Shown piece by piece: positions 1 to 64,000 of a stretch of DNA of 64,000 nt (positions are counted from its first letter, which is position 1; each line of letters begins with the position of its first letter). The stretch is from a virus. Position numbers and translations under genes: made by a program. The stretch is from positions 1-64,000 of IMG/VR virus record IMGVR_UViG_3300021139_001840, one strand, 5' to 3'. A model generated the notes under the pieces. It saw only the letters and a program-made list of their open reading frames with translations, had not been told where the DNA came from and did not search any database.

Positions 1-2928
1 ATTTTGAAAGTTAATTTGACTATAATTATTAACATTGGCAGCAAACTGTACAACAACATTGGATCCCAATGAGGTATACTCGGGAACACCTGCATATAGT
101 GCGCCGTCACCTGTTATTGTGTTACCAATAAAAGTACCATTACCTTCTGGAGCTATAAATCCAGATGCTTGTATTACACCTTGAGCAGTAACATTATTAG
201 CAAAGTAAGCGTTATAACCATTTACATTACCAATACCTGATTGTATAATATTCATGGCCACTACGCTGCCAGTTGTCGAAACTCCGCTGTCGATAGTTGT
301 GTTGGCTGTTACAAATGAGTTAGCTGAGATAACATTGGCACCCGTAATATTACCCCCTGATCCGCCAGTTATAAAGTTAGATGCTGTTACATTACCACTA
401 GCACTGAAATTAATAGCATTAATTGTGTCAAAACCGTTAATACTGAGAGCAGGACTTGCTGTTACAGCGTTAAGATTACCAGGAACAGTTAAATTACCGG
501 TCGTATCAAATATCCATTGTGGATTACTACTTTGAGAATTAGAATTGATTGTAACATTAGCATTTGCCCATAATGCCGCGTCACCCGAATTATTTAAAGT
601 TAATGCCGTAGACTGGTCAACAGAATTTCCGTATATCGTTACGCCAGTAACTGGATTTAGTTGTATTGCGGCATTGTTAGTAAAATTAATATTGCCCGGA
701 GCAGTTAGGTTACCATCAGTATCAAAGACCCAGTTTTGTTGGGTACTATTGGCCAAGGAATCGCTGTTGACCTGAATGGTAATAGCGGAGTTGTCCACAT
801 TCACATAGTTCTGGTCATTGGGTGAACCCATCTGAACTCCTGTGTTGTTGGCATCCTTGAATCTGCTGTAAGGAGCATTGTAGTCCAACTGTCCATTGGG
901 CAAGGTTAGAGTACCATCTGCTCCAAAACTCCAGCCTGCTGTGTTACCGTTACTGATAACTACATTGCTTGAGCTGGCCAACAGGCCATTAATTGTACCA
1001 TTGGCATTGAGAGCACCAACGCCAGCTGTGTATTCTGTTGTAGTTAAGTTACCGTTGCCTGTTGTAGCACCCAATAAAATTGTATTACCAGGGCCAACAG
1101 CAATAGCATATTCGCTGGTAACACCAGGATCCATTCCTACTATACCAGCAAAGCCCTCACCTTCTACTCCTGCATACATTAGACCAGCGCCATGGTTGTC
1201 TACAATACCGCGAATCTCTGTTGTACCAGCACCCATGTAGATTTGACTGCTATAAATTGCTGTGCCATTTGAATAAACTTCTGTGCCAAACTCTGCGGCA
1301 TTGGTATTGCCTATGCCACCTGAATTAAGTTTAGCAATCGTTGGCATGAGCATGTCATCGCCACTGAATACAAAGTTACCAGTGCTGGCATTGCCACCTG
1401 AGATGCCAGTTAAGTAAGCGCCATTGCCATAAAAATAATCGGCAGTAACATTACCAGTAACGGATACCGATACCGATGTGGGTCCACCAGTCTGTGTTAT
1501 AATTACATTGCTGCCGAATATAACTACGTTGCCATTAGTTGAAGTAGAGTATGAGAAACCACCAGCCAAATATAAATTACCGCCAAACGTGTTTCCGGCG
1601 CCACCGATTAACGATACATAATTTCCTACTGCTCCGGGTGCTAGTTGAGGAGTCGTACTAATACTAGTATCGCTAAATGTAATATTGCCAGTTGATCCGC
1701 CGCCAGCTGGACCATAAGTCAACTCAAATGTTGAAGTGTTGTAGTACAATGCGTTTGTTGTATTACCATTATCGTTGCGTACTGGTGCTACATAGAAACT
1801 GTCGGTTTGATTAGCAACACCATCTACTTCAACACCAGTGGCATTTAGAATAATTGTGTTGTTGGCTTGACTATCTAGCCCAGCAAAACTACCAATGGCT
1901 ATGGCATCAGTACCTTGATAATTTGACCCAGCCTCCAAGCCAATGGCGATGGCATTAGTACCTTGATTATAACGTCCAGTGTATTCACCAATTGCTACTG
2001 CATTAACACCTTGATTATTTTGACCAGCCGCAAAACCTAGAGCAATAGCCTGTGTTTCTTGGCCATTAGTCCCTGCAGCGCACCCAATGGCAATAGCATA
2101 TTCTCCCTGGGCATTGCCAGCAGTTTGTCCAATTGCTATTGATATTGGGCCATTATTATTATTAATATTGCCAATGTTGGCCCAGTCAGTGTTGCCGCCA
2201 CCTGATCCGCCATAAGGTTGACCGTTGGCATAGTTAATGCTTGGGGAAGAATAAGGGTAGTCAGGTAATGTTAAATTACCTAGGTTATCAAAGACCCAAT
2301 TATTGAGAATCCTAGCGCCGCTGAAGCGGTTTAATGAAGTAGTAGTAATAACTACAGGACCACCAGCTCCGCCAACGTTACCAACGGCAGTGCCCACGCC
2401 GTATTGAAAAATGGATGCATTACCACCTTGTAAATGCAATGCTCCGCCTTCTGCCAGCACTTGCGAATTGGTATAAGCATAATCACCGGCTTGTAAGTAT
2501 AGGTTAGGACCATTTTGCCCGGCTATAACGGAATTTAACGGCTGAATTTGTATGGGTTCAGTAATAATTGTGCTAATGTTGGCATTGGTAAATGTAATAT
2601 CACCAGTATTACCCCCACCACCGTTGCCTGTGACCACATTAGCACCATCCACTTGTAAAGTACCATTGTCAATAGTAAGTGGAACAGATCCAATGTAAAT
2701 TGTATTGCCTGATACCCACAAGTCTTGCCATTGATTAGTGGCATTACCCAAACTATAAGAGACGTTATCTGATGGAATAACGTCAGTAGTTACATTGAGC
2801 AAATTGCCGTTAGCACCTTGCCATATACCGTTGGGGTAATTACCATTGACGTAAGTATAAACTACCCCGTTTTCAGCAGTAAATGTATCACCCTCGTTGG
2901 GGTTTGGTGGAAAAAATAATGTTGACAT
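1..2928 (-). CDS. Tail fibre/adhesin-like virion protein, partial (runs off the left edge; absent from the ORF track)
   Basis: ATG at 2928 after AGGA SD. Reads MSTLFFPPNPNEGDTFTAENG...; the same frame at the left edge reads ...VVQFAANVNNYSQINFQN. G/N/T-rich with 16-aa AIAIG repeats and modules shared with the neighbouring fibre gene. Frame checked at both ends and at internal segments, not codon by codon. Confidence 0.85.
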   Translation of the reverse strand, partial: MSTLFFPPNPNEGDTFTAENGVVYTYVNGNYPNGIWQGANGNLLNVTTDVIPSDNVSYSLGNATNQWQDLWVSGNTIYIGSVPLTIDNGTLQVDGANVVTGNGGGGNTGDITFTNANISTIITEPIQIQPLNSVIAGQNGPNLYLQAGDYAYTNSQVLAEGGALHLQGGNASIFQYGVGTAVGNVGGAGGPVVITTTSLNRFSGARILNNWVFDNLGNLTLPDYPYSSPSINYANGQPYGGSGGGNTDWANIGNINNNNGPISIAIGQTAGNAQGEYAIAIGCAAGTNGQETQAIALGFAAGQNNQGVNAVAIGEYTGRYNQGTNAIAIGLEAGSNYQGTDAIAIGSFAGLDSQANNTIILNATGVEVDGVANQTDSFYVAPVRNDNGNTTNALYYNTSTFELTYGPAGGGSTGNITFSDTSISTTPQLAPGAVGNYVSLIGGAGNTFGGNLYLAGGFSYSTSTNGNVVIFGSNVIITQTGGPTSVSVSVTGNVTADYFYGNGAYLTGISGGNASTGNFVFSGDDMLMPTIAKLNSGGIGNTNAAEFGTEVYSNGTAIYSSQIYMGAGTTEIRGIVDNHGAGLMYAGVEGEGFAGIVGMDPGVTSEYAIAVGPGNTILLGATTGNGNLTTTEYTAGVGALNANGTINGLLASSSNVVISNGNTAGWSFGADGTLTLPNGQLDYNAPYSRFKDANNTGVQMGSPNDQNYVNVDNSAITIQVNSDSLANSTQQNWVFDTDGNLTAPGNINFTNNAAIQLNPVTGVTIYGNSVDQSTALTLNNSGDAALWANANVTINSNSQSSNPQWIFDTTGNLTVPGNLNAVTASPALSINGFDTINAINFSASGNVTASNFITGGSGGNITGANVISANSFVTANTTIDSGVSTTGSVVAMNIIQSGIGNVNGYNAYFANNVTAQGVIQASGFIAPEGNGTFIGNTITGDGALYAGVPEYTSLGSNVVVQFAANVNNYSQINFQN

Positions 2929-2968
2929 GTGTGTATCCTAGTTTTATATTTATTTAAAATGTACTTCC

Positions 2969-5900
2969 TTATACTGCCGAGTTATCACTGATATAACTCC
3001 AGCGATTGCTTGTTGTGTCCCAGAAAGCTATTCTGCCTCCTGATGTAGGACTGTCTGAAACTGATGCTATTTGTCCCACAGTTCCTGTAATTAAAATTAA
3101 ATTTGCCGCTGTGTAAACTGGTAATTGAGCAAATACTGTGGCTGTGACACCAGCCGATGTTATATTGCCAACCGTAGAAATACTTCCTGGAGCTGTAAAG
3201 TTACCAGTATTATCGAAAGTCCAAGTCTCACCCGGGCCTCCTGATCTTTGATTGTTTGTAATAATTTCTACGTTAGTATTATTAATATAGACTGCACTAG
3301 TACCAAATCCTTTGCCGTCACTGCCATAATTATAAATGCGAACGGCACTATTGTCAGTTGGACCAACGATGTTTAAACCATAGCGCCAGTTAGAACTTGG
3401 TTCTTCAAAAATAGCACTGGTTAACGGTAAAGTCAACGCTCCTGATGAATCATATACCCAATTTGGTGTACCCGCCACACGAATTGTATAGTTGGTAGCA
3501 CCTGCTGTAAACGAGCCAGTCCCGCTACTATTGCGTAAGTCTACATCTGGTGTGTTGTTATTGATAACATAGTTTGTAGCTGATCCATTATTGGCAGCGA
3601 GCAAACTGCCATCATTTTCTATGGTAAGTGACTGCAAGCCGTTTATAATACTGTTGCTGCCAGGTGGACCATATGTCAACTCAAATGTATCTGTATTATA
3701 GTAAAGTGCGTTGACAGTATTGCCTGTGTCATTGCGTACTGGTGCCACTGTGAATGTATTGTCTGTTTGTTGATCTACAATATTACCAGTGGCATTTAAG
3801 ATAATTGAGTTATTGCCTTGCTTGTAATCGCCAGCATGTGCGCCAATAGCTATAGCGTTGGCACCTTGGAAATTATAACCAGCTTGTTGTCCAATTGATA
3901 TGGCCAATGAGTTCTGTCCAGTATGCCCAGAATTATCGCCAATGGCTATGGCACTATTGCCTTGAATAAATGCTCCAGCGGCTACACCAATAGCCACAGC
4001 ATAGTCATGTTGTCCTTCTTGACCTGCCCATTTACCAAGTCCTACAGCACTATTGCCCTGTGTATCTTGCCCAGCAAATTGACCAATTGCAATCGCCGCT
4101 TCGTGTTGAGTATTATTGCCAGCGTAATATCCAACAGCAATACTATTAGCACCTTGCACATTTGAACCAGCATTGGCACCAACAGCTATGTTACTTGGAC
4201 CATATTGATTGTTGATATTCCCAATGTTGGCCCAGTCAGTATTGCCGCCACTTGATCCGCCATAAGGTTGACCATTGGCATAATTAATGCTAGGATTGAC
4301 AGTCTCGACTGCCACAACAGTTAACTCACCGTTGCCAGTACTGCTGGGCTGATTAATAGTTAACTGATCACCCGGCGCATAGCCTTGGCCACGCTGATTA
4401 AGGGTGACACTAGTAATTGAACCAGCGTTGCCACTATCGGCTATGATGTCAACAGTTAGGCCTGTGCCTGTACCTGTGTCAGCAATGGTTGGCACGTTGG
4501 CCGCTGTGGAGTAGCCTACTGTGAGGCCAGCGTTAAGTGTGACAGCAGTAGCCAAGCCAGTTATAGCGCCCGGTAATGTCAAGTTGCCTGTAGCATCAAA
4601 AGTCCATTCAAAATTGTTTGAGCCATCGAATGTTTCTAATACCACAGGATAGTTGGTATTGGCTTGAACGTTAAATTGCATACCATTATCATCAATGCCA
4701 CTACCATTAGGAAAGGTCAATACTCCTTTGTTGCCCCAGGTTAATGTATCGCCCGATACATCTGTTATACTGAGTCCTTGATTGACTCCATTTCCCGACG
4801 GTGATAATACAGTTCCATTAGATAAGACCAAATTGCCGGTATTATCAAATGTCCAAAAGCCATTGTCCGTCTCAACATACGCATTGCCATCTGCAAGATA
4901 AACATAAGATGATCCGTTGCTGTAGCTGTCATTTTCTAACTGTGTATAGCTATTTGGGCCGGTAACAATATTGATACCACCTGTGCCATTGCCGTATATA
5001 CTAATATCTGTGTTGGCTAGATTAGTTGAAATGGTCGTGCTGTTAAATGTAATATTACCGGTATTCCCACTGCCCCCGCCTGGACCTGAAATTCCTGCTG
5101 GACTAGCATCTACCCACTGACTTGTAGTGCCATCATTGTAATAAACATATAAGCGCCCAGCCACTGAATTCCACCAAAGTGTGCTTGGAGTTGGGTTTAA
5201 GGGAGCAGTATCACTTTGTATAATGCTTCCACCGCCACCGCCTGATCCACTAATACCAGCTGGAGCAGCATCTACCCACTGACTTGAGGTACCGTCATTG
5301 TAGTAAACATATAAACGACCTGATACTTCATCCCACCATAAGGTACTTGCTGTAGGGTTTAAGGGAGGAGTTGCGCTTTGAATAATGCTTCCGGCTCCGC
5401 CTGAGAATGGTGTGCCATTGGCATAATAATAGTTGTTGGTTAATATTCCGCCAACTGTAATGTTACCAATCAACGATAAGTTAGCAGTTGGAGCTAACTC
5501 ATAAGCCATGCCAGCTACAACAGCCGAATTGGCGTAATCAGATTGTACAGAATAACCAGATGAATTGGCACGCTGTGACATTACAGCATTATTGGCAAAG
5601 GCAGCTAAATTGGCATTTAGAGCAAATAGTGCTGTATCAGCATTAATAGATTGTGTGGCTAAAGCTGCTAAGTTAGCAGTAGCGGCAGTGCCAGCAAATG
5701 TGGCATAATAAACATTACCAGTAATGGCACTGGCTCTAACATTGCTAATATTACCACCATCACCTGCTAGTATGCCTACTACAGTATTACCATATACAAT
5801 GTTGGCATAAACATTACCAGTTGTGGAAATATCACCAACTGCTGAAATTGAATCTACAGAACCAAATGTAGTTAAATTAGAATAAACGACCGTGGGATTT

Positions 5901-6523
5901 ATTGTAGTGCCTGAGATATTGGCTGCGTCAACATTGGCAGTTACATTAGTCAATTGGCTTCCGTCACCAATAAATGCTGGAGCTGTAACAGGAAGATTTG
6001 TCGTCCACGAATTTGATTCATATGAATAGGTGAAATTGGCATTGGCTCCATCTACCAGTATACCTGCTCCGTCAGCTTGGGCGCCATTAGAAGCGCCACT
6101 AGCCAGTGTAATTGTAGTATTTGATACAGTTAAATTAGAATAGTTAACAGTTACGATATTGCCTGTAACATTTAAATTGCCGTTTACATATAAATTACCA
6201 GTAAAAGTACTGGTATTGGCATTTAAATATTGTGTGTAAACTGTGTTAAAACGATTAGTTGATGTGCCAATTGAACGAACATTTGATAAATCTGGAGCTA
6301 GAGTGGAACGGACAACGACGGCCCCGACACCATTTGGTGCCAGTATCAAATTACCATTGGTATTGGTAGTTATAATGCTGTTATTAACGATTTCAATATT
6401 GCTACCAACAGGGCCAGCGTTGAAAACTTGGTCAAAATTGAGATTTACTTGTGTAAATGCGGTTCGTAAGGGTTCACCGGTTCCATCATTTGCTACATTA
6501 CCTGTGTTTATAATATATTGCAT
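2969..6523 (-). CDS. Long tail fibre protein with T4 gp9/gp10-like N-terminus and YadA-head-like repeats
   Basis: N-terminus INTGNVANDGTGEPLRTAFTQVNLNF; about 8 AIAIG repeats; WTFDxTGNL motifs. Likely ATG at 6523 (track starts at TTG 6538). Confidence 0.85.
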   Translation of the reverse strand: MQYIINTGNVANDGTGEPLRTAFTQVNLNFDQVFNAGPVGSNIEIVNNSIITTNTNGNLILAPNGVGAVVVRSTLAPDLSNVRSIGTSTNRFNTVYTQYLNANTSTFTGNLYVNGNLNVTGNIVTVNYSNLTVSNTTITLASGASNGAQADGAGILVDGANANFTYSYESNSWTTNLPVTAPAFIGDGSQLTNVTANVDAANISGTTINPTVVYSNLTTFGSVDSISAVGDISTTGNVYANIVYGNTVVGILAGDGGNISNVRASAITGNVYYATFAGTAATANLAALATQSINADTALFALNANLAAFANNAVMSQRANSSGYSVQSDYANSAVVAGMAYELAPTANLSLIGNITVGGILTNNYYYANGTPFSGGAGSIIQSATPPLNPTASTLWWDEVSGRLYVYYNDGTSSQWVDAAPAGISGSGGGGGSIIQSDTAPLNPTPSTLWWNSVAGRLYVYYNDGTTSQWVDASPAGISGPGGGSGNTGNITFNSTTISTNLANTDISIYGNGTGGINIVTGPNSYTQLENDSYSNGSSYVYLADGNAYVETDNGFWTFDNTGNLVLSNGTVLSPSGNGVNQGLSITDVSGDTLTWGNKGVLTFPNGSGIDDNGMQFNVQANTNYPVVLETFDGSNNFEWTFDATGNLTLPGAITGLATAVTLNAGLTVGYSTAANVPTIADTGTGTGLTVDIIADSGNAGSITSVTLNQRGQGYAPGDQLTINQPSSTGNGELTVVAVETVNPSINYANGQPYGGSSGGNTDWANIGNINNQYGPSNIAVGANAGSNVQGANSIAVGYYAGNNTQHEAAIAIGQFAGQDTQGNSAVGLGKWAGQEGQHDYAVAIGVAAGAFIQGNSAIAIGDNSGHTGQNSLAISIGQQAGYNFQGANAIAIGAHAGDYKQGNNSIILNATGNIVDQQTDNTFTVAPVRNDTGNTVNALYYNTDTFELTYGPPGSNSIINGLQSLTIENDGSLLAANNGSATNYVINNNTPDVDLRNSSGTGSFTAGATNYTIRVAGTPNWVYDSSGALTLPLTSAIFEEPSSNWRYGLNIVGPTDNSAVRIYNYGSDGKGFGTSAVYINNTNVEIITNNQRSGGPGETWTFDNTGNFTAPGSISTVGNITSAGVTATVFAQLPVYTAANLILITGTVGQIASVSDSPTSGGRIAFWDTTSNRWSYISDNSAV
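5095..5395 (-). repeat. Tandem duplication of a ~50-aa module within the fibre gene
   Basis: GSIIQS..PLNPT.STLWW..V.GRLYVYYNDGT.SQWVDA.PAGISG occurs twice, separated by a Gly linker. Confidence 0.9.
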
Positions 6524-6704
6524 ATAGGTTTTTACCAATCCTTAGTATTTGTTATTATTTAGTTAAACTACCGTATAGCAAGTTTTGGATAAAATTATTA
6601 ATACAATCAGCCAAAATAGTTGTTTTTCTCGGTTAGTTAGCGTATACTGCATATATGTTGTTAACTCAACTACCGTTTATATTAACTATGAAAGGATAAA
6701 CGAA

Positions 6705-6974
6705 ATGAAATTGATTAATCCAGAAAGCAAGACTTTTCGCGTATTTCGCGCACTCCAGTCCGGTCAAGCCTTAACCGCTAGCAAAGCAACTAAACTAGGT
6801 GTTAAGAATTTATCTGCTGAAGTTTCACGCATCAAGCAACATGGTTTTGCCGTTTATACCAACAGCCGCAAAGCAAATAACGGTGTCCAAGTTACTGAAT
6901 ACGTAATGGGCAAGCCAAGCCGTAAAATTGTAGCCCTTGGTTACAAAGCATTGGCCGCAGGAATGACTGTTTAA
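6705..6974 (+). CDS. Small basic winged-HTH-like DNA-binding protein
   Basis: AAGGA SD before ATG 6705; LQSGQALTASKATKLGVKNLSAEVSRIKQHGF pattern. Confidence 0.6.
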   Translation: MKLINPESKTFRVFRALQSGQALTASKATKLGVKNLSAEVSRIKQHGFAVYTNSRKANNGVQVTEYVMGKPSRKIVALGYKALAAGMTV

Positions 6975-7012
6975 AAACCTCGCTGTCCAAATCAAATTGG
7001 ACACATTTCTTC

Positions 7013-7040
7013 AGAAAGGCTGTCAACGACAGTCTTTTTG
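7013..7040 (+). terminator. Intrinsic terminator
   Basis: AAAGGCTGTC-AAC-GACAGTCTTT followed by T-rich tail. Confidence 0.7.
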
Positions 7041-7041
7041 T

Positions 7042-7070
7042 TTGACTTTAAATTCAATTGGTCATATAAT
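7042..7070 (+). promoter_or_regulatory. Sigma70-type promoter
   Basis: TTGACT-17-TATAAT; ATG 6 nt downstream at 7077. Confidence 0.85.
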
Positions 7071-7076
7071 ATGGAT

Positions 7077-7520
7077 ATGCTCAAAAAACTATTTCAGCGT
7101 TTAGGACGCCATAGAATTATATTAGATAGAGAAAGCAACGATCCTTATTTGGAACGATATTATTTGTTCCTAAAAGATCGTAAACGTTTTCCATTTAACA
7201 TATTTCTACACAAATTCCTCAAAGGTGATCGAGACCATTTACACGACCACCCTTGGTCTTACTGCACTTTAATACTTAAAGGTGGATACTGGGAGTGGAT
7301 ACCTGGAAATAATTGTGAAATCCGCAAATGGCGTGGTCCGGGACATTTTCGTATGTGTAGAGCCAATTCCTATCATCGCATAGAATTAGAACCTGGCGTA
7401 ACTGCTTGGACATTGTTCATGCCCGGGCAACAACAACGTGACTGGGGATTTTTGGTTGATGATGTATGGATTCAAAACGAAGAATATTTTAAACAACGCA
7501 AGGAGAATGTAAGTGCCTAA
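7077..7520 (+). CDS. Cupin-fold protein
   Basis: HLHDHPW...ILKGGYWE...YHRIEL cupin motifs. Confidence 0.7.
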   Translation: MLKKLFQRLGRHRIILDRESNDPYLERYYLFLKDRKRFPFNIFLHKFLKGDRDHLHDHPWSYCTLILKGGYWEWIPGNNCEIRKWRGPGHFRMCRANSYHRIELEPGVTAWTLFMPGQQQRDWGFLVDDVWIQNEEYFKQRKENVSA

Positions 7521-8034
7521 CTATTGTGATAACATTGCCACTATTTCTGGACCAGCAGAAGTAATTGGCCAAATTAAAACTATACTGGAAGATCCCAAGG
7601 GTGAGTTGCTAAACTACATGGTTCCAGAACCCAAAGACAATGAAAGCTGGTATGAATGGCGTGTGGAAAATTGGGGCACTAAATGGGATATTTCGGATGT
7701 TTATTTGAACGATGAAGACACAGAAAATAATTCTATAGAATTTGGATTTAGTTCTGCTTGGTCTCCACCAACACAAGCATTTGAAACTTGGGCACGAGGT
7801 CAAGAAGGAGTAACTTTTACCTTAAAATACTTTGAACCTGGTGTGGGATTTTTAGGTGAAGCTACATATGATGGTGAATATTTTGATGATAATTATATAG
7901 ATAGCCAGTCAGATGCTACAGCATATAAAGATTTTGCTCGAGACGAATGGGGCTGGGAAGATGAGGAAGAACCAGAACCATTTACTGAATGGTATAAACA
8001 GGGTGTTGAAGAAAAAGGATTGACAGATGATTGA
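7513..8034 (+). CDS. DUF1281/Api92-like ferredoxin-fold phage protein
   Basis: MPNYCDN...WRVENWGTKWD...FSSAWSPP...YFEPG. Confidence 0.7.
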   Translation: MPNYCDNIATISGPAEVIGQIKTILEDPKGELLNYMVPEPKDNESWYEWRVENWGTKWDISDVYLNDEDTENNSIEFGFSSAWSPPTQAFETWARGQEGVTFTLKYFEPGVGFLGEATYDGEYFDDNYIDSQSDATAYKDFARDEWGWEDEEEPEPFTEWYKQGVEEKGLTDD

Positions 8035-8365
8035 AATTTTAACTGGAATAGTGTTGGGCATAGTTATTGCCATAGTTGTTATCTACTTGTACATTCGTAG
8101 TTTGATTAGGCAAGTTATGATGGACATTGACGGATTAATCGAAGTAGCAAAAAATCAAATAATGCCCGTAACAGTTGAGCGTGAAAACGGTATAATTTAT
8201 TGTTATAATAAAAATGACAATCAATTTATTTGCCAAGGCGCCAATTTGTCCGAAATCAAAGCGGCATTTAAAGCTCGATTTCCCGATTGTACTGCTTATT
8301 TGGATGGTGGTAATCTCGAATTAGTGGAAGAATTGCGTAGTGAATTGAGAAAAGATTTAGTTTGA
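8027..8365 (+). CDS. Hypothetical protein with N-terminal transmembrane helix
   Basis: Hydrophobic N-terminus; overlaps upstream stop. Confidence 0.7.
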   Translation: MIEILTGIVLGIVIAIVVIYLYIRSLIRQVMMDIDGLIEVAKNQIMPVTVERENGIIYCYNKNDNQFICQGANLSEIKAAFKARFPDCTAYLDGGNLELVEELRSELRKDLV

Positions 8366-8390
8366 CAAGCAAATCAACAAGTAGTATAAT
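8362..8390 (+). promoter_or_regulatory. Sigma70-type promoter (perfect consensus)
   Basis: TTGACA-17-TATAAT; ATG 6 nt downstream. Confidence 0.9.
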
Positions 8391-8396
8391 AATAAT

Positions 8397-9293
8397 ATGA
8401 AAATAGCCATTGCTTCCGACATACACCTTGAATTTGGTTCAATTATGTTACACAACGACAAACAAGCCGATGTGTTAATTCTTGCGGGTGATATTTGTAC
8501 AGTTAAAACTTTTAAAAAGAAACCCAAAGAACGGGTGGGACTTATTGATTTTTTTAGTAACTGTTCCGCTATGTTTAAAGATGTTATATACATTTGTGGT
8601 AATCACGAACACTATGATTATGACATTGCTGAAACTTATAAAACACTTAAAAAAGAATTAGCACAATTTCCTAATATTCACATTTTAGAAAAAGAAACTG
8701 TAGATATTGGCAACATTACTTTTGTTTGTGGCACACTTTGGACTGATATGAATAAAAATGATTCATTGACTTTATGGCATTGTGGTCGAGCAATGAATGA
8801 TTTTCAGTTGATTAAAAATAGCTGTCGTATGACACATCATACCAATACAGTTTATGTTAAGAATCCTGATGGTTCGGGCATGAATTTAAAAGATGCCGAA
8901 GGTAACTTAGTTGTAGAACGAGTTGACCATTATGAAAAAGCATCTCGTTGGTCGCCAGAAGATTCAGTCGAAGACCACAAAAAAATGATTGACTACATTG
9001 ATATTGTTACCAAAGATAAAACAAAACAATATGTGGTAGTTGGTCATCATGCGCCATCGACTTTAAGTATAGCCGAATGTTATAAAGGTGATAAGTTAAT
9101 GAACGGAGCTTTCCATTCTGACCTCAGCGAATTCATCATTGATCGCCCGCAAATTAAACTTTGGGTACACGGACACATGCACAATAATAGCAATTATTGG
9201 ATTGGCGAAACTCATGTAGTTTGTAATCCCAGAGGATATGTTGGTTACGAAAGTTCTGCCACTTGGTTTGAATTACAATATTTGGAAATATAA
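8397..9293 (+). CDS. Calcineurin-like metallophosphoesterase
   Basis: SDIHLE, LAGDI, GNHEHY, HHAP, HGHMH motifs. Confidence 0.9.
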   Translation: MKIAIASDIHLEFGSIMLHNDKQADVLILAGDICTVKTFKKKPKERVGLIDFFSNCSAMFKDVIYICGNHEHYDYDIAETYKTLKKELAQFPNIHILEKETVDIGNITFVCGTLWTDMNKNDSLTLWHCGRAMNDFQLIKNSCRMTHHTNTVYVKNPDGSGMNLKDAEGNLVVERVDHYEKASRWSPEDSVEDHKKMIDYIDIVTKDKTKQYVVVGHHAPSTLSIAECYKGDKLMNGAFHSDLSEFIIDRPQIKLWVHGHMHNNSNYWIGETHVVCNPRGYVGYESSATWFELQYLEI

Positions 9294-9547
9294 TGAGTAA
9301 ATCTAAACACAAACCTTATCAATGGATTGACGGAGAAACTGCAGATCGTATTACTAGTCTTAACCTAAAGGACTATCGAGCATATCTCAAAAAAGATCTT
9401 AAGGATTGGAAAAAGAATCCAAAAACTGAATCTAACCCCAATGGCTATTGGTTACATCCAGAAGATGTTGCTAGCCATATTCGTACTATTGATGCATTAG
9501 ATTTAATTATTAGCCACTTTATAGAAACATCAGACGAAATCAAATAA
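9293..9547 (+). CDS. Hypothetical protein
   Basis: Coupled ORF (TAATG overlap). Confidence 0.7.
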   Translation: MSKSKHKPYQWIDGETADRITSLNLKDYRAYLKKDLKDWKKNPKTESNPNGYWLHPEDVASHIRTIDALDLIISHFIETSDEIK

Positions 9548-9559
9548 AAGGAATTAAAA

Positions 9560-9931
9560 ATGAGTGATTATTCACCAGACCGTTGGGTAGTTATAAAAAT
9601 TACTACACCAACTGAACGTCTTTATAAAGTGTTTGCGTCATGGTCAGGTGGCTATGGCGGTTCAGACTCTTGGAAGATAAATTCAGGTATTACACAAGCT
9701 AGGCTTGTTAAGGATCGTTGGGAGTTTGATGGGTACAGCGGCTCTGTTTACAGTTGTCACACTCAGGCCTATGGAACCAACGGTTATGGTGGCAATGTTT
9801 TACAAAATTTTATTGACTGTGCTCCAAGCGAAGGAGCTACAATTGAAATCATGCCAGGCGAGACCAATTGGGCCAGTTTAGACTATGATGCGCTACAGCA
9901 ATTTATTGCTAACGGAGTTAAAAATGATTAA
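9560..9931 (+). CDS. Hypothetical phage protein
   Basis: AAGGA SD; PDRWVV...WSGGYGGSDSWKINSGI. Confidence 0.75.
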   Translation: MSDYSPDRWVVIKITTPTERLYKVFASWSGGYGGSDSWKINSGITQARLVKDRWEFDGYSGSVYSCHTQAYGTNGYGGNVLQNFIDCAPSEGATIEIMPGETNWASLDYDALQQFIANGVKND

Positions 9932-10106
9932 CTGGTTGCGTTATTCCGGGGTCAGTGTTATAATAACATTAAATCCTTTATGGTGGCGATTAGCACCCTG
10001 GGCGCAAAAAGACTATAATGAATGGGCTGGTCCCAATGAATGGACAGGTTCATGCGGCTGGTTGTTTTTAACAATTCGTGTTTGGATTGACGACGGGAGT
10101 TGGTAG
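9924..10106 (+). CDS. Small Trp-rich hypothetical protein
   Basis: GGAG SD before ATG 9924. Confidence 0.6.
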   Translation: MINWLRYSGVSVIITLNPLWWRLAPWAQKDYNEWAGPNEWTGSCGWLFLTIRVWIDDGSW

Positions 10107-10107
10107 T

Positions 10108-10506
10108 ATGGGCATGTTTGATTGGCTAAAATATCAAGGTGAGGAATATCAAACAAAGGATACTCCAGCCCAATCATTAGATAATTATAAAATTGAACAG
10201 GATCAAACATCCGGTCATTGGCATTTATGGCATGAAGATTATGATGCTGAGTGGAAAGAAGATGCTGACAGATTTGGTGGCGGATACATAAAACATTTTA
10301 ATCAACGTTGGGTATGTTGCGAGGAGTTTGACGGTGAAATTCGTTTTTATCGAGAAGACAAAAACAATGGCGGGTACTACAACAACAGATGGATTGTATA
10401 CAAAACATTGTTTATGAATGGACAGATGTTGAAGATTAAAGAAGTTTTTGATGAACCACTTACAAAGTGGTACAAACAAGGTCTAGAAGATAAGGGAATA
10501 AAATGA
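10108..10506 (+). CDS. Hypothetical phage protein (MGMFD...QTKD type)
   Basis: GGAG SD before ATG 10108. Confidence 0.7.
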   Translation: MGMFDWLKYQGEEYQTKDTPAQSLDNYKIEQDQTSGHWHLWHEDYDAEWKEDADRFGGGYIKHFNQRWVCCEEFDGEIRFYREDKNNGGYYNNRWIVYKTLFMNGQMLKIKEVFDEPLTKWYKQGLEDKGIK

Positions 10507-11333
10507 GAGAATATTGGAGCTGTAGTAAATTGGCGGATAAGATTCGTGGTACTATGAAACCTGGTAGTTTAGAGTTGGGTAAATGGGAAGAGTGGGAGGA
10601 GCTAGCAAAAACTAACCACCCCGTTCGTTATTGGATAGTTGAGGAAGGCATGGACGCAGTACAAAAGTTTATTAATTGGCCCGCTGATCAAATTAATAAT
10701 GTTCGATATAGGCTTAATAATCGATTTGTTGCCGGAACCCACCAATTGACTTCGAGGCTTAAACGAGGTGAGTATCACGAATTGGATGAGCGCATACTAC
10801 ATTGTATCTTTGATGAGTTGGTTAATTTTGTTGAAATTGAAAAAGCATGGATGCAAGTTTGTTGGGGAGATGAAGCTACCCGGAAAAAATATCAACTACC
10901 ATTTTGGCGTAAGCAATGGTGGACTCGTTGGTTTATGACTTGGCGCAACCCGCAAGCTGGAATTGATCATTTACTTTGGGAAATGAGTTTGACTAATAAT
11001 GAATATGTAAATGAAACTGATCCAGAATTTGGTAAGCCAACTTATCAATCACTTAGAGCACAAGAAATATTGGACTTGTATCAATGGTGGACTGTAACTC
11101 GTCCAGCTCGTCCTGATCCATATGAGGCCAGCGGGTGGACAGCGTACTGCGAAGCCAGTCGCGAAGCCAATGGCGGCAAGTTGGGATGGAGCGGCAGTAA
11201 GGATAATGCTACACTTAAGAAAATGTCTAAAGAAGCGCACAAAAAATTAAACAAAATAGAAGTGGCGTATGATAAAGAAGATGAAGAAATGTTGATTAAA
11301 TTGATTAAGATTCGTAAAAATCTTTGGACTTAA
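10503..11333 (+). CDS. Hypothetical protein
   Basis: 276-aa ORF; ATGA overlap. Confidence 0.75.
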   Translation: MREYWSCSKLADKIRGTMKPGSLELGKWEEWEELAKTNHPVRYWIVEEGMDAVQKFINWPADQINNVRYRLNNRFVAGTHQLTSRLKRGEYHELDERILHCIFDELVNFVEIEKAWMQVCWGDEATRKKYQLPFWRKQWWTRWFMTWRNPQAGIDHLLWEMSLTNNEYVNETDPEFGKPTYQSLRAQEILDLYQWWTVTRPARPDPYEASGWTAYCEASREANGGKLGWSGSKDNATLKKMSKEAHKKLNKIEVAYDKEDEEMLIKLIKIRKNLWT

Positions 11334-11873
11334 ATGGGATTAGTACTACCACCTAATGACCCCGCCAACCCCAAGCGTAATAAATCTAACGTAGCTAATG
11401 GACGCGACAGCAAAGATATGGAAGTGGGAGATAATTTAGTTGCATTTATTAATCGTAATGTTAGTCCTTATCCTGTAGATGTAGGTGGTCCTAGTTTTGA
11501 TCTTATTCCCATCGAAAAACAAAAGGATCAGATGGTCAACGTGGCACGTATGCATGCCCGACAGGAATATAGTCGCATTATGGAGTTAGTAGCAGTATTA
11601 CAGCGTCAAGCGGATGAAGTGCGCAAACGAGTAGATATTACAGACTTAGTTCATGCCGCAAAGTATGCGTTTCAGATTTATCATGGACAATGTTATTGGT
11701 TAGTAAGGGACCATAAACGAGGTGGAACTATTTTAGTACAAACAGGGCCGGATGAATGGACAACTACTCCCCCGGAATATTATGAGTATATTTGCCGTGT
11801 CAAGTGGTTAGGTGATTATACATGGATCGAAGTGGATAACGAGGGTAATGATGTCTGGACAAACCGTTTTTGA
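11334..11873 (+). CDS. DUF2452-like protein
   Basis: Recalled resemblance: LQRQADEVRKRVDITDLVHAAKYAFQIYHGQCYWL. Confidence 0.55.
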   Translation: MGLVLPPNDPANPKRNKSNVANGRDSKDMEVGDNLVAFINRNVSPYPVDVGGPSFDLIPIEKQKDQMVNVARMHARQEYSRIMELVAVLQRQADEVRKRVDITDLVHAAKYAFQIYHGQCYWLVRDHKRGGTILVQTGPDEWTTTPPEYYEYICRVKWLGDYTWIEVDNEGNDVWTNRF

Positions 11874-12111
11874 GCAAATAGCAACACATATGGCGGAACG
11901 TAACGATACTACATTAAAAGTATGGTCAGGTAAGATTGACATAGAAGAATACCTACAATGGAAGAAAGACTTTATTTGGGAAGCGTTACATGGACAACGC
12001 TATGGGCAAAGTTTTTGTAATCGTTTTGGCATACACGACAATCATTTGTTTTATAATACAGGTGGTATAGAATGGGCAGACGAATATATTAAAAAGACTT
12101 ATTTTGCTTGA
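11851..12111 (+). CDS. Hypothetical protein
   Basis: GAGGG SD; part of coupled operon. Confidence 0.65.
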   Translation: MSGQTVFEQIATHMAERNDTTLKVWSGKIDIEEYLQWKKDFIWEALHGQRYGQSFCNRFGIHDNHLFYNTGGIEWADEYIKKTYFA

Positions 12112-12322
12112 TCCAAAATTTACTCACTCTGTTAGAATTACCATGGTACATAACGATGATATTTTGGCGTGGGATGAAATATGCTACAAGACTATAGAAT
12201 TATTTGGACTGCCAGGCGACAGATATATAACTGATATCAGCTACAAATGGATGGATTGGATATTTCGAGATGCTAAAGATGCGCTGATATTCAAATTAAA
12301 GTTTAGTGAGGTCACCGTATGA
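12104..12322 (+). CDS. Small hypothetical protein
   Basis: C-terminal F.DAKDALIFKLKF motif, similar to the next gene. Confidence 0.65.
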   Translation: MLDPKFTHSVRITMVHNDDILAWDEICYKTIELFGLPGDRYITDISYKWMDWIFRDAKDALIFKLKFSEVTV

Positions 12323-12552
12323 TTCTAGAACAAGGCGATTTTATACAACCAAAACAAGGATTTAATCATGCCAAAATGATTACCAAATCGTTTGGCGTAA
12401 TTGAAGAAATATTAGATTGGTGTAAACGTGAATTATCAAATGAATGGCGCTGGCAACTTAAAGAAGTTAGTACACATACTCGTAATGGTGAATACATATT
12501 TTATTTTGATTCCGAACGAGACTACTTGACTTTTTTAATGAAATGGGCATAG
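12319..12552 (+). CDS. Small hypothetical protein
   Basis: C-terminal FDSERDYLTFLMKW motif; ATGA overlap. Confidence 0.65.
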   Translation: MILEQGDFIQPKQGFNHAKMITKSFGVIEEILDWCKRELSNEWRWQLKEVSTHTRNGEYIFYFDSERDYLTFLMKWA

Positions 12553-12553
12553 T

Positions 12554-12582
12554 TTGACTTTTAATCATTTTTCAATTATAAT
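12554..12582 (+). promoter_or_regulatory. Sigma70-type promoter
   Basis: TTGACT-17-TATAAT. Confidence 0.8.
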
Positions 12583-12614
12583 ATAAACTGCTATAGTCAA
12601 TTAAGGAGTAAAAA

Positions 12615-12968
12615 ATGAAATCATATAGATTCTTGGGAGAAGAAGCCGAAGTATTAGGCAATAGACTTGACCATGCTCGTAAGATATTATTCGAAACAAC
12701 AACACCATGGGCTAAAAATTACTGGGGCCAAACAGTGGAACGTTTACTATTTCAATGGCGCCAACTACCTATTCTTCATGATGGAGATGCTCAAATAACT
12801 ATCATACCCAAATGGACAATCAGTTATGAATTTTATGAAAGTCAACAAGAAGGCAACTTGTACGGAGTAAGTGATCGTTTATACGATAAAGTGTTTAATA
12901 GCAAAAATGCCGACTTAACTGCCAGTTGGGAAGCTCATAGAGCACAAAGATTGGCAAGGGCTCAGTAA
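12615..12968 (+). CDS. Hypothetical protein
   Basis: AAGGAG SD. Confidence 0.75.
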   Translation: MKSYRFLGEEAEVLGNRLDHARKILFETTTPWAKNYWGQTVERLLFQWRQLPILHDGDAQITIIPKWTISYEFYESQQEGNLYGVSDRLYDKVFNSKNADLTASWEAHRAQRLARAQ

Positions 12969-13162
12969 TGAACGAACGTATTCGACAATTTGCTGAACAA
13001 TCTGGATGGTTAGCCAACGAACGTGATGTTGGTGATCAGTATCGTTTCTTCAATCAACTAAAATTTGCCAAATTAGTTGCCAAAGAATGTGCTGCTATAG
13101 CCGAAGAAGGAAGAGCAGTGGCTGTTGATATTGCTATTAAAAAATATTTTGGAATTGAATAA
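12968..13162 (+). CDS. Small phage protein (MNERIRQ...FAKLVAKEC type)
   Basis: TAATG coupling. Confidence 0.7.
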   Translation: MNERIRQFAEQSGWLANERDVGDQYRFFNQLKFAKLVAKECAAIAEEGRAVAVDIAIKKYFGIE

Positions 13163-13341
13163 TGAATATTACAAGAAAGCGTTTTAAATCACATGATGGA
13201 AAACTTTTCCATGTTAGAGAAGTTTCAATGGGTAGCGACAACAAACTTTGGGTGTACTATAATGAAGTTGACAAAGAGCATGAATATTCTTGTTTGCTAG
13301 AAGCATTTACTGATAGATTTACGCTAACGGAAGAAGAATGA
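13162..13341 (+). CDS. Hypothetical 59-aa protein (not in ORF track)
   Basis: MNITRKRFKSHDGKLFHV...; coupled by TAATG upstream and ATGA downstream. Confidence 0.7.
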   Translation: MNITRKRFKSHDGKLFHVREVSMGSDNKLWVYYNEVDKEHEYSCLLEAFTDRFTLTEEE

Positions 13342-13529
13342 CTGAAGAAAGATTGATGATTGTCGAAGCTGTATTCAATGGGCTTATTGGGCAAGAACAT
13401 TTGACCCAAGACGAAATCGATGAGTTTATGGAATTGGTATGTGATGCCGCCATTCAAAAAGAATTAGATGCGGCTGTGGAACGCGGTTGCGCAGTCTTTA
13501 GTGGATACGAGGACGAATCAATACATTAG
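13338..13529 (+). CDS. Small acidic hypothetical protein
   Basis: ATGA overlap. Confidence 0.65.
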   Translation: MTEERLMIVEAVFNGLIGQEHLTQDEIDEFMELVCDAAIQKELDAAVERGCAVFSGYEDESIH

Positions 13530-13591
13530 TTGTTATTAAAAAAATCAATAACGTTTATTAAAATTATTATTGGAAAAATTAATAAAAACCC

Positions 13592-13620
13592 TTGATCTTA
13601 TTATTAAATACTATTACAAT
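13592..13620 (+). promoter_or_regulatory. Sigma70-type promoter of the rubrerythrin operon
   Basis: TTGATC-17-TACAAT. Confidence 0.65.
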
Positions 13621-13645
13621 ATTACTTTACTTTAAGGAGATGTCA

Positions 13646-14095
13646 ATGAGTATTACTATTAAGAATTTGGAGGCGGCATTTGCAGGTGAAAGCCAAGCGT
13701 TTACCAAATATATGTATTTTGCTAAGATTGCTAGAGCAGAAGGATATGAGGAAGTAGCTAAACATTTTGAGCATACAGCTTCGCAAGAACTATTGCATTC
13801 GCATGGTCACTTGGAATTGATTGTGGGTAAACCCTCTACTAAAGAATGTTTGCAAATGGCCATTGAAGGTGAAACATACGAATTCACTACGATGTATCCA
13901 GAATTTTTAGACAAAGCCATGGAAGAAGGCGACTATGCGGCAGCCAAAGAAGCAAAAACACAAATTGCCGAAAGCAGAGAACATGCTAGTGAATTCGTAA
14001 CTATGCTGAAAAAAGCTGAAAAACGATTTGCTGCATTATCTCGAGTAGAAAAGCGTCATGCTGAGGCTTATTCAAAAGTGCTGGAGACTCTATAA
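13646..14095 (+). CDS. rbr: Rubrerythrin (short form, no fused rubredoxin)
   Basis: NLEAAFAGESQA...YFAKIARAEG...QELLH...EGETYE...MYP...ESREH; AAGGAG SD. Confidence 0.9.
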   Translation: MSITIKNLEAAFAGESQAFTKYMYFAKIARAEGYEEVAKHFEHTASQELLHSHGHLELIVGKPSTKECLQMAIEGETYEFTTMYPEFLDKAMEEGDYAAAKEAKTQIAESREHASEFVTMLKKAEKRFAALSRVEKRHAEAYSKVLETL

Positions 14096-14226
14096 TGAAA
14101 CAAGTTTATCGTTGTATCGTTTGCGGACATACATTAACCGTAGAAGAATATAATTCTATGCCAGAGGACTATACCTGTCCAGATTGTGGAGTAGGTAAAT
14201 CAGATTATGAATTGGTAGATTTTTAA
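14095..14226 (+). CDS. Rubredoxin (43 aa; not in ORF track)
   Basis: MKQVYRCIVCGH...PEDYTCPDCGVGKSDY, two CxxC motifs; TAATG coupled to rubrerythrin. Confidence 0.9.
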   Translation: MKQVYRCIVCGHTLTVEEYNSMPEDYTCPDCGVGKSDYELVDF

Positions 14227-14249
14227 TCCAATTGTAATATTTGAGTTAG

Positions 14250-14325
14250 TAAATACTCTGCGGGCACAAGATAAGGTGTCGCTGGATCCGTAACCAGTAC
14301 TAAAGGACCTTTTGGTCCTTTTTTT
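14250..14325 (+). ncRNA. Candidate small structured RNA between a TAAATA promoter and a terminator
   Basis: TAAATA at 14250; hairpins GCG(G)GCAC/GTGTCGC and CTGG/CCAG; terminator AAAGGACC-TTTT-GGTCCTTT plus T run. Confidence 0.5.
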
Positions 14326-14396
14326 ATTGTAATAATTTTCTGGTTGATTTTTGCTATATACTATGTTACAGTTATATTACAAAAGGAGGATTGGCT

Positions 14397-14555
14397 ATGA
14401 AACAAAAAAAATTAATTTCCAAATTGTATCAGGCTTGTCTAGACCACAACGTCGAAAAGGTTCAAGAACTCAAGAAAAAAGAGTTTGAAAAAATCTTTAA
14501 ACACAAGGCCCAAGGCAAACAATTTGATACTAAGTGGCATGTAGTTACGGTGTAA
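14397..14555 (+). CDS. Small basic protein (52 aa; not in ORF track)
   Basis: AAGGAGG SD; [17 protein letters not shown]... Confidence 0.7.
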
Positions 14556-14600
14556 CAGGAGTGTAATAACGTTTTCTCTGGCAACGCAGTAAATAGTATT

Positions 14601-15359
14601 ATGCCAGAGAAAACTTACCGTTCAATCTTCATCTCAGACATACATCTCGGGACCCGTGACTGTAAGGCAGAAGCTCTCAATAACTTTCTCAAGCACAACA
14701 CCTGCGAAACACTTTATCTTGTAGGCGATGTGATAGATGCCTGGAAAATACAGCAAAACAAATGGCGTTGGAAACAGAGCCATACCAATGTTGTACGCAG
14801 AATCTTGGGCCATGCCAAGCGCGGCACTAGAGTGATTTATGTGGCTGGAAATCACGATGAATTCCTCCGCCCGCTTATTCCTTATGGTATGGGTTTTGGC
14901 GCAGTAGAAATTGTTAATCAAACGGAACACATTGGATTAGATGGTAAACACTATCTAGTTACACACGGCGATCTCTTTGATGGCATTACACGCTTGGCTC
15001 CCTGGCTGAGTTTCCTAGGAGATAAATTATATGACTTCGTTCTCGATCTTAACAGCAGGTTTAATTGGATACGCCACAGGATGGGTTTTGGTTATTGGAG
15101 TTTGTCTAAGTTTCTCAAGCATAAGGTCAAGAAAGCCGCTGACTTTATGTTTCAGTTTGAGCTTAATCTTGCTGGTTATTGCCGCAAGCGCGGTTATGAT
15201 GGCGTTATCGTAGGTCATATTCACTCGGCCGAAATAAAAGAAATAGATGGCATTATCTACATGAATGACGGTGACTGGGTGGAGTCAATGACCGCACTAG
15301 TGGAACATCACGATGGTCAGTGGGAAATTGTGTCTTGGACTAAAACAAGTGACAAATAA
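14601..15359 (+). CDS. PlcP/LpxH-like metallophosphoesterase (putative phospholipase C)
   Basis: SDIHLG, LVGDVID.W, GNHDEFLR, HGDLFD, GHIH, NDGDWVES. Confidence 0.85.
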   Translation: MPEKTYRSIFISDIHLGTRDCKAEALNNFLKHNTCETLYLVGDVIDAWKIQQNKWRWKQSHTNVVRRILGHAKRGTRVIYVAGNHDEFLRPLIPYGMGFGAVEIVNQTEHIGLDGKHYLVTHGDLFDGITRLAPWLSFLGDKLYDFVLDLNSRFNWIRHRMGFGYWSLSKFLKHKVKKAADFMFQFELNLAGYCRKRGYDGVIVGHIHSAEIKEIDGIIYMNDGDWVESMTALVEHHDGQWEIVSWTKTSDK

Positions 15360-16260
15360 CGACAAATTATATGTAGTAACTAGCATATTCAATCCTCAAG
15401 AATATCAATCAAGATATCGGTTATACAATAATTTTGCTGATTATATTAAACAATTTGAAAATGTTGAATTGTGGACTGTAGAACTTATATTTGAAGGGCA
15501 AAATTTTGTAGTTACACAATCAGATTGTCCGCAACATATACAGCTCAAGACTGATGAAATTTTATGGTATAAAGAAAATTTACTTAATATCGGCATCCAA
15601 CATCTTCCTGTTGAGGCCAAATATATTGCTTGGATAGATGCTGACATTGTATTTGAAAATCCTAATTGGTCAGTTAACACTATAGCCGCATTAGACCAGT
15701 ATCCTTTTGTGCAAATGTTTGAAGAAGCTCTTGACCTTGGCCCTGACGGCGAAGTTGTTGGGCGAGATAAAAGTTTTATATACAAATGGTTAAACGGCAA
15801 TGAAAATCCTAAAAAACGGGGCCGTTCGGGACTAGCTTGGGCCGCTACTCGTGATGCTTTAGATTGTGTTGGCGGGTTAATTGATTGGGGTATCGTAGGA
15901 TCAGGTGACTGGTTTATGGCATTTAGTTTAACAGAGCAAGTAACGGATTCTAGTTTAAATAGAAAGAGCGGCGGATTCAGCGGCCAAGCTATACAAGCGT
16001 GGGCGGACTTATGTAAAAAATGCGTGGCAGGTAATGTAGGATATGTTACTGGATCAATAAAACATAACTGGCACGGTAAAAAATCAAACCGTGGTTATAA
16101 TTGGCGTTGGAAAATATTAAGCGAAAATAAATTTAATCCCATTGAAGATTTAGGATATAAAGAAAATGGATTGATTAAACTTAAATCGCACAAACCTCAA
16201 TTATTAGAAGATATACAACAATACTTTCAATCTAGAGATGAAGACGATACAGAAAAATAA
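15349..16260 (+). CDS. GT-A fold glycosyltransferase-like protein
   Basis: KENLLNIG, WIDADIVF (DxD), GSGDW, HNWHG. Start uncertain (GTG 15349 or ATG 15313). Confidence 0.7.
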   Translation: MTNNDKLYVVTSIFNPQEYQSRYRLYNNFADYIKQFENVELWTVELIFEGQNFVVTQSDCPQHIQLKTDEILWYKENLLNIGIQHLPVEAKYIAWIDADIVFENPNWSVNTIAALDQYPFVQMFEEALDLGPDGEVVGRDKSFIYKWLNGNENPKKRGRSGLAWAATRDALDCVGGLIDWGIVGSGDWFMAFSLTEQVTDSSLNRKSGGFSGQAIQAWADLCKKCVAGNVGYVTGSIKHNWHGKKSNRGYNWRWKILSENKFNPIEDLGYKENGLIKLKSHKPQLLEDIQQYFQSRDEDDTEK

Positions 16261-17260
16261 ACTTAAAACAATTTTAATAGTTACAGACAATGTTACAAAT
16301 CAAATTAACGGAGTGGTCACAACTTTCAAAGCCTTGGAAGATTGCGCTAATGATGCTGGGTATAACATTGTTTATTGTGATCCCGGGCAGTTCCCTCATA
16401 TTGATTGTCCTGGTTACCCTGAAGTTAAACTTTCCTGGCCACACGGCATTTCTAAAAAGATTAAGGCGTTACAGCCGGATTATATTCACATTGCCACCGA
16501 AGGGCCAGTAGGATTCTTTGCTCGTTGGTGGTGTGAGCGTAATAGCATTCCATATAATACAAGTTATCATACAGATTTTCCTAAGTTTTTAAAAACAATG
16601 TATGGCATACCTAAATCTTGGACTTATTGGTATTTGCGTTGGTTTCATAAAAACAGTCATCGAGTATTAACTACAACCAAAAGTATTAAAAAAGATTTAG
16701 AACTACACGGATTTAAAAATTTAGTAGTATGGACTCGTGGGGTGGACAGAACTATATTTAATAGCACACATCGTGGAGAAACTGTAGCAGGCCGACCTAT
16801 ACTATTAAATGTTAGTCGTGTTAGTAAAGAAAAAGGCTTAGATGATTTTTGTCGTTTAGATTATCCTGGCGCAACTAAAATCATAGTAGGTGACGGTCCG
16901 TATCGACGAGAGTTAGAACAACGTTATCCCAAGGTTCATTTTGCTGGAGCCAAACGAGGAATACAATTGGCACATTATTATGCCCAAGCTGATGTATTTG
17001 TATTTCCAAGTCGTTCCGATACGTTTGGTGTAGTTAACATAGAAGCCATGGCTTGTGGAACTCCTGTCGCTGCTTATCCCGTTCCTGGTCCCATTGACAT
17101 TATCGAAGAAGGAATAACGGGTAGTTTAGATAATAATCTAGCATTGGCTATTGCTCGTTGTTTGCTACTCAATCGTTCTCAAGTAGAAGATGCCAGTTTG
17201 AAATGGACATGGGATAAATGCTGGCATATATTCCAAAAAAACCTTGTGTCTATTGTATAA
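16238..17260 (+). CDS. GT4 glycosyltransferase, Agt-like
   Basis: QINGVV, IHIATEGPVG, TSYHTDFP, FPSRSDTFGVVNIEAMACGTPV. Confidence 0.9.
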   Translation: MKTIQKNKLKTILIVTDNVTNQINGVVTTFKALEDCANDAGYNIVYCDPGQFPHIDCPGYPEVKLSWPHGISKKIKALQPDYIHIATEGPVGFFARWWCERNSIPYNTSYHTDFPKFLKTMYGIPKSWTYWYLRWFHKNSHRVLTTTKSIKKDLELHGFKNLVVWTRGVDRTIFNSTHRGETVAGRPILLNVSRVSKEKGLDDFCRLDYPGATKIIVGDGPYRRELEQRYPKVHFAGAKRGIQLAHYYAQADVFVFPSRSDTFGVVNIEAMACGTPVAAYPVPGPIDIIEEGITGSLDNNLALAIARCLLLNRSQVEDASLKWTWDKCWHIFQKNLVSIV

Positions 17261-17278
17261 AAATAAAATTACTTTTGG

Positions 17279-17307
17279 TTGATTCTTTATTACCAAACTG
17301 TTATAAT
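17279..17307 (+). promoter_or_regulatory. Sigma70-type promoter
   Basis: TTGATT-17-TATAAT; ATG 6 nt downstream. Confidence 0.8.
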
Positions 17308-17313
17308 CACAGT

Positions 17314-17544
17314 ATGAAAAATAAAGAATTAGCACATTACGTCAAGTGGGTAGCAACCACAATTACCCTTTCGGGCGCAGTATTAGCTTCATTAAACATT
17401 TATCCCTATAGTGCCGTCACGCTAAACATTGGAGCGGGGTTATTCTTAATCTGGGCTATTTTGGTTAAAGATCGTGCTATGATCACAGTAAATCTTGGGT
17501 TATTACTAATATATTCAACGGGATTAGCTATTAAATCGTTGTAA
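17314..17544 (+). CDS. Small three-TM membrane protein
   Basis: Three hydrophobic segments. Confidence 0.7.
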   Translation: MKNKELAHYVKWVATTITLSGAVLASLNIYPYSAVTLNIGAGLFLIWAILVKDRAMITVNLGLLLIYSTGLAIKSL

Positions 17545-17622
17545 AAATACAACATCTATTTTGGTTGACAAGTTATTCATTTGGAACTATACTGCATGTA
17601 TAGTAATTAATTAGGAGCAAAT

Positions 17623-17835
17623 ATGTTTGAAACTTGTGTAGATCAGTTAGTTAAAGTAACACTAACCAATGAACCCATTAAAACTGAATGGTTTAATGGT
17701 ACACTATTTGTTAGCACTATTAACGAAGCTCAAGCTCGTAGTGTGTTTCATAGATTGAGCCAAACTTTAGGATTGGGCAAGGTTCAAATAAGTCCAATTG
17801 GTGATACAGGCGAATATGCCTACGATTTTGTTTAA
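17623..17835 (+). CDS. Hypothetical protein
   Basis: AGGAG SD; upstream TTGACA-17-TATACT promoter. Confidence 0.75.
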   Translation: MFETCVDQLVKVTLTNEPIKTEWFNGTLFVSTINEAQARSVFHRLSQTLGLGKVQISPIGDTGEYAYDFV

Positions 17836-17850
17836 TTAAGGAGCGATAAC

Positions 17851-18237
17851 ATGGCTTATATTAATAAAAATGATGTGGCACAAATCCGTAATGAACTTAA
17901 AGCGGCATTCCCTAAATTTAAATTTGGGGTACGCAAAGACAACGGATTGGCAGTAGACGTGACCATCAAATCCGGTCCTACCAACTTTGACGCAATTTTT
18001 ACTCATGGTAAAGGGTATGCTCAGATTAATCAATATTGGTTAGGAAACTATGGTGACCATAGTGAGTTTTTAACCAAAGTATTAGATATTATCAAAACGG
18101 CTCCAAGTCGTGGCGAAGGATTCCACAAAGGTTCTGGCTGGTTTGATGAATCAGACGCAATGACTGACTACTTCCATACAGCATACTATATTCATTTGAA
18201 TATTGGTAGCTGGAGCAAACCATACGAGGTGAAGTAA
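17851..18237 (+). CDS. LPD29-like early protein
   Basis: IRNELKAAFPKFKFGVR...SDAMTDYFHTAYY; AAGGAG SD. Confidence 0.65.
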   Translation: MAYINKNDVAQIRNELKAAFPKFKFGVRKDNGLAVDVTIKSGPTNFDAIFTHGKGYAQINQYWLGNYGDHSEFLTKVLDIIKTAPSRGEGFHKGSGWFDESDAMTDYFHTAYYIHLNIGSWSKPYEVK

Positions 18238-18416
18238 TGATTAATCCAATTCCACGCAGTGGGTTGTTTGTCACTCCAGATAGCTTTGAAGAGCTAATGA
18301 AAATGACTGAAGGATGTAGTGGCAGTGATCAAGAACGTAGATTAGTTTTTCTAGGAGCTATGATGGCACTTAATCTAGCACATAAATTGGTTGAAGAATC
18401 TAAAGAGGTAGCATAA
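18237..18416 (+). CDS. Hypothetical 59-aa protein (not in ORF track)
   Basis: GAGGTG SD; TAATG coupling. Confidence 0.65.
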   Translation: MINPIPRSGLFVTPDSFEELMKMTEGCSGSDQERRLVFLGAMMALNLAHKLVEESKEVA

Positions 18417-18565
18417 TGACACAAATTAAAACTCGCACAGACGCAGAATTAGATGCGTTTGAATACTTAAGATTTGAAATGGAGTATGAAGACTGGTGTA
18501 AAAAATATACTCCAAATTACATCATTGAAAATGAGGATGATGTTTTGGATAACCAAAATAACTAA
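18416..18565 (+). CDS. Hypothetical 49-aa protein (not in ORF track)
   Basis: GAGG SD; TAATG coupling. Confidence 0.6.
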   Translation: MTQIKTRTDAELDAFEYLRFEMEYEDWCKKYTPNYIIENEDDVLDNQNN

Positions 18566-18662
18566 AGTGGTTGATTTCAAAAGCAAATTCAGCTATAATA
18601 GTAGTGTAGTAAGTAGTATAGGCATCAAAATTAACTTAAATAGGCAACTAGAAAGGCATCAA

Positions 18663-18992
18663 ATGAAACAAGAACTTTTATTTACAGTAGCAGGTACTTC
18701 AAACCGTCAAGGCGAAGTTAAAGTACGTTTTGCCAATGACTTGGTAAGTCGTATTAAAGCATTACATCGTGCTGGTCACGCCGACATTAACTTGGTTGAA
18801 CTTCCAAAGCCAATGTCTAAACTTGAAGCGTTGCAATATCTTCAAGCACAAGGTATTACACAAGGTGACGCAGGTTATGCTGTGGCCGCTAAAGTGGCTG
18901 AGAAGACTAAAGTCGCCAAAAAAGGCGAAGTTAAAGTTAAAGCAACTGGTGTAAAAGCCACTGCTAAAACTGGTCAAGCTCAAGCGGTATAA
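18663..18992 (+). CDS. Hypothetical protein with Lys/Ala-rich tail
   Basis: AAAGG SD; TTGATT-17-TATAAT promoter near 18570; hairpin TTAGGGAC/GTCCCTAA follows the stop. Confidence 0.75.
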   Translation: MKQELLFTVAGTSNRQGEVKVRFANDLVSRIKALHRAGHADINLVELPKPMSKLEALQYLQAQGITQGDAGYAVAAKVAEKTKVAKKGEVKVKATGVKATAKTGQAQAV

Positions 18993-19022
18993 TCATTTAG
19001 GGACTTTGGTCCCTAATTATAT

Positions 19023-19084
19023 TTAAACACATTGACCCGAACCAAGTTATTGGTAGCAAAGCGAAAGCTGGTTAATGTGTTTAA
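19023..19084 (+). ncRNA. Candidate three-way-junction RNA
   Basis: 15-bp closing stem (one G-U) enclosing CCAA-GTTA-TTGG and AGC-GAAA-GCT hairpins. Confidence 0.55.
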
Positions 19085-19108
19085 TTATAAATTTTTAGAA
19101 AGAATAAC

Positions 19109-19468
19109 ATGAGTAAGCCAGTATTTTCAGATTTATTTAAATTTAGCGGTCGTCGTAATCGTCAATCTTATATTTTATTAAAATTGTTTTATTTTTTAAT
19201 ATTTTGGATTGCGGTGGCATTATCGACCACAATGATTATGACAGTGCCTGTACTTGGATTCATTCTTTGGATGGCCATAGGCATTGGTTTAATTGCCGCA
19301 GCAATTTCTGTTATAGCGGCAACAACACAACGTATTCGTGATTTTGGGCAAAGCGGGGTATGGGTATTGTTGTTGTTAATCCCATATGTTGGGTTAGCGT
19401 TTGCTCTTGCTCTTTGGTTCATCCCCAGTTCAAAAGGCGATAACAAATACGGATCAAGCTGTATTTAA
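19109..19468 (+). CDS. DUF805 (YhaH-like) inner-membrane protein
   Basis: FSGRRNRQSY...QRIRDFGQSG.W...LIPYVG...NKYG. Confidence 0.85.
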   Translation: MSKPVFSDLFKFSGRRNRQSYILLKLFYFLIFWIAVALSTTMIMTVPVLGFILWMAIGIGLIAAAISVIAATTQRIRDFGQSGVWVLLLLIPYVGLAFALALWFIPSSKGDNKYGSSCI

Positions 19469-19496
19469 AATACAAAGGGCCGAGCCCTTTGTATTT
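19468..19496 (+). terminator. Perfect 13-bp hairpin, probable terminator
   Basis: AAATACAAAGGGC-CGA-GCCCTTTGTATTT. Confidence 0.7.
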
Positions 19497-19514
19497 GTAT
19501 AGAAAGGCATTAGC

Positions 19515-19640
19515 ATGGAAAACATCATTGAAAAAGCAAAACAGTTTTTAGAAACTGATAAGGGTAAAGCGGTAGGCATCGCAGCCGCAATTATAACAGC
19601 CTTAATTGCTATAAAACTGTACAATAAAAATAAAAAATAA
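19515..19640 (+). CDS. 41-aa single-TM protein (not in ORF track)
   Basis: AAAGG SD; ...GIAAAIITALIAIKLYNKNKK. Confidence 0.65.
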   Translation: MENIIEKAKQFLETDKGKAVGIAAAIITALIAIKLYNKNKK

Positions 19641-19732
19641 TTAGCATATTCACAGCGGTTAATTTATAGCCTTAAAAAGCAAATTTAACTGTTAGTTTTT
19701 TACAAATATTCATTAAGGGCATAATTAATATT

Positions 19733-19978
19733 ATGTCCCGCGAAGATGAAATAGAACAAGAAGTTAGAATATTAATCATGGAACTCATGATGGTGTTATA
19801 TAATCATAACATTACAGAAATTCATGTTGGTGCTCTCATGCGACTTATAGGAGTCGAGGATGATAAAGCCACAGAATCAGACGATGAGCGTATTCAAATA
19901 GATGAAAGATTCAGTAAATATATAAAGCAAATGGTCGACTTGACGTTAGACACAGATCATGATCAAACTTTACATTAA
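19733..19978 (+). CDS. Hypothetical protein
   Basis: ORF 5 nt after TAATTA motif. Confidence 0.7.
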   Translation: MSREDEIEQEVRILIMELMMVLYNHNITEIHVGALMRLIGVEDDKATESDDERIQIDERFSKYIKQMVDLTLDTDHDQTLH

Positions 19979-20220
19979 TGACACTTCCTATTTTTAAAAA
20001 CGGTGATGCGCTTTATACTATCATTTACAGACAAGAAGACGCTAGAAGTCGACTACTAAAATGGCTTAATTCTAGCCGTTCAATACAAGCCCGAGTAGAA
20101 GATAACAAGTTATATCTTTACGATTACAATAGCTTATCCGTTTTTATTTTAAATTGGTCCTTTGGTTGGGACAATTTATTAATTTGGGACTGTTACGCCA
20201 AAAGACACATTAACATCTAA
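19978..20220 (+). CDS. Hypothetical protein
   Basis: TAATG coupling. Confidence 0.7.
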   Translation: MTLPIFKNGDALYTIIYRQEDARSRLLKWLNSSRSIQARVEDNKLYLYDYNSLSVFILNWSFGWDNLLIWDCYAKRHINI

Positions 20221-20292
20221 GAAAATTTGACTTATACATTAATTCATGTATAATTAAGTATGTATTAAGACACCAATCATAAAGGAATAACA

Positions 20293-20481
20293 ATGTCAAC
20301 ACATGAACAACTATTAGCAGCAATTGAAACATACAAAGCCGAAAATGAAAAATTTACAGGCAAAGGCGTTAAAGCCGCCGCCGCTCGTGCTCGTAAAGCA
20401 CTACAAGAAATCAGCAAAGGTTGTAAGGCACGCCGTGCTGAAATTACTGAAGAAAAAAACTCATTAGCAGCCGCAAAATAA
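20293..20481 (+). CDS. Histone H1-like (Hc1-type) nucleoid protein
   Basis: EKFTGKGVKAAAARARKALQEI..CKARRAE; AAGGA SD. Confidence 0.8.
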   Translation: MSTHEQLLAAIETYKAENEKFTGKGVKAAAARARKALQEISKGCKARRAEITEEKNSLAAAK

Positions 20482-20482
20482 T

Positions 20483-20653
20483 ATGACTCGCTACGAGTGG
20501 ATACAAGCTCTTGTTGAGGATCCAGAGCATCCAGGTGAATTATTACTGGACCTCGGCAATGAGTTGTGTGAATACCTTGATTGGAAAGAAGGTGACACAC
20601 TGGATTGGATTGATAATAAGGACGGTACATGGACGATACGAAAGAAGACTTAA
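20483..20653 (+). CDS. AbrB/SpoVT-like small protein (56 aa; not in ORF track)
   Basis: GELLLDLGNELCEYLDWKEGDTLDWIDNKDGTWTI swapped-hairpin pattern. Confidence 0.65.
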   Translation: MTRYEWIQALVEDPEHPGELLLDLGNELCEYLDWKEGDTLDWIDNKDGTWTIRKKT

Positions 20654-21219
20654 ATTTAGATATAAAAGAACTGCTAGACAAACTTAGGACTGTTGACGTG
20701 AACAAAAGTGCTTCTTCATCAGCAGATGTATCCACAAATGATGCCTGTTATGATAGCAGTCCATACATTTATAATAATGCGTCTGATACTATTACCTTAA
20801 GTGGGAGTGAGTTAACTAATGGTGGGTCAACAATACTAAATCCCGGCGGGCTTACAGGATCATACGGGCAAGTTTATACCGCAAGCTCTGGTCTTGGTGG
20901 TACTTACAGTAATACCTCGCCCTGGGCAACCAGCACAGGCACTGCAAGTCCTTGGGTCACTAATACCACTCTAAAAGGCGGACAACTAGAACTCGAAGGC
21001 AAAGATGCCGATATTATTATAGATGGTAAAAGTTTGCTTGATACACTGGCAGCCTTAGAAGAACGATTAAACCTATTGGTTCCCAATCCTGAAATGGAAA
21101 AGGAATGGGACCAACTTAAACGGTTAGGTGACCGGTATCGTAAGTTAGAAAAAAAACTTAAAGAACAAAGTGACATGTGGAACAAACTAAAATCCATGCC
21201 ACCTCCAGAAATATATTAG
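20629..21219 (+). CDS. Hypothetical protein (S/T/G-rich middle, coiled-coil C-terminus)
   Basis: 196-aa ORF. Confidence 0.7.
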   Translation: MDDTKEDLNLDIKELLDKLRTVDVNKSASSSADVSTNDACYDSSPYIYNNASDTITLSGSELTNGGSTILNPGGLTGSYGQVYTASSGLGGTYSNTSPWATSTGTASPWVTNTTLKGGQLELEGKDADIIIDGKSLLDTLAALEERLNLLVPNPEMEKEWDQLKRLGDRYRKLEKKLKEQSDMWNKLKSMPPPEIY

Positions 21220-21289
21220 TAGTTAATAGCAAAAAGACATCGAAATGATTGCTTTTTTACAAGTTCTGTAATAAAATTAGTAAGTATTA

Positions 21290-21570
21290 ATAGTAGCGAA
21301 CACCGGACGGGCTTGATGCCGGAATATAAATGTAAGTCACGCCCAGTTAATAAGGTTTGTCCAAGTCTTATTAACTGTTCGAAAGAGGACTTCGGAACTC
21401 CTCTTCGTTGACAACTTAGAATTGTTTACACTCACTACAATTTATCGGACACAAGTGTAAACCAGGAAGAAGTATGCCAAAGAAGGCCGAGGTCTCGTAT
21501 CTACACTTCTCCTTTTTAATTTGTCAATGTGCTCATCCTGAGCATCCGCCGAAACGGTCCGGTTGAACCG
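21290..21570 (+). ncRNA. Candidate large structured RNA or 5' leader (~280 nt)
   Basis: Non-coding, at least six stems with two possible loop-loop pairings; preceded by TTGCTT-17-TAAAAT and TAAGTA. Confidence 0.6.
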
Positions 21571-21583
21571 AAGGAGAACGACA

Positions 21584-22267
21584 ATGAAGAATATCTTATT
21601 ATCGTTATTAATAGCATTAGGCAGTACCGCAGTAGTAGCACAAGAATACCAAGTAGCAGATTTAAAAGCAGAAGTAACATTTAAAGATCACGTGATTAAC
21701 CAAGCCACAAGTTTTGTGGAATCAACAGTTAATATGATCGCAACACCATTCTTATCCGACAAGGATGTAGAATGTTTAGCTCGTAATATATTTTATGAAG
21801 CTGGCGGCGAACCTATAGAAGGCAAAGCAGCAGTTGGAATAGTTACACTTAACCGCACTCAAGATGACAGATATCCACAAACCGTATGCGGTGTAGTTAA
21901 ACAACGTACTGTATTATCAGTACCACATCGAGTAAAAGAAGTTAAAACTATTAAAACTGATTGGCTAAGCCCTCCAAAACAAGTTGTTGAAGTTAAAACA
22001 ACTTGGGTACAAAAAACCATTTATCAATTTAGTTGGGTTGGACAACGCAATATCAAAATTCGTGAAGACGATCCACGCTGGATAGAATCCCGAGCAGTAG
22101 CCGAAGAGTTAGCTCGTGGTGGATATGAAACGTGGCAAGAAAAATATGAAAATGCAAAAAATTTCCACGCGGTTTATGTACATCCGGGCTGGAAATTAAA
22201 GCGTATTGGCCGGGTAGGTAACCATATCTTCTACGAAGGCACAACTCCTATTCAGCGGGGCGGTTGA
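21584..22267 (+). CDS. SleB-like cell-wall hydrolase (Hydrolase_2) with signal peptide
   Basis: CLARNIFYEAGGE...V.LNR...YQFSW...GNHIFY; AAGGAG SD. Confidence 0.9.
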   Translation: MKNILLSLLIALGSTAVVAQEYQVADLKAEVTFKDHVINQATSFVESTVNMIATPFLSDKDVECLARNIFYEAGGEPIEGKAAVGIVTLNRTQDDRYPQTVCGVVKQRTVLSVPHRVKEVKTIKTDWLSPPKQVVEVKTTWVQKTIYQFSWVGQRNIKIREDDPRWIESRAVAEELARGGYETWQEKYENAKNFHAVYVHPGWKLKRIGRVGNHIFYEGTTPIQRGG

Positions 22268-22292
22268 CAATAAATCCCAAGTTTGTTATAAT
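22264..22292 (+). promoter_or_regulatory. Sigma70-type promoter (perfect consensus)
   Basis: TTGACA-17-TATAAT. Confidence 0.9.
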
Positions 22293-22324
22293 AGTAGTAT
22301 GAATAGCAAATTTGGATTGATTTG

Positions 22325-22720
22325 ATGACGATGCATTTGGAAGGGCCGTGGTTAAGCACTACAGGCAAACAAAAGACCAAACGTAAGTGGACAAGTTCTG
22401 AAGCTAAGAAGTTAGCTGAAAAACGACAAGCTGAGTGGGATCGCAAGTTAGTTGAGTTTGATAAACTTGCTCCCAAATTCAGCACTGGGCCTTACAATGC
22501 TCCCCGAAAAACTATGGCAGATTTCATGCCCAAAACTCCCCCGGGTCGTGAAACTCCTCGAGTTCAATCACAGGACACAGGATGGGTGGCTTGTGTAAAA
22601 GTTAAGGATAACGAATATACTGGTGATGCTGTAGTCGGAATAGCGCAAATGGCAAAATCTAATGCAGTCCCTGTATTTGACTCTGACCATATTGTAGAGA
22701 TCGCTAGGATGCGGCGATAA
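22325..22720 (+). CDS. Hypothetical phage protein
   Basis: MTMHLEGPWL...KSNAVPVF...IARMRR. Confidence 0.75.
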   Translation: MTMHLEGPWLSTTGKQKTKRKWTSSEAKKLAEKRQAEWDRKLVEFDKLAPKFSTGPYNAPRKTMADFMPKTPPGRETPRVQSQDTGWVACVKVKDNEYTGDAVVGIAQMAKSNAVPVFDSDHIVEIARMRR

Positions 22721-22763
22721 TATTTACACAGGTAATAAGATGATAGGGATAAATAAAGTTACT

Positions 22764-23654
22764 ATGAGTAAACCATTTAAACCTACCACACTTTATATCA
22801 AGACCCATAATGTTACGGGACTTAAATATTTTGGCAAAACAACAGGAAACCCATTTGAATACCGCGGCTCCGGGATCTATTGGACGGCACACCTTAAAAA
22901 ACATGGCAATGATATTACTACAGAAATTCTAGGTTATTATACTGATAAAGACGAATGCATACAAGCCGCTAATTTGTTCTCTACTGAAAATAATATTGTT
23001 AAGGCCGTGAACGAAAATAATAAAAAGATATGGGCTAATCAAATTATCGAAAACGGCATCGATGGAGGAGCAACTTGGTTCGGCCCGCGCCCAAGAGAAA
23101 TGGTGGAAAGAATCGCCGCGAAACAACGAGGAGTACCAAAATCATTACCTCCTGAAGTAGCTAAAGCCGCCGCAGAAAAGGGATTGGCTACACGAGCAAA
23201 AAATGGAACTCTTCGAAAAAAAGGTGAGTGGAAATTCCCTGAAGCAAGTAAGCAAAAGTTAAGAGACGCTAATTTAGGCAAAAAACAATCCAAAGAAACT
23301 ATTGAAAAGCGCCGAGCTAACTTAATAGGAAAAAAACGTCCCGAAGTGGCAGCAAAGTTACGTGGCAGAACACATACACTAGAAGCTAGAGCTAATATGA
23401 AAGCGGCCCAACAAAATAAAGGGCCGTTAACTAAAGAAACCAAGCAAAAAATAAAAGCGGCACGAGCAAAACAGCAGAATGTTAAATCGTGGGGCGAACA
23501 AAATCAAGGCAAAGTAATAGTTATCGATAAAGAAGGAATAATGAGTCGAATACCAAAAGAACAGTATTATGCTCAAACGGGTCCAAAAAATGATTGGGAA
23601 TGGTTAAGTCATAAATCAGCCGATGCTAACGCTCGTAAGCTAAGTAAAATATAG
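22764..23654 (+). mobile_element. Free-standing GIY-YIG homing endonuclease with NUMOD3-like repeats
   Basis: LYIKTHNVTGLKYFGKT...YRGSG; repeats GKKQSKETIEKRR and GRTHTLEARANM; TAAATA promoter at 22750. Confidence 0.85.
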
Positions 23655-23665
23655 GGAGAATAACG

Positions 23666-23884
23666 ATTTCAAAAGACAATATTATTAAAATGGATGGTGT
23701 AATCACCGAGGTGCTACGCAACACTAACTACAGAGTTAAACTAGACAATATGGAAACTCCTATACTGGCTACATTATCCGGTAAAATGCGTATGAATAAT
23801 ATTAAAGTATTAGAAGGCGACGTTGTAGAATTAGAGCTCAGCCCATATGATTTAACTAGAGGCAGAATTTCTCGCCGTAGATAA
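23666..23884 (+). CDS. infA: Translation initiation factor IF-1, probable ATT start
   Basis: SGKMRMNNIKVLEGDVVELELSPYDLTRGRI; GGGAG SD 7 nt before in-frame ATT gives 72 aa. Confidence 0.92.
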   Translation: MSKDNIIKMDGVITEVLRNTNYRVKLDNMETPILATLSGKMRMNNIKVLEGDVVELELSPYDLTRGRISRRR

Positions 23885-23892
23885 ATAACTTT

Positions 23893-24444
23893 ATGAACAC
23901 ACTACGCAAAGACATTAATTTAGTAGAGGCTACTACTAAACCAGCCAAATTAGAAACAACCCCACTGCCTTATACACACAAGGCGCTTGAACCAGTAATG
24001 TCAGCTGAAACTATAGAATATCATTTTGAGCATCTTGCCAAAGGATACGCTAAAAAATACAATGCTGGGGAAGGGAATCCTGACTTTAATCGTGCGGGCA
24101 GTTTCTTGCACAACAAGTTTTTCCCACAACTTCGTGCGCCCAAGGGTGCTAATCGCCCTAAAGGTGCTGTGTTAGAATTAATTGAAACTAATTTTAAAAC
24201 TTACGAAGATTTTAAAATAGCATTTAAAAAGGTGGCCATGGCCATCCAGGGAAGTGGATGGTCCTATCTCTCTACATCGGGCACGATTAAAACCATCCCA
24301 AACCATCAGGTGCGGACAGATGTCGCTCTTTTGCTTGATATGTGGGAGCATTCGTTCGTTTTAGACTATCTCTGGGACAAAGAAAAATATATAGATAACT
24401 TCTGGAAAATAGTAGACTGGAATGTCGTAAACGAACGGCTTTGA
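23893..24444 (+). CDS. sod: Fe/Mn superoxide dismutase
   Basis: LPY...LEP.MS.ETIEYH, LHNKFF, GSGW, DMWEH, DWNVVNERL. Confidence 0.9.
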   Translation: MNTLRKDINLVEATTKPAKLETTPLPYTHKALEPVMSAETIEYHFEHLAKGYAKKYNAGEGNPDFNRAGSFLHNKFFPQLRAPKGANRPKGAVLELIETNFKTYEDFKIAFKKVAMAIQGSGWSYLSTSGTIKTIPNHQVRTDVALLLDMWEHSFVLDYLWDKEKYIDNFWKIVDWNVVNERL

Positions 24445-24474
24445 CATAAATACTTGTGGGAACACACAAGAACA

Positions 24475-25122
24475 ATGTCAAAAAATTATAGAAAAGTATT
24501 TGAACGTTATCATCAATGTTGTTTATTACCGGGTGTAGATATACATCATATAGACGGCGATCATAACAATAACCATCCTGAAAATTTACAAGCAGTTACA
24601 TTACAAGAGCATTATGATATTCATAAATCTCAAAATGATCATTATGCCTGTTACATGATTGCTACTCGTATGGATATTAAACCAAACGATTGGATAGAAA
24701 TGGCAAGGATCAATGGCCGTAAGTCAGCTATTAAAAACAAAGATAACGGAATTGGATTATTATCTTGGATAAAAAACAATCCTGAATTAGCACAAAAACA
24801 AAGATCAGATAGCGGAAAAGTTGGCGGCAAAAAATGTGCTGATGAAAAGATTGGATTCCATGGGTTATCTAAAGAACAAAAATTAGAAATAGCATCGCAA
24901 GGTGGTAAGAAAGCCGCTGAACTTGGATTGGGATTTAAGGCAGGACACGCATCTCAGGCAGGTAGAGTTGGTGGTAAGAAAGGCGGGCAATGGGCCAAAG
25001 AAAACAAGTCAGGAATTTTTGCTCTCACACCTGAGCAAATAAAAGCAAAAAATCAAAAAGCGGCAATAACTAAACTTATTAAAAACGGCAAAGCCTGTCG
25101 TTATCCAAAGGAAACCATATGA
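24475..25122 (+). mobile_element. Free-standing HNH endonuclease with Gly/Lys repeats
   Basis: DIHHIDGDHNNNHPENL....EHYDIH; GGKK repeats; TAAATA at 24447. Confidence 0.85.
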
Positions 25123-25445
25123 TTACTATTACAGAATCCGCTAATGCTAAGATTAAAGACATTATAGCTGAAGAAAACAACCCTGATTTAAAATTAAGGG
25201 TGTTTATACAAGGTGGTGGATGTTCTGGATTTCAAACAGGCTTTACTTTAGATGATACCCAAGCAGAAGACGATTGGGATTTTGAAGCTGATGGGGTCCA
25301 CGTGCTTGTAGATTCCATGAGTGGCGGCTATTTGGCGGGCGCTACAGTGGATTACAAAGAAGATATACACGGTGCGGCGTTTACAATTACCGGTATGGAC
25401 GCTAAAACAACTTGCGGTTGCGGCTCCAGTTTTTCACCCTTTTAA
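25119..25445 (+). CDS. erpA: A-type Fe-S carrier (ErpA/IscA/HesB family)
   Basis: [12 protein letters not shown]...TTCGCGSSF. Confidence 0.9.
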
Positions 25446-25503
25446 CTCCCAAAATTACAGATATACTAATTTAGCTAAATACTTGTAGCTAAAGAGGAAT
25501 GGT

Positions 25504-26439
25504 ATGTCTCAACAATACATTAATGTAGGTGCTTCGGCAAACGACGGTTTGGGCGATCCTATACGCACAGCATTTCAAAAAACTAACGAAAATTTTAGTG
25601 AATTATACGCAAATAGTGGCGGCAATGCTAACACTGGTAATATTACATTCAGTGATACCACTATCAGCACAACCAACAATAATTTAATCCAGTTTACACC
25701 AAACGCAGCACTTCCAAATCTCACTTGGGCTATGGGAGATGTATCTAGTGATGTAAGCCTTTTGGTAGCCCCTACCAGCGATAGTGCTCAGATTGGAGCT
25801 TTTTTTATGCCAGGTAGCAACGGCACAGGAATACTTGCTTGGTCAAATGTTAATCCTTATTATGATACTGTTCTATTAGAAAGCTCGAAAAACATAACTT
25901 TAGTAACAAATTCCAATGGGCCAGGTCAATTACCTTGGATATTTGATAATACTGGTGTGTTAACATTACCAATCACCGCAGGCTCGGGCTTTAGTGTCAT
26001 AGCGGCAGCCAATTCTTATCCAGAATTATTGGCCTATGGATCAAGTGGCGATGGTGGCCCAGAATTAGACTGGATGGATGCCGATGATCCTGCTAATACC
26101 TTTAGCAATGTCAACACTTATCGCAATACTTTGTATATCAACAGTACTGGGTTATATGTTGGGTTAAATGAAAACGGCAATGCTAATCATTTCACAGGCA
26201 ATTTAACTTTAAGCAGCACCAACGGAGATTTGACTGTTCCTGGAAATATTGTTGCCAGTGGCACAATAACCACTAGTGGGACATTTAGACTCCCAAGTTA
26301 TACTACTAGTCAAATTGCTAATTTAACTGCCGTTGGCGGAGATATGGTTTATAATACAGATCTTCAAACTATACAGGGATATCAATTTAATTCAGTCACA
26401 AGCGTAATGGGATGGGTAAGCTGGGTTGTAGCCCCTTAA
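25504..26439 (+). CDS. Virion fibre/baseplate protein with gp9/gp10-like N-terminus
   Basis: INVGASANDGLGDPIRTAFQKTNENFSELY; TAAATA promoter; GAGG SD. Confidence 0.75.
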   Translation: MSQQYINVGASANDGLGDPIRTAFQKTNENFSELYANSGGNANTGNITFSDTTISTTNNNLIQFTPNAALPNLTWAMGDVSSDVSLLVAPTSDSAQIGAFFMPGSNGTGILAWSNVNPYYDTVLLESSKNITLVTNSNGPGQLPWIFDNTGVLTLPITAGSGFSVIAAANSYPELLAYGSSGDGGPELDWMDADDPANTFSNVNTYRNTLYINSTGLYVGLNENGNANHFTGNLTLSSTNGDLTVPGNIVASGTITTSGTFRLPSYTTSQIANLTAVGGDMVYNTDLQTIQGYQFNSVTSVMGWVSWVVAP

Positions 26440-26461
26440 CAATAAAGAGATCTATTAATCT

Positions 26462-29400
26462 ATGGCAACGCAACCTGTTTGGATTACTCCTGCTGGTAGT
26501 TTAGGAACTGTTCCAGAAGGCGCTTTTTATCAAGTGCCATTGCAAGTTACTGACTCTGTCACTATTGCCATAACAAGTCTAGTTTCAAATGGAAATACAG
26601 TTACAGTTACGTACGGTGCTTTAACATCTATACCATTTCAACGCGGTGATACTGTTGTTGTAGCTTCAGTAAATCCTTCAGCATACAACGGAAATTATAC
26701 AGCAACGTCTAGTAGCCTTACACAAACAACATTTACCTGCTCAGTCACTGATGCTTGGATTGGTGGTGGAACCGTATCCGATATTCCCAGCACAGTTTAT
26801 TTTGAACCTGTAGCTGGCGCACTACCTTCAGGAATTGAATGTACTCTAGATGGCGTGATACAAGGTGTGCCAAATAATATTGTTACTGTTGCTGACGAAG
26901 TAGTCATAGCAGGGCGCAATGTTACTAGTAAATTTGCCATACGAGCTTATACCGAAACGGTAGTGAATAATATTATAGTTGTTAACCGACTAGCGGATCG
27001 TACATTTACTATAACAGTTGCGGGTCAAAATGCTCCGCAGTGGATAACACCGCCTGGTCGTATTGGTGAGTATTGGGACGGAGAATTATTAGAACCTGGG
27101 CTACAACTGCAATATGTCAACGACAATAACACAGGTGTGCCTCCAGCCATTAGTCTTGTGTCAGGAAGGTTACCGCCCGGATTGACTTTAAGTTCAACTG
27201 GGTTGATATCAGGATACATTGGACTTAACCCTATTATATCGACAACTCCAGGATTTAGTAGAGCGGGGCAAGGGTTTTCAGTTTATCCTTTTGATTTCAA
27301 TGCAGAAACTCAAAACGCCAATTATGAATTTGTTTTACGAGTAACCGATGGAAAAACTTCGGCTCTACAAACTTTTTCAATGTTTGTTTGGAGTACCGCA
27401 ACATTTACTGCTGACACTACATTGATTACTGCTGATGATTCATATTTAACAGCATCAATTGCCAATGTAAATGTGCCAGTATTAAACAACATACAGGGAA
27501 GTATTGGCAGTGCTCCTAGTGATACATTCTTTGCTTATAAATTTACTGGTGAAGACATCAACGGAGATGAAATTAGATATAGTGGACTCAATATTCCACC
27601 TGGATTATATTTAGACCCTGTCAGCGGCTGGCTATCAGGATACTTGCCCGGTATCGGTCTAACTGAAACTGTTTACAACTTTAAAATCCAAGTGTATATC
27701 TACGCAACACCTTCAGTTATCAGCGATCCTTATCAATATAGTTTGACGTCAATTGGTCCTATATCAACCGAAGTTATTTGGGTTACACCATCTAATTTGG
27801 GATCTATAGTTAATGGCGGAACTAGTTTATTTTATGTTGAAGCAACTACTACAGCCGGATTACCATTAGAATATCGATTAGAATCTGGATCGGATTCTAC
27901 GTTGCCGCAAGGTTTGACACTTTTACCATCAGGAAATATAGTAGGACGAGTAAGTTTTAACATATTTACTTTAGACAGTGGCGCTACTACAATTGACAGA
28001 AATAGCACTACCTTTGATCTCACATATACATTTACGGTAAATGCTTATAGCGTTAATGGATATGTTAATGTGTTTAAATCTTTTACTATTAATGTTGTGC
28101 CTGTATATAACACACCCTATAACAATTTGTATATTGAATGTATGCCGCCCGTTCCAGACCGTCAACTTATTGGAAATTTGTTGCAAAATATTTCCATATT
28201 TACTCCATCATTAATATACAGACCTGATGACTACAATTTTGGCGTAAGCGACAACGTAATTTATTATCATGCGTATGGACTAAACGCTGTTAGTTTAAAT
28301 TACTATATTGAGTCACTACAACTTAATCATTATTGGAAAAATTTGACATTGGGCAAAATTAAAACAGCACAAGCTGTAGATCCAGTTACCGGCAAAGTTA
28401 TTTACGAAGTAGTGTATAGTGAAGTTATAGATAATTTAGTTAACAATAACGGAGTCAGTGTTGGCAAAGAGGTAGTACTACCATATGCTATTACTGAAAC
28501 CATATCTTGGATTTGGGATCCTGCCAAAGTTGGTCCAAACATAATTTTAAGCAATAATAATTTAACTGCCGCCGCAAATAGCAGTGATAATGAGTACGAT
28601 TCTGTGCTGGGAAATTATGCAATTACTCCTGGTACCAAAGTCATGTTTAGCTTAACACAAGAAGCTTGGGCACCTGAGTTTGAATCCACTGGCATTGGCA
28701 TTGGCAATGCGTCAACAAATATTCAAGCATGGGTTGGGTATGATAATAATTCTGGTGGATTTTACGATGATGGAACATATTGGACCAACGGCAATAATCT
28801 TATTAGTGGATATCCCGCATTTGAAATTAGTCCATTAATTATAGATGTGGCGGTTGACCGTGTAAACAATTTGATGTGGATAAGAGTTAATGGTGGACTT
28901 TGGAATAATAGTACAGTAGCAGACCCAGGTGCTGCTTTAGGTGGAGTTGATATCTCCAATATTGCCGGTGATGTTTATCCTTGTTATACTCCTTATTATT
29001 ATGCTGGTATAGGAAGTCAGGCAACTATAAATCCTTCCGCATTATACGGTGTGCCACTAGGTTATACATTTATAGCCGTATCTACATCAACAGATGTAGT
29101 ATATCCAAATGCTTTAACTAATATGCGTGATCAAGTTATTGATGTAGTGGGCCAAGAAAGTGATATGCTACCGTTGTGGATGCTATCTACCCAAAGTAAT
29201 GGGCATATATTAGGATTTACTCCGGCTTGGGTTATAGCATATACAGTACCAGGAGCCAGTGGTCAAATACAATATAATATAGAAACACAATTTGGTACTC
29301 AATTAAATCAAATTGATTTTGAAGCTGACCGTTATGAATTAGATAATGCCTTAACACAAAATTGGGACGCTGATACACAACAATGGATTCCAACGCCTCC

Positions 29401-30055
29401 AACATCAACTACGTTTGACATAAATTATCATTATACTGTTTTTGTACAATCAGCAGGGACAGGATATAGAGTTGGGGATCGAATTAAAATTTTAGGTACC
29501 AGTTTAGGCGGAGCTAGCCCGTACAATGATGCCGTTATGACTGTGGATACAGTAAACAATGCGGGCGGGATTGTCAATGCGTTTTACGAAGGAACAGCTT
29601 CTGTATTAGCATATAATAATAGTTATACTAATATAGCAGGGATAAACATTACAGGCACAGGATCAGGAGCACGTTGGGATTTAATAATTGTTCCAGGATT
29701 GGGTGCTACGATTCCTGCATATGTAGTTTGGAATAACGATAACAACCAACAATTAGGATGGTATAATAATTATTTTGAAATTGTTAATTGGGGATCCAGT
29801 ATTGGAACTACTGTATTTGATACACAATTTGACGGAGGCAGTTTAACCTTTACTGCCCCTGCTGATCGAGATACTAATACTAATGCCTATGACAAATATT
29901 TGTTATTCCCTAAAAAGAATATTTTACAAAGTTTACCACAAACTGGAGTTGGCCCTTACCCAGGCCCTGGCGTAGTTTATTGGATCAATGAATATAATGA
30001 ACTTATATCATGGGTAAATAACCTAAATCAGCCAATACCTTGGGCACACACTTAA
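26462..30055 (+). CDS. Large baseplate/structural protein with Ig-like (LPxGL) repeats and SPRY/ConA-like insert
   Basis: Repeated W.TP.G.LG and LPPGLTL...G.ISG; insert WDPAKVGPNIILSNNNLTA. Confidence 0.7.
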   Translation: MATQPVWITPAGSLGTVPEGAFYQVPLQVTDSVTIAITSLVSNGNTVTVTYGALTSIPFQRGDTVVVASVNPSAYNGNYTATSSSLTQTTFTCSVTDAWIGGGTVSDIPSTVYFEPVAGALPSGIECTLDGVIQGVPNNIVTVADEVVIAGRNVTSKFAIRAYTETVVNNIIVVNRLADRTFTITVAGQNAPQWITPPGRIGEYWDGELLEPGLQLQYVNDNNTGVPPAISLVSGRLPPGLTLSSTGLISGYIGLNPIISTTPGFSRAGQGFSVYPFDFNAETQNANYEFVLRVTDGKTSALQTFSMFVWSTATFTADTTLITADDSYLTASIANVNVPVLNNIQGSIGSAPSDTFFAYKFTGEDINGDEIRYSGLNIPPGLYLDPVSGWLSGYLPGIGLTETVYNFKIQVYIYATPSVISDPYQYSLTSIGPISTEVIWVTPSNLGSIVNGGTSLFYVEATTTAGLPLEYRLESGSDSTLPQGLTLLPSGNIVGRVSFNIFTLDSGATTIDRNSTTFDLTYTFTVNAYSVNGYVNVFKSFTINVVPVYNTPYNNLYIECMPPVPDRQLIGNLLQNISIFTPSLIYRPDDYNFGVSDNVIYYHAYGLNAVSLNYYIESLQLNHYWKNLTLGKIKTAQAVDPVTGKVIYEVVYSEVIDNLVNNNGVSVGKEVVLPYAITETISWIWDPAKVGPNIILSNNNLTAAANSSDNEYDSVLGNYAITPGTKVMFSLTQEAWAPEFESTGIGIGNASTNIQAWVGYDNNSGGFYDDGTYWTNGNNLISGYPAFEISPLIIDVAVDRVNNLMWIRVNGGLWNNSTVADPGAALGGVDISNIAGDVYPCYTPYYYAGIGSQATINPSALYGVPLGYTFIAVSTSTDVVYPNALTNMRDQVIDVVGQESDMLPLWMLSTQSNGHILGFTPAWVIAYTVPGASGQIQYNIETQFGTQLNQIDFEADRYELDNALTQNWDADTQQWIPTPPTSTTFDINYHYTVFVQSAGTGYRVGDRIKILGTSLGGASPYNDAVMTVDTVNNAGGIVNAFYEGTASVLAYNNSYTNIAGINITGTGSGARWDLIIVPGLGATIPAYVVWNNDNNQQLGWYNNYFEIVNWGSSIGTTVFDTQFDGGSLTFTAPADRDTNTNAYDKYLLFPKKNILQSLPQTGVGPYPGPGVVYWINEYNELISWVNNLNQPIPWAHT

Positions 30056-30089
30056 ACATAAATATATTAAACTATTTTAGGATAAAAAA

Positions 30090-31868
30090 ATGACGGTACC
30101 ATATACTTTTGCCAATCAAACTGGTCCAATACCTTTAGCGGAACTTGACGCTAATTTTGCTGCAGTTCCCAATTACGCTAATGCAGCTGGAAGGGTTGTA
30201 GAAAATTCGCAACCAAATATTACATCTGTTGGTACGCTGACATCAGTTACGTCAACTGGAAATATTACAGGAAATTATTTTATTGGAAACGGCAGTCATT
30301 TAACAGGGGTAATTGCGTCTGGAGGAACTATTGATTGGGCCAACATTGGTAATATTTCTAATCAAAATGGACCAAGTTATATATGGATTGGCACAAATGC
30401 TGGTGACGTCTCTAACGTTGCTATTGATACTATTGCCATTGGAAATTCTGCTGGTAATAATTTTCAAGGTACGAATGCTATATCACTTGGTTCATTTGCA
30501 GGGTCAAACACACAAGGGGTTTATTCAATAGCAGTAGGACGTCTTGCTGCCAGCACGGCACAAGGTGGAAATTCTATTGCTATTGGACACTCCGCCGGTA
30601 ATAATAATCAAGGTGCTAATGTAGTTTCCATTGGTTATTTGTCGGGTAATTTAAACTCGGGTGACGATAGTATAGCCATAGGGACCCAGTCTGGGTACAA
30701 CACTCAAGGTAACGGTGCCGTTGCAATTGGACGTTTTGCTGGGAATAACACACAAGGGGCTAATTCAGTAGCACTAGGTCGTAACTCAGGCAACCTATTT
30801 CAAGGGAACGAAGCAGTAGCAATTGGACATAGCGCAGGTAACAATAATCAAGGATTTGGAGCAGTTGCTATTGGAGCATATGCTGGTAATAATTTTCAAG
30901 GGGCGAATTCTATTGCCATAGGAGCTTATGCTGGCTATCCAACAGTAGCCAATAATTCTATTATAATTAATGGATTAGACGTACCATTTGCCGCCACAAA
31001 TGCAGGGCTATACATAGCGCCAATAAGAAATATTACGTTATCTAATATAAGTGTTTTACAATATAATTCAGTGGATTCAGAAATAGTAGCATCTAATTCT
31101 CTTGCTTTGTCAGGTAATGTAAGTGCTAATTATTTTATTGGAAACGGCAGTCAATTAACTGGCATTAGTGCTGGAAACGTTGTCGGGGCTTATGGAAATT
31201 CTAATGTAGCGGCATATATGCCAACATATAATGGAGCGTTGGGATCAGTTAGTACTGTTACAGCAACTGGCAATATAGTTGGTTCAACTATATTATCTAC
31301 AGGAGTTGTTAGTGCTAACGGAAATGTTCGCGGTGGAAATATTAACACAACCGGATTAATAACTGCTACTGGCAACGTAACTGGTGGTAACATAACCACT
31401 GTGGGTCTCGTAACAGCTACTGGCAATATCGCTGGTAGCTATTTTATTGGAAACGGAGCATTTTTAACTGGGGTTTCTAATGTTGGAATGGCCAGTAGAA
31501 CTCAAATTACAATTACTACACCTAGTTTAGCTGCCAATGCTGCCGCAAATATTATTGTAAATGGATTCAAAGGATATGCTCTTTACAGCATACAATCAAA
31601 TGCTGGCGCTTGGGTTACTGTGTATACCTCAAATGCGGCGGCAGTTTCAGATTATACACGCACTATAAACACTGATCCTACCCCAGGATCAGGAGTAATA
31701 GCCGAAGCCGTCAGCAACGTTGCTGCCACAACAAACTTTACTCCCGGAGTTCTTGGATTTAATCTTGAATCCCCTCCAACTACGGCCATTCCCATAAAAG
31801 TAGTTAATAATGATAGCGTAACTGGAAATATATCAGTAACATTTACTTTATTACAGACTGAACAGTGA
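30090..31868 (+). CDS. Tail fibre protein with ~12 YadA-head-like repeats
   Basis: 16-aa AIAIG..AG...QG repeats; YFIGNGSQLTG and ATGNI repeats. Confidence 0.8.
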   Translation: MTVPYTFANQTGPIPLAELDANFAAVPNYANAAGRVVENSQPNITSVGTLTSVTSTGNITGNYFIGNGSHLTGVIASGGTIDWANIGNISNQNGPSYIWIGTNAGDVSNVAIDTIAIGNSAGNNFQGTNAISLGSFAGSNTQGVYSIAVGRLAASTAQGGNSIAIGHSAGNNNQGANVVSIGYLSGNLNSGDDSIAIGTQSGYNTQGNGAVAIGRFAGNNTQGANSVALGRNSGNLFQGNEAVAIGHSAGNNNQGFGAVAIGAYAGNNFQGANSIAIGAYAGYPTVANNSIIINGLDVPFAATNAGLYIAPIRNITLSNISVLQYNSVDSEIVASNSLALSGNVSANYFIGNGSQLTGISAGNVVGAYGNSNVAAYMPTYNGALGSVSTVTATGNIVGSTILSTGVVSANGNVRGGNINTTGLITATGNVTGGNITTVGLVTATGNIAGSYFIGNGAFLTGVSNVGMASRTQITITTPSLAANAAANIIVNGFKGYALYSIQSNAGAWVTVYTSNAAAVSDYTRTINTDPTPGSGVIAEAVSNVAATTNFTPGVLGFNLESPPTTAIPIKVVNNDSVTGNISVTFTLLQTEQ

Positions 31869-31869
31869 T

Positions 31870-31989
31870 ATGTCTTTATTGACTGATCTTAATACCCCAA
31901 TAATGATCAGTGTATATCTTAAAAGAGATACACATGATACAAGACCTTCTACGGGGCAAACTTTCCCCAGAGTAAACAACTTTTATTAA
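31870..31989 (+). pseudogene. 39-codon ORF, possible deletion remnant
   Basis: MSLLTDLNTPIMISVYLKRDTHDTRPSTGQTFPRVNNFY, directly after the fibre stop. Confidence 0.3.
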
Positions 31990-32043
31990 TTTTGTTTAGA
32001 TACTAAAATAACTAAATACAGCAACAACTAGGAACAGTAAAAA

Positions 32044-32922
32044 ATGACTTCACAAATTAACCCGAATAACATTAATGGCGCTTACCCAGTAGCTGGTCAG
32101 GACAATAATTCGCAAGGTTTTCGTGATAATTTCACGAACACTTCAACAAATTTTCAATACGCTGCAAATGAAATTACTGATTTGCAAAACAAAGCTATTG
32201 TAAACGCTCAATTGACAGGCGGTAGCGCATTGACTACACAAAATAACATGTTAAATTCGCCGTTGCTTAATGCCTTAATTAGTGATTTTGCCGCTACTAC
32301 TGTAAATTTGGGAGTGTTGTCAGGTACTGTTACAATTAACTATGTTTCAGGGCATTATCAAACTGTTACTACTGGGGCCAGTTTAACTTTAGGTTTTACT
32401 AATTTCCCCATCGCAGGCCAAATGGGATTGGTAACTGTACAAATTACCGTAACTGACATTGCTTATACTGTAACTTTCCCCACTGCCGTAAGTGTTAATA
32501 CAACAGGTGTTCAAGGATTAGATCCTGCCACAAACATAATGGAATTTGCGGCTACAGGAGTTTATACATTTACATTTGTAACTTCCGATGGCGGAACTAC
32601 TGTTACACTTTCACAAGCCAACCAATCGCTAACACCATTTAATGCCAGTAGTGAAAGTTTAGCTAGTGCCGGAGCTGCAAACTTGGCTGTTACCACAAGT
32701 TATTTTACCACAGCTGGTACAGCTACACTAGCCAATGGTGTTGAAGGACAAATCAAAGTGTTTACACAAACTTTTGCAGGTTCAATGGTAGTTACTGTTG
32801 CCACCCCAGGATGGGGCGGAGCCGGTCACATTACTTTAGGTTCAACTGGAACTGGTTGTACACTTCAATATACCAATTCAGCTTGGTGGTGTATTGGCAA
32901 CAATGGTTGTGTGTTTGCCTAA
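32044..32922 (+). CDS. Virion structural protein
   Basis: YPVAGQDNNSQGFRDNF...EITDLQ; beta-rich; TAAATA promoter. Confidence 0.7.
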   Translation: MTSQINPNNINGAYPVAGQDNNSQGFRDNFTNTSTNFQYAANEITDLQNKAIVNAQLTGGSALTTQNNMLNSPLLNALISDFAATTVNLGVLSGTVTINYVSGHYQTVTTGASLTLGFTNFPIAGQMGLVTVQITVTDIAYTVTFPTAVSVNTTGVQGLDPATNIMEFAATGVYTFTFVTSDGGTTVTLSQANQSLTPFNASSESLASAGAANLAVTTSYFTTAGTATLANGVEGQIKVFTQTFAGSMVVTVATPGWGGAGHITLGSTGTGCTLQYTNSAWWCIGNNGCVFA

Positions 32923-32966
32923 TCAAAACTATTGATTTACTGACAAAAATCCTATACAATTAGGAT

Positions 32967-33200
32967 ATGGACTACCCCGAACACCCACTAATTCCTAGCC
33001 TTGATGCTCTCACTACCGAAGAGCTCAGTGAAAAAATCACTGAATTAAATAAAAAACTTGCAATTGCTTATCGTATTGGCAATAATGATTTATGTAATCA
33101 ATTGCGTATGTCATTGAACACTTATCAAACCAAATACACACAAAAAATGCGTACCGATCAAACCGGTACCGATTTTAATGGAATCATAGATATTTCATGA
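32967..33200 (+). CDS. Hypothetical coiled-coil protein
   Basis: TTGATT-17-TACAAT (32932-32960), ATG 6 nt downstream. Confidence 0.7.
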   Translation: MDYPEHPLIPSLDALTTEELSEKITELNKKLAIAYRIGNNDLCNQLRMSLNTYQTKYTQKMRTDQTGTDFNGIIDIS

Positions 33201-33814
33201 ATGTGAGAATACAATTCCCTGTAAACTTTACAGCAGGCATTTTTTATAATGGAAAAATGCAAATGAACAATTACACAGCTAAAATTTACATGATGACTAA
33301 TACTCCAGATGGAGATGCCAACAATGTAGCATTTGAACGTGTAAAGCATTTTATCTACAATGAACTTGATAGTTCTATTTTTATTAGCAGTGAGTATGAA
33401 GAGCAATGTAAAAAATATTTAGAAGCTGGAATTAAAATTACTACGTTTCCCGGAGATCCTGTAGACCAACTAGTGGGTATTATGCTGCATTTTAAATTAT
33501 CTGCCATTGCGGAAGAACGACTCCTTGTTGGCGAGGTGGAATTAAGCAGCGTACTTGGTGATGGATTGATTTATGTACACAGTGAAATTGAAAATATAAA
33601 TGATGTAGAAGTACCTGAATGGTGGGATACTGTGGATTTGGTACATTGTGACACGGACTTGATTGATTCCGATAAAATTGTTACAATGCATCACAGTAGC
33701 GTTTGGCGTGAATTAGACCTACAATGGCCCGATATCAAAGACGTTGCCATTGATAAAGAGGAAGAAAACACAGTGGTATTTGCTGATTTTAAACGAAAAG
33801 ATGAAACAGAATAA
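33197..33814 (+). CDS. Hypothetical protein
   Basis: ATGA-coupled 205-aa ORF. Confidence 0.75.
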   Translation: MNVRIQFPVNFTAGIFYNGKMQMNNYTAKIYMMTNTPDGDANNVAFERVKHFIYNELDSSIFISSEYEEQCKKYLEAGIKITTFPGDPVDQLVGIMLHFKLSAIAEERLLVGEVELSSVLGDGLIYVHSEIENINDVEVPEWWDTVDLVHCDTDLIDSDKIVTMHHSSVWRELDLQWPDIKDVAIDKEEENTVVFADFKRKDETE

Positions 33815-34319
33815 TTACGGTGAAATGATTTTTGACAACAACGATGTAGCTGATTTGCTTATGCAAGGTCGTGAAGTTGAATCATTAAATGGCATGTTAG
33901 TAGACAGCACAGTTAATATTGAAAAAATAGTTGAATTTGTAGAAGACTTTCCCAACAAATTCGTTTATTATAATTATGTTGATGATGCACTTATTCCAGA
34001 ATGGGATCATGTACAACAACAAAACTGGCATATGCCACAAGCGTACAAAGATTTAGACATTGCCGAATATATTTTGTCTTTATGTAGTAATGAAACAGAG
34101 TTACAAAGATGCGCTGAAGAATTGCTATTATATCAGGAACGTGATTTATTCAATTTACTCAAATATTTGAAGTATTTGGTAGATTTAATGACCAAAAATC
34201 ATGTAATTTGGGGAGTTGGTCGCGGTAGCTCCACAGCTTCATATGTACTTTATAAATTAGGCGTACATAAAATTGACTCAATTTTTTACAAATTAAATAT
34301 CAACGAATTTTTACGTTAA
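33801..34319 (+). CDS. Short DNA polymerase III alpha (DnaE) palm-like protein
   Basis: WGVGRGSSTASYVLYKLGVHKID resembles DnaE GPGRGS..GSLV.Y.L.IT.ID. Confidence 0.75.
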   Translation: MKQNNYGEMIFDNNDVADLLMQGREVESLNGMLVDSTVNIEKIVEFVEDFPNKFVYYNYVDDALIPEWDHVQQQNWHMPQAYKDLDIAEYILSLCSNETELQRCAEELLLYQERDLFNLLKYLKYLVDLMTKNHVIWGVGRGSSTASYVLYKLGVHKIDSIFYKLNINEFLR

Positions 34320-34346
34320 ATACAACGAGAATTTAGGAGAAAGATT

Positions 34347-34736
34347 ATGACACAAAAAATTTACAAAAGTTCCAGAGGTAAAACAATTGATATGGGCGCT
34401 CTACGTCTTCAAAATGAACACGTTCGTGCTGTTGGTAATATGAGTGTTAATGCCCGCGGAGATCGTATTGACGCCCAAGGCAAAGTAATAGATTCAAAAA
34501 GTCAGCAAGTAACACGACGTATTCAACGTCAAACTAATGTAACCGAAGGACCGGTACATACAAGCAGTCGCGATGCTGCCGCACATCAACCTGCTCCTAC
34601 AGTAGTAAAAGCTCCTGTTGCTCCTGTAGTAGAAAATATTCCCGTTGAATCGGTCTCTGATTCAACGGATCCTAAAGAAACTGGCGGCTTGGCTGGTGCC
34701 ATTGCTCGTTCCAAAAAACAAAAAGAAACAAAATGA
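34347..34736 (+). CDS. Hypothetical protein
   Basis: AGGAG SD; TAAATA; AVGNMSVNARGD. Confidence 0.75.
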   Translation: MTQKIYKSSRGKTIDMGALRLQNEHVRAVGNMSVNARGDRIDAQGKVIDSKSQQVTRRIQRQTNVTEGPVHTSSRDAAAHQPAPTVVKAPVAPVVENIPVESVSDSTDPKETGGLAGAIARSKKQKETK

Positions 34737-35128
34737 AACCAGCATTTTCACCACACAAGTTACGCAAGGAACAAATTGTAGCAGTAAAAGATCATATCCT
34801 AGTTTCAGATATGGCATTCGATGTGCGTATTACTAACGGTGGTATTTGGTTGCCAAACGATAACGGCAAAGGACATGGTATTCGCCCACGATGGGGTCGC
34901 GTTTATGCCGTGGGTCCTAAACAACAAGATGTAAAAGTTGGGCAATGGATTCTAGTTGAACATGGGCGTTGGACTCGTGGCTTGGAAATCGAAGATGAAA
35001 CGGGCGAGCGTACAATTCGCAAGGTTGATCCAAAATGTATTATGATGGTGTCCGATGAAAAAGAATGCCCAGACGTTGAAGGCATCTCTAGTGCGGTACA
35101 CATCGAAAAACAAGAAATGCCAACTTAA
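34733..35128 (+). CDS. GroES/Cpn10-like co-chaperonin
   Basis: DHILV...TNGGIWLP...GRVYAVGP....VKVGQWILV. Confidence 0.8.
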   Translation: MKPAFSPHKLRKEQIVAVKDHILVSDMAFDVRITNGGIWLPNDNGKGHGIRPRWGRVYAVGPKQQDVKVGQWILVEHGRWTRGLEIEDETGERTIRKVDPKCIMMVSDEKECPDVEGISSAVHIEKQEMPT

Positions 35129-35174
35129 CCAAAGTTTATTGTAAAATAGGGTATTAGACAATATAATATACTTT

Positions 35175-35441
35175 ATGAAACAAGAAAAATGTACAGCTTG
35201 TGGGCAATTTCCAAAAATTAATTGTAATTGGAAACAAGGTCGATGCCCACATTTGCCACCATTAATTAAAGGAACTGTTATGAATCATAGAAATATTAGC
35301 CTCATTAAAAGTGTATTTAGAATTGTGGCTGGTCTAGCACTTGCTGGCGGTGGGTGGCTAGAAATGAATCCATATATTCAAGCGGCTGGGTACATACTAG
35401 TGTTTGCTGAAATTTTAGGAATTGCCGAGGAATTGGTTTAA
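35175..35441 (+). CDS. Small membrane protein with Cys-rich N-terminus
   Basis: TTGTAA-17-TATAAT promoter. Alternative start at 35280 (AAGGA SD). Confidence 0.6.
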   Translation: MKQEKCTACGQFPKINCNWKQGRCPHLPPLIKGTVMNHRNISLIKSVFRIVAGLALAGGGWLEMNPYIQAAGYILVFAEILGIAEELV

Positions 35442-35617
35442 TGGCTTTAGGTGGTGATGGCGGCAAAGGTCATGGGCGCAGACCACAGCTTGCGCCAAAT
35501 GACGTAGTTGAATCAAACTGGGAAAAAATATTTGGAACTAAAAAGCCCGACCCTAATAATAAAAAACAACCGCATAAGGAAAATATAAATGCAATCCCTT
35601 TGGACAGAAAAATTTAG
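35441..35617 (+). CDS. Small protein (58 aa; not in ORF track)
   Basis: GAGGA SD; GGKGHGRRP...NWEKIFG. Confidence 0.6.
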   Translation: MALGGDGGKGHGRRPQLAPNDVVESNWEKIFGTKKPDPNNKKQPHKENINAIPLDRKI

Positions 35618-36509
35618 ACCTAATACCACAGAAGGTTATGTGTTTACAGACGAAAGTCAACGGCAACAAGTTTTAGCATGGATTAAACAAGGTAGTATTC
35701 CTCACTTGTTATTATCCGGCAGTCCTGGCACAGGCAAAACTACATTAGCCAAACTTCTAATCAACGAGTTAGGTGTAGATGAATATGATGTTATGTCTGC
35801 TAATGGATCTAAAGATGCTCGCAAAGTTGAATGGATTGACAAACTAATTGGATTTTGTAGTACTATGCCATTTGGTAAGTTTAAAGTGGTACTAATTGAT
35901 GAAGCTGACTATATGAATATTAATTCTGTACAGCCAGCACTTCGTAACTTAATGGAAGACTATGCTGAATCAGTTCGTTTTATATTAACTTGTAATTATC
36001 CCAACAAAATTATGCCGGCCATACATAGTCGTTGTCAAGGTTTCCATATTGAAAAAACAGATATTACAGAGTTTACTGCTCGTGTAGCAACTGTATTAGT
36101 GACTGAGGAAGTTGAATTTGATTTAGACACACTAGATTCTTATGTGCGTGCCACTTACCCAGACTTGCGCAAATGTTTAAATTTAGTACAACCCAATAGC
36201 ATGACCGGCACTTTAGTTAAACCAGGCGACAATGATCAGTCAGTTAAAGATTGGAAGCTAGACGCTGTAGCATTATTTAAAGCTGGTAAAATTATAGAAG
36301 CTAGGAAACTGATGTGTAGTCAAGCAAGTACTGAAGACATGGATTCCATGTTTAGATGGATGTACGATAATTTGGATTTGTGGAGCACGGATACGCACAA
36401 GCAAGATCAAGCAATTATAATCATACGCAATGGTCTAATAAATGTGCCTCTAGTCAGTGATCAAGAAATTAATATTTCGGCAACACTTACGGAATTATGC
36501 CAACTATGA
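35589..36509 (+). CDS. Clamp-loader AAA+ subunit (RFC small/T4 gp44-like)
   Basis: LWTEKFRP, GSPGTGKTT, IDEAD, ILTCNY, SRC. Confidence 0.92.
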   Translation: MQSLWTEKFRPNTTEGYVFTDESQRQQVLAWIKQGSIPHLLLSGSPGTGKTTLAKLLINELGVDEYDVMSANGSKDARKVEWIDKLIGFCSTMPFGKFKVVLIDEADYMNINSVQPALRNLMEDYAESVRFILTCNYPNKIMPAIHSRCQGFHIEKTDITEFTARVATVLVTEEVEFDLDTLDSYVRATYPDLRKCLNLVQPNSMTGTLVKPGDNDQSVKDWKLDAVALFKAGKIIEARKLMCSQASTEDMDSMFRWMYDNLDLWSTDTHKQDQAIIIIRNGLINVPLVSDQEINISATLTELCQL

Positions 36510-36796
36510 GATATTTGTTTTTAACATACTATACGCAAGCTTCGGGTAAAATTGACGAAGCCATGACTGTGTCTAATAAAATTCGCACTCGAGACTGGCA
36601 AACAGTCAACGTTATATTAGATTTCAAGGAACAAAAAGTTATTAAAGCAGGAGTTAAAGATACTAGTATACCAAAAGATTGGGATCGTATTGTAGGATAC
36701 TATTATCCTTTTTACACTAAAATCTTTGAACGATTGTTTGAAGAAAACGGCCATGCCCTTAGTATTAAAGCAGATGCGCCTACAACAGAAAGTTAG
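36506..36796 (+). CDS. Hypothetical protein
   Basis: ATGA-coupled ORF. Confidence 0.7.
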   Translation: MRYLFLTYYTQASGKIDEAMTVSNKIRTRDWQTVNVILDFKEQKVIKAGVKDTSIPKDWDRIVGYYYPFYTKIFERLFEENGHALSIKADAPTTES

Positions 36797-36814
36797 TAAA
36801 CACTAACATATCGT

Positions 36815-36843
36815 TTGACTTTTAATTCATTTTACATTATAAT
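36815..36843 (+). promoter_or_regulatory. Sigma70-type promoter
   Basis: TTGACT-17-TATAAT; ATG 6 nt downstream. Confidence 0.85.
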
Positions 36844-36849
36844 AGTAAT

Positions 36850-37461
36850 ATGAAATCAAAATATAGAAACAGAAAAAAATTAATCCTAACTGATGCTGAC
36901 GGCTGTTTGCTGGATTGGGAGTGGGCTTTTAATGTATGGATGCAAGAACATGGTTTTGAAGAAGTTGCTGGGTCCAAATTAAACTATGACATGGCTATAC
37001 GCTATGGTATTCCTAGAGAACAAGTAGTAAAGCTGATACGCATTTTTAATGAATCTGCGGCTATTGGATTTCTTCCTGCCCAGCGCGATGCTATGTACTA
37101 TGTCAAACGGTTAGTCGAAGAACACGGATATAAATTCCATTGTATTACTTCGTTAAGTCTAGATCCTAATGCGCAAAGACTTCGTGAGATGAATCTAAGT
37201 AAGTTGTTCGGTGAACATACATTTGAACGTATCGTATGTTTAGATACCGGAGCGCACAAAGATGACGCACTAGAAGAATATGAAGGCACTGGCCTCGTTT
37301 GGATTGAGGACAAGCCAGAGAATGCTGAGGCCGGATATAAGTACGGATTAAATTCCCTACTTATAGAACATGGTCATAATTTTGAATATGCCCATCCGCA
37401 TATTAAATTAGTTAAAAATTGGAAACATATTTATAGTATAATTACAGGAGAACAGGGTTAA
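36850..37461 (+). CDS. HAD-family 5'(3')-nucleotidase-like protein
   Basis: DADGCLLDW, ITS, K, WIEDKPEN. Confidence 0.85.
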   Translation: MKSKYRNRKKLILTDADGCLLDWEWAFNVWMQEHGFEEVAGSKLNYDMAIRYGIPREQVVKLIRIFNESAAIGFLPAQRDAMYYVKRLVEEHGYKFHCITSLSLDPNAQRLREMNLSKLFGEHTFERIVCLDTGAHKDDALEEYEGTGLVWIEDKPENAEAGYKYGLNSLLIEHGHNFEYAHPHIKLVKNWKHIYSIITGEQG

Positions 37462-38071
37462 GTTTGCAATTATCATTGTGCCATCGTACTAAGTGACTTG
37501 GTTGAAACATTCCGTTACAATGAATACACTTAAATCGTTCTCTGTTTTTTGCTTTATTGCTAAGTACAGCCCGATATTCTACCGATGATCTTGACTCTGC
37601 TTGTTTCTTAATATAATCTGGATCATTCCATAGAGCTTTTACGGAATTAGTAATATTATTAATTATCACTTTTCCAGCAGGAGTAGTATATCGAGTTTGC
37701 CTTTCAATTTTCATAGTGTTGTATTGATCTGTATCCTGCCAACGGGCTATAGCACTTTTATGTTGAAGATAACTTGATTGCTCAGTTGAATTATAACTTC
37801 TGCCAGTTCCACCTGATCGTAAATTATAACAGAGCGGATTGGATAAGTTTTCGTTAATAACTTTAATTTCCTGTTGATAGGCCTCACCCTCATTGTCAAA
37901 CTCAAACAGAGTTTCACGAACAAAGTTGTCTTTTCCGTATTTTTTGATTGCTTTTGCTAATAACGATCCAGACCCGTAATATCCGTCAAATGATTCTTTA
38001 GATTGATTATGTTTGCCAATGTAAAATTTTCCATTGACTAAATTTGTAGTTTTGTATATAATAAATATCAT
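37442..38071 (-). mobile_element. Free-standing GIY-YIG (Seg-like) homing endonuclease
   Basis: IYKTTNLVNGKFYIGKH...YYGSG...AIKKYG; C-terminal CIHC...WHNDNC. Confidence 0.9.
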
Positions 38072-38139
38072 TGCTGATTGCTCCTTTAAAGCGTTAGAGT
38101 CCCTGGGTGTTTCAGCACCGCGAGGGACATCTTTATTTA
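38072..38139 (-). ncRNA. Structured 5' leader, copy 1
   Basis: TAAATA, then GUCCCU-CGC-GGUG-CUGAAA-CACC-C-AGGGAC, then CUAACGCUUUAAAGGAGCAAUCAGC. Confidence 0.75.
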
Positions 38140-38143
38140 GTGC

Positions 38144-38875
38144 TTAATCGTACATCTTTAAGATATGCGTTATCATATGATGACGCTGAATATCCTTAGA
38201 TTCAAACTCGCATAGACTAATGCCCTTTACACCCCCTTTCTTAAGTCTGGTTAGGATGTCGGCTAAGCCGTTTTTTGCGCCGGTTCGATCGGTCTGTTCG
38301 GTGTCCCCTGTCACTACTATCTTACTGCCTTCGCCAATGCGTGTTAGAAGCATGACCATTTGAGCAGGGGTCATATTTTGAGCCTCGTCAGCGATGATAA
38401 ATGCTTTTTTTAGTGATCTGCCTCTCATAAACGACAACGGAGCAATTTCAATTTTCTGATCTTCGATCATCGCTGCAATGTCTTGCGGACGATAATACTC
38501 TCTCAGTATGTCTGTAATTGGTTTAATCCACGGGTCCATTTTTTGATTTAAGTCACCCGGTAAAAATCCGTGATTTTCGTTTTCAACAGAAACTGCTGGT
38601 CTAGTTAGTACTATGCGATCTACTTCTCCTTCTCTAAAGGCTTTTATTGCCGCCAGGACGGCAAGATATGTCTTGCCTGTGCCTGCCGGACCCGCTGTTA
38701 CGACAATATACTGACTATCGTCTTGTAAAGCCAATACTAACTTTTCCTGATTTCTAGTTCTGGGAACTATGTCAATCGGGCGTTGTTTTACTGGTTTAAC
38801 TTGGTCGAAGCGTATTGTGTTTTCTGGTTGTGCCATTTGGCGTTTTTGTGATTTTACTGCTCTGTGTCTACTCAA
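38144..38875 (-). CDS. phoH: PhoH-family ATPase
   Basis: GPAGTGKT, LTRPAV, GFLPG, FMRGR, DEAQN, GDTEQTD; GGAG SD before TTG 38875. Confidence 0.95.
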   Translation of the reverse strand: MSRHRAVKSQKRQMAQPENTIRFDQVKPVKQRPIDIVPRTRNQEKLVLALQDDSQYIVVTAGPAGTGKTYLAVLAAIKAFREGEVDRIVLTRPAVSVENENHGFLPGDLNQKMDPWIKPITDILREYYRPQDIAAMIEDQKIEIAPLSFMRGRSLKKAFIIADEAQNMTPAQMVMLLTRIGEGSKIVVTGDTEQTDRTGAKNGLADILTRLKKGGVKGISLCEFESKDIQRHHMITHILKMYD

Positions 38876-39053
38876 TTTATACTCCATTGTAGTTGAGTTA
38901 CTTCCGACAGCACCTTGCTGTCCAAAGTATTTACGACCCATGATTTTTATATTCTATGGGTGTTAATAAGTGTAATAGATAGCATAAGTACATACCCAGG
39001 CCCCAAAAATTCAAAATAACCCTAACCTTTCCATTTAACTAAATAATAGTACC

Positions 39054-39644
39054 ATGGCAAACAAACCTTTCGACTCGGACATATTTAAAGACCATCAAGA
39101 TTATTGGCAGGTCGCTAAGAATATTAAAGATATCTACATGTCTGAAGGATCTTTATTAACTTTGCTGGATTTTGAGCGGGTTTTAGATTCGCTTGATTTA
39201 TATGCTTTTAAGAACTGGGATATTGGCGAGCTAGTTCAAGGCCCAACAATTACTAGATATAATGTGTCCTGTATATTTTTGTGGCCTGAGAATTTAATGC
39301 CCGATCCACGTGGCGCACGTAGATTACTTCCATTTGATTGCGAAGTAAAGTTTAAAAAAACTAACATGAAGATTCCTATTAAAATTGAGGATCCTACCGA
39401 CTATCGCCCAGGTACTAAGATTGCTAGAATTACCGAAAAGAAAATATGGCTAGTTGAAATTACTATGCCCAAGAGTTTAATGAGTGATATACGCACTGGC
39501 AGTATTGAAATGGAAGAACAAGAAATTGATTTGGCAGCTTTAGATAAAGCCTATACTCAAAATTTTGGAAAAGACCAACAACCTGATGAAACAGAAAATG
39601 AACAACAACCAGCACAACCACCAGCCCAACCACCAGCCCAATAA
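39054..39644 (+). CDS. Hypothetical late protein
   Basis: TAAATA promoter; LLDFERVLD...MPDPRG. Confidence 0.75.
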   Translation: MANKPFDSDIFKDHQDYWQVAKNIKDIYMSEGSLLTLLDFERVLDSLDLYAFKNWDIGELVQGPTITRYNVSCIFLWPENLMPDPRGARRLLPFDCEVKFKKTNMKIPIKIEDPTDYRPGTKIARITEKKIWLVEITMPKSLMSDIRTGSIEMEEQEIDLAALDKAYTQNFGKDQQPDETENEQQPAQPPAQPPAQ

Positions 39645-40188
39645 CCCCAACTCTAATTTTATATTTGAAACTTTAACATATAAAGATATGGAAGGGTTGT
39701 TAAAACCTACAATTCATGTTGACGAGTTTACTTCCAAGATGGGCGAAGATGACGACATTATTGTTGTGTCATTTTTTGTTCGTGACGAAAAAGCCGCCAA
39801 AGACCTAATGAATTGGTTTGAAAAAGGCTATGATTTTGTTATTGACGCTGACCGTTCGCCAGGTGAAATTAAACCTAATCGTTACTTAGTATACGTTGAA
39901 ATTCGTCGACGCAGTACAGCAGGAGCACATGTACAACAATTATTAGATGATCTGGCAACGCTTACAGAATTTGAAGCAAAAGATTGGTCTATGATATATG
40001 GTGGCAAAGAAACGCCATTTAGTCAAGAAGAATTTGAGCGCATAGTTCCACTATCGCCAAAAGAATACCGTAAAGAACACGATGAAGATTTAAATGAAGT
40101 GCGTGTTGCTGCCGGGTTACCTCCTCGAACATTTTACGAGCAGGATGAGGACATTAAGGCTCTTCAAAGCGCCGCAGGAATATTATAA
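39598..40188 (+). CDS. Hypothetical late protein
   Basis: IHVDEFTSKMGEDDD...FEKGYDFVIDAD. Start uncertain. Confidence 0.75.
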   Translation: MNNNQHNHQPNHQPNNPNSNFIFETLTYKDMEGLLKPTIHVDEFTSKMGEDDDIIVVSFFVRDEKAAKDLMNWFEKGYDFVIDADRSPGEIKPNRYLVYVEIRRRSTAGAHVQQLLDDLATLTEFEAKDWSMIYGGKETPFSQEEFERIVPLSPKEYRKEHDEDLNEVRVAAGLPPRTFYEQDEDIKALQSAAGIL

Positions 40189-40189
40189 T

Positions 40190-40243
40190 ATGAAAATTGG
40201 TGAAATTTTAAGAACTATAGCAGATGCTATGGAACAAGCATAA
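40190..40243 (+). CDS. 17-aa micro-ORF (MKIGEILRTIADAMEQA)
   Basis: AGGA SD; immediately after upstream stop. Confidence 0.4.
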   Translation: MKIGEILRTIADAMEQA

Positions 40244-40272
40244 AACAGTACAAAAATGTAATAATGCTTAAC

Positions 40273-40299
40273 TAAATAGTAGATAATACTATCTACTAT
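40273..40299 (+). promoter_or_regulatory. TAAATA promoter overlapping a hairpin that occludes the endolysin start codon
   Basis: ATAGTAGATA-ATAC-TATCTACTAT(G). Confidence 0.7.
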
Positions 40300-40912
40300 G
40301 CCGATTACAGAACAACAATTACAGCAGTTTTTACCCAATAATTCCTATATTGCAGAGTGGTGTAACACTTTGAATACGTATTTTCCAACATATGAAATTG
40401 ATAATACTTACAGAATAGCACAATTTTTAGCTCAAACTTATGTTGAATCAGAAGCATATACAGCACTAATAGAAAATTTGAATTATAGTGCTCAAAGTTT
40501 GATGCGGGAATGGCCCAATTATTTTCCTACTATTCAAATAGCCAATGAATATGCACATCATCCAGAACAGATTGCTAATCGTGCCTACGCTAATAGACTA
40601 GGAAATGGCGATGAAGCATCTGGAGATGGATGGCGTTATATAGGACGTGGGTTAATTCAAATTACTGGTAAATACAATTATAATTTATTTGCGCAAAACA
40701 CTGATATGGATATTACACAAGTGCCAGCGTACTTACTTACATTTGATGGGGCAGTAGAAGTAGCATGTTGGGTTTGGTCGACAAACAACTTAAATCAATA
40801 TTCAGATACTCAAAATACTAAGGAAGTAACTTATCTTATTAATGGTGGGTATACAGATTTACAACAACGCGAAGCTGCTTACAGCAACGCATTAACTATA
40901 TTGGAGCAGTAA
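40298..40912 (+). CDS. GH19-family endolysin
   Basis: AQFLAQ...ES, ENLNYS, GDGWRYIGRGLIQITGKYNY, INGG. Confidence 0.9.
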   Translation: MPITEQQLQQFLPNNSYIAEWCNTLNTYFPTYEIDNTYRIAQFLAQTYVESEAYTALIENLNYSAQSLMREWPNYFPTIQIANEYAHHPEQIANRAYANRLGNGDEASGDGWRYIGRGLIQITGKYNYNLFAQNTDMDITQVPAYLLTFDGAVEVACWVWSTNNLNQYSDTQNTKEVTYLINGGYTDLQQREAAYSNALTILEQ

Positions 40913-41383
40913 ATGTTTACATTTTACGTTAATCATGTCTTAGCATATATTCCTACTTGGATGTGGCCAATTTTGGCAGGGGGTGGAGTAGCGGCTTTTT
41001 TCTTGGCAGGAGTTGGAAGTTATGTTCCAGCATTATCTCCGTATGCTAACTTCATTAAACCTATTAGTTTTATAACAATTTGTGTTAGTTTTTTCATGTG
41101 GGGCGGGGCTGGAGTACAGGATGTGTATCAAGCAGAAGTTAATGAGCAAAAAGCTAAAGCCGACGCAGCCGAACAAGCCAGTAAAGATACTAATAACCAA
41201 CTTCAAAAAACATTGGTATCACAAAATCAAATCATTTTGCAAAAAACTAAAACACTAAATGACATCATAGCAAGCGAAGGCAATAGAATTAATAAAAACT
41301 GCACTATAGACAGCGCCACAGTTAATTTATATAATAACATTGTAACAAATAGTATAACCACACCCGCAGGAGTAAAAAAATAA
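40913..41383 (+). CDS. Putative inner-membrane spanin (Rz-like)
   Basis: TM segments followed by coiled coil; directly after endolysin. Confidence 0.6.
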   Translation: MFTFYVNHVLAYIPTWMWPILAGGGVAAFFLAGVGSYVPALSPYANFIKPISFITICVSFFMWGGAGVQDVYQAEVNEQKAKADAAEQASKDTNNQLQKTLVSQNQIILQKTKTLNDIIASEGNRINKNCTIDSATVNLYNNIVTNSITTPAGVKK

Positions 41384-41652
41384 TGAAAAAATTTTTATTG
41401 AGTTTTTTATTAGTTTTGTCAGGTTGTGCTACTCATGTAGCGGCTCCAGGAGAAAATTGGCCAGCGGCGCCTGATACTTTATTAGATCCAGTTCCAAATT
41501 TAACTGTATTGCCAGAGGGTGATTCAAAACTTACCGATCTACTCTCTAATGTTAATCAAAATTATTCCGCATATTATTTGTTAAAAAATAAATTTGAATT
41601 ATGGCAGCAATGGTACAACCAACAAAAACAAATTTATAAACAATCACAATAA
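41383..41652 (+). CDS. Putative outer-membrane spanin lipoprotein (Rz1-like)
   Basis: Lipobox LSGC; Pro-rich mature N-terminus. Confidence 0.65.
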   Translation: MKKFLLSFLLVLSGCATHVAAPGENWPAAPDTLLDPVPNLTVLPEGDSKLTDLLSNVNQNYSAYYLLKNKFELWQQWYNQQKQIYKQSQ

Positions 41653-42071
41653 TGAAAAAAATATTTTATATAATTTTACTATTGAATTGCTTGGTTGGAT
41701 GTGCTGTGTATGATAATTATTTCAAAGCTGGTTATGATAATCAAGAATATGAACATATTGTTGAAATAAGACTGTTGGCCAGACAAGGAGTTCAGATGTG
41801 TGGAAATCCCTATAAAGTAACAAAAAGTAAAACAGCGGAGATTATAAGCCAGATGCTTGATAAAGCTGAATTATTTGAAATTTATGAAGAACATAGGCCA
41901 AAAAATGATTCAGAATATGATGCCGCTGTTAAACTACGCGAAATTATAGAAAGTTTTAATAACCGATATCAAAAAGGATCAGTATCCTATTTTTATTGTA
42001 AAACTAAATTTGAAAGCATAGATTCTAGCGCAGGAGTTATACAATCAGTTATAGGAAATAGACCCAAATGA
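41652..42071 (+). CDS. Lipoprotein
   Basis: Lipobox LVGC. Confidence 0.7.
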   Translation: MKKIFYIILLLNCLVGCAVYDNYFKAGYDNQEYEHIVEIRLLARQGVQMCGNPYKVTKSKTAEIISQMLDKAELFEIYEEHRPKNDSEYDAAVKLREIIESFNNRYQKGSVSYFYCKTKFESIDSSAGVIQSVIGNRPK

Positions 42072-42334
42072 CAATGGATGAAATTAAGCATACTTTGAAT
42101 GCTTTACACACTTGCGGAGATCCAACATTTGAAAGAGCCGCAGAATATATACAACAACTCATACAGCGAATTCAAAGCTCTCAATTAAGTCAACAAGATG
42201 CCGCAGAATTATTGTTAGACGTTCAAAGACAGTTACAAATAGTACAAGATTCTCAAGAATTACACCATAAAGAATCATTGAATACTGCCATCACTAGTTT
42301 ACTATCTATACTGACATTAGGCAGCAACACATAG
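42068..42334 (+). CDS. Hypothetical helical protein
   Basis: ATGA-coupled ORF. Confidence 0.7.
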   Translation: MTMDEIKHTLNALHTCGDPTFERAAEYIQQLIQRIQSSQLSQQDAAELLLDVQRQLQIVQDSQELHHKESLNTAITSLLSILTLGSNT

Positions 42335-42361
42335 TTATAAATACAAGTTACAAAGGATTTT

Positions 42362-42928
42362 ATGGAAAAAGCACAGCACCATAGAAAAAATCGTGATGAA
42401 AATGATTACGTAGATGCGTCAGACGCTTGGATTTATACCAAATGGCGTCCAATGATGGCTTGGATGTATTTGGTAGTTTGTTTATTTGATTTCGTGCTTT
42501 TTCCAATTGGCTGGAGTTTTTTACAAGCTCTAGAACACGGGCAAATAGCCTCTCAATGGCAGCCATTAACATTGCAAGGAGGCGGATTATTTCATATTGC
42601 CATGGGATTAATATTAGGTGTAAGTGCTTATGGCAGAACTAAAGAAAAAATAGCTGGTGTAGCATCTCCGGGGTATTTAAATGATTTCTTTGGTGCTAAC
42701 GCTGGCACCACTTATATTCCGCCAGGACAAGGGCAGGCTAATGTAAACAACACTAACCAGCCACCATATAATAATAGATTTTATCATTCAGACAATCGCT
42801 ATGATCCAGACGAAAATGGTAATTATGTAGCTCCGCCATTATTTGGTACAGCACCCAATAACACAACAAATAGTAAACCTGATTCAACTCCAGCTGGACC
42901 ACCGATCCCCCCGTTCCCAGAAAAATAA
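42362..42928 (+). CDS. Putative holin (GTA 3TM-holin-like) with Pro/Asn-rich tail
   Basis: KWRPMMAWMY...FDF..FP...LG..AYGRTKEK. Confidence 0.7.
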   Translation: MEKAQHHRKNRDENDYVDASDAWIYTKWRPMMAWMYLVVCLFDFVLFPIGWSFLQALEHGQIASQWQPLTLQGGGLFHIAMGLILGVSAYGRTKEKIAGVASPGYLNDFFGANAGTTYIPPGQGQANVNNTNQPPYNNRFYHSDNRYDPDENGNYVAPPLFGTAPNNTTNSKPDSTPAGPPIPPFPEK

Positions 42929-42961
42929 TTGCAGTGACTTTAAAAATACATAATTAGTAAT

Positions 42962-43741
42962 ATGTCAGATCATTATCAAACACTAAATGTTCCCCGCGGA
43001 GCAACGCAAGAAGAAATTAAAAAGGCTTATCGCAAATTAGCCGGGCAATATCATCCAGATAAAGGTGGTGATAAAGTAAAGTTTCAGGAAATTCAAGCCG
43101 CATACTCTGTATTAGGTGATGATCAAAAAAGAGCACAATACGATAATCCTGGACAAAATATTCATTTTGAATTTGGCAGTCCCGGAGGTTTTGATTTTAG
43201 TTCCATTTTTAGTATGTTTGGACAGCAAGTTCATCAACAATCACATCGTCAAAGTCATACACGCATGAGTTTGTGGGTAACACTACAAGATGTCGCACAA
43301 GGCGGAAAACGCCCAGTTACTGTTGGTACTAGCCACGGTACTATGAATATTGAAATTGAAATTCCTTTGGGCATTGAAGATGGGGATAATGTTCAGTATC
43401 CAAAATTGGGGCCCGGCGGTACAGATTTAATTGTTAATTTCCGCATACATCCTAATCCTAAATGGGCACGAGCTGGGTTACATTTAACCACTGAACATTC
43501 TATTAGTATTTGGGACTGTATGGTTGGTGGCACAACAGAAATACGTGATATATTAGGCAACCAAATTAATCTTACCATTCCTGCACTTACACAGCCTGGC
43601 AGTTTATTGCGTTTAAAGGGCAGAGGGTTATCATCGCGTCAAGGAATCACAGGTGATTTATTGGTTAGAATTCAAGCCAAAATGCCATCAAATATTAGCA
43701 CAGAATTATCCGAACTTATTAAACAAGAACAAAAAAAATAG
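42962..43741 (+). CDS. DnaJ/CbpA-like J-domain chaperone
   Basis: J domain with HPD; C-terminal DnaJ domain; no zinc finger. Confidence 0.92.
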   Translation: MSDHYQTLNVPRGATQEEIKKAYRKLAGQYHPDKGGDKVKFQEIQAAYSVLGDDQKRAQYDNPGQNIHFEFGSPGGFDFSSIFSMFGQQVHQQSHRQSHTRMSLWVTLQDVAQGGKRPVTVGTSHGTMNIEIEIPLGIEDGDNVQYPKLGPGGTDLIVNFRIHPNPKWARAGLHLTTEHSISIWDCMVGGTTEIRDILGNQINLTIPALTQPGSLLRLKGRGLSSRQGITGDLLVRIQAKMPSNISTELSELIKQEQKK

Positions 43742-43804
43742 CCATAACAGTTGTGTTTGCGACAAAATTGCTATATACTATTACAGTACCAAGCAAAGGA
43801 AAAC

Positions 43805-46084
43805 ATGCAGAATAATAAAGAAATTGAACAAATTGTTGCGCAGGCTGTCAAAATAGCTAAAGATCTTCAACACGAATACGTGTTAACCGAACATGTTTTA
43901 TTGGCGCTAATACGTCATGCTCCATTTCAGACTGTGATGGAAAATTTTGGTATCAATGTCAATATGTTAGACATGGAACTTGATGCTTATTTGCAAAGTT
44001 TAACAAATTTAGTCACTGACAAAAAAGATCACCAGCCTAGAAAAACAAATGCGTTGGAACGCTGTTTTAATCGAGCAATGACACAAGTTCTTTTTACTGG
44101 TCGTCGCTCTATGACTACTGGAGATTTATATCTTGCTATTATGGCCGAAACCAATAGCCATGCTCAATATTTCCTTTTAAAATATGGTGTTAAAAAAGTT
44201 GAGTTTTATGATTATTGGCAACAAAATTATAAACATGATGACATTAAACTTACAGGCACACAAGCGGATGAAATATTAAATGAATACTGTGTAAATTTGA
44301 CTCGTTTGGCAACAGAAGATAGACTAGAGCCAATGATTGGACGCAGTGAAGAATTAGATCAAATGATTACAGCACTGGCAAGGCGTTTTAAAGCCAATGT
44401 ATTAATGGTAGGCGATCCTGGCGTGGGCAAAACTGCTATTGTAGAAGGACTTGCTCAAGAAATTATTGCTAATCGTGTTCCTAAATTCCTTATTGGACAC
44501 GAAGTATGGTCGTTAGAAATTGGATCATTGCTTGCTGGCAGCAAATACCGCGGTGAATTTGAAGAAAAATTTAAACAAGTTATTGGTGCGCTTGAAGCTA
44601 AGAAAAATTGTATTTTGTTTATTGACGAAGCACATACAATGAAAGGTGCTGGTGCTAGTTCACAAAGTACTTTAGACTTTGCCAATATGTTGAAGCCAAG
44701 CATTACTAAAGGCACACTCAAAGTTGTAGCGTCAACAACATGGGAAGAATATTACGAATCATTTGAAAAAGATCGTGCTTTAATGCGTCGTTTCCATCGT
44801 GTGGCTATTGATGAGCCAAGTCCAGAAGTTACGGAACAAATTCTTATTGGATTAAGCCCACGTTTAGAATTATTTCACAATGTTATGATTGAAACAGAAG
44901 CCATTAAAACTGCTGTGGATTTAAGCGGCCGTTATATACATGACCGTAAGAATCCGGATAAGTCAATTGACTTATTAGATGGTGCTTGTGCTCGTGAACG
45001 TGTTAAAGATGCAGGCAATGTGCCTATTACTAAAGATTTAATTATGGCTCAGTTAAGTCGTGTAACTGAAGTGCCAATAGATAGACTACAAAACGAACGT
45101 TCTGCCAGCATAGTAGAGTTAGAAAGCAATATTAAAGAAAAACTATATGGGCAAGACGAAGCAGTAGATTCAGTACTTGAACGTGTCTACATTAACTTTT
45201 CAGGCATTGGCAACGATTCTCGCCCCATTGCTTCATTTTTGTTCTTGGGTCCAACAGGTACTGGTAAAACGGAACTTGCTAAATTGCTGGCCAAGAATTT
45301 AGATATGCAATTATTAAAGTATGACATGAGTGAATATCAAGAAAAACATACTGTTAGCTCATTAATTGGTGCTCCGCCTGGTTATGTAGGATTTGAAGAT
45401 GGCAATGTCGGAGGTGGAAAACTTATTTCGGACATTTCAAAGAATCCATATTCAATTATTTTGTTTGACGAAATTGAAAAAGCACATCCAGATGTTATCA
45501 ACATTATGTTACAAATGCTTGATGAAGCTCGCATTACATCAGCCAATGGAAAAACAGTTAATCTCAAAAATACCATTATCATTATGACATCAAATTTAGG
45601 ATCTCGTGATAATGAAAATAATAATATTGGGTTTGGGCAAGACTTAGAAAAAACTGGATCAGAAGAAAAAGCAATGAAAAACTTCTTCAAGCCTGAACTA
45701 CGCAATCGTATTGACCAAATATGTAAATTCAAAAAACTTGATACATTGGCCATTAAGAAAGTTGTACTTAAATTTGTTGAGCAATTACAAACAAGTTTAA
45801 CTACAAAAAATATCAAACTTAATTTATCCGAATCAGTTATTGACATGTTAGCTGAAAAAGGATATGACAGTAAAATGGGGGCTCGTCCTTTGAATCGCAA
45901 AATTGATGAACTTATTCGTGTACCATTAAGTAAGAAAATTTTATTCGAACGGTTAACTGACTGTGTAATTAATGCTATAATGGTAGATGATAAAATTGAT
46001 TTTACAATTATACCAACAACTACATTTCCAGCTTTAGATAGTTCCGGAATAATTGTGCTGAATAATGAATCCCCTAACATTTAA
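43805..46084 (+). CDS. clpA: ClpA-like Hsp100 ATPase
   Basis: Clp N-domain; GDPGVGKT and GPTGTGKT; IGAPPGYVG; IGF loop; MGARPL; no ClpB middle domain. Confidence 0.92.
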   Translation: MQNNKEIEQIVAQAVKIAKDLQHEYVLTEHVLLALIRHAPFQTVMENFGINVNMLDMELDAYLQSLTNLVTDKKDHQPRKTNALERCFNRAMTQVLFTGRRSMTTGDLYLAIMAETNSHAQYFLLKYGVKKVEFYDYWQQNYKHDDIKLTGTQADEILNEYCVNLTRLATEDRLEPMIGRSEELDQMITALARRFKANVLMVGDPGVGKTAIVEGLAQEIIANRVPKFLIGHEVWSLEIGSLLAGSKYRGEFEEKFKQVIGALEAKKNCILFIDEAHTMKGAGASSQSTLDFANMLKPSITKGTLKVVASTTWEEYYESFEKDRALMRRFHRVAIDEPSPEVTEQILIGLSPRLELFHNVMIETEAIKTAVDLSGRYIHDRKNPDKSIDLLDGACARERVKDAGNVPITKDLIMAQLSRVTEVPIDRLQNERSASIVELESNIKEKLYGQDEAVDSVLERVYINFSGIGNDSRPIASFLFLGPTGTGKTELAKLLAKNLDMQLLKYDMSEYQEKHTVSSLIGAPPGYVGFEDGNVGGGKLISDISKNPYSIILFDEIEKAHPDVINIMLQMLDEARITSANGKTVNLKNTIIIMTSNLGSRDNENNNIGFGQDLEKTGSEEKAMKNFFKPELRNRIDQICKFKKLDTLAIKKVVLKFVEQLQTSLTTKNIKLNLSESVIDMLAEKGYDSKMGARPLNRKIDELIRVPLSKKILFERLTDCVINAIMVDDKIDFTIIPTTTFPALDSSGIIVLNNESPNI

Positions 46085-46778
46085 TCCTGTTCCTAAAGAC
46101 AAATATTTTTACGACAAATATCGATATTGTATAGCGTTTGCTTTAGATGAAGTAAGTGCTATGAAAACACTCGACCATCAATATATTGATGCTGTTATTG
46201 AACGTAGAAAAGTTTGGCGCGAAGTCGCACAACAACGCTGGGTCAATGGGAAAAAAGGTGGTATTACTAGATCAATGCCTTCCATAGCAGGATATCGTTG
46301 GAAGGAAATTACAGATAAAACTGTAGAAAATTTACACGAATTAGCCGACATATTAATGAAAACTTCTATAGATTTTAAATTAGTTACATCAGTTAATCAA
46401 GGTTGGGTGTATACAAATAGTGTTACATTAATTAAACGATTAACTTCCGTAAGTTTTCTTAAAGATATAGAGTATACCGAGTCAATAATTGTACGTCCTA
46501 GAAATACTATTAAGTTAACAAATCCTACGCACACTCATCGTAGTTATTTTAAAGGTACAAAATTAACCGCCCAAGATAAAACAAATCTCAATAACTTTTT
46601 TATCAATCAAACAGAATATATACGAATTAGCCCTGCTTTGAGCAAATGGTTAGAAAATCCCTATACCCGTACTCAAGATTATTTCTTTATAGATCATACA
46701 GGTGAAAGCTGGTTAATAATGTTATCTTTAGTTAGAGCAGGATTAGTGAGGAAAACTGCTGAAATTATACCAGCATAA
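46065..46778 (+). CDS. Hypothetical protein
   Basis: 237-aa ORF. Confidence 0.75.
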   Translation: MNPLTFNPVPKDKYFYDKYRYCIAFALDEVSAMKTLDHQYIDAVIERRKVWREVAQQRWVNGKKGGITRSMPSIAGYRWKEITDKTVENLHELADILMKTSIDFKLVTSVNQGWVYTNSVTLIKRLTSVSFLKDIEYTESIIVRPRNTIKLTNPTHTHRSYFKGTKLTAQDKTNLNNFFINQTEYIRISPALSKWLENPYTRTQDYFFIDHTGESWLIMLSLVRAGLVRKTAEIIPA

Positions 46779-46788
46779 ATACTTGACT

Positions 46789-47154
46789 ATGACTTTAACT
46801 ACAGAAACACTATTACCCACAACCGTTTATGGTACCCCCTCGGGAAACTATGATGGATCTAGTACTACTTTTATTGGCAACGCTATTCCGGCTGCTAACT
46901 TTTACGGTGGACAAGGTTCCGCGCAAACTGCTATAATTGAAGTAACAGGTCTACTAGCCAATATTACAATACAAGGCAGTTTAAATGATTGGACCGAACA
47001 GGCTGTATGGTTTGACATTGAACGTTATGGTAATACTACAGTTCCAGTCACTGAAACAACTGCTATTAATATGGTGGGTAATTTTGTTTGGCTTCGAGCC
47101 GCTGTTACAGATTTTACCGCAGGCACCGTCAATTCAGCTAACGTAATATATTAA
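46789..47154 (+). CDS. Small beta-rich putative virion protein
   Basis: TAAATA promoter; GNFVWLRA. Confidence 0.65.
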   Translation: MTLTTETLLPTTVYGTPSGNYDGSSTTFIGNAIPAANFYGGQGSAQTAIIEVTGLLANITIQGSLNDWTEQAVWFDIERYGNTTVPVTETTAINMVGNFVWLRAAVTDFTAGTVNSANVIY

Positions 47155-47167
47155 GCTAAATATTACA

Positions 47168-47992
47168 ATGCGTACTATTGTAATTTACCCCGGTCGTTAT
47201 CAACCCCCACACAAAGGTCATAAATCTTCTTATGATTATTTGACAAAAAAGTTTGGTGAAAATAACGTTTTTGTAGCCACGTCAGATGTTGTTGCTCCAA
47301 TGACTAGCCCTTTTAGTTATCCAGATAAAGTAGAAATGCTTGCCAAATTGGGAATTCCAGCTAGTCACATTGTGCAAGTTCGGAACCCATATCAAGCGCA
47401 GGAAATTACACGTGATATTTCTAATCCTGAAGATACAGCATTGGTATTTGCTGTATCTGAAAAAGATATGACTGATGAAAAGCCACGTTTTACGTTTGGA
47501 GTGAAGAAAAACGGTGAGCCATCTTACATGCAACCATATCCAGAAAATGGTAAAAAATTGCAACCATTAACTAAACACGGTTATGTTATGGTAACTCCGA
47601 CTACTACATTTAAAGTTAAAGGAAAAGACGCCAATTCTGCTACAGCAATACGCAAACTGTATATAGATGGAAATGACAATGACCGTAAACAAATTATCCA
47701 TGATTTATATGGTGTCGATGATTCAGCAATTAAAGATATTTTTGACAAGAAATTAGGCGTAGCTAAAAAGACTAAAGAAGTAGTATTACAACCGCCTCCA
47801 CTTGATGCCAATGTATTAGATACCCCGGCGCCATTGCAACGTGAAAATAAAAAATACCAAGCAAAAAAAGCACGTTTATTAGAATCAACTATACTAGCTG
47901 AACGTAAAGCTGCACATTGTTATCGTTCCTATGACGAAGATTTAATACCTAATTACATAGACGAAAAAACAGGCAGAAAATTTTACCGGTGA
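47168..47992 (+). CDS. Cytidylyltransferase-like (HxGH) nucleotidyltransferase
   Basis: YPGRYQPPHKGH...SPF...SATAIR. Confidence 0.8.
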   Translation: MRTIVIYPGRYQPPHKGHKSSYDYLTKKFGENNVFVATSDVVAPMTSPFSYPDKVEMLAKLGIPASHIVQVRNPYQAQEITRDISNPEDTALVFAVSEKDMTDEKPRFTFGVKKNGEPSYMQPYPENGKKLQPLTKHGYVMVTPTTTFKVKGKDANSATAIRKLYIDGNDNDRKQIIHDLYGVDDSAIKDIFDKKLGVAKKTKEVVLQPPPLDANVLDTPAPLQRENKKYQAKKARLLESTILAERKAAHCYRSYDEDLIPNYIDEKTGRKFYR

Positions 47993-48037
47993 TATAACTT
48001 CTGTTAAATATTAGGACATATTTTAACAGAGGAAAAA

Positions 48038-48997
48038 ATGGTATCCACAAATCAAGCAGTAGAAGCAAAAGCCCCCGAAGTAACTCCAACAACAGAAGCC
48101 CCAGCTCAACAGGCACCTGGACCCGGTCAAGTACAAATCAATATTGATTTCTTAAAAACTACTAGAGTACACATCTGTATGCCCTGTTACGGTGGAATGT
48201 TAACAGAATCAACTTTCATGAGCTATATTAAATGGGCTAATACTGCTCGTCAATTGGGCATTGATTGGACTATGGAAACCATGACCAATGAGAGTTTAAT
48301 CTCTCGTGCCCGTAATACTCTCACAGCCAAATTCCTCTCAAATCCAGATTCCACACATTTAATGTTTATTGATGCTGACATTGGTTGGGAACCATGGCAT
48401 TTGCTAGTTATGTTAAATCGTGATGTGGATGTTATTGGTGGACTATACCCGATGAAATCACTGCCAGTTAAATGGTGTGTAAACGGCTTTGAAGGTGCCG
48501 AAGAAGGTCCAGATGGTTTACAAGAAGTTACTAAAACAGGCACAGGTTTCCTCTTAATGAAACGTGGAGTATTTGAAAAATTAAATGCTCACCCAGCAGT
48601 TAAACCATTTAACTCCGATATTGGTCTCCCACCAGAGTTAAATGTGTATATGAAAACTTATTTTGACACAGCAGTTCGCGAAAATCGCTATTATAGTGAA
48701 GATTGGACATTCTGCGAAAACTGGCGCGATCTAGGTGGTAAAGTTTGGGTAGATAAACGAGTATTGCTACGTCATACTGGAACTTATGTATTTGACTTTG
48801 CTACCCAAGATCAACTGTACAAAGATTTACATGAAATTGTGGTTAACAATCAAGCACAAGCACAGACTGTAGCACAGGCTACTGGTGCGGCTCCGGCACC
48901 AGCAATGGCAGCCCCAGTTGATACTACCGCTGTTCCTGCTCCGGCTGCTCCGGCTGCTCAGGTTATAGCAAGTAGTAAGGGAAAAAAGAAAAAATAA
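48038..48997 (+). CDS. GT-A fold glycosyltransferase-like protein
   Basis: ESLISRARN, FIDADI, GTGF, SEDWTFC, HTG. Confidence 0.75.
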   Translation: MVSTNQAVEAKAPEVTPTTEAPAQQAPGPGQVQINIDFLKTTRVHICMPCYGGMLTESTFMSYIKWANTARQLGIDWTMETMTNESLISRARNTLTAKFLSNPDSTHLMFIDADIGWEPWHLLVMLNRDVDVIGGLYPMKSLPVKWCVNGFEGAEEGPDGLQEVTKTGTGFLLMKRGVFEKLNAHPAVKPFNSDIGLPPELNVYMKTYFDTAVRENRYYSEDWTFCENWRDLGGKVWVDKRVLLRHTGTYVFDFATQDQLYKDLHEIVVNNQAQAQTVAQATGAAPAPAMAAPVDTTAVPAPAAPAAQVIASSKGKKKK

Positions 48998-49019
48998 ACT
49001 GAATAGTTTATAAACGGGC

Positions 49020-49058
49020 AAAGCCGCTATCAGCAATGTTAGCGGTTTTGTTTTTTTG
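49020..49058 (+). terminator. Intrinsic terminator
   Basis: AAAGCCGCTA...TAGCGGTTTT plus T run. Confidence 0.7.
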
Positions 49059-49072
49059 CACTAAATATATTA

Positions 49073-50815
49073 ATGAACATTCAAGAACTTAAATCTTATA
49101 ATCTAGCCGATGCAGTAAAGTTTCATGACCATCTTAATCCTTTATTGTGGGATAGGCAAGAACATTTACACCCCGAAATAAAGGATCAATTATTAGCCAT
49201 TGCCGCTGATTTTAGCGAATTTTTGGGAGTTAAAGATTTAGAACTTAAAGACATAACAATATCTGGTAGCAATGCCGCTTATTCTTATACGCCACACTCA
49301 GACATAGATTTACACTTAATTGTTGATTTATCCAATGAAGCTAATAACGAAGTTTATCGCGAGTTATTTGATGCTAAGAAATTTATATATAATAGCGAAA
49401 ATAAAATTACCATAAAAGGTATTCCAGTTGAGTTATATGTACAAGATGCTGGACAGGCGCATCATAGTCAAGGAATTTATAGTATTTTAAATAATAATTG
49501 GATACAAGTACCTCGTAGAAAACATGCTGACATAGATGACATGAGTGTTCGTAGCAAATATCGAGATTTAAGCAAACGTATTCGAGAAGCTATCAAAACT
49601 AATTCTACAGAAAAAATGTCCGAGGTTATGGATAAAATAAGAGCTTTGCGTCAAACTGGTCTTGCTGAACATGGAGAATTTGGTGCTGAAAATTTAGCAT
49701 TCAAACTGCTCCGCAATAAAGGTGATTTAGAAAAATTATCCAAAGCTCGTAAAGCAGCAAAAAGTCAAGAATTAAGTTTAAAAGAACGCGAACGTACGCC
49801 TACCCCAGTTGTATATGGATATAAATCTGATCGAGATTACATTGATGAAGTAGGTATTACTCCTGATGGTACTGATCCTAGCACTTGTGAATTTACCAAT
49901 GAAGGACAATTAAACGAAGTAGGTATTACGCCTGATGGTACTGATCCTAGCACTTGTGAATTTACCAATGAAAATGATAATAATCAATCAGAAACAAATA
50001 TCATTGATGACTTTGTAAAATTTTGTATTGACAAATTAAAATTAGATAATCCTCCTAAATTAAGATTACGCCGAGATCCAACATGGTCACAACGCAATAA
50101 AACATTTGGAAGATTTAATCCTCAAACAGGTGAGTTAGAGGTGGCGGTAGGATCTAGACATATTATGGATACTCTTCGTACCCTGGCACACGAACTTACA
50201 CACCAACACCAGCACGAAACTATCGATATGCCAGATACAGCAGGAGAAACTGGAAGCGAGTTTGAAAATGAAGCTAATGCTCGCGCTGGCATAATTATGC
50301 GCGACTATGGTAGTATGCATCCTGAATTGTTTACTGACAATATTATTGACGAAGGATACGGAGCCATTACACCTGCTGGCGAAAAAATTGTTAAATGGCA
50401 ACAAGATAAACTTGCTGGAAAAGAATTTGCCATTCAAGGTTATAGAATTAAATTTACTGATAAAGGTCTTTTGATTTTTAAAGGTGCTGATTTAATTTTT
50501 AAAAAACCCGGAGATTATTCCAATCCTACTAATTTGGATATGACCAAGGCTAGGCGATATATTACTAATTTGTCTAGAAATTGGAAACCAGATCCTATAG
50601 TAAATGAAGCTACTGGCTATATCCCCACTGCCGCAGAAGCACATGATCCACGTTTTGAAATGGCACTTACTGTAGATATACGCCCAGGTGCGCTTGGCAA
50701 AAATGCCAATAAGTTATTATTAGATACTGATAGCCAAGGTCGTCCACAAGAACTACGTCCAGATGGCATAGTACATCGTATGATGGAAGAATTAGAATTG
50801 TTTAAAAGGAATTAA
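49073..50815 (+). CDS. Multidomain protein: Pol-beta-type nucleotidyltransferase, HExxH metallopeptidase-like domain and small modules
   Basis: SGSNAAYSYTPHSDIDLH...VELYVQ; LAHELTH...ENEANA. Confidence 0.8.
   Translation: MNIQELKSYNLADAVKFHDHLNPLLWDRQEHLHPEIKDQLLAIAADFSEFLGVKDLELKDITISGSNAAYSYTPHSDIDLHLIVDLSNEANNEVYRELFDAKKFIYNSENKITIKGIPVELYVQDAGQAHHSQGIYSILNNNWIQVPRRKHADIDDMSVRSKYRDLSKRIREAIKTNSTEKMSEVMDKIRALRQTGLAEHGEFGAENLAFKLLRNKGDLEKLSKARKAAKSQELSLKERERTPTPVVYGYKSDRDYIDEVGITPDGTDPSTCEFTNEGQLNEVGITPDGTDPSTCEFTNENDNNQSETNIIDDFVKFCIDKLKLDNPPKLRLRRDPTWSQRNKTFGRFNPQTGELEVAVGSRHIMDTLRTLAHELTHQHQHETIDMPDTAGETGSEFENEANARAGIIMRDYGSMHPELFTDNIIDEGYGAITPAGEKIVKWQQDKLAGKEFAIQGYRIKFTDKGLLIFKGADLIFKKPGDYSNPTNLDMTKARRYITNLSRNWKPDPIVNEATGYIPTAAEAHDPRFEMALTVDIRPGALGKNANKLLLDTDSQGRPQELRPDGIVHRMMEELELFKRN
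49847..49972 (+). repeat. 57-bp direct repeat x2 (69-bp period)
   Basis: EVGITPDGTDPSTCEFTNE twice, one synonymous mismatch. Confidence 0.95.
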
Positions 50816-50817
50816 CA

Positions 50818-52158
50818 ATGAAAGCTCGTGAATTTATTATCGAATCTGCACAGACAACACTAGGTGGATTTAAAGTCACTCCGTTACATATTGAAGATCA
50901 AGGTGTTGAAGAATCTGACATTAGTGGGTTATTAGCAGCCGGCCAATTTAATAAACAATTTAGAATTACAGCAAATATATACGGTGTCATAAAACACTTT
51001 AAGGTCAAAGCTCAGAGCGCACGAATCGCACAACATAAAGTTGAGATTCACCACCCCGGGGCTAAAATTTTAAATGTAGAAGAAATTACAAATGAAGCTA
51101 TTGGGTTAAATGCTCCACATCGCCGAATGAGTCGCGATGAGTTACAAGGTTATACCGATCGTATTAAAACTGGTACTAAGACAAAGAAAGATAGATTTGC
51201 TCCAATCATACACGGTAGCAATATCAAAGCAATTACTAAAGATGACGAAGGTACCGAATGGGATTTAGATGATTTAGCCCGACAAATCACTACCCGCCCT
51301 CGTTCATTATTAGGCACTAATGCTAAAATGAGTAAGAGTGCTACAGAAGGCGAAATTGTTTATGACTTAACATTGCCAGCATTAAGCGGTGTTGTTGTGG
51401 ACGAGGAAACAGGCGATTTTGTAGAAATTACTACTTGCCCTGGTGCTGGTGGTTGTCAATTATTTTGTTACGCTCGTAAAGGTGGATATGTAATGTTCCC
51501 TGCTAGTAGTATGTCAGCTGCACAAGCATTAAACTTTTTAGTCAATGACCCTGCTGGATATATGGCCATGGTTAACAAAGAAATACAAGGTCTTAAAGGC
51601 AAAGCAGACAAGCATGGTATTAGATTAGTTGTACGCTGGCATGATGCTGGAGATTTCTTTAGTAAAGAATATTTAGATCTAGCATTTAACGTTGCTCGTA
51701 CTAATCCAGATGTAAAATTTTATGCTTATACAAAAATAGCCGCGGCTGCGACTGCCAACAAACCAGATAATTTTATTGTTAACTTTAGTTCGGGAAGTAA
51801 ACGCGGTGAAGAAAAGCAAATTGAACTACACAAAGCTCAAGGAAACGCAGTGAAAGATGCTGTAACATTACCCAAAGACTTGTTCCGCACATTGTTTGTT
51901 ACGGATGCTAAAGGCAAATATGTTAAAGATACCAAAGGTCGTACACAAGTTAAAAGTCCTGAAGCATGGGAAGAATTTAAAAAAATGCTGGCCACTAGGT
52001 ATAAAATTGATCCAGCATCAATTATCACATACGATCAAATGTTAACAATTCCTGAAGGCCCTCAACCTAAGTGGAATGTGGTTATATTTCCAGCAGGACA
52101 CGGAGACCGTGCTGCCAACAGATTGGATGTAATTAACAGTTTTTTAATGTTCCACTAA
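50818..52158 (+). CDS. Gp88-like (radical-SAM-like Cys motif) protein with N-terminal modules
   Basis: TCPGAGGCQLFCYA, VRWHDAGDFFS, FYAYTK. Confidence 0.7.
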   Translation: MKAREFIIESAQTTLGGFKVTPLHIEDQGVEESDISGLLAAGQFNKQFRITANIYGVIKHFKVKAQSARIAQHKVEIHHPGAKILNVEEITNEAIGLNAPHRRMSRDELQGYTDRIKTGTKTKKDRFAPIIHGSNIKAITKDDEGTEWDLDDLARQITTRPRSLLGTNAKMSKSATEGEIVYDLTLPALSGVVVDEETGDFVEITTCPGAGGCQLFCYARKGGYVMFPASSMSAAQALNFLVNDPAGYMAMVNKEIQGLKGKADKHGIRLVVRWHDAGDFFSKEYLDLAFNVARTNPDVKFYAYTKIAAAATANKPDNFIVNFSSGSKRGEEKQIELHKAQGNAVKDAVTLPKDLFRTLFVTDAKGKYVKDTKGRTQVKSPEAWEEFKKMLATRYKIDPASIITYDQMLTIPEGPQPKWNVVIFPAGHGDRAANRLDVINSFLMFH

Positions 52159-52159
52159 A

Positions 52160-53035
52160 ATGATTTTAAACGATTTTATCCAACCTAAACTAAAGTTTAG
52201 TCGTGAAAAACTAGACGCAGTTCTTGTTGAGCTTTGCGATATGGTTATCGAAGGTCAACAAGATAATCCAGACTTTTATGGTATGGTAGCTGCCGCGGTA
52301 TTAGATCCTCGAGGTAGATTAGTCACTGGTGTAAATTATCTATATGGAAATTCAAGAATCCATGCTGAACGAGCAGCCATAGACAAGTATGAAGAAGAGT
52401 ATGGAGAATTGCCAAAAGGCAGTATTGTAATTACTACACTGAGCCCATGCTGTGAAGATACTGGCGATAATCGCTATGGTGTTAGCTGTACAGATTTATT
52501 AAATGAAAAACATGTCAAATTAGCCTATTGTGGGTATCAAGATCCCACACAGGACAGTAAAAATAGTTTTATAGTTATTGTCACTGAAAATGAAAAATTA
52601 AAATCACTCTGTAAAAAATTTGCTGATACATTTTTGGACAAAGGCATTACTGAAAGTGCTGAATCAAGTCGTGCCCAACAGTTTATTGACAGCGTATATA
52701 GTCAGTATCCAGATTGGCCTTATGGCCAAGCAGATAAAGTTATGGTATGGGGTGAGGGCGAAGATCAACAATTTGCCGCGTTCAAACTTAAACCTGGAAC
52801 GGCACCTGACACAGTAGAAATAGATTGGATTATGGCTGGCCCCGAACAGCGCAAAGGCGTTGGTAGTCGCGCTATTAAAGAATTACAGCGACAAGCAAAA
52901 GAGGCCGGTATCAAATTAACATTATACCCTTGGGCTAAAGGCAATGTAAGTCAAGCATCACTGACTAGGTTATACAAACGTCATGGATTTAAACCTGTCG
53001 CAAAAGGTGCTAAGCCAATGCGCTGGAACTGCTAA
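52160..53035 (+). CDS. Zn-dependent deaminase (CDA/RibD-like) fused to GNAT acetyltransferase
   Basis: HAE...TLSPC...C; QRKGVGS...LYKRHGF. Confidence 0.8.
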   Translation: MILNDFIQPKLKFSREKLDAVLVELCDMVIEGQQDNPDFYGMVAAAVLDPRGRLVTGVNYLYGNSRIHAERAAIDKYEEEYGELPKGSIVITTLSPCCEDTGDNRYGVSCTDLLNEKHVKLAYCGYQDPTQDSKNSFIVIVTENEKLKSLCKKFADTFLDKGITESAESSRAQQFIDSVYSQYPDWPYGQADKVMVWGEGEDQQFAAFKLKPGTAPDTVEIDWIMAGPEQRKGVGSRAIKELQRQAKEAGIKLTLYPWAKGNVSQASLTRLYKRHGFKPVAKGAKPMRWNC

Positions 53036-53638
53036 ATGAGATTTTTTGAAATAGCCCGCATACCAAAAAGCCAATTAGATGGGTGGGGCGATGCAGATAC
53101 CATAACCCCACAGCAAGAACCTGTAGGTTCAAAACCCTTGCCAGGTGGTAGTGGATACAAATATCACGTAAATCGCAAAGGCAACGATAATATAGAAATT
53201 ACTTTGTATGACAAAGGAGAAATTATTGCCGAATTAGATTTAGAAGAATTAGGAGCTCCCATTCCACTTTGGCGAGTTGAAACTGTTGTTGCTACTCCCG
53301 AATATCAAGGTCGAGGCTTAGGTATGGCATTATATGGTATAGCATTAAGTATATTAAAATTAACTCTAGTAGCAGGCGAAACACAAACTCAACACGGTGC
53401 TCGCCAATGGCTTAAACTAAGTCAGATACCCGGTGTAGAAGTTATGGGTATGAAAACTGCTCCTAAAAAAGATTATAACCCTGGACCAGATAATCAAGTA
53501 TTATGGTCGGGACCTGAATACCATACATATACTTTCCCTGTAGCACAAGGATCTAAATCAATGAAAAGTGCCCAGCGCGGTAATGGAATATATAATTCAG
53601 CTGGCGCATCTATGATTGCCAAATGGACTGGCAAATAA
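53036..53638 (+). CDS. GNAT acetyltransferase
   Basis: PEYQGRGLGMALY...QTQHGARQW. Confidence 0.8.
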   Translation: MRFFEIARIPKSQLDGWGDADTITPQQEPVGSKPLPGGSGYKYHVNRKGNDNIEITLYDKGEIIAELDLEELGAPIPLWRVETVVATPEYQGRGLGMALYGIALSILKLTLVAGETQTQHGARQWLKLSQIPGVEVMGMKTAPKKDYNPGPDNQVLWSGPEYHTYTFPVAQGSKSMKSAQRGNGIYNSAGASMIAKWTGK

Positions 53639-53667
53639 TACTAAAAATATAATACGCTAAATACAGT

Positions 53668-53955
53668 ATGACAAAACAATTTGTTCGCATACTGAGTAAT
53701 ATTGACTGTGATTGGGAAGGTTTATCTCCCACATACAGACTATATGTTAACGATGAGTTATTTTCTGAACGTACTTGGCGCTGGACCGATAAAGTTTTAC
53801 AGGAAAATTTACAAGTTGAGGCAGAACCTGGAATTTATGAATTAAAATATGAGCTGGTACCTCCTCATTTAGCCACTTTTAAAGTGGGCAGTTTATCTGT
53901 AGCTTATGGGCCAGCTGAGATCGTCGACAACACACATTTTAGGATTACAGCATGA
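53668..53955 (+). CDS. Hypothetical late protein
   Basis: TAAATA 4 nt before ATG; YRLYVNDELFSERTW. Confidence 0.7.
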   Translation: MTKQFVRILSNIDCDWEGLSPTYRLYVNDELFSERTWRWTDKVLQENLQVEAEPGIYELKYELVPPHLATFKVGSLSVAYGPAEIVDNTHFRITA

Positions 53956-54158
53956 GATTACATGAATTTGTTAATTTGCAAGAAGAGGCATCAGTTGGGG
54001 CAACTGCTAGCGGCAGTGTTGCCACTGTAGCAATGCCGCTAGGCGCTGTACAAAGAAGAATACCAGCAGATTCATTTTTTATCGGAGTTGAAACTATAGA
54101 TTCTACTCCTAATACTCCTAAAGAGTATAAAACATATAAGGAAAAATCTAAAGTTTAA
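53952..54158 (+). CDS. Small protein with capsid-targeting-like N-terminus
   Basis: MRLHEFVNLQEE-ASVGATASGSVA. Confidence 0.65.
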   Translation: MRLHEFVNLQEEASVGATASGSVATVAMPLGAVQRRIPADSFFIGVETIDSTPNTPKEYKTYKEKSKV

Positions 54159-54534
54159 CCAATTTATTTCTTGATTTATTTCTTTGTATTGAACCAACAC
54201 CACGATAATACCCCTCAGGGCATCTATCTGATTTAACACTATCTCTTCCTTTAACGCCGCCCGGCCCTCCCCCTGTTTCAGGTATACGATTTGCCCAATT
54301 ATTGCTTTCGGCAACATTCCATAATTTGCTGTAGTATCTTCCAGCAGATTTCATTTCTTCTTTATTATCAGTTTCTAATAAAATTTCGGTATCGACGTCA
54401 TAACCATAATCTTGTATATGCAAAGTCCAATCAACACCCGAACCTTCATATTTAAATGGATTTTTAGATGGTTGACCTAAATATTGTAACCCTGTTATTC
54501 TGCGAGTCTTTTTGTAGAGATAGTAAATACTCAT
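54148..54534 (-). mobile_element. Short, possibly degenerate GIY-YIG endonuclease
   Basis: LYKKTRRITGLQYLGQ...YEGSG..W..H...WAN; clearly related to the 22764 protein but without the NUMOD3-like region. Confidence 0.8.
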
Positions 54535-54601
54535 GCTGATTGCTCCTTTAAAGCATTAGGGTAGTTGGGGATTACAGTCCCGCGAACTACACTTCTATTT
54601 A
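54535..54601 (-). ncRNA. Structured 5' leader, copy 2
   Basis: TAAATA, then GUAGUU-CGC-GGGA-CUGUAA-UCCC-C-AACUAC, then CUAAUGCUUUAAAGGAGCAAUCAGC. Confidence 0.75.
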
Positions 54602-54643
54602 GTTAATTTAACTAAATAATAGATAATATATAAAGGATTTATA

Positions 54644-55084
54644 ATGCTTGCTGAATTATTAAAAGTGCTACTTGCTTCTACATTTACTTATTACCTTAAA
54701 GCACACTTTTTTCATTGGTCAGTAGAAGGCAAAGACTTCTATCAATATCACAAATTCCTACAAAAAATCTACGAAGATGCTTACGGGGCTGTAGATACTA
54801 TTGCGGAATTTATTCGCACACTAGACGAATATGCCCCGGGAAGCCTAACTCGTTATCAAGAACTATCACGTATTCAAGATCAAACTAAAGTGCCAAGAGC
54901 ACAACTAATGATAGAAGAGTTATTGCATGACTCACATATTATGATTGAACTTCTCAATGAATGTTTTGCTGCTGCCACAGCAGAAAATAAACAAGACATC
55001 GCAAATTTTATTGCTGAAAGATTAACTGCTACTAATAAGTATATCTGGATGCTATCAAGTTTTTTAAAAGAATCTAGAGAGTGA
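54644..55084 (+). CDS. dps: Dps family ferritin-like protein
   Basis: KAHFFHWSVEG.DFYQYH...D.IAE.IR.L...K..WML. Confidence 0.92.
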   Translation: MLAELLKVLLASTFTYYLKAHFFHWSVEGKDFYQYHKFLQKIYEDAYGAVDTIAEFIRTLDEYAPGSLTRYQELSRIQDQTKVPRAQLMIEELLHDSHIMIELLNECFAAATAENKQDIANFIAERLTATNKYIWMLSSFLKESRE

Positions 55085-55085
55085 T

Positions 55086-56315
55086 ATGGATAATGAATTT
55101 TACAGCATAGTAGAAAAATTAGCTATTCTTGAAGGACGTATTGCTCCCAAGGATAAAGAAACATTGTCTGCGGCAAAACAAAAGAAGCCAGCACTTTTTA
55201 ATAATTTAAAAAAAGCTGATGAAAATGTTATACCTGATGTTGGCGGCGTTCCTGTTGCTGAAGCTAATATGGAAGAAGATGTAGTATCCAAAGTAAAAGC
55301 ATCACTAGCTGATTATTTAAAATCTGCCGAAGAAGAATTAAAACAAGATTCAGATTTAATCAAAAAGAAAAAACAAGATTTAGATCTAAAGAAAAAAGAA
55401 TTAAAGGATTTAGACTTACAACAAAAAGCTCATCAAGAAGTTGACGAAGCTGATGAAGACGATGAAGACGATGAAGAAGGTGATGACGATTTATTCTATG
55501 TTGTTTTACATGACCGCGATGATGACTCAACATTTGTTGGCGAAATTTATAAGCAAGATGGCCGTTGGCGCGAAGGCAATGTCAGTGGAAATCCTCCATA
55601 TAATTGGGGTGGATCACACACTTATATGAGTTATTTGACACCTCAAGATATCTGGCAACATATTCAAAATGATTTCCGTCGCGGGTTTGATATTGCTGGC
55701 CCATTTAGCGACCAGCAAAAAGCATTAGACTACGCAGAATATGAATTTGGAACTGAAGAATTAGACGAAGACCACAGAAAACTTGAAGTAGGCGACCGCG
55801 TTATGGTTATGGGACCAAATCATTATCAAGGTGAATTTGCTAAGGTTGAAGAATTTAGTCCGTCAGGTAAATTTGTTGTAGTAAAATTTGACAATGGCGA
55901 TGAAGCAAGTATGCATTTATCAGATGTTGAATTTCACAATGATCAAGAAGATGTCGAAGATTGGGAAGAAGAATTGGATGAAAACCCAACAGAAGCTCCT
56001 CCGCAATCAGCTTCAGGTGGTGGAGGGAATCCCACATACGCAGAAAGTACTACAGCGCCAGTAAAAACAGTTCATGTACCAGTGGAATGTGGCGATACTG
56101 CTATTGGCGGAGCAGGTGGAGCAGGCGGTGGCACACTATTAGTTGAACTACATGGTGATGAACGTGATGGATTTTGTATTAAACGTGCTGGACGAGAATT
56201 ACCAACAAGATTTAAAACATTAGCAGAAGCTGAATTAGCATTAGAAATGTATGTAGCGCATCGTAAGACCAAACACGATGCTGAACAATCTACTGATTAT
56301 CTTGAAGAAAAATAA
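55086..56315 (+). CDS. Acidic modular protein with KOW/SH3-like module; possible internal head protein
   Basis: Very D/E-rich; LEVGDRVMVMGP module bounded by EELDE sites. Confidence 0.7.
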   Translation: MDNEFYSIVEKLAILEGRIAPKDKETLSAAKQKKPALFNNLKKADENVIPDVGGVPVAEANMEEDVVSKVKASLADYLKSAEEELKQDSDLIKKKKQDLDLKKKELKDLDLQQKAHQEVDEADEDDEDDEEGDDDLFYVVLHDRDDDSTFVGEIYKQDGRWREGNVSGNPPYNWGGSHTYMSYLTPQDIWQHIQNDFRRGFDIAGPFSDQQKALDYAEYEFGTEELDEDHRKLEVGDRVMVMGPNHYQGEFAKVEEFSPSGKFVVVKFDNGDEASMHLSDVEFHNDQEDVEDWEEELDENPTEAPPQSASGGGGNPTYAESTTAPVKTVHVPVECGDTAIGGAGGAGGGTLLVELHGDERDGFCIKRAGRELPTRFKTLAEAELALEMYVAHRKTKHDAEQSTDYLEEK

Positions 56316-56317
56316 AC

Positions 56318-58231
56318 ATGAATATATTTGATTTGTTCGAAGGCGACTCTGCTCGCGATAAATGGAATAAAGAATCCGCCAAACGTGATGCGGCCGCTAA
56401 AAAGCGTGAAGAAGAAATGACAGCACGACATAATCGAGGCAAAGAAGATATGTCAGGCGCAATTGATCGTTTAGAAAAACATTTAAATACTCCTGTTAAA
56501 GAACATGATATGTCGGAAGGCTGGAGTGACGCGATTGTTAGTCAAAGAACCGGCCGACCACGCACACCCTACTCAGTGTATATCAAAGGTAAGAAGTGGC
56601 GAGATTTTGAAAACGAAGATCATGCAGAAGCTGTAGCAAATAAATTACGAGCCAAATTCAAAGCTGACGGTCGTGACGCCAGTGTTATTACTATTGCCCC
56701 TACTGACTATGATAAAGATATAGTAAAAAAAGAAGCAGCAGTAAACGACGTAAACTTTGGTCATACAGTAACTAAAGGTGCTTGGATTGTACACCAGGAT
56801 GGCAAGAAACCAATTAGATTTAAGACACACATCGGCGCTAAAAAATATGCTGAAAAAAACGGCGGCAAAGTTTACTCAAGTGAGTTCTACGCAGACAAGA
56901 TTCAATCACAGGTTGATGAGCATGGTGGTGGTGTAAACGCTATGAATAAATATATTTCATGGCGCAATAGTGCTAACAAAGAACGTGGAATCACAAAATA
57001 CCAACCTGTAGGCAAACCTGCCGAAAGTTTACGAGAGTTTGCCCTAGGTGATGAAGGTGAGGAAGATACTTTACTCAAGTTTGCTCGCTTATGGTGGAAT
57101 GGTGACGAAGCTACACAAAATAAAGTTGAAGAAGTATTAGCCAAGATGGGTTGGACTATTGGTGAAAATGAATCTGGCGATGAAAACGATGCTTGTTTTG
57201 TTGTTCGCAATGGTGACATGAACGGCGATAGTTATATTGCGTTTGGCAAAGAAGATTTAAATGAAGGTTCAATGTCCACTGCCGCACATCATCATGCTGG
57301 TCCAGAATTTCCAGGATATTGGAAAGGAACTGACTCTGCTAGTTTATCACGTAGACGTATGGTGGGTGATGATATAGAAGAAGGTATTGAAGGTAACATG
57401 ACCGTTAAGTCCTCACCACTATCAGAGCCATTACGTAAACGTAATTTTGTTGCTAAAAATTCTCCCATTACCGGTGCTGGAAAACACACCAATCAGTTAA
57501 AAAAAGCCATGGCAGCAGGCCGCAATGCCAAGCATAAAGCACAAACTATTCCATTCGATGAAAGTATGAATTTTATGGAGTGGGCAGTAAACAATGACTA
57601 TAATTTTGCAAAAAATCCCGCTGTTTACAAAGAAGCCAAAGAAGCATTTAAAAAAAAAATAAACGAAATATCTAAAGATAAAATTGAAAAGTACTACACT
57701 GATGTTATTAAAAAACAAGCTGACAACATTGGTATCCAGCCTAATATGTATAGCAAGCTAGAACCAAAACATCAACGTGGTATTGATAGAGCAAATAATC
57801 GTTTATACAAAAATAATGAAGAGCGCGGACCAATAGCGCCGCACGAAACATATTATGGCGCAATGGATGAAGCCAAAGGTTTAGGTACACAAGTTAAAAT
57901 CATCAAAGGCAGTGATGCGGGCAAAATTGGATGGATTAGAGAAATTAAACTTGGTTCTTTTAAAGGAGCTCCAAAAACTTATTATATTGATCTCGAAGAT
58001 GGTGGGCAAGCAAATAATTTACCTGGCACTGCATTACGCATAATTAAAAACAAAGTAGATGAAAGTTTACAGCCAGGCGAATACTATGTTTGGACCGTAT
58101 ACTTTGATAATGGCGGTAAACAAAATATTAAAGTAACCTCAGATAATTTTGATCCAACAGCATATTATGCCAATCAAAACAAAGCGGTAGTAAATGTAGA
58201 TTATAATTGGGAGAAACATAATGAAATTTAA
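56318..58231 (+). CDS. Modular string of small domains; possible internal head polyprotein
   Basis: MNIFDLFE start; about ten segments separated by hydrophobic-x-E. Confidence 0.7.
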   Translation: MNIFDLFEGDSARDKWNKESAKRDAAAKKREEEMTARHNRGKEDMSGAIDRLEKHLNTPVKEHDMSEGWSDAIVSQRTGRPRTPYSVYIKGKKWRDFENEDHAEAVANKLRAKFKADGRDASVITIAPTDYDKDIVKKEAAVNDVNFGHTVTKGAWIVHQDGKKPIRFKTHIGAKKYAEKNGGKVYSSEFYADKIQSQVDEHGGGVNAMNKYISWRNSANKERGITKYQPVGKPAESLREFALGDEGEEDTLLKFARLWWNGDEATQNKVEEVLAKMGWTIGENESGDENDACFVVRNGDMNGDSYIAFGKEDLNEGSMSTAAHHHAGPEFPGYWKGTDSASLSRRRMVGDDIEEGIEGNMTVKSSPLSEPLRKRNFVAKNSPITGAGKHTNQLKKAMAAGRNAKHKAQTIPFDESMNFMEWAVNNDYNFAKNPAVYKEAKEAFKKKINEISKDKIEKYYTDVIKKQADNIGIQPNMYSKLEPKHQRGIDRANNRLYKNNEERGPIAPHETYYGAMDEAKGLGTQVKIIKGSDAGKIGWIREIKLGSFKGAPKTYYIDLEDGGQANNLPGTALRIIKNKVDESLQPGEYYVWTVYFDNGGKQNIKVTSDNFDPTAYYANQNKAVVNVDYNWEKHNEI

Positions 58232-58796
58232 AAATATTGTAGCAATGACGCTAGTAGTATTTGCAGGCGCAGTTTCAGCCGAGCCATTACACATTTGCAA
58301 AAACATTGACTATGCACTTTGTGCTGCTAGTCCAACAACACCAACAGGTAAAACTATGAAGGTTGATGGCAAAACATTCAAAGAAGGTATGGCAGTTTGT
58401 CCCATACTTCACGGCGATGCTGTAGCCAATTTGAGTTTAATGAATGGATCGTGTGATGTTCCTGGACCAGGTAAAATTTGGAGTTTGTTTGGAGTTCCGG
58501 CTCAAACAAACTATCCGCAACAACCAACATGGGCAGTAGCCCCAGCCGCATTTAGAAGTTTTACAATTGGCACAACATCAACAACCGGTATGAGCAATAT
58601 GTGGAGTTTTCCATGCGATATACAAGCACAAAAAGTCAATGGCGTAAAATTGGCATCTTGCTACGGTCCTATCATGGAAAGTCCTTGGACAAATGACCAT
58701 GTCAAACCAGGCCAAATTGGATTTACGCAAGCCGCCGAAGGTGTAACATATCCTGTTGGTGGTAATGCTCCTGCTAATATCGTAATTAAAAAGTAA
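58221..58796 (+). CDS. Secreted Cys-containing protein
   Basis: Signal peptide (..AVSA-EP); six Cys. Confidence 0.75.
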   Translation: MKFKNIVAMTLVVFAGAVSAEPLHICKNIDYALCAASPTTPTGKTMKVDGKTFKEGMAVCPILHGDAVANLSLMNGSCDVPGPGKIWSLFGVPAQTNYPQQPTWAVAPAAFRSFTIGTTSTTGMSNMWSFPCDIQAQKVNGVKLASCYGPIMESPWTNDHVKPGQIGFTQAAEGVTYPVGGNAPANIVIKK

Positions 58797-58797
58797 T

Positions 58798-58875
58798 ATG
58801 AATCCAAACGAGTATCCGGTATACCCAGAAGATGATGGGTATGACACTCCAAAAAATCCATTTTCTCCAGTTTAG
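58798..58875 (+). CDS. 25-aa Pro/acidic micropeptide
   Basis: MNPNEYPVYPEDDGYDTPKNPFSPV exactly fills the gap between the upstream stop and the next promoter. Confidence 0.45.
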   Translation: MNPNEYPVYPEDDGYDTPKNPFSPV

Positions 58876-58909
58876 TTGACTAGTCAAGATAAATATGCTA
58901 TCATAGCAT

Positions 58910-60274
58910 ATGACACTTAAATCTACTAAACGAATTGGTATACTGGTTGCCCGCACTAACTTTGTTTATCGCGGGGTAGGTGCTTATGCTAAAAGTATTA
59001 TTGATTGGGCATTAAGTTTAGGATACCACGTTGATGTCATTTCTGATGCTCCTGTAAGACGTGATGGTTTATTTGATCAATATGAATTACGGGTTCAGTG
59101 GATTAGTCCTCCTACTACCATAGATGATAATGTTTACAAAGAACTGGCTTCTTTTTCAAAACCATTTGATACCACACTGAGCATTAATTTTCGTAACGCA
59201 TTAGTTTACGCATTGCGTCATCATACTTACGATATGATAATTACAAATACTGGCGAAGCATTGGATGCTGTAACTGGTATTGGTGTACACAAATATTGCA
59301 CAGTACTACATCCTACGCATCATGAATCCGAAGCTGGAGTTAAAGTTAAACATGACATTTTTGCTCCTGGTGTAACCGATCGTTATCGCGCTTTATGTAA
59401 CTTACCCGATGTACTACTGGCTTGCCAAAGTGATTGGATACAAGAAAATGCTCAAACACAATATCCTGACAAAGTGACTGAATGTTTAGTTGTGCCTCCA
59501 TTAGTTCCAGAAAAAGAATTACTTGATTTTAGCACATTGCCAACAGAACGTTGGGGAGTAGGATTTGTTGGCCCTTGGGAACCACGTAAAAATCCCGAAG
59601 CATATATTGCCGCACTTAAAGCCTCGGGATTACCTGGCGTAGTACTGGTGCCATCAGAAACATCTGCTAAGAAATTTAAGGAACGTTTTAAACAAGAAGG
59701 TATTGAGTATAAAATTCACGTGGGTGTCACTGGCGCGGAAAAAACAAGAATTATACAAAGTTTGGCGGCTGCATATCATCCAGCAGTTAGTGAAACTTTT
59801 GGATTAGGAGCATTAGAAACTGCTCACAGTTGCCCTACTGTATTACTATCTAAACATGATTGGAGCTACGCACATAAAGACTATGCTGTTATAGTGGAAG
59901 AAAGTGAAGCCGCTGATGTACTTAAATCAGTATATGGAGCAGGAGTTATCAAAGAAGTACAAGACATATTAACAGCACGTCATAAAACTATTAGTGAGCA
60001 ATTAGTCAAATTGGCTACCCGAAAAAAAATCACAACCGTTCACAAAAATAACTTTCACACAGAATTGGGAACCGTGGGTTTAATAAATCATAAAGAATTT
60101 ACTGATACTCATAATTCTTTTTGTACAGATGAAATATATAAAATGTTACGACTACCGGCGGTAGAAGCTGTAGAAGTGTTACATAGTTATAACGAAACAT
60201 ATTATAGAAATCGAGGAAGTAACTTGTTGCCGGAGGAAAAATCAGATCCTAGCAGTTTGTTTACTTTCGAATAG
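58910..60274 (+). CDS. GT-B fold glycosyltransferase
   Basis: RGVGAY, FVGPWEPRKNP, HPAVSETFGLGALE; TTGACT-17-TATCAT promoter 58876-58904. Confidence 0.8.
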   Translation: MTLKSTKRIGILVARTNFVYRGVGAYAKSIIDWALSLGYHVDVISDAPVRRDGLFDQYELRVQWISPPTTIDDNVYKELASFSKPFDTTLSINFRNALVYALRHHTYDMIITNTGEALDAVTGIGVHKYCTVLHPTHHESEAGVKVKHDIFAPGVTDRYRALCNLPDVLLACQSDWIQENAQTQYPDKVTECLVVPPLVPEKELLDFSTLPTERWGVGFVGPWEPRKNPEAYIAALKASGLPGVVLVPSETSAKKFKERFKQEGIEYKIHVGVTGAEKTRIIQSLAAAYHPAVSETFGLGALETAHSCPTVLLSKHDWSYAHKDYAVIVEESEAADVLKSVYGAGVIKEVQDILTARHKTISEQLVKLATRKKITTVHKNNFHTELGTVGLINHKEFTDTHNSFCTDEIYKMLRLPAVEAVEVLHSYNETYYRNRGSNLLPEEKSDPSSLFTFE

Positions 60275-60277
60275 AAT

Positions 60278-60364
60278 GGCCTTAGGACCGGTAATTCGTT
60301 ACCGTAGGCTGGGCGGCTACTGCCTTGAGTAATCCGATTCGCTACCGGAACCTCTAAAAGTAGC
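60278..60364 (+). ncRNA. Candidate structured RNA
   Basis: GC-rich island; UUCG hairpin within an outer stem; further stems; GCUAC/GUAGC pairing. Confidence 0.55.
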
Positions 60365-60427
60365 ATTACCAATTTACTACAATTTAATTAATTAATCGTG
60401 TATAATACTACATCAAAGGAGATTTAA

Positions 60428-60688
60428 ATGTCAGACAGAATTTTTACCGCAGAACAAACTAATAAACTTACTCAAGTCATTAATGAAGGCATGCAGGTTA
60501 TGCAAGAAATTGAAACACTGACTGGCGGATTAAGTGACACTGTCAAAGCAGTTGCTGAAGAATTGGAAATCAAACCCAACATTCTCAAAAAAGCCATTCG
60601 CTTGGCACATAAATCTGAATTTGGTCGTGAACAAGATGACCATGCTTTACTTGAACAAATTCTCACACAAGTTGGTAAGACACTATAA
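60428..60688 (+). CDS. T4 DsbA/GapR-like dsDNA-binding protein
   Basis: AAGGAG SD; LSDTVKAVAEELEIKPNILKKAIRLAHK. Confidence 0.65.
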   Translation: MSDRIFTAEQTNKLTQVINEGMQVMQEIETLTGGLSDTVKAVAEELEIKPNILKKAIRLAHKSEFGREQDDHALLEQILTQVGKTL

Positions 60689-60706
60689 ATATTATAGTTA
60701 GAAGTA

Positions 60707-60760
60707 AGAGTCGTTCACTTAAAGAACATGAGACACGGCTTACCGGCCATAAACGGAGAA
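60707..60760 (+). promoter_or_regulatory. Structured leader of the DNA polymerase gene
   Basis: GUUC/GAAC hairpin, then GGC-UUACCG-GCC with loop CCG complementary to CGG overlapping the SD. Confidence 0.5.
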
Positions 60761-60764
60761 TAAT

Positions 60765-63422
60765 TTGAGTTATGTAGATTGTCTATACGATCGCGAACAT
60801 GATCGTATCCATGTTGTAGAACGTGTCAACGGCGAACGTGTTTACAAAGAATATCCAGCTGATTATATCTTTTACTACAACGATCCGCGTGGTAAATTTA
60901 CTTCAATATATGGCACTCCTGTTGCTCGTTTTTCCAGTCGCAACGCCAAAGAGTTTCGAAAAGAAGTTGCTATCCAACGTGGCAAACAACTTTATGAATC
61001 GGATATCAATCCTATATTCCGTTGTTTAGAAGAAAACTATAAAGGCAAAGATGCTCCTGAGCTTCAAACAGCGTTTTTTGACATTGAAGTAGACTTCCAC
61101 AAAGACAAAGGATTTTCTCCTACCACTGATCCGTTCAACGCCATTACTGCCATTTCAGTTTACCTACAATGGATGAATCAACTGGTTACTTTAGTTGTTC
61201 CGCCCGCACATATGAGTTTGGCAACAGCGCAGGAAGTTGCCGCTGACTTTGAAAATTGTATTGTGTTCGAGCATGAAGCTGATATGCTTAAAACATTCCT
61301 TGACTTAATTGAAGATGCTGATGTTATATCCGGCTGGAATAGTGAAGGATATGACGTGCCATATACTATCAATCGTATTACTAGAATACTAAGCAAAGAC
61401 GACACCCGTAGATTTTGTTTATGGGGCCAATACCCTAAACAACGAGAATTCGAACGCTTTGGCGCCACTAGTACAACTTATGATATTGTTGGTCGTGTAC
61501 ACATGGACTACATGCAATTATATCGCAAATACACATACGAAGAGCGACATAGTTACAGTTTAGATGCTATTGGTGAATATGAATTAAGTGAAAGTAAAAC
61601 AGCATACGAAGGTACGCTAGATCAATTATATAATCAAAATTTTAAAAAGTTTATTGAATATAATAGACAAGATACATTGTTACTTGACAAGTTAGATAAA
61701 AAGTTGCGGTTTATCGAATTAGCAAATGAATTAGCTCACGCCAATACTGTATTACTTCCAACTACAATGGGAGCGGTGGCTGTAACTGAGCAAGCTATTA
61801 TTAACGAAGCACATGAACGTGGGCTTGTTGTGCCAAATCGTAAACAAAGATTAACTGATGATGAAACTGCGGCTGCTGGTGCCTATGTTGCGTATCCCAA
61901 AAAAGGAACACATGAATGGGTAGGTGCTGTAGACATTAACTCTCTATATCCAAGTGCTATCCGCGCACTAAACATGGGAATGGAAACAGTAGTTGGGCAA
62001 CTAAGACCTGTAATGACTGAACGTTATATCGACGAATTAGTATCTAAAGGAAAAACATTTGCCGCGGCTTGGGAAGGTGTATTTGCCAGTTTGGAATATA
62101 CAGCAATCATGGAACAACAGCGTGGCACTGAAATTACTATTGACTGGCAGGACGGGGAACATTCAGTACATTCTGCTTCTGAAATATGGGAAATGATTTT
62201 TAATAGTAATCAACCTTGGATGTTAACAGCCAATGGCACTATCGTTACTTACGAAAAGAAAGGTGTCGTTCCTGGATTATTAGAGCGTTGGTATGCCGAA
62301 CGAAAAGAAATGCAAGAAAAGAAAAAAGAAGCTACCGATCCTAAAGAAATTGCATTTTGGGATAAACGACAACTTGTAAAAAAGATTAACTTGAATAGCC
62401 TATACGGGGCAATTCTTAATCCGCATTGTAGATTTGCGGACAAACGTATTGGACAATCAACCACATTATCTGGACGCAGTATTGCTCGGCATATGGCAGG
62501 TTATATCAACGAATGTATTACCGGCAAGTTTGATCATTTGGGTGATGCTATTGTATATGGCGATACAGACTCGTGTTATTTTAGTGCCTGGCCCGTTCTC
62601 AAAAAAGAAGTTGCGGCAGGCAATATGGAATGGAGCAAAGAAATTTGTATTCAATTATATGATTCAATTGCTGAACAAGTAAATTTATCGTTTCCAGCAT
62701 TTATGGAACAAGCGTTCCACTGCCCTAGAGAAGCTGGTGAATTAATCAAAGCCGGTAGAGAATTAATAGCATCTAACAGTTTGTTCATTACTAAAAAACG
62801 TTATGCTGTATTAATTTATGATTTAGAAAATAAACGTCTTGACATTAATGGGTCACATGGCAAAATTAAAGCTATGGGCTTAGATTTAAAACGAAGCGAT
62901 ACACCAAAAGTTATTCAAGAATTTTTGTATGAAATTTTAGAAAAAGTATTGACAGGTACTACGAGAGATGAAATCGTAGACCGTATTCGAGAATTTAAAT
63001 ATGCGTTTGCTGAGCGTCCAGCCTGGGAAAAAGGAACTCCTAAACGTGTCAACAATTTAACCAAATATGGAAAAGCCGAAGAAGCTGAAGGCAAAGCAAA
63101 TATGCCAGGGCATGTTCGAGCAGCATTGAACTGGAACAATATGCGTCGCATGAACAGCGACAATTATTCTATTGCGGTAGTTGACGGAATGAAAACCATT
63201 GTGTGTAAATTAAAACCCAATCCCATGGGATGGACTAGTATTGGATACCCAACTGACGAACAACGATTACCGGATTGGTTTAAAGAATTACCCTTTGACG
63301 ATGGATTAATGGAAGCTACTATTGTAGATCAAAAAATTGACAATTTATTAAGTGTATTAAACTGGGATTTAGCAAGTGCTACTAACACAGAAAATACATT
63401 CCAAACATTATTCGAGTTCTAA
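60765..63422 (+). CDS. polB: Family B DNA polymerase
   Basis: FDIE, GWNSEGYD, DINSLYPS, KINLNSLYG, YGDTDS, KKRY; TTG start with GGAG SD. Confidence 0.97.
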   Translation: MSYVDCLYDREHDRIHVVERVNGERVYKEYPADYIFYYNDPRGKFTSIYGTPVARFSSRNAKEFRKEVAIQRGKQLYESDINPIFRCLEENYKGKDAPELQTAFFDIEVDFHKDKGFSPTTDPFNAITAISVYLQWMNQLVTLVVPPAHMSLATAQEVAADFENCIVFEHEADMLKTFLDLIEDADVISGWNSEGYDVPYTINRITRILSKDDTRRFCLWGQYPKQREFERFGATSTTYDIVGRVHMDYMQLYRKYTYEERHSYSLDAIGEYELSESKTAYEGTLDQLYNQNFKKFIEYNRQDTLLLDKLDKKLRFIELANELAHANTVLLPTTMGAVAVTEQAIINEAHERGLVVPNRKQRLTDDETAAAGAYVAYPKKGTHEWVGAVDINSLYPSAIRALNMGMETVVGQLRPVMTERYIDELVSKGKTFAAAWEGVFASLEYTAIMEQQRGTEITIDWQDGEHSVHSASEIWEMIFNSNQPWMLTANGTIVTYEKKGVVPGLLERWYAERKEMQEKKKEATDPKEIAFWDKRQLVKKINLNSLYGAILNPHCRFADKRIGQSTTLSGRSIARHMAGYINECITGKFDHLGDAIVYGDTDSCYFSAWPVLKKEVAAGNMEWSKEICIQLYDSIAEQVNLSFPAFMEQAFHCPREAGELIKAGRELIASNSLFITKKRYAVLIYDLENKRLDINGSHGKIKAMGLDLKRSDTPKVIQEFLYEILEKVLTGTTRDEIVDRIREFKYAFAERPAWEKGTPKRVNNLTKYGKAEEAEGKANMPGHVRAALNWNNMRRMNSDNYSIAVVDGMKTIVCKLKPNPMGWTSIGYPTDEQRLPDWFKELPFDDGLMEATIVDQKIDNLLSVLNWDLASATNTENTFQTLFEF

Positions 63423-64000
63423 ATGCCTTTAAGCGATATTGTACTTGTAAAAACACAATTAGATAAATTATCGGCTATTCCAATTCAAAAAGTAGCTGTT
63501 CATTCATTAAATGAAATTACACAATTATCCAACAGACTGAATGATACAAAACAAACCATAGAACAAGCATTTGATAATTTTGAACATGAGCTTGACCAAG
63601 TTAAATTAGGAATAAAAAAAGACATAGAAGAAAGTGAAAAACACTGGTTTCAAGAAAGTTATAAATCTTATAAAGAAGTAATTGAATGGGAGTTATCTGA
63701 AGATCCTGATACTATATTTAAAATTAGAAAAGGGTATGTTGAGGATATGGAATTGTTGCGTAGTAGATTACGATTATACGTAGATTGGAAATATGCCGCT
63801 ATCGTTATTCATCCAGGACAAGAAGAATTTATAGAAGATATGGTAGGATTTGATCCATTATACATAATAGACGTAAAACACGATTTACTGTTATCAGCAT
63901 TAGGAAAATTCCCTGAACAATATCAAAATCGATTACGCTCTTATACCATTACTGAAAATTTTGATAAAGATATTTTAGATAAGATACCCGATAGTCAATT
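63423..64000 (+). CDS. Hypothetical protein, partial (runs off the right edge)
   Basis: ATG directly after the pol stop; MPLSDIVLVKTQLDKL... Confidence 0.65.
   Translation, partial: MPLSDIVLVKTQLDKLSAIPIQKVAVHSLNEITQLSNRLNDTKQTIEQAFDNFEHELDQVKLGIKKDIEESEKHWFQESYKSYKEVIEWELSEDPDTIFKIRKGYVEDMELLRSRLRLYVDWKYAAIVIHPGQEEFIEDMVGFDPLYIIDVKHDLLLSALGKFPEQYQNRLRSYTITENFDKDILDKIPDSQ

Follow-up and report, generated by a model that had tools for sequence, protein, structure and literature searches.

Introduction

Bacteriophage T4 has a set of internal proteins, IPI, IPII, IPIII and Alt, which carry a capsid targeting sequence (MKTYQEFIAE) and are processed by gp21 (PMC9026906, PMC3012670, PMC8442874), a protease with specificity for L/I-x-E (PMC9026906). 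In phiKZ-like giant phages (phiKZ, 201phi2-1, SPN3US), ejection and inner-body proteins undergo maturation by a protease related to gp21, which cuts at [SAG]-x-E (PMC9026906, PMC10052503). For the polyvalent proteins of phages and conjugative elements, delivery together with the DNA has been predicted (Iyer, Burroughs, Anand, de Souza, Aravind 2017; PMC5512222).

Here, a window of 64,000 nucleotides (positions 1 to 64,000 of IMG/VR record IMGVR_UViG_3300021139_001840) was analyzed; the contig is a 96.8-kb fragment. The source is an uncultured giant phage whose core is of the T4 type; its DNA polymerase shares 42-50% identity with the enzymes of Atu_ph07, Phosso and Rak2-like jumbo phages. The 49-58 kb block contains co-directional, mostly abutting ORFs starting at 49073, 50818, 52160, 53036, 53952, 55086 and 56318 (Table 1), by which start positions the proteins are named below. 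The block shows modular architecture with module exchange, conservation of hydrophobic-x-Glu specifically at the joints, a recurrent leader and T4-late-like promoters. We read it as a late cargo locus whose modular enzymes would be packed into the capsid, cut at their joints and delivered with the DNA, and we give this reading about an even chance.

Like the T4 internal proteins and Alt, the locus combines a short (here putative) leader with hydrophobic-x-Glu at its end, carried by proteins that are otherwise unrelated, late expression (here predicted), diverse and fast-changing putative cargo, and a lineage with a gp21-family protease and a gp22-type scaffold (here in the relative G001). In contrast to the single small proteins of T4, the predicted cargo takes the form of large multi-enzyme chains that are jointed internally at several points. 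The leader core, M-[KR]-x-x-[ED]-[FIL], is one residue shorter than that of T4, two polyproteins have no convincing leader, and the cluster proteins have no sequence homology to T4 internal proteins or Alt.

The likeness to polyvalent proteins lies in the unrelated effector-type domains (zincin, Pol-beta NTase, GNAT, lysozyme, ParB, deaminase) shuffled within single polypeptides. Polyvalent proteins have two to fifteen unrelated conflict-type domains in variable architectures; 49073 joins an NTase, a peptidase and two further modules, with other combinations among its homologues, and the zincin-like metallopeptidase hub domain is present. However, polyvalent proteins were proposed to be released by embedded peptidases, whereas here a prohead-protease motif stands at the joints, also in peptidase-free chains; the NTase described for them, a minimal form from firmicutes with a fused ArdC-N, belongs to a different family from that of 49073. 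With the phiKZ-like phages the locus shares a three-residue motif with Glu before the (here predicted) cut. There, many packaged proteins carry propeptides and substrates are cut several times, but these cuts remove or fragment the propeptides of one mature protein, and separation of several enzymes is not known. P3 is small there and hydrophobic here, the joints having L, I or V rather than S, A or G; the phage lineages are unrelated, and no homology to phiKZ-like inner-body or ejection families was found in the cluster proteins. A variant of the T4 capsid-targeting and internal-protein system, combined with polyvalent-protein architecture, is a plausible description of the locus.

Results and Discussion

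Late-type promoters and head genes

The preliminary description had treated these genes as late, and this assumption fits. A TAAATA at 49062-49067 lies 5 nt before the ATG of 49073, and the element containing it (Table 1) is read as a T4-late-type promoter that would start the 49073-53638 unit. The plus strand holds 61 copies of TAAATA, 31 of them at most 60 nt ahead of the start of an ORF. They precede the units at 46783, 47168, 48038, 49073, 53668, 54644 and 58910, as well as tail-fibre/baseplate, endolysin and holin genes. Moreover, a gp55-type late sigma factor is encoded by the closest complete relative, G001 (4e-62). Late transcription of the 49-58 kb block, as predicted from the TAAATA elements, is consistent with these observations.

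The 236-kb genome of G001 has the T4 gene order gp15-17-18-19-20-21-22-23, with a Peptidase_S77 (PF03420, gp21-family, 111 bits), a T4_CASP (PF25623, gp22-type, 227 bits) and a Gp23 (469 bits). A gp21-like protease, which was to be sought elsewhere in the phage's genome, was found in the head module of this relative; the 96.8-kb contig has no head genes, including the gp21-family protease and gp22-type scaffold. From a comparison of 72 head loci in the clade, the capsid protein is predicted to mature at [LIM]-x-E/[TAS], which matches the L/I-x-E rule for T4 gp21 (PMC9026906). At least 600 related capsid genes were found in metagenomes.

Table 1. Features of the cluster. Slashes mark predicted cut positions.
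Feature	Position	Strand	Basis or remark
Terminator-like hairpin CCGCTA-N10-TAGCGG, then T-run, then CTAAATA	49024..49067	+	sequence read
49073: 580-aa polyprotein, five parts	49073..50815	+	domain calls, AF2 model, fold comparison
49073 part 1: Pol-beta-type NTase	aa 1-243		
49073 part 2: disordered linker with two VGITPDGTDPSTCEFTNE repeats	aa 244-304		
49073 part 3: minigluzincin-like metallopeptidase	aa 305-421		HELTH at 373
49073 part 4: small beta/alpha module	aa 428-511		
49073 part 5: conserved C-module	aa 513-580		A[ST]GYIP...NDPRF
Junction I257-D258-E259 / V260 (YIDE/VGITPDG)	49841..49849	+	low-pLDDT stretch 247-304
Junction L280-N281-E282 / V283, between the two repeats	49910..49918	+	orthologue: LDE, same place
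Junction I425-D426-E427 / G428, peptidase/extra-module border	50345..50353	+	low-pLDDT stretch 422-439
Junction V510-N511-E512 / A513, before C-module	50600..50608	+	low-pLDDT stretch 501-515
50818: 446-aa GP88-like protein	50818..52158	+	Pfam GP88, 122 bits
50818 leader MKAREFIIE/S	aa 1-9		predicted helix
50818 TLGGFKVTPL hairpin	after leader		
50818 disordered stretch	aa 27-43		VEE at 30-32
50818 inserted small domain	aa 46-89		
50818 junction ..VEE-ITNE/A	E93		V87-E88-E89 just upstream of ITNE
50818 highly conserved core	aa 94-446		
52160: 291-aa protein, deaminase aa 1-165, GNAT aa 166-291	52160..53035	+	Pfam dCMP_cyt_deam_1 32.7 bits, GNAT 25.6 bits
52160 junction I163-T164-E165 / S166, deaminase/GNAT	52646-52654	+	
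53036: 200-aa GNAT-like protein, starts MRFFEI	53036..53638	+	QGRGLG motif
95-aa protein	53668..53955	+	TAAATA 4 nt before ATG; conserved in closest relative
53952: 68-aa ORF MRLHEFVNLQEE/ASVGATASGSVATVAMPL	53952..54158	+	leader and S-x-x-TVAMPL box
Dps/ferritin-like protein	54644..55084	+	Pfam Ferritin 1.9e-20; TAAATA 25 nt upstream
55086: 409-aa acidic protein, starts MDNEFYSIVEKLAILE/G, weak KOW/Tudor-like middle	55086..56315	+	tail DYLEEK nt 56295-56312
56318: 637-aa chain of small modules, starts MNIFDLFE/G	56318..58231	+	14 [ILVM]-x-E sites

Modules and their exchange

The enzyme set of the preliminary description was largely recovered: GP88, the deaminase and one GNAT by Pfam, the NTase and peptidase by motif and fold; the second GNAT, at 53036, was not confirmed in the Pfam search. 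For the 49073 NTase the Pfam match was weak (17.4 bits, under the cut-off), and its assignment comes from a G-S...D-x-D signature, a phrog_36119 match (2e-47) and a CD-NTase/ANT-like fold. The peptidase combines the HELTH motif with a minigluzincin fold (abylysin/selecase, probability 1.0), and H373, E374 and H377 are invariant among homologues. More than 300 homologues of 49073 vary in architecture, from 319 to 1477 aa, adding deaminase, GH19, amidoligase, ParB, sigma region 4 or GNAT domains. For two of the cluster proteins the families number >300 and >2600 homologues, and deposited phage genomes gave no matches to cluster proteins beyond the NTase and GP88 domains. Cultured phages yielded no homologue, a point against the cargo reading.

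Exchange of cassettes, as proposed earlier, was borne out by the deaminase, which is free-standing at 52160 here and lies inside the NTase protein in the related loci L010 and L011. This module ends in LNE/A in G001, MNE/S in L010 and INE/G in L011, and different modules follow. In the closest orthologue of 49073 the module at aa 428-511 is missing, the indel ending at IDE 425-427 and VNE 510-512. In 55086, the junctions ILE, VDE and LDE are preserved in the orthologue despite differing flanks, and the C-terminal tail is also found on unrelated NadR-like proteins in other loci. The chain at 56318, for which deposited phage genomes held no match, has its 14 sites against 8.8 expected (p = 0.04), and its 828-aa orthologue retains seven with changed P2/P3 (DLFE/G, QVDE/H, DLNE/G, DIEE/G, AMDE/A, KVDE/S, DMSE/G). 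The GP88-like core is 98.7% conserved between G000 and G001; conservation this strong looks more like that of an essential enzyme than of changeable cargo. The Dps-like protein at 54644 has neither leader nor joints and is not claimed as cargo.

Hydrophobic-x-Glu at the joints

Every ORF, N-terminus and [ILVM]-x-E site listed in the preliminary description is present in the sequence, except that 'ITNE' has Thr at P3. The total count of [ILVM]-x-E in the cluster proteins is at chance level (54 versus 43.8 expected from shuffles, z = 1.8), and the rest of the proteome shows an equally slight excess. As anticipated for the AlphaFold model, all three linkers of 49073 hold the motif (roughly p = 0.05). 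Taken by itself, the window shows a placement of sites that departs only marginally from random.

In alignments of ~190 homologues, 26% of breakpoints fell at [ILVM]-x-E versus 11.6% in the null (2.27x), while hydrophobic-x-D (1.11x), hydrophobic-x-K (1.20x) and polar-x-E (1.13x) gave no excess, nor did D, K, Q, N, S, T, R, A or G at P1. The expected coincidence of module gain and loss with the motif was found at the breakpoints. Across the family, the sites are clearly not placed at random, and this holds for hydrophobic-x-Glu specifically.

Conserved modules behind many different upstream contexts nearly always have [LIV]-x-E directly before them. The 49073 repeat is preceded by it in 29/29 distinct contexts, with E at P1 in all. 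The C-module has L, I or V at P3 in 54 of 56 homologues with varied upstream sequence, and E512 is invariant (n = 61 sequences); E259 is conserved in at least 90%. Before the GP88 core stands x-E/A: of 76 contexts, 72 have the E, and 61 of the 76 have V, L, I or M at P3. Motif retention between the two closest genomes, 52% versus 35% for control motifs, was not significant.

These joints could also be cut elsewhere. The proteins may be cytoplasmic enzymes of polyvalent type, processed outside the capsid by the cluster's zincin peptidase or a host protease, with a leader that serves another purpose, e.g. DnaJ/ClpA-like recognition or the n-region of export signals; we regard this as unlikely. 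It would agree with the minigluzincin-like HELTH domain, which is conserved in every lineage examined (embedded in 49073 here, free-standing in L007, L010 and L011), with the self-processing by embedded metallopeptidases proposed for polyvalent proteins (Iyer et al. 2017, PMC5512222), and with the DnaJ and ClpA-like ATPase, which are encoded just upstream and accompany the cluster in conserved order in every related locus. Four internal Tat-like signal peptides occur in related loci, each immediately after a hydrophobic-x-E. They could function only after a cut or from an internal start, an observation in favour of cut joints, although two of the four have a nearby Met as a possible internal start. 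They also suggest that some modules act in the periplasm of the producing cell, one tagged GH19 muramidase being an ordinary Tat pre-protein by sequence, and are awkward for the packaging reading. On the other hand, strict Glu at P1, L/I/V at P3 and a small P1' form a T4-type S77 signature, whereas zincins usually prefer a hydrophobic P1' (PMC9026906). Polyproteins without any peptidase domain have the same joints, the motif also marks the clade's predicted capsid-protein maturation site, and all units have late-type promoters, which argues against cytoplasmic cutting.

N-terminal leaders

Six similar N-termini had been listed previously. All are present, and the pattern ^M...[ED][FLI], which was defined after looking, starts 6 of 11 cluster ORFs; among the contig's 122 other ORFs with 60 aa or more it starts 2 (Fisher p = 1.8e-6). 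No shared nucleotide block was found behind them, the likeness being at the protein level only. Two of the six did not hold as processed leaders. MNIQELK of 49073 was rejected: in a homologue from a Maribacter phage its counterpart lies inside the protein, at residues 23-30, and it reads MNIEQL or MNINQL in most homologues, and is therefore part of the NTase fold. MILNDFI of 52160 contains no hydrophobic-x-E. The absence of a convincing leader on 49073 and 52160 counts against leader-based loading of both.

A leader rule built from five cleaved N-termini of T4, ^M.{2,5}[EQ]ΦΦ.E, was fitted in the window only by 50818; 49073 and 52160 failed, 53952 and 56318 met looser forms, and 53036 lacks the Glu. 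In related loci 6 of 78 ORFs matched, versus ~4 of 440 (~1%) in the background. When scored against the N-termini of the clade's own protease and core proteins, the cluster was not singled out (ranks 6 and 12 of 133). Unrelated families in syntenic loci start with MRAKEFVIE, MRATEFVTE, MKINQIIQE, MKYIEIINE or MKSYQIITE, and M[KR]xx[ED][FIL] starts nearly all of 120 GP88-family homologues. MRFFEI of 53036 is a leader variant without hydrophobic-x-E; its homologue in L008 starts MRATDFVTE, and MRFFEF heads some GP88-family members. The 50818 leader and its TLGGF hairpin could be part of the fold, which counts against a targeting role. The leader and S-x-x-TVAMPL box of 53952 are common to proteins of 230-384 aa in related loci; this ORF may be a shortened copy, beside a homing-endonuclease-like gene on the minus strand, and a search for a remnant of the longer form found none.

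It is quite improbable, in our view, that no processing occurs and that these are intact multi-domain late enzymes, with hydrophobic-x-Glu as a structural habit of helix ends and linkers and the leader as a shared short helix. The site count equal to composition expectation, the several hydrophobic-x-E sites inside folded helices, MNIQELK lying demonstrably within a fold and the GP88 N-terminal element conserved as if structural would all agree with it, but it leaves unexplained why Glu and not Asp stands at breakpoints, why identical QGVAE/G linkers (up to five per protein in related loci) join unrelated modules, why internal Tat-like signals lie right behind the motif, and why unrelated families have a leader in common. 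Very unlikely, too, is a role in assembly or in the core, as scaffold-like filler or DNA-condensing proteins, in which packaging and cutting would occur but most fragments would be expelled at maturation. In its favour, T4 gp22, gp67 and gp68 are cleaved to pieces that largely exit the head (PMC9026906), the proteins 55086 and 56318 have an acidic or basic, low-complexity sequence with few modules, and a Dps-like DNA-binding protein lies in the same late unit; against it, the modules are recognizable enzymes (NTase, peptidase, deaminase, GNAT, GP88) with active-site motifs conserved across hundreds of homologues.

Proposed mechanism and significance

In the cargo reading, some products would carry a short amphipathic leader, M-[KR]-x-x-[ED]-[FIL]-(x)-x-E, as a counterpart to the capsid targeting sequence of T4, and their modules (NTase, minigluzincin, deaminase, GNATs, GP88-like, small-module chains) would be joined by exposed [LIV]-x-E/small-residue linkers. 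The leader would bring the proteins into the prohead scaffolding core, where the gp21-family prohead protease would trim it and cleave the joints. The freed enzymes would remain in the head and then enter the next host with the DNA, and recombination at or near the joints would yield new module combinations. Targeting, cleavage, head retention, ejection and an effector role are what we infer here. A true polyprotein strategy, in which one capsid-targeted chain yields several enzymes and the prohead protease doubles as the enzyme that processes it, is possible but doubtful; cutting would then also switch functions on, and could release the minigluzincin from an inhibitory C-terminal module and, in related phages, expose Tat signals for re-export to the periplasm of the new host.

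If the cargo reading is true, the T4 capsid-targeting principle would apply not only to single small internal proteins but also to multi-enzyme cassettes that can be exchanged, and the head-maturation protease would have a second role. Leader plus hydrophobic-x-Glu joints would give a simple rule to spot genes of injected proteins in uncultured T4-type phages, and the arrangement would suggest a natural blueprint for packing more than one protein into a phage capsid. Module swaps at the joints would explain changes in the first-minute arsenal of such phages.

Module borders and hydrophobic-x-Glu joints

The ORFs (named here by start position), N-termini and hydrophobic-x-Glu sites of the preliminary description were all present in the sequence, and its domain calls were reproduced with Pfam, which returned GP88 (122 bits), a cytidine/dCMP deaminase and a GNAT domain in 52160, and, in addition, Dps in 54644. 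The nucleotidyltransferase (NTase) assigned to 49073 was also recovered, with a Pol-beta NTase signature, a match to phrog_36119 and a CD-NTase/aminoglycoside-NTase-like fold. A simple numerical excess of [ILVM]-x-E over shuffled sequences was ruled out by the counts (54 in the block proteins versus 43.8 expected), and the remaining proteome showed a slight excess of the same size.

By position, the sites were more than chance, as a comparison with the domain borders of 49073 showed first. The AlphaFold2 model, built on a 61-sequence alignment, contained four folded parts (aa 10-243, 305-421, 434-502 and 516-580) and three low-confidence linkers (aa 247-304, 422-439 and 501-515). As had been proposed, every linker held a quoted site: IDE 257-259 and LNE 280-282 in the first, IDE 425-427 in the second and VNE 510-512 in the third. 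Conservation is complete for E512 and reaches at least 90% for E259 and E238. The orthologue in G001, the closest complete relative, lacks the module at aa 428-511, and the limits of this indel are the sites IDE 425-427 and VNE 510-512. Directly before the C-terminal module of 49073 (A[ST]GYIP...NDPRF), [LIV]-x-E was found in 54 of 56 homologues with very diverse upstream sequence. The same motif precedes the VGITPDG repeat in 29 of 29 distinct contexts, and x-E directly precedes the GP88 core A[IL]KL[ND]AP in 72 of 76, with V, L, I or M at P3 in 61.

The predicted swapping of modules was borne out by the deaminase module of 52160 (aa 16-165), which was found within the NTase protein of the related loci L010 and L011. 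The end of this module reads ITE/S, LNE/A, MNE/S or INE/G (slash, putative cut), varying with the module that follows. NTase proteins range from 441 to 1477 aa, the G001 orthologue of 52160 has 601 aa, and more than 300 relatives in the wider database join the peptidase/C-module core to deaminase, GH19, amidoligase, ParB, sigma region 4 or DUF5661.

In four related loci (L006, L008, L010 and L011), the linker QGVAE/G stands between unrelated modules, in up to five copies per protein. It was not found in the window, in G001 or in 80 head-module loci, and no tie to a head-protein cleavage site was detected. Tat-like signal peptides, made up of RRxFLK, a Gly/Ala-rich stretch and AxA, occur at four internal positions of long polyproteins, each directly after hydrophobic-x-E (e.g., NLSE/IDRRGVLKAIGAGAVATAVPGVAQA), and once at an N-terminus (MRATEFVTE/DLSRRGFL); one stands before a GH19 muramidase. 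The internal signals could be functional only after a cut or from an internal start, and a nearby Met is present for two of the four.

N-terminal leaders

The claim that the block proteins have similar N-termini held. The pattern ^M...[ED][FLI] heads 6 of 11 cluster ORFs versus 2 of 122 others (p = 1.8e-6, for a pattern set after the fact), a resemblance at the protein and not the nucleotide level. Two of the proposed leaders were not supported. MNIQELK of 49073 aligns with internal residues 23-30 of the Maribacter phage Molly homologue, and most relatives have MNIEQL or MNINQL instead, indicating that it is part of the NTase fold; MILNDFI of 52160 contains no cleavage motif. The GP88-like protein starts with a predicted helix, MKAREFIIE/S, and nearly all of 120 homologues start with M-[KR]-x-x-[ED]-[FIL], mostly followed by x-x-E. 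This start also heads unrelated proteins of syntenic loci, namely a DUF6886 protein, two GH19 muramidases, free-standing zincins, a GNAT-like protein and the TVAMPL-box family. A rule built solely from cleaved N-termini of T4 (IPIII, gp22, gp24, Alt and gp21) matched 6 of 78 ORFs of the syntenic loci versus about 4 of 440 in the background, and 50818 was its sole match in the window. When N-termini were scored (BLOSUM62) against those of the clade's protease and small core proteins, the cluster was neither singled out nor ranked first, so the match between leaders and head proteins is one of pattern.

The 53952 family was also compared with the gp23/gp24 N-arm, and the resemblance was not significant. 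The start of L010:11913-12671, MKINQIIQE/TTTAGS, offers a suggestive match to T4 gp24, MAKINELLRE/STTTNS (gene 24, L028:12324-13607), from which gp21 removes the first ten residues.

ORF 53952 itself is a leader-bearing ORF of 68 aa, and its end coincides with the start of a homing-endonuclease-like ORF (N-terminus SIYYLYKK, no Pfam match). Its relatives have 230-384 aa and agree with it over the first 30 residues; it may have arisen by truncation of a longer gene, of which no remnant was found in the window. The GP88-like core (50818-52158) is 98.7% identical to its G001 counterpart, versus 47-89% for neighbouring genes. Its homologues number more than 2600, it contains a C-x5-C-x3-C motif (CPGAGGCQLFC), and a fold search with its model gave weak, TIM-barrel-like matches and nothing better. 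The protein is probably an essential enzyme of unassigned activity. A C-terminal tail, [ST]-x-D-Y-[LI]-[ED]-E-K, closes 55086, its orthologue and unrelated NadR-like polyproteins of other loci, and one internal copy precedes a further module. This tail might act as a second address signal or serve for docking.

Phage affiliation and predicted late expression

The window covers the first 64 kb of a 96.8-kb IMG/VR viral contig, which has no end repeats and which CheckV estimated to be 28% complete. The family-B DNA polymerases of Sinorhizobium phage Phosso, Agrobacterium phage Atu_ph07, Vibrio phage 2.275.O and the Rak2/PBECO4 group share 42-50% identity with the one encoded on this contig, which places the phage among the giant members of the T4 superfamily. 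Among deposited phages, the block (49073-58231) gave no nucleotide match (megablast) and 56318 no tblastn match, while tblastn matches of 50818 and 49073 were confined to the GP88 and NTase domains of unrelated phages. Ten syntenic loci were obtained from viral metagenomes, the closest being G001 (235.8 kb, rated complete; 68-99% protein identity over the block).

The block had been described as late genes, and the sequence signals agree with this prediction. TAAATA, the core of the T4 late promoter, stands 5' of every block unit (46783, 47168, 48038, 49073, 53668, 54644 and 58910), and G001 has a gp55-type late sigma factor (4e-62). There are only 61 TAAATA on the + strand, 31 of them at most 60 nt upstream of ORF starts. 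The element also stands 5' of baseplate/tail-fibre, endolysin and holin genes. At 49073 it lies 5 nt from the ATG, after a terminator-like hairpin. A scan for sigma-70-type promoters was uninformative (71 sites versus 68.5 expected). TAAATA falls into two spacing classes, one 18-27 nt 5' of the ATG with a Shine-Dalgarno sequence and the other only 4-8 nt 5' without one; the latter would yield leaderless or nearly leaderless late mRNAs.

The lysis cassette (40298-42928) comprises a GH19 endolysin that lacks a signal peptide, a pair of small lipoprotein-like ORFs (41383 and 41652) and a holin-like gene, with TAAATA 5' of the first and last genes. Directly 5' of the candidate cargo block, and conserved there in all related loci, are genes for a full DnaJ (J domain and C-terminal domain) and for a ClpA-like double-AAA unfoldase of 759 aa (42962-46084).

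Positions of features in the window, the rest of the contig and related loci
Feature	Location	Strand	Remark
GH19 endolysin	40298		5' of block, lysis cassette
Holin-like gene	42362		5' of block, lysis cassette
DnaJ	42962		5' of block
ClpA-like double-AAA ATPase	43805-46084		5' of block
Cytidylyltransferase-like gene	47168		between ClpA-like gene and block
Conserved gene, function unassigned	48038		after 47168, 5' of block
Homing-endonuclease-like ORF	54148-54534	minus	interrupts block
DNA polymerase	60765-63422		3' of block
TAAATA spacing sites	14590-14601, 23882-23893, 47157-47168, 49062-49073, 53658-53668		window
TAAATA spacing sites	81225, 86977, 88389, 92915		rest of contig
[ST]-x-D-Y-[LI]-[ED]-E-K tail	56295-56312		window, 55086
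[ST]-x-D-Y-[LI]-[ED]-E-K tail	L008:4147-5643, L010:6997-8472, L011:5726-6943, L006:6708-9005		other loci
Small-module chains	L008:12536-14539, L010:12673-15183, L011:12806-14866		nearly fixed linker (K/E)QGVAE/G
Tat-like signals	L006:9971-14404 (aa 512), L006:6708-9005 (aa 346), L008:12536-14539 (aa 322), L010:12673-15183 (aa 355), L010:15667-16317 (aa 12)

Candidate proteases and the proposed processing of the polyproteins

A gp21-like protease had been expected elsewhere in the genome. A search with PF03420 of the contig that holds the window, a fragment with no head genes, gave no match; a Peptidase_S77 gene was found in G001, whose gene order is that of T4, gp15-17-18-19-20-(small core genes)-21-22-23, with matches to Peptidase_S77, T4_CASP and Gp23. 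The relative's S77 gene lies at L018:8086-8730 (minus strand). At 72 head loci the clade's capsid protein has a conserved propeptide ending in [LIM]-x-E/[TAS], mostly LNE/T, and the clade's protease and scaffold start with MKLIKEITE/S and MGKFNLSE/A. The expected specificity is therefore the T4 rule, L/I-x-E (PMC9026906).

The metallopeptidase assigned to 49073 was likewise upheld, with a HELTH region and a fold like those of the minigluzincins abylysin, jannalysin and selecase. The main rival to prohead cleavage is that processing is real, but is performed by the ever-present zincin and in the cytoplasm, which we consider rather unlikely.

Alternatively, the proteins may be intact multi-domain enzymes in which hydrophobic-x-Glu is a structural linker habit. 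In an all-against-all alignment of 187 non-redundant proteins, 26.3% of alignment starts lay within -4 to +1 of the motif versus 11.6% in shifted controls (2.27-fold, the boundaries not being independent events), in line with the proposed coincidence of breakpoints and joints. The ratio was 1.11 for hydrophobic-x-D, 1.20 for -K, 1.17 for -Q, below 1 for N, S, T, A and G, and 1.13 for polar-x-E. Linker composition does not readily account for such a preference for Glu with a hydrophobic P3. In the two closest genomes, motif retention (15 of 29) did not differ significantly from that of control motifs (35 of 99). We regard intact enzymes as improbable, and a role as scaffold-like filler as more improbable still.

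Capsid targeting with gp21 processing in T4 (PMC9026906, PMC3012670) and polyvalent proteins (PMC5512222) are both known ideas, and our literature search found no description of prohead-protease joints between enzymes within one chain. The combination of T4-type capsid targeting and gp21 processing with polyvalent proteins is the most economical explanation of the block, a reading to which we give an even chance.
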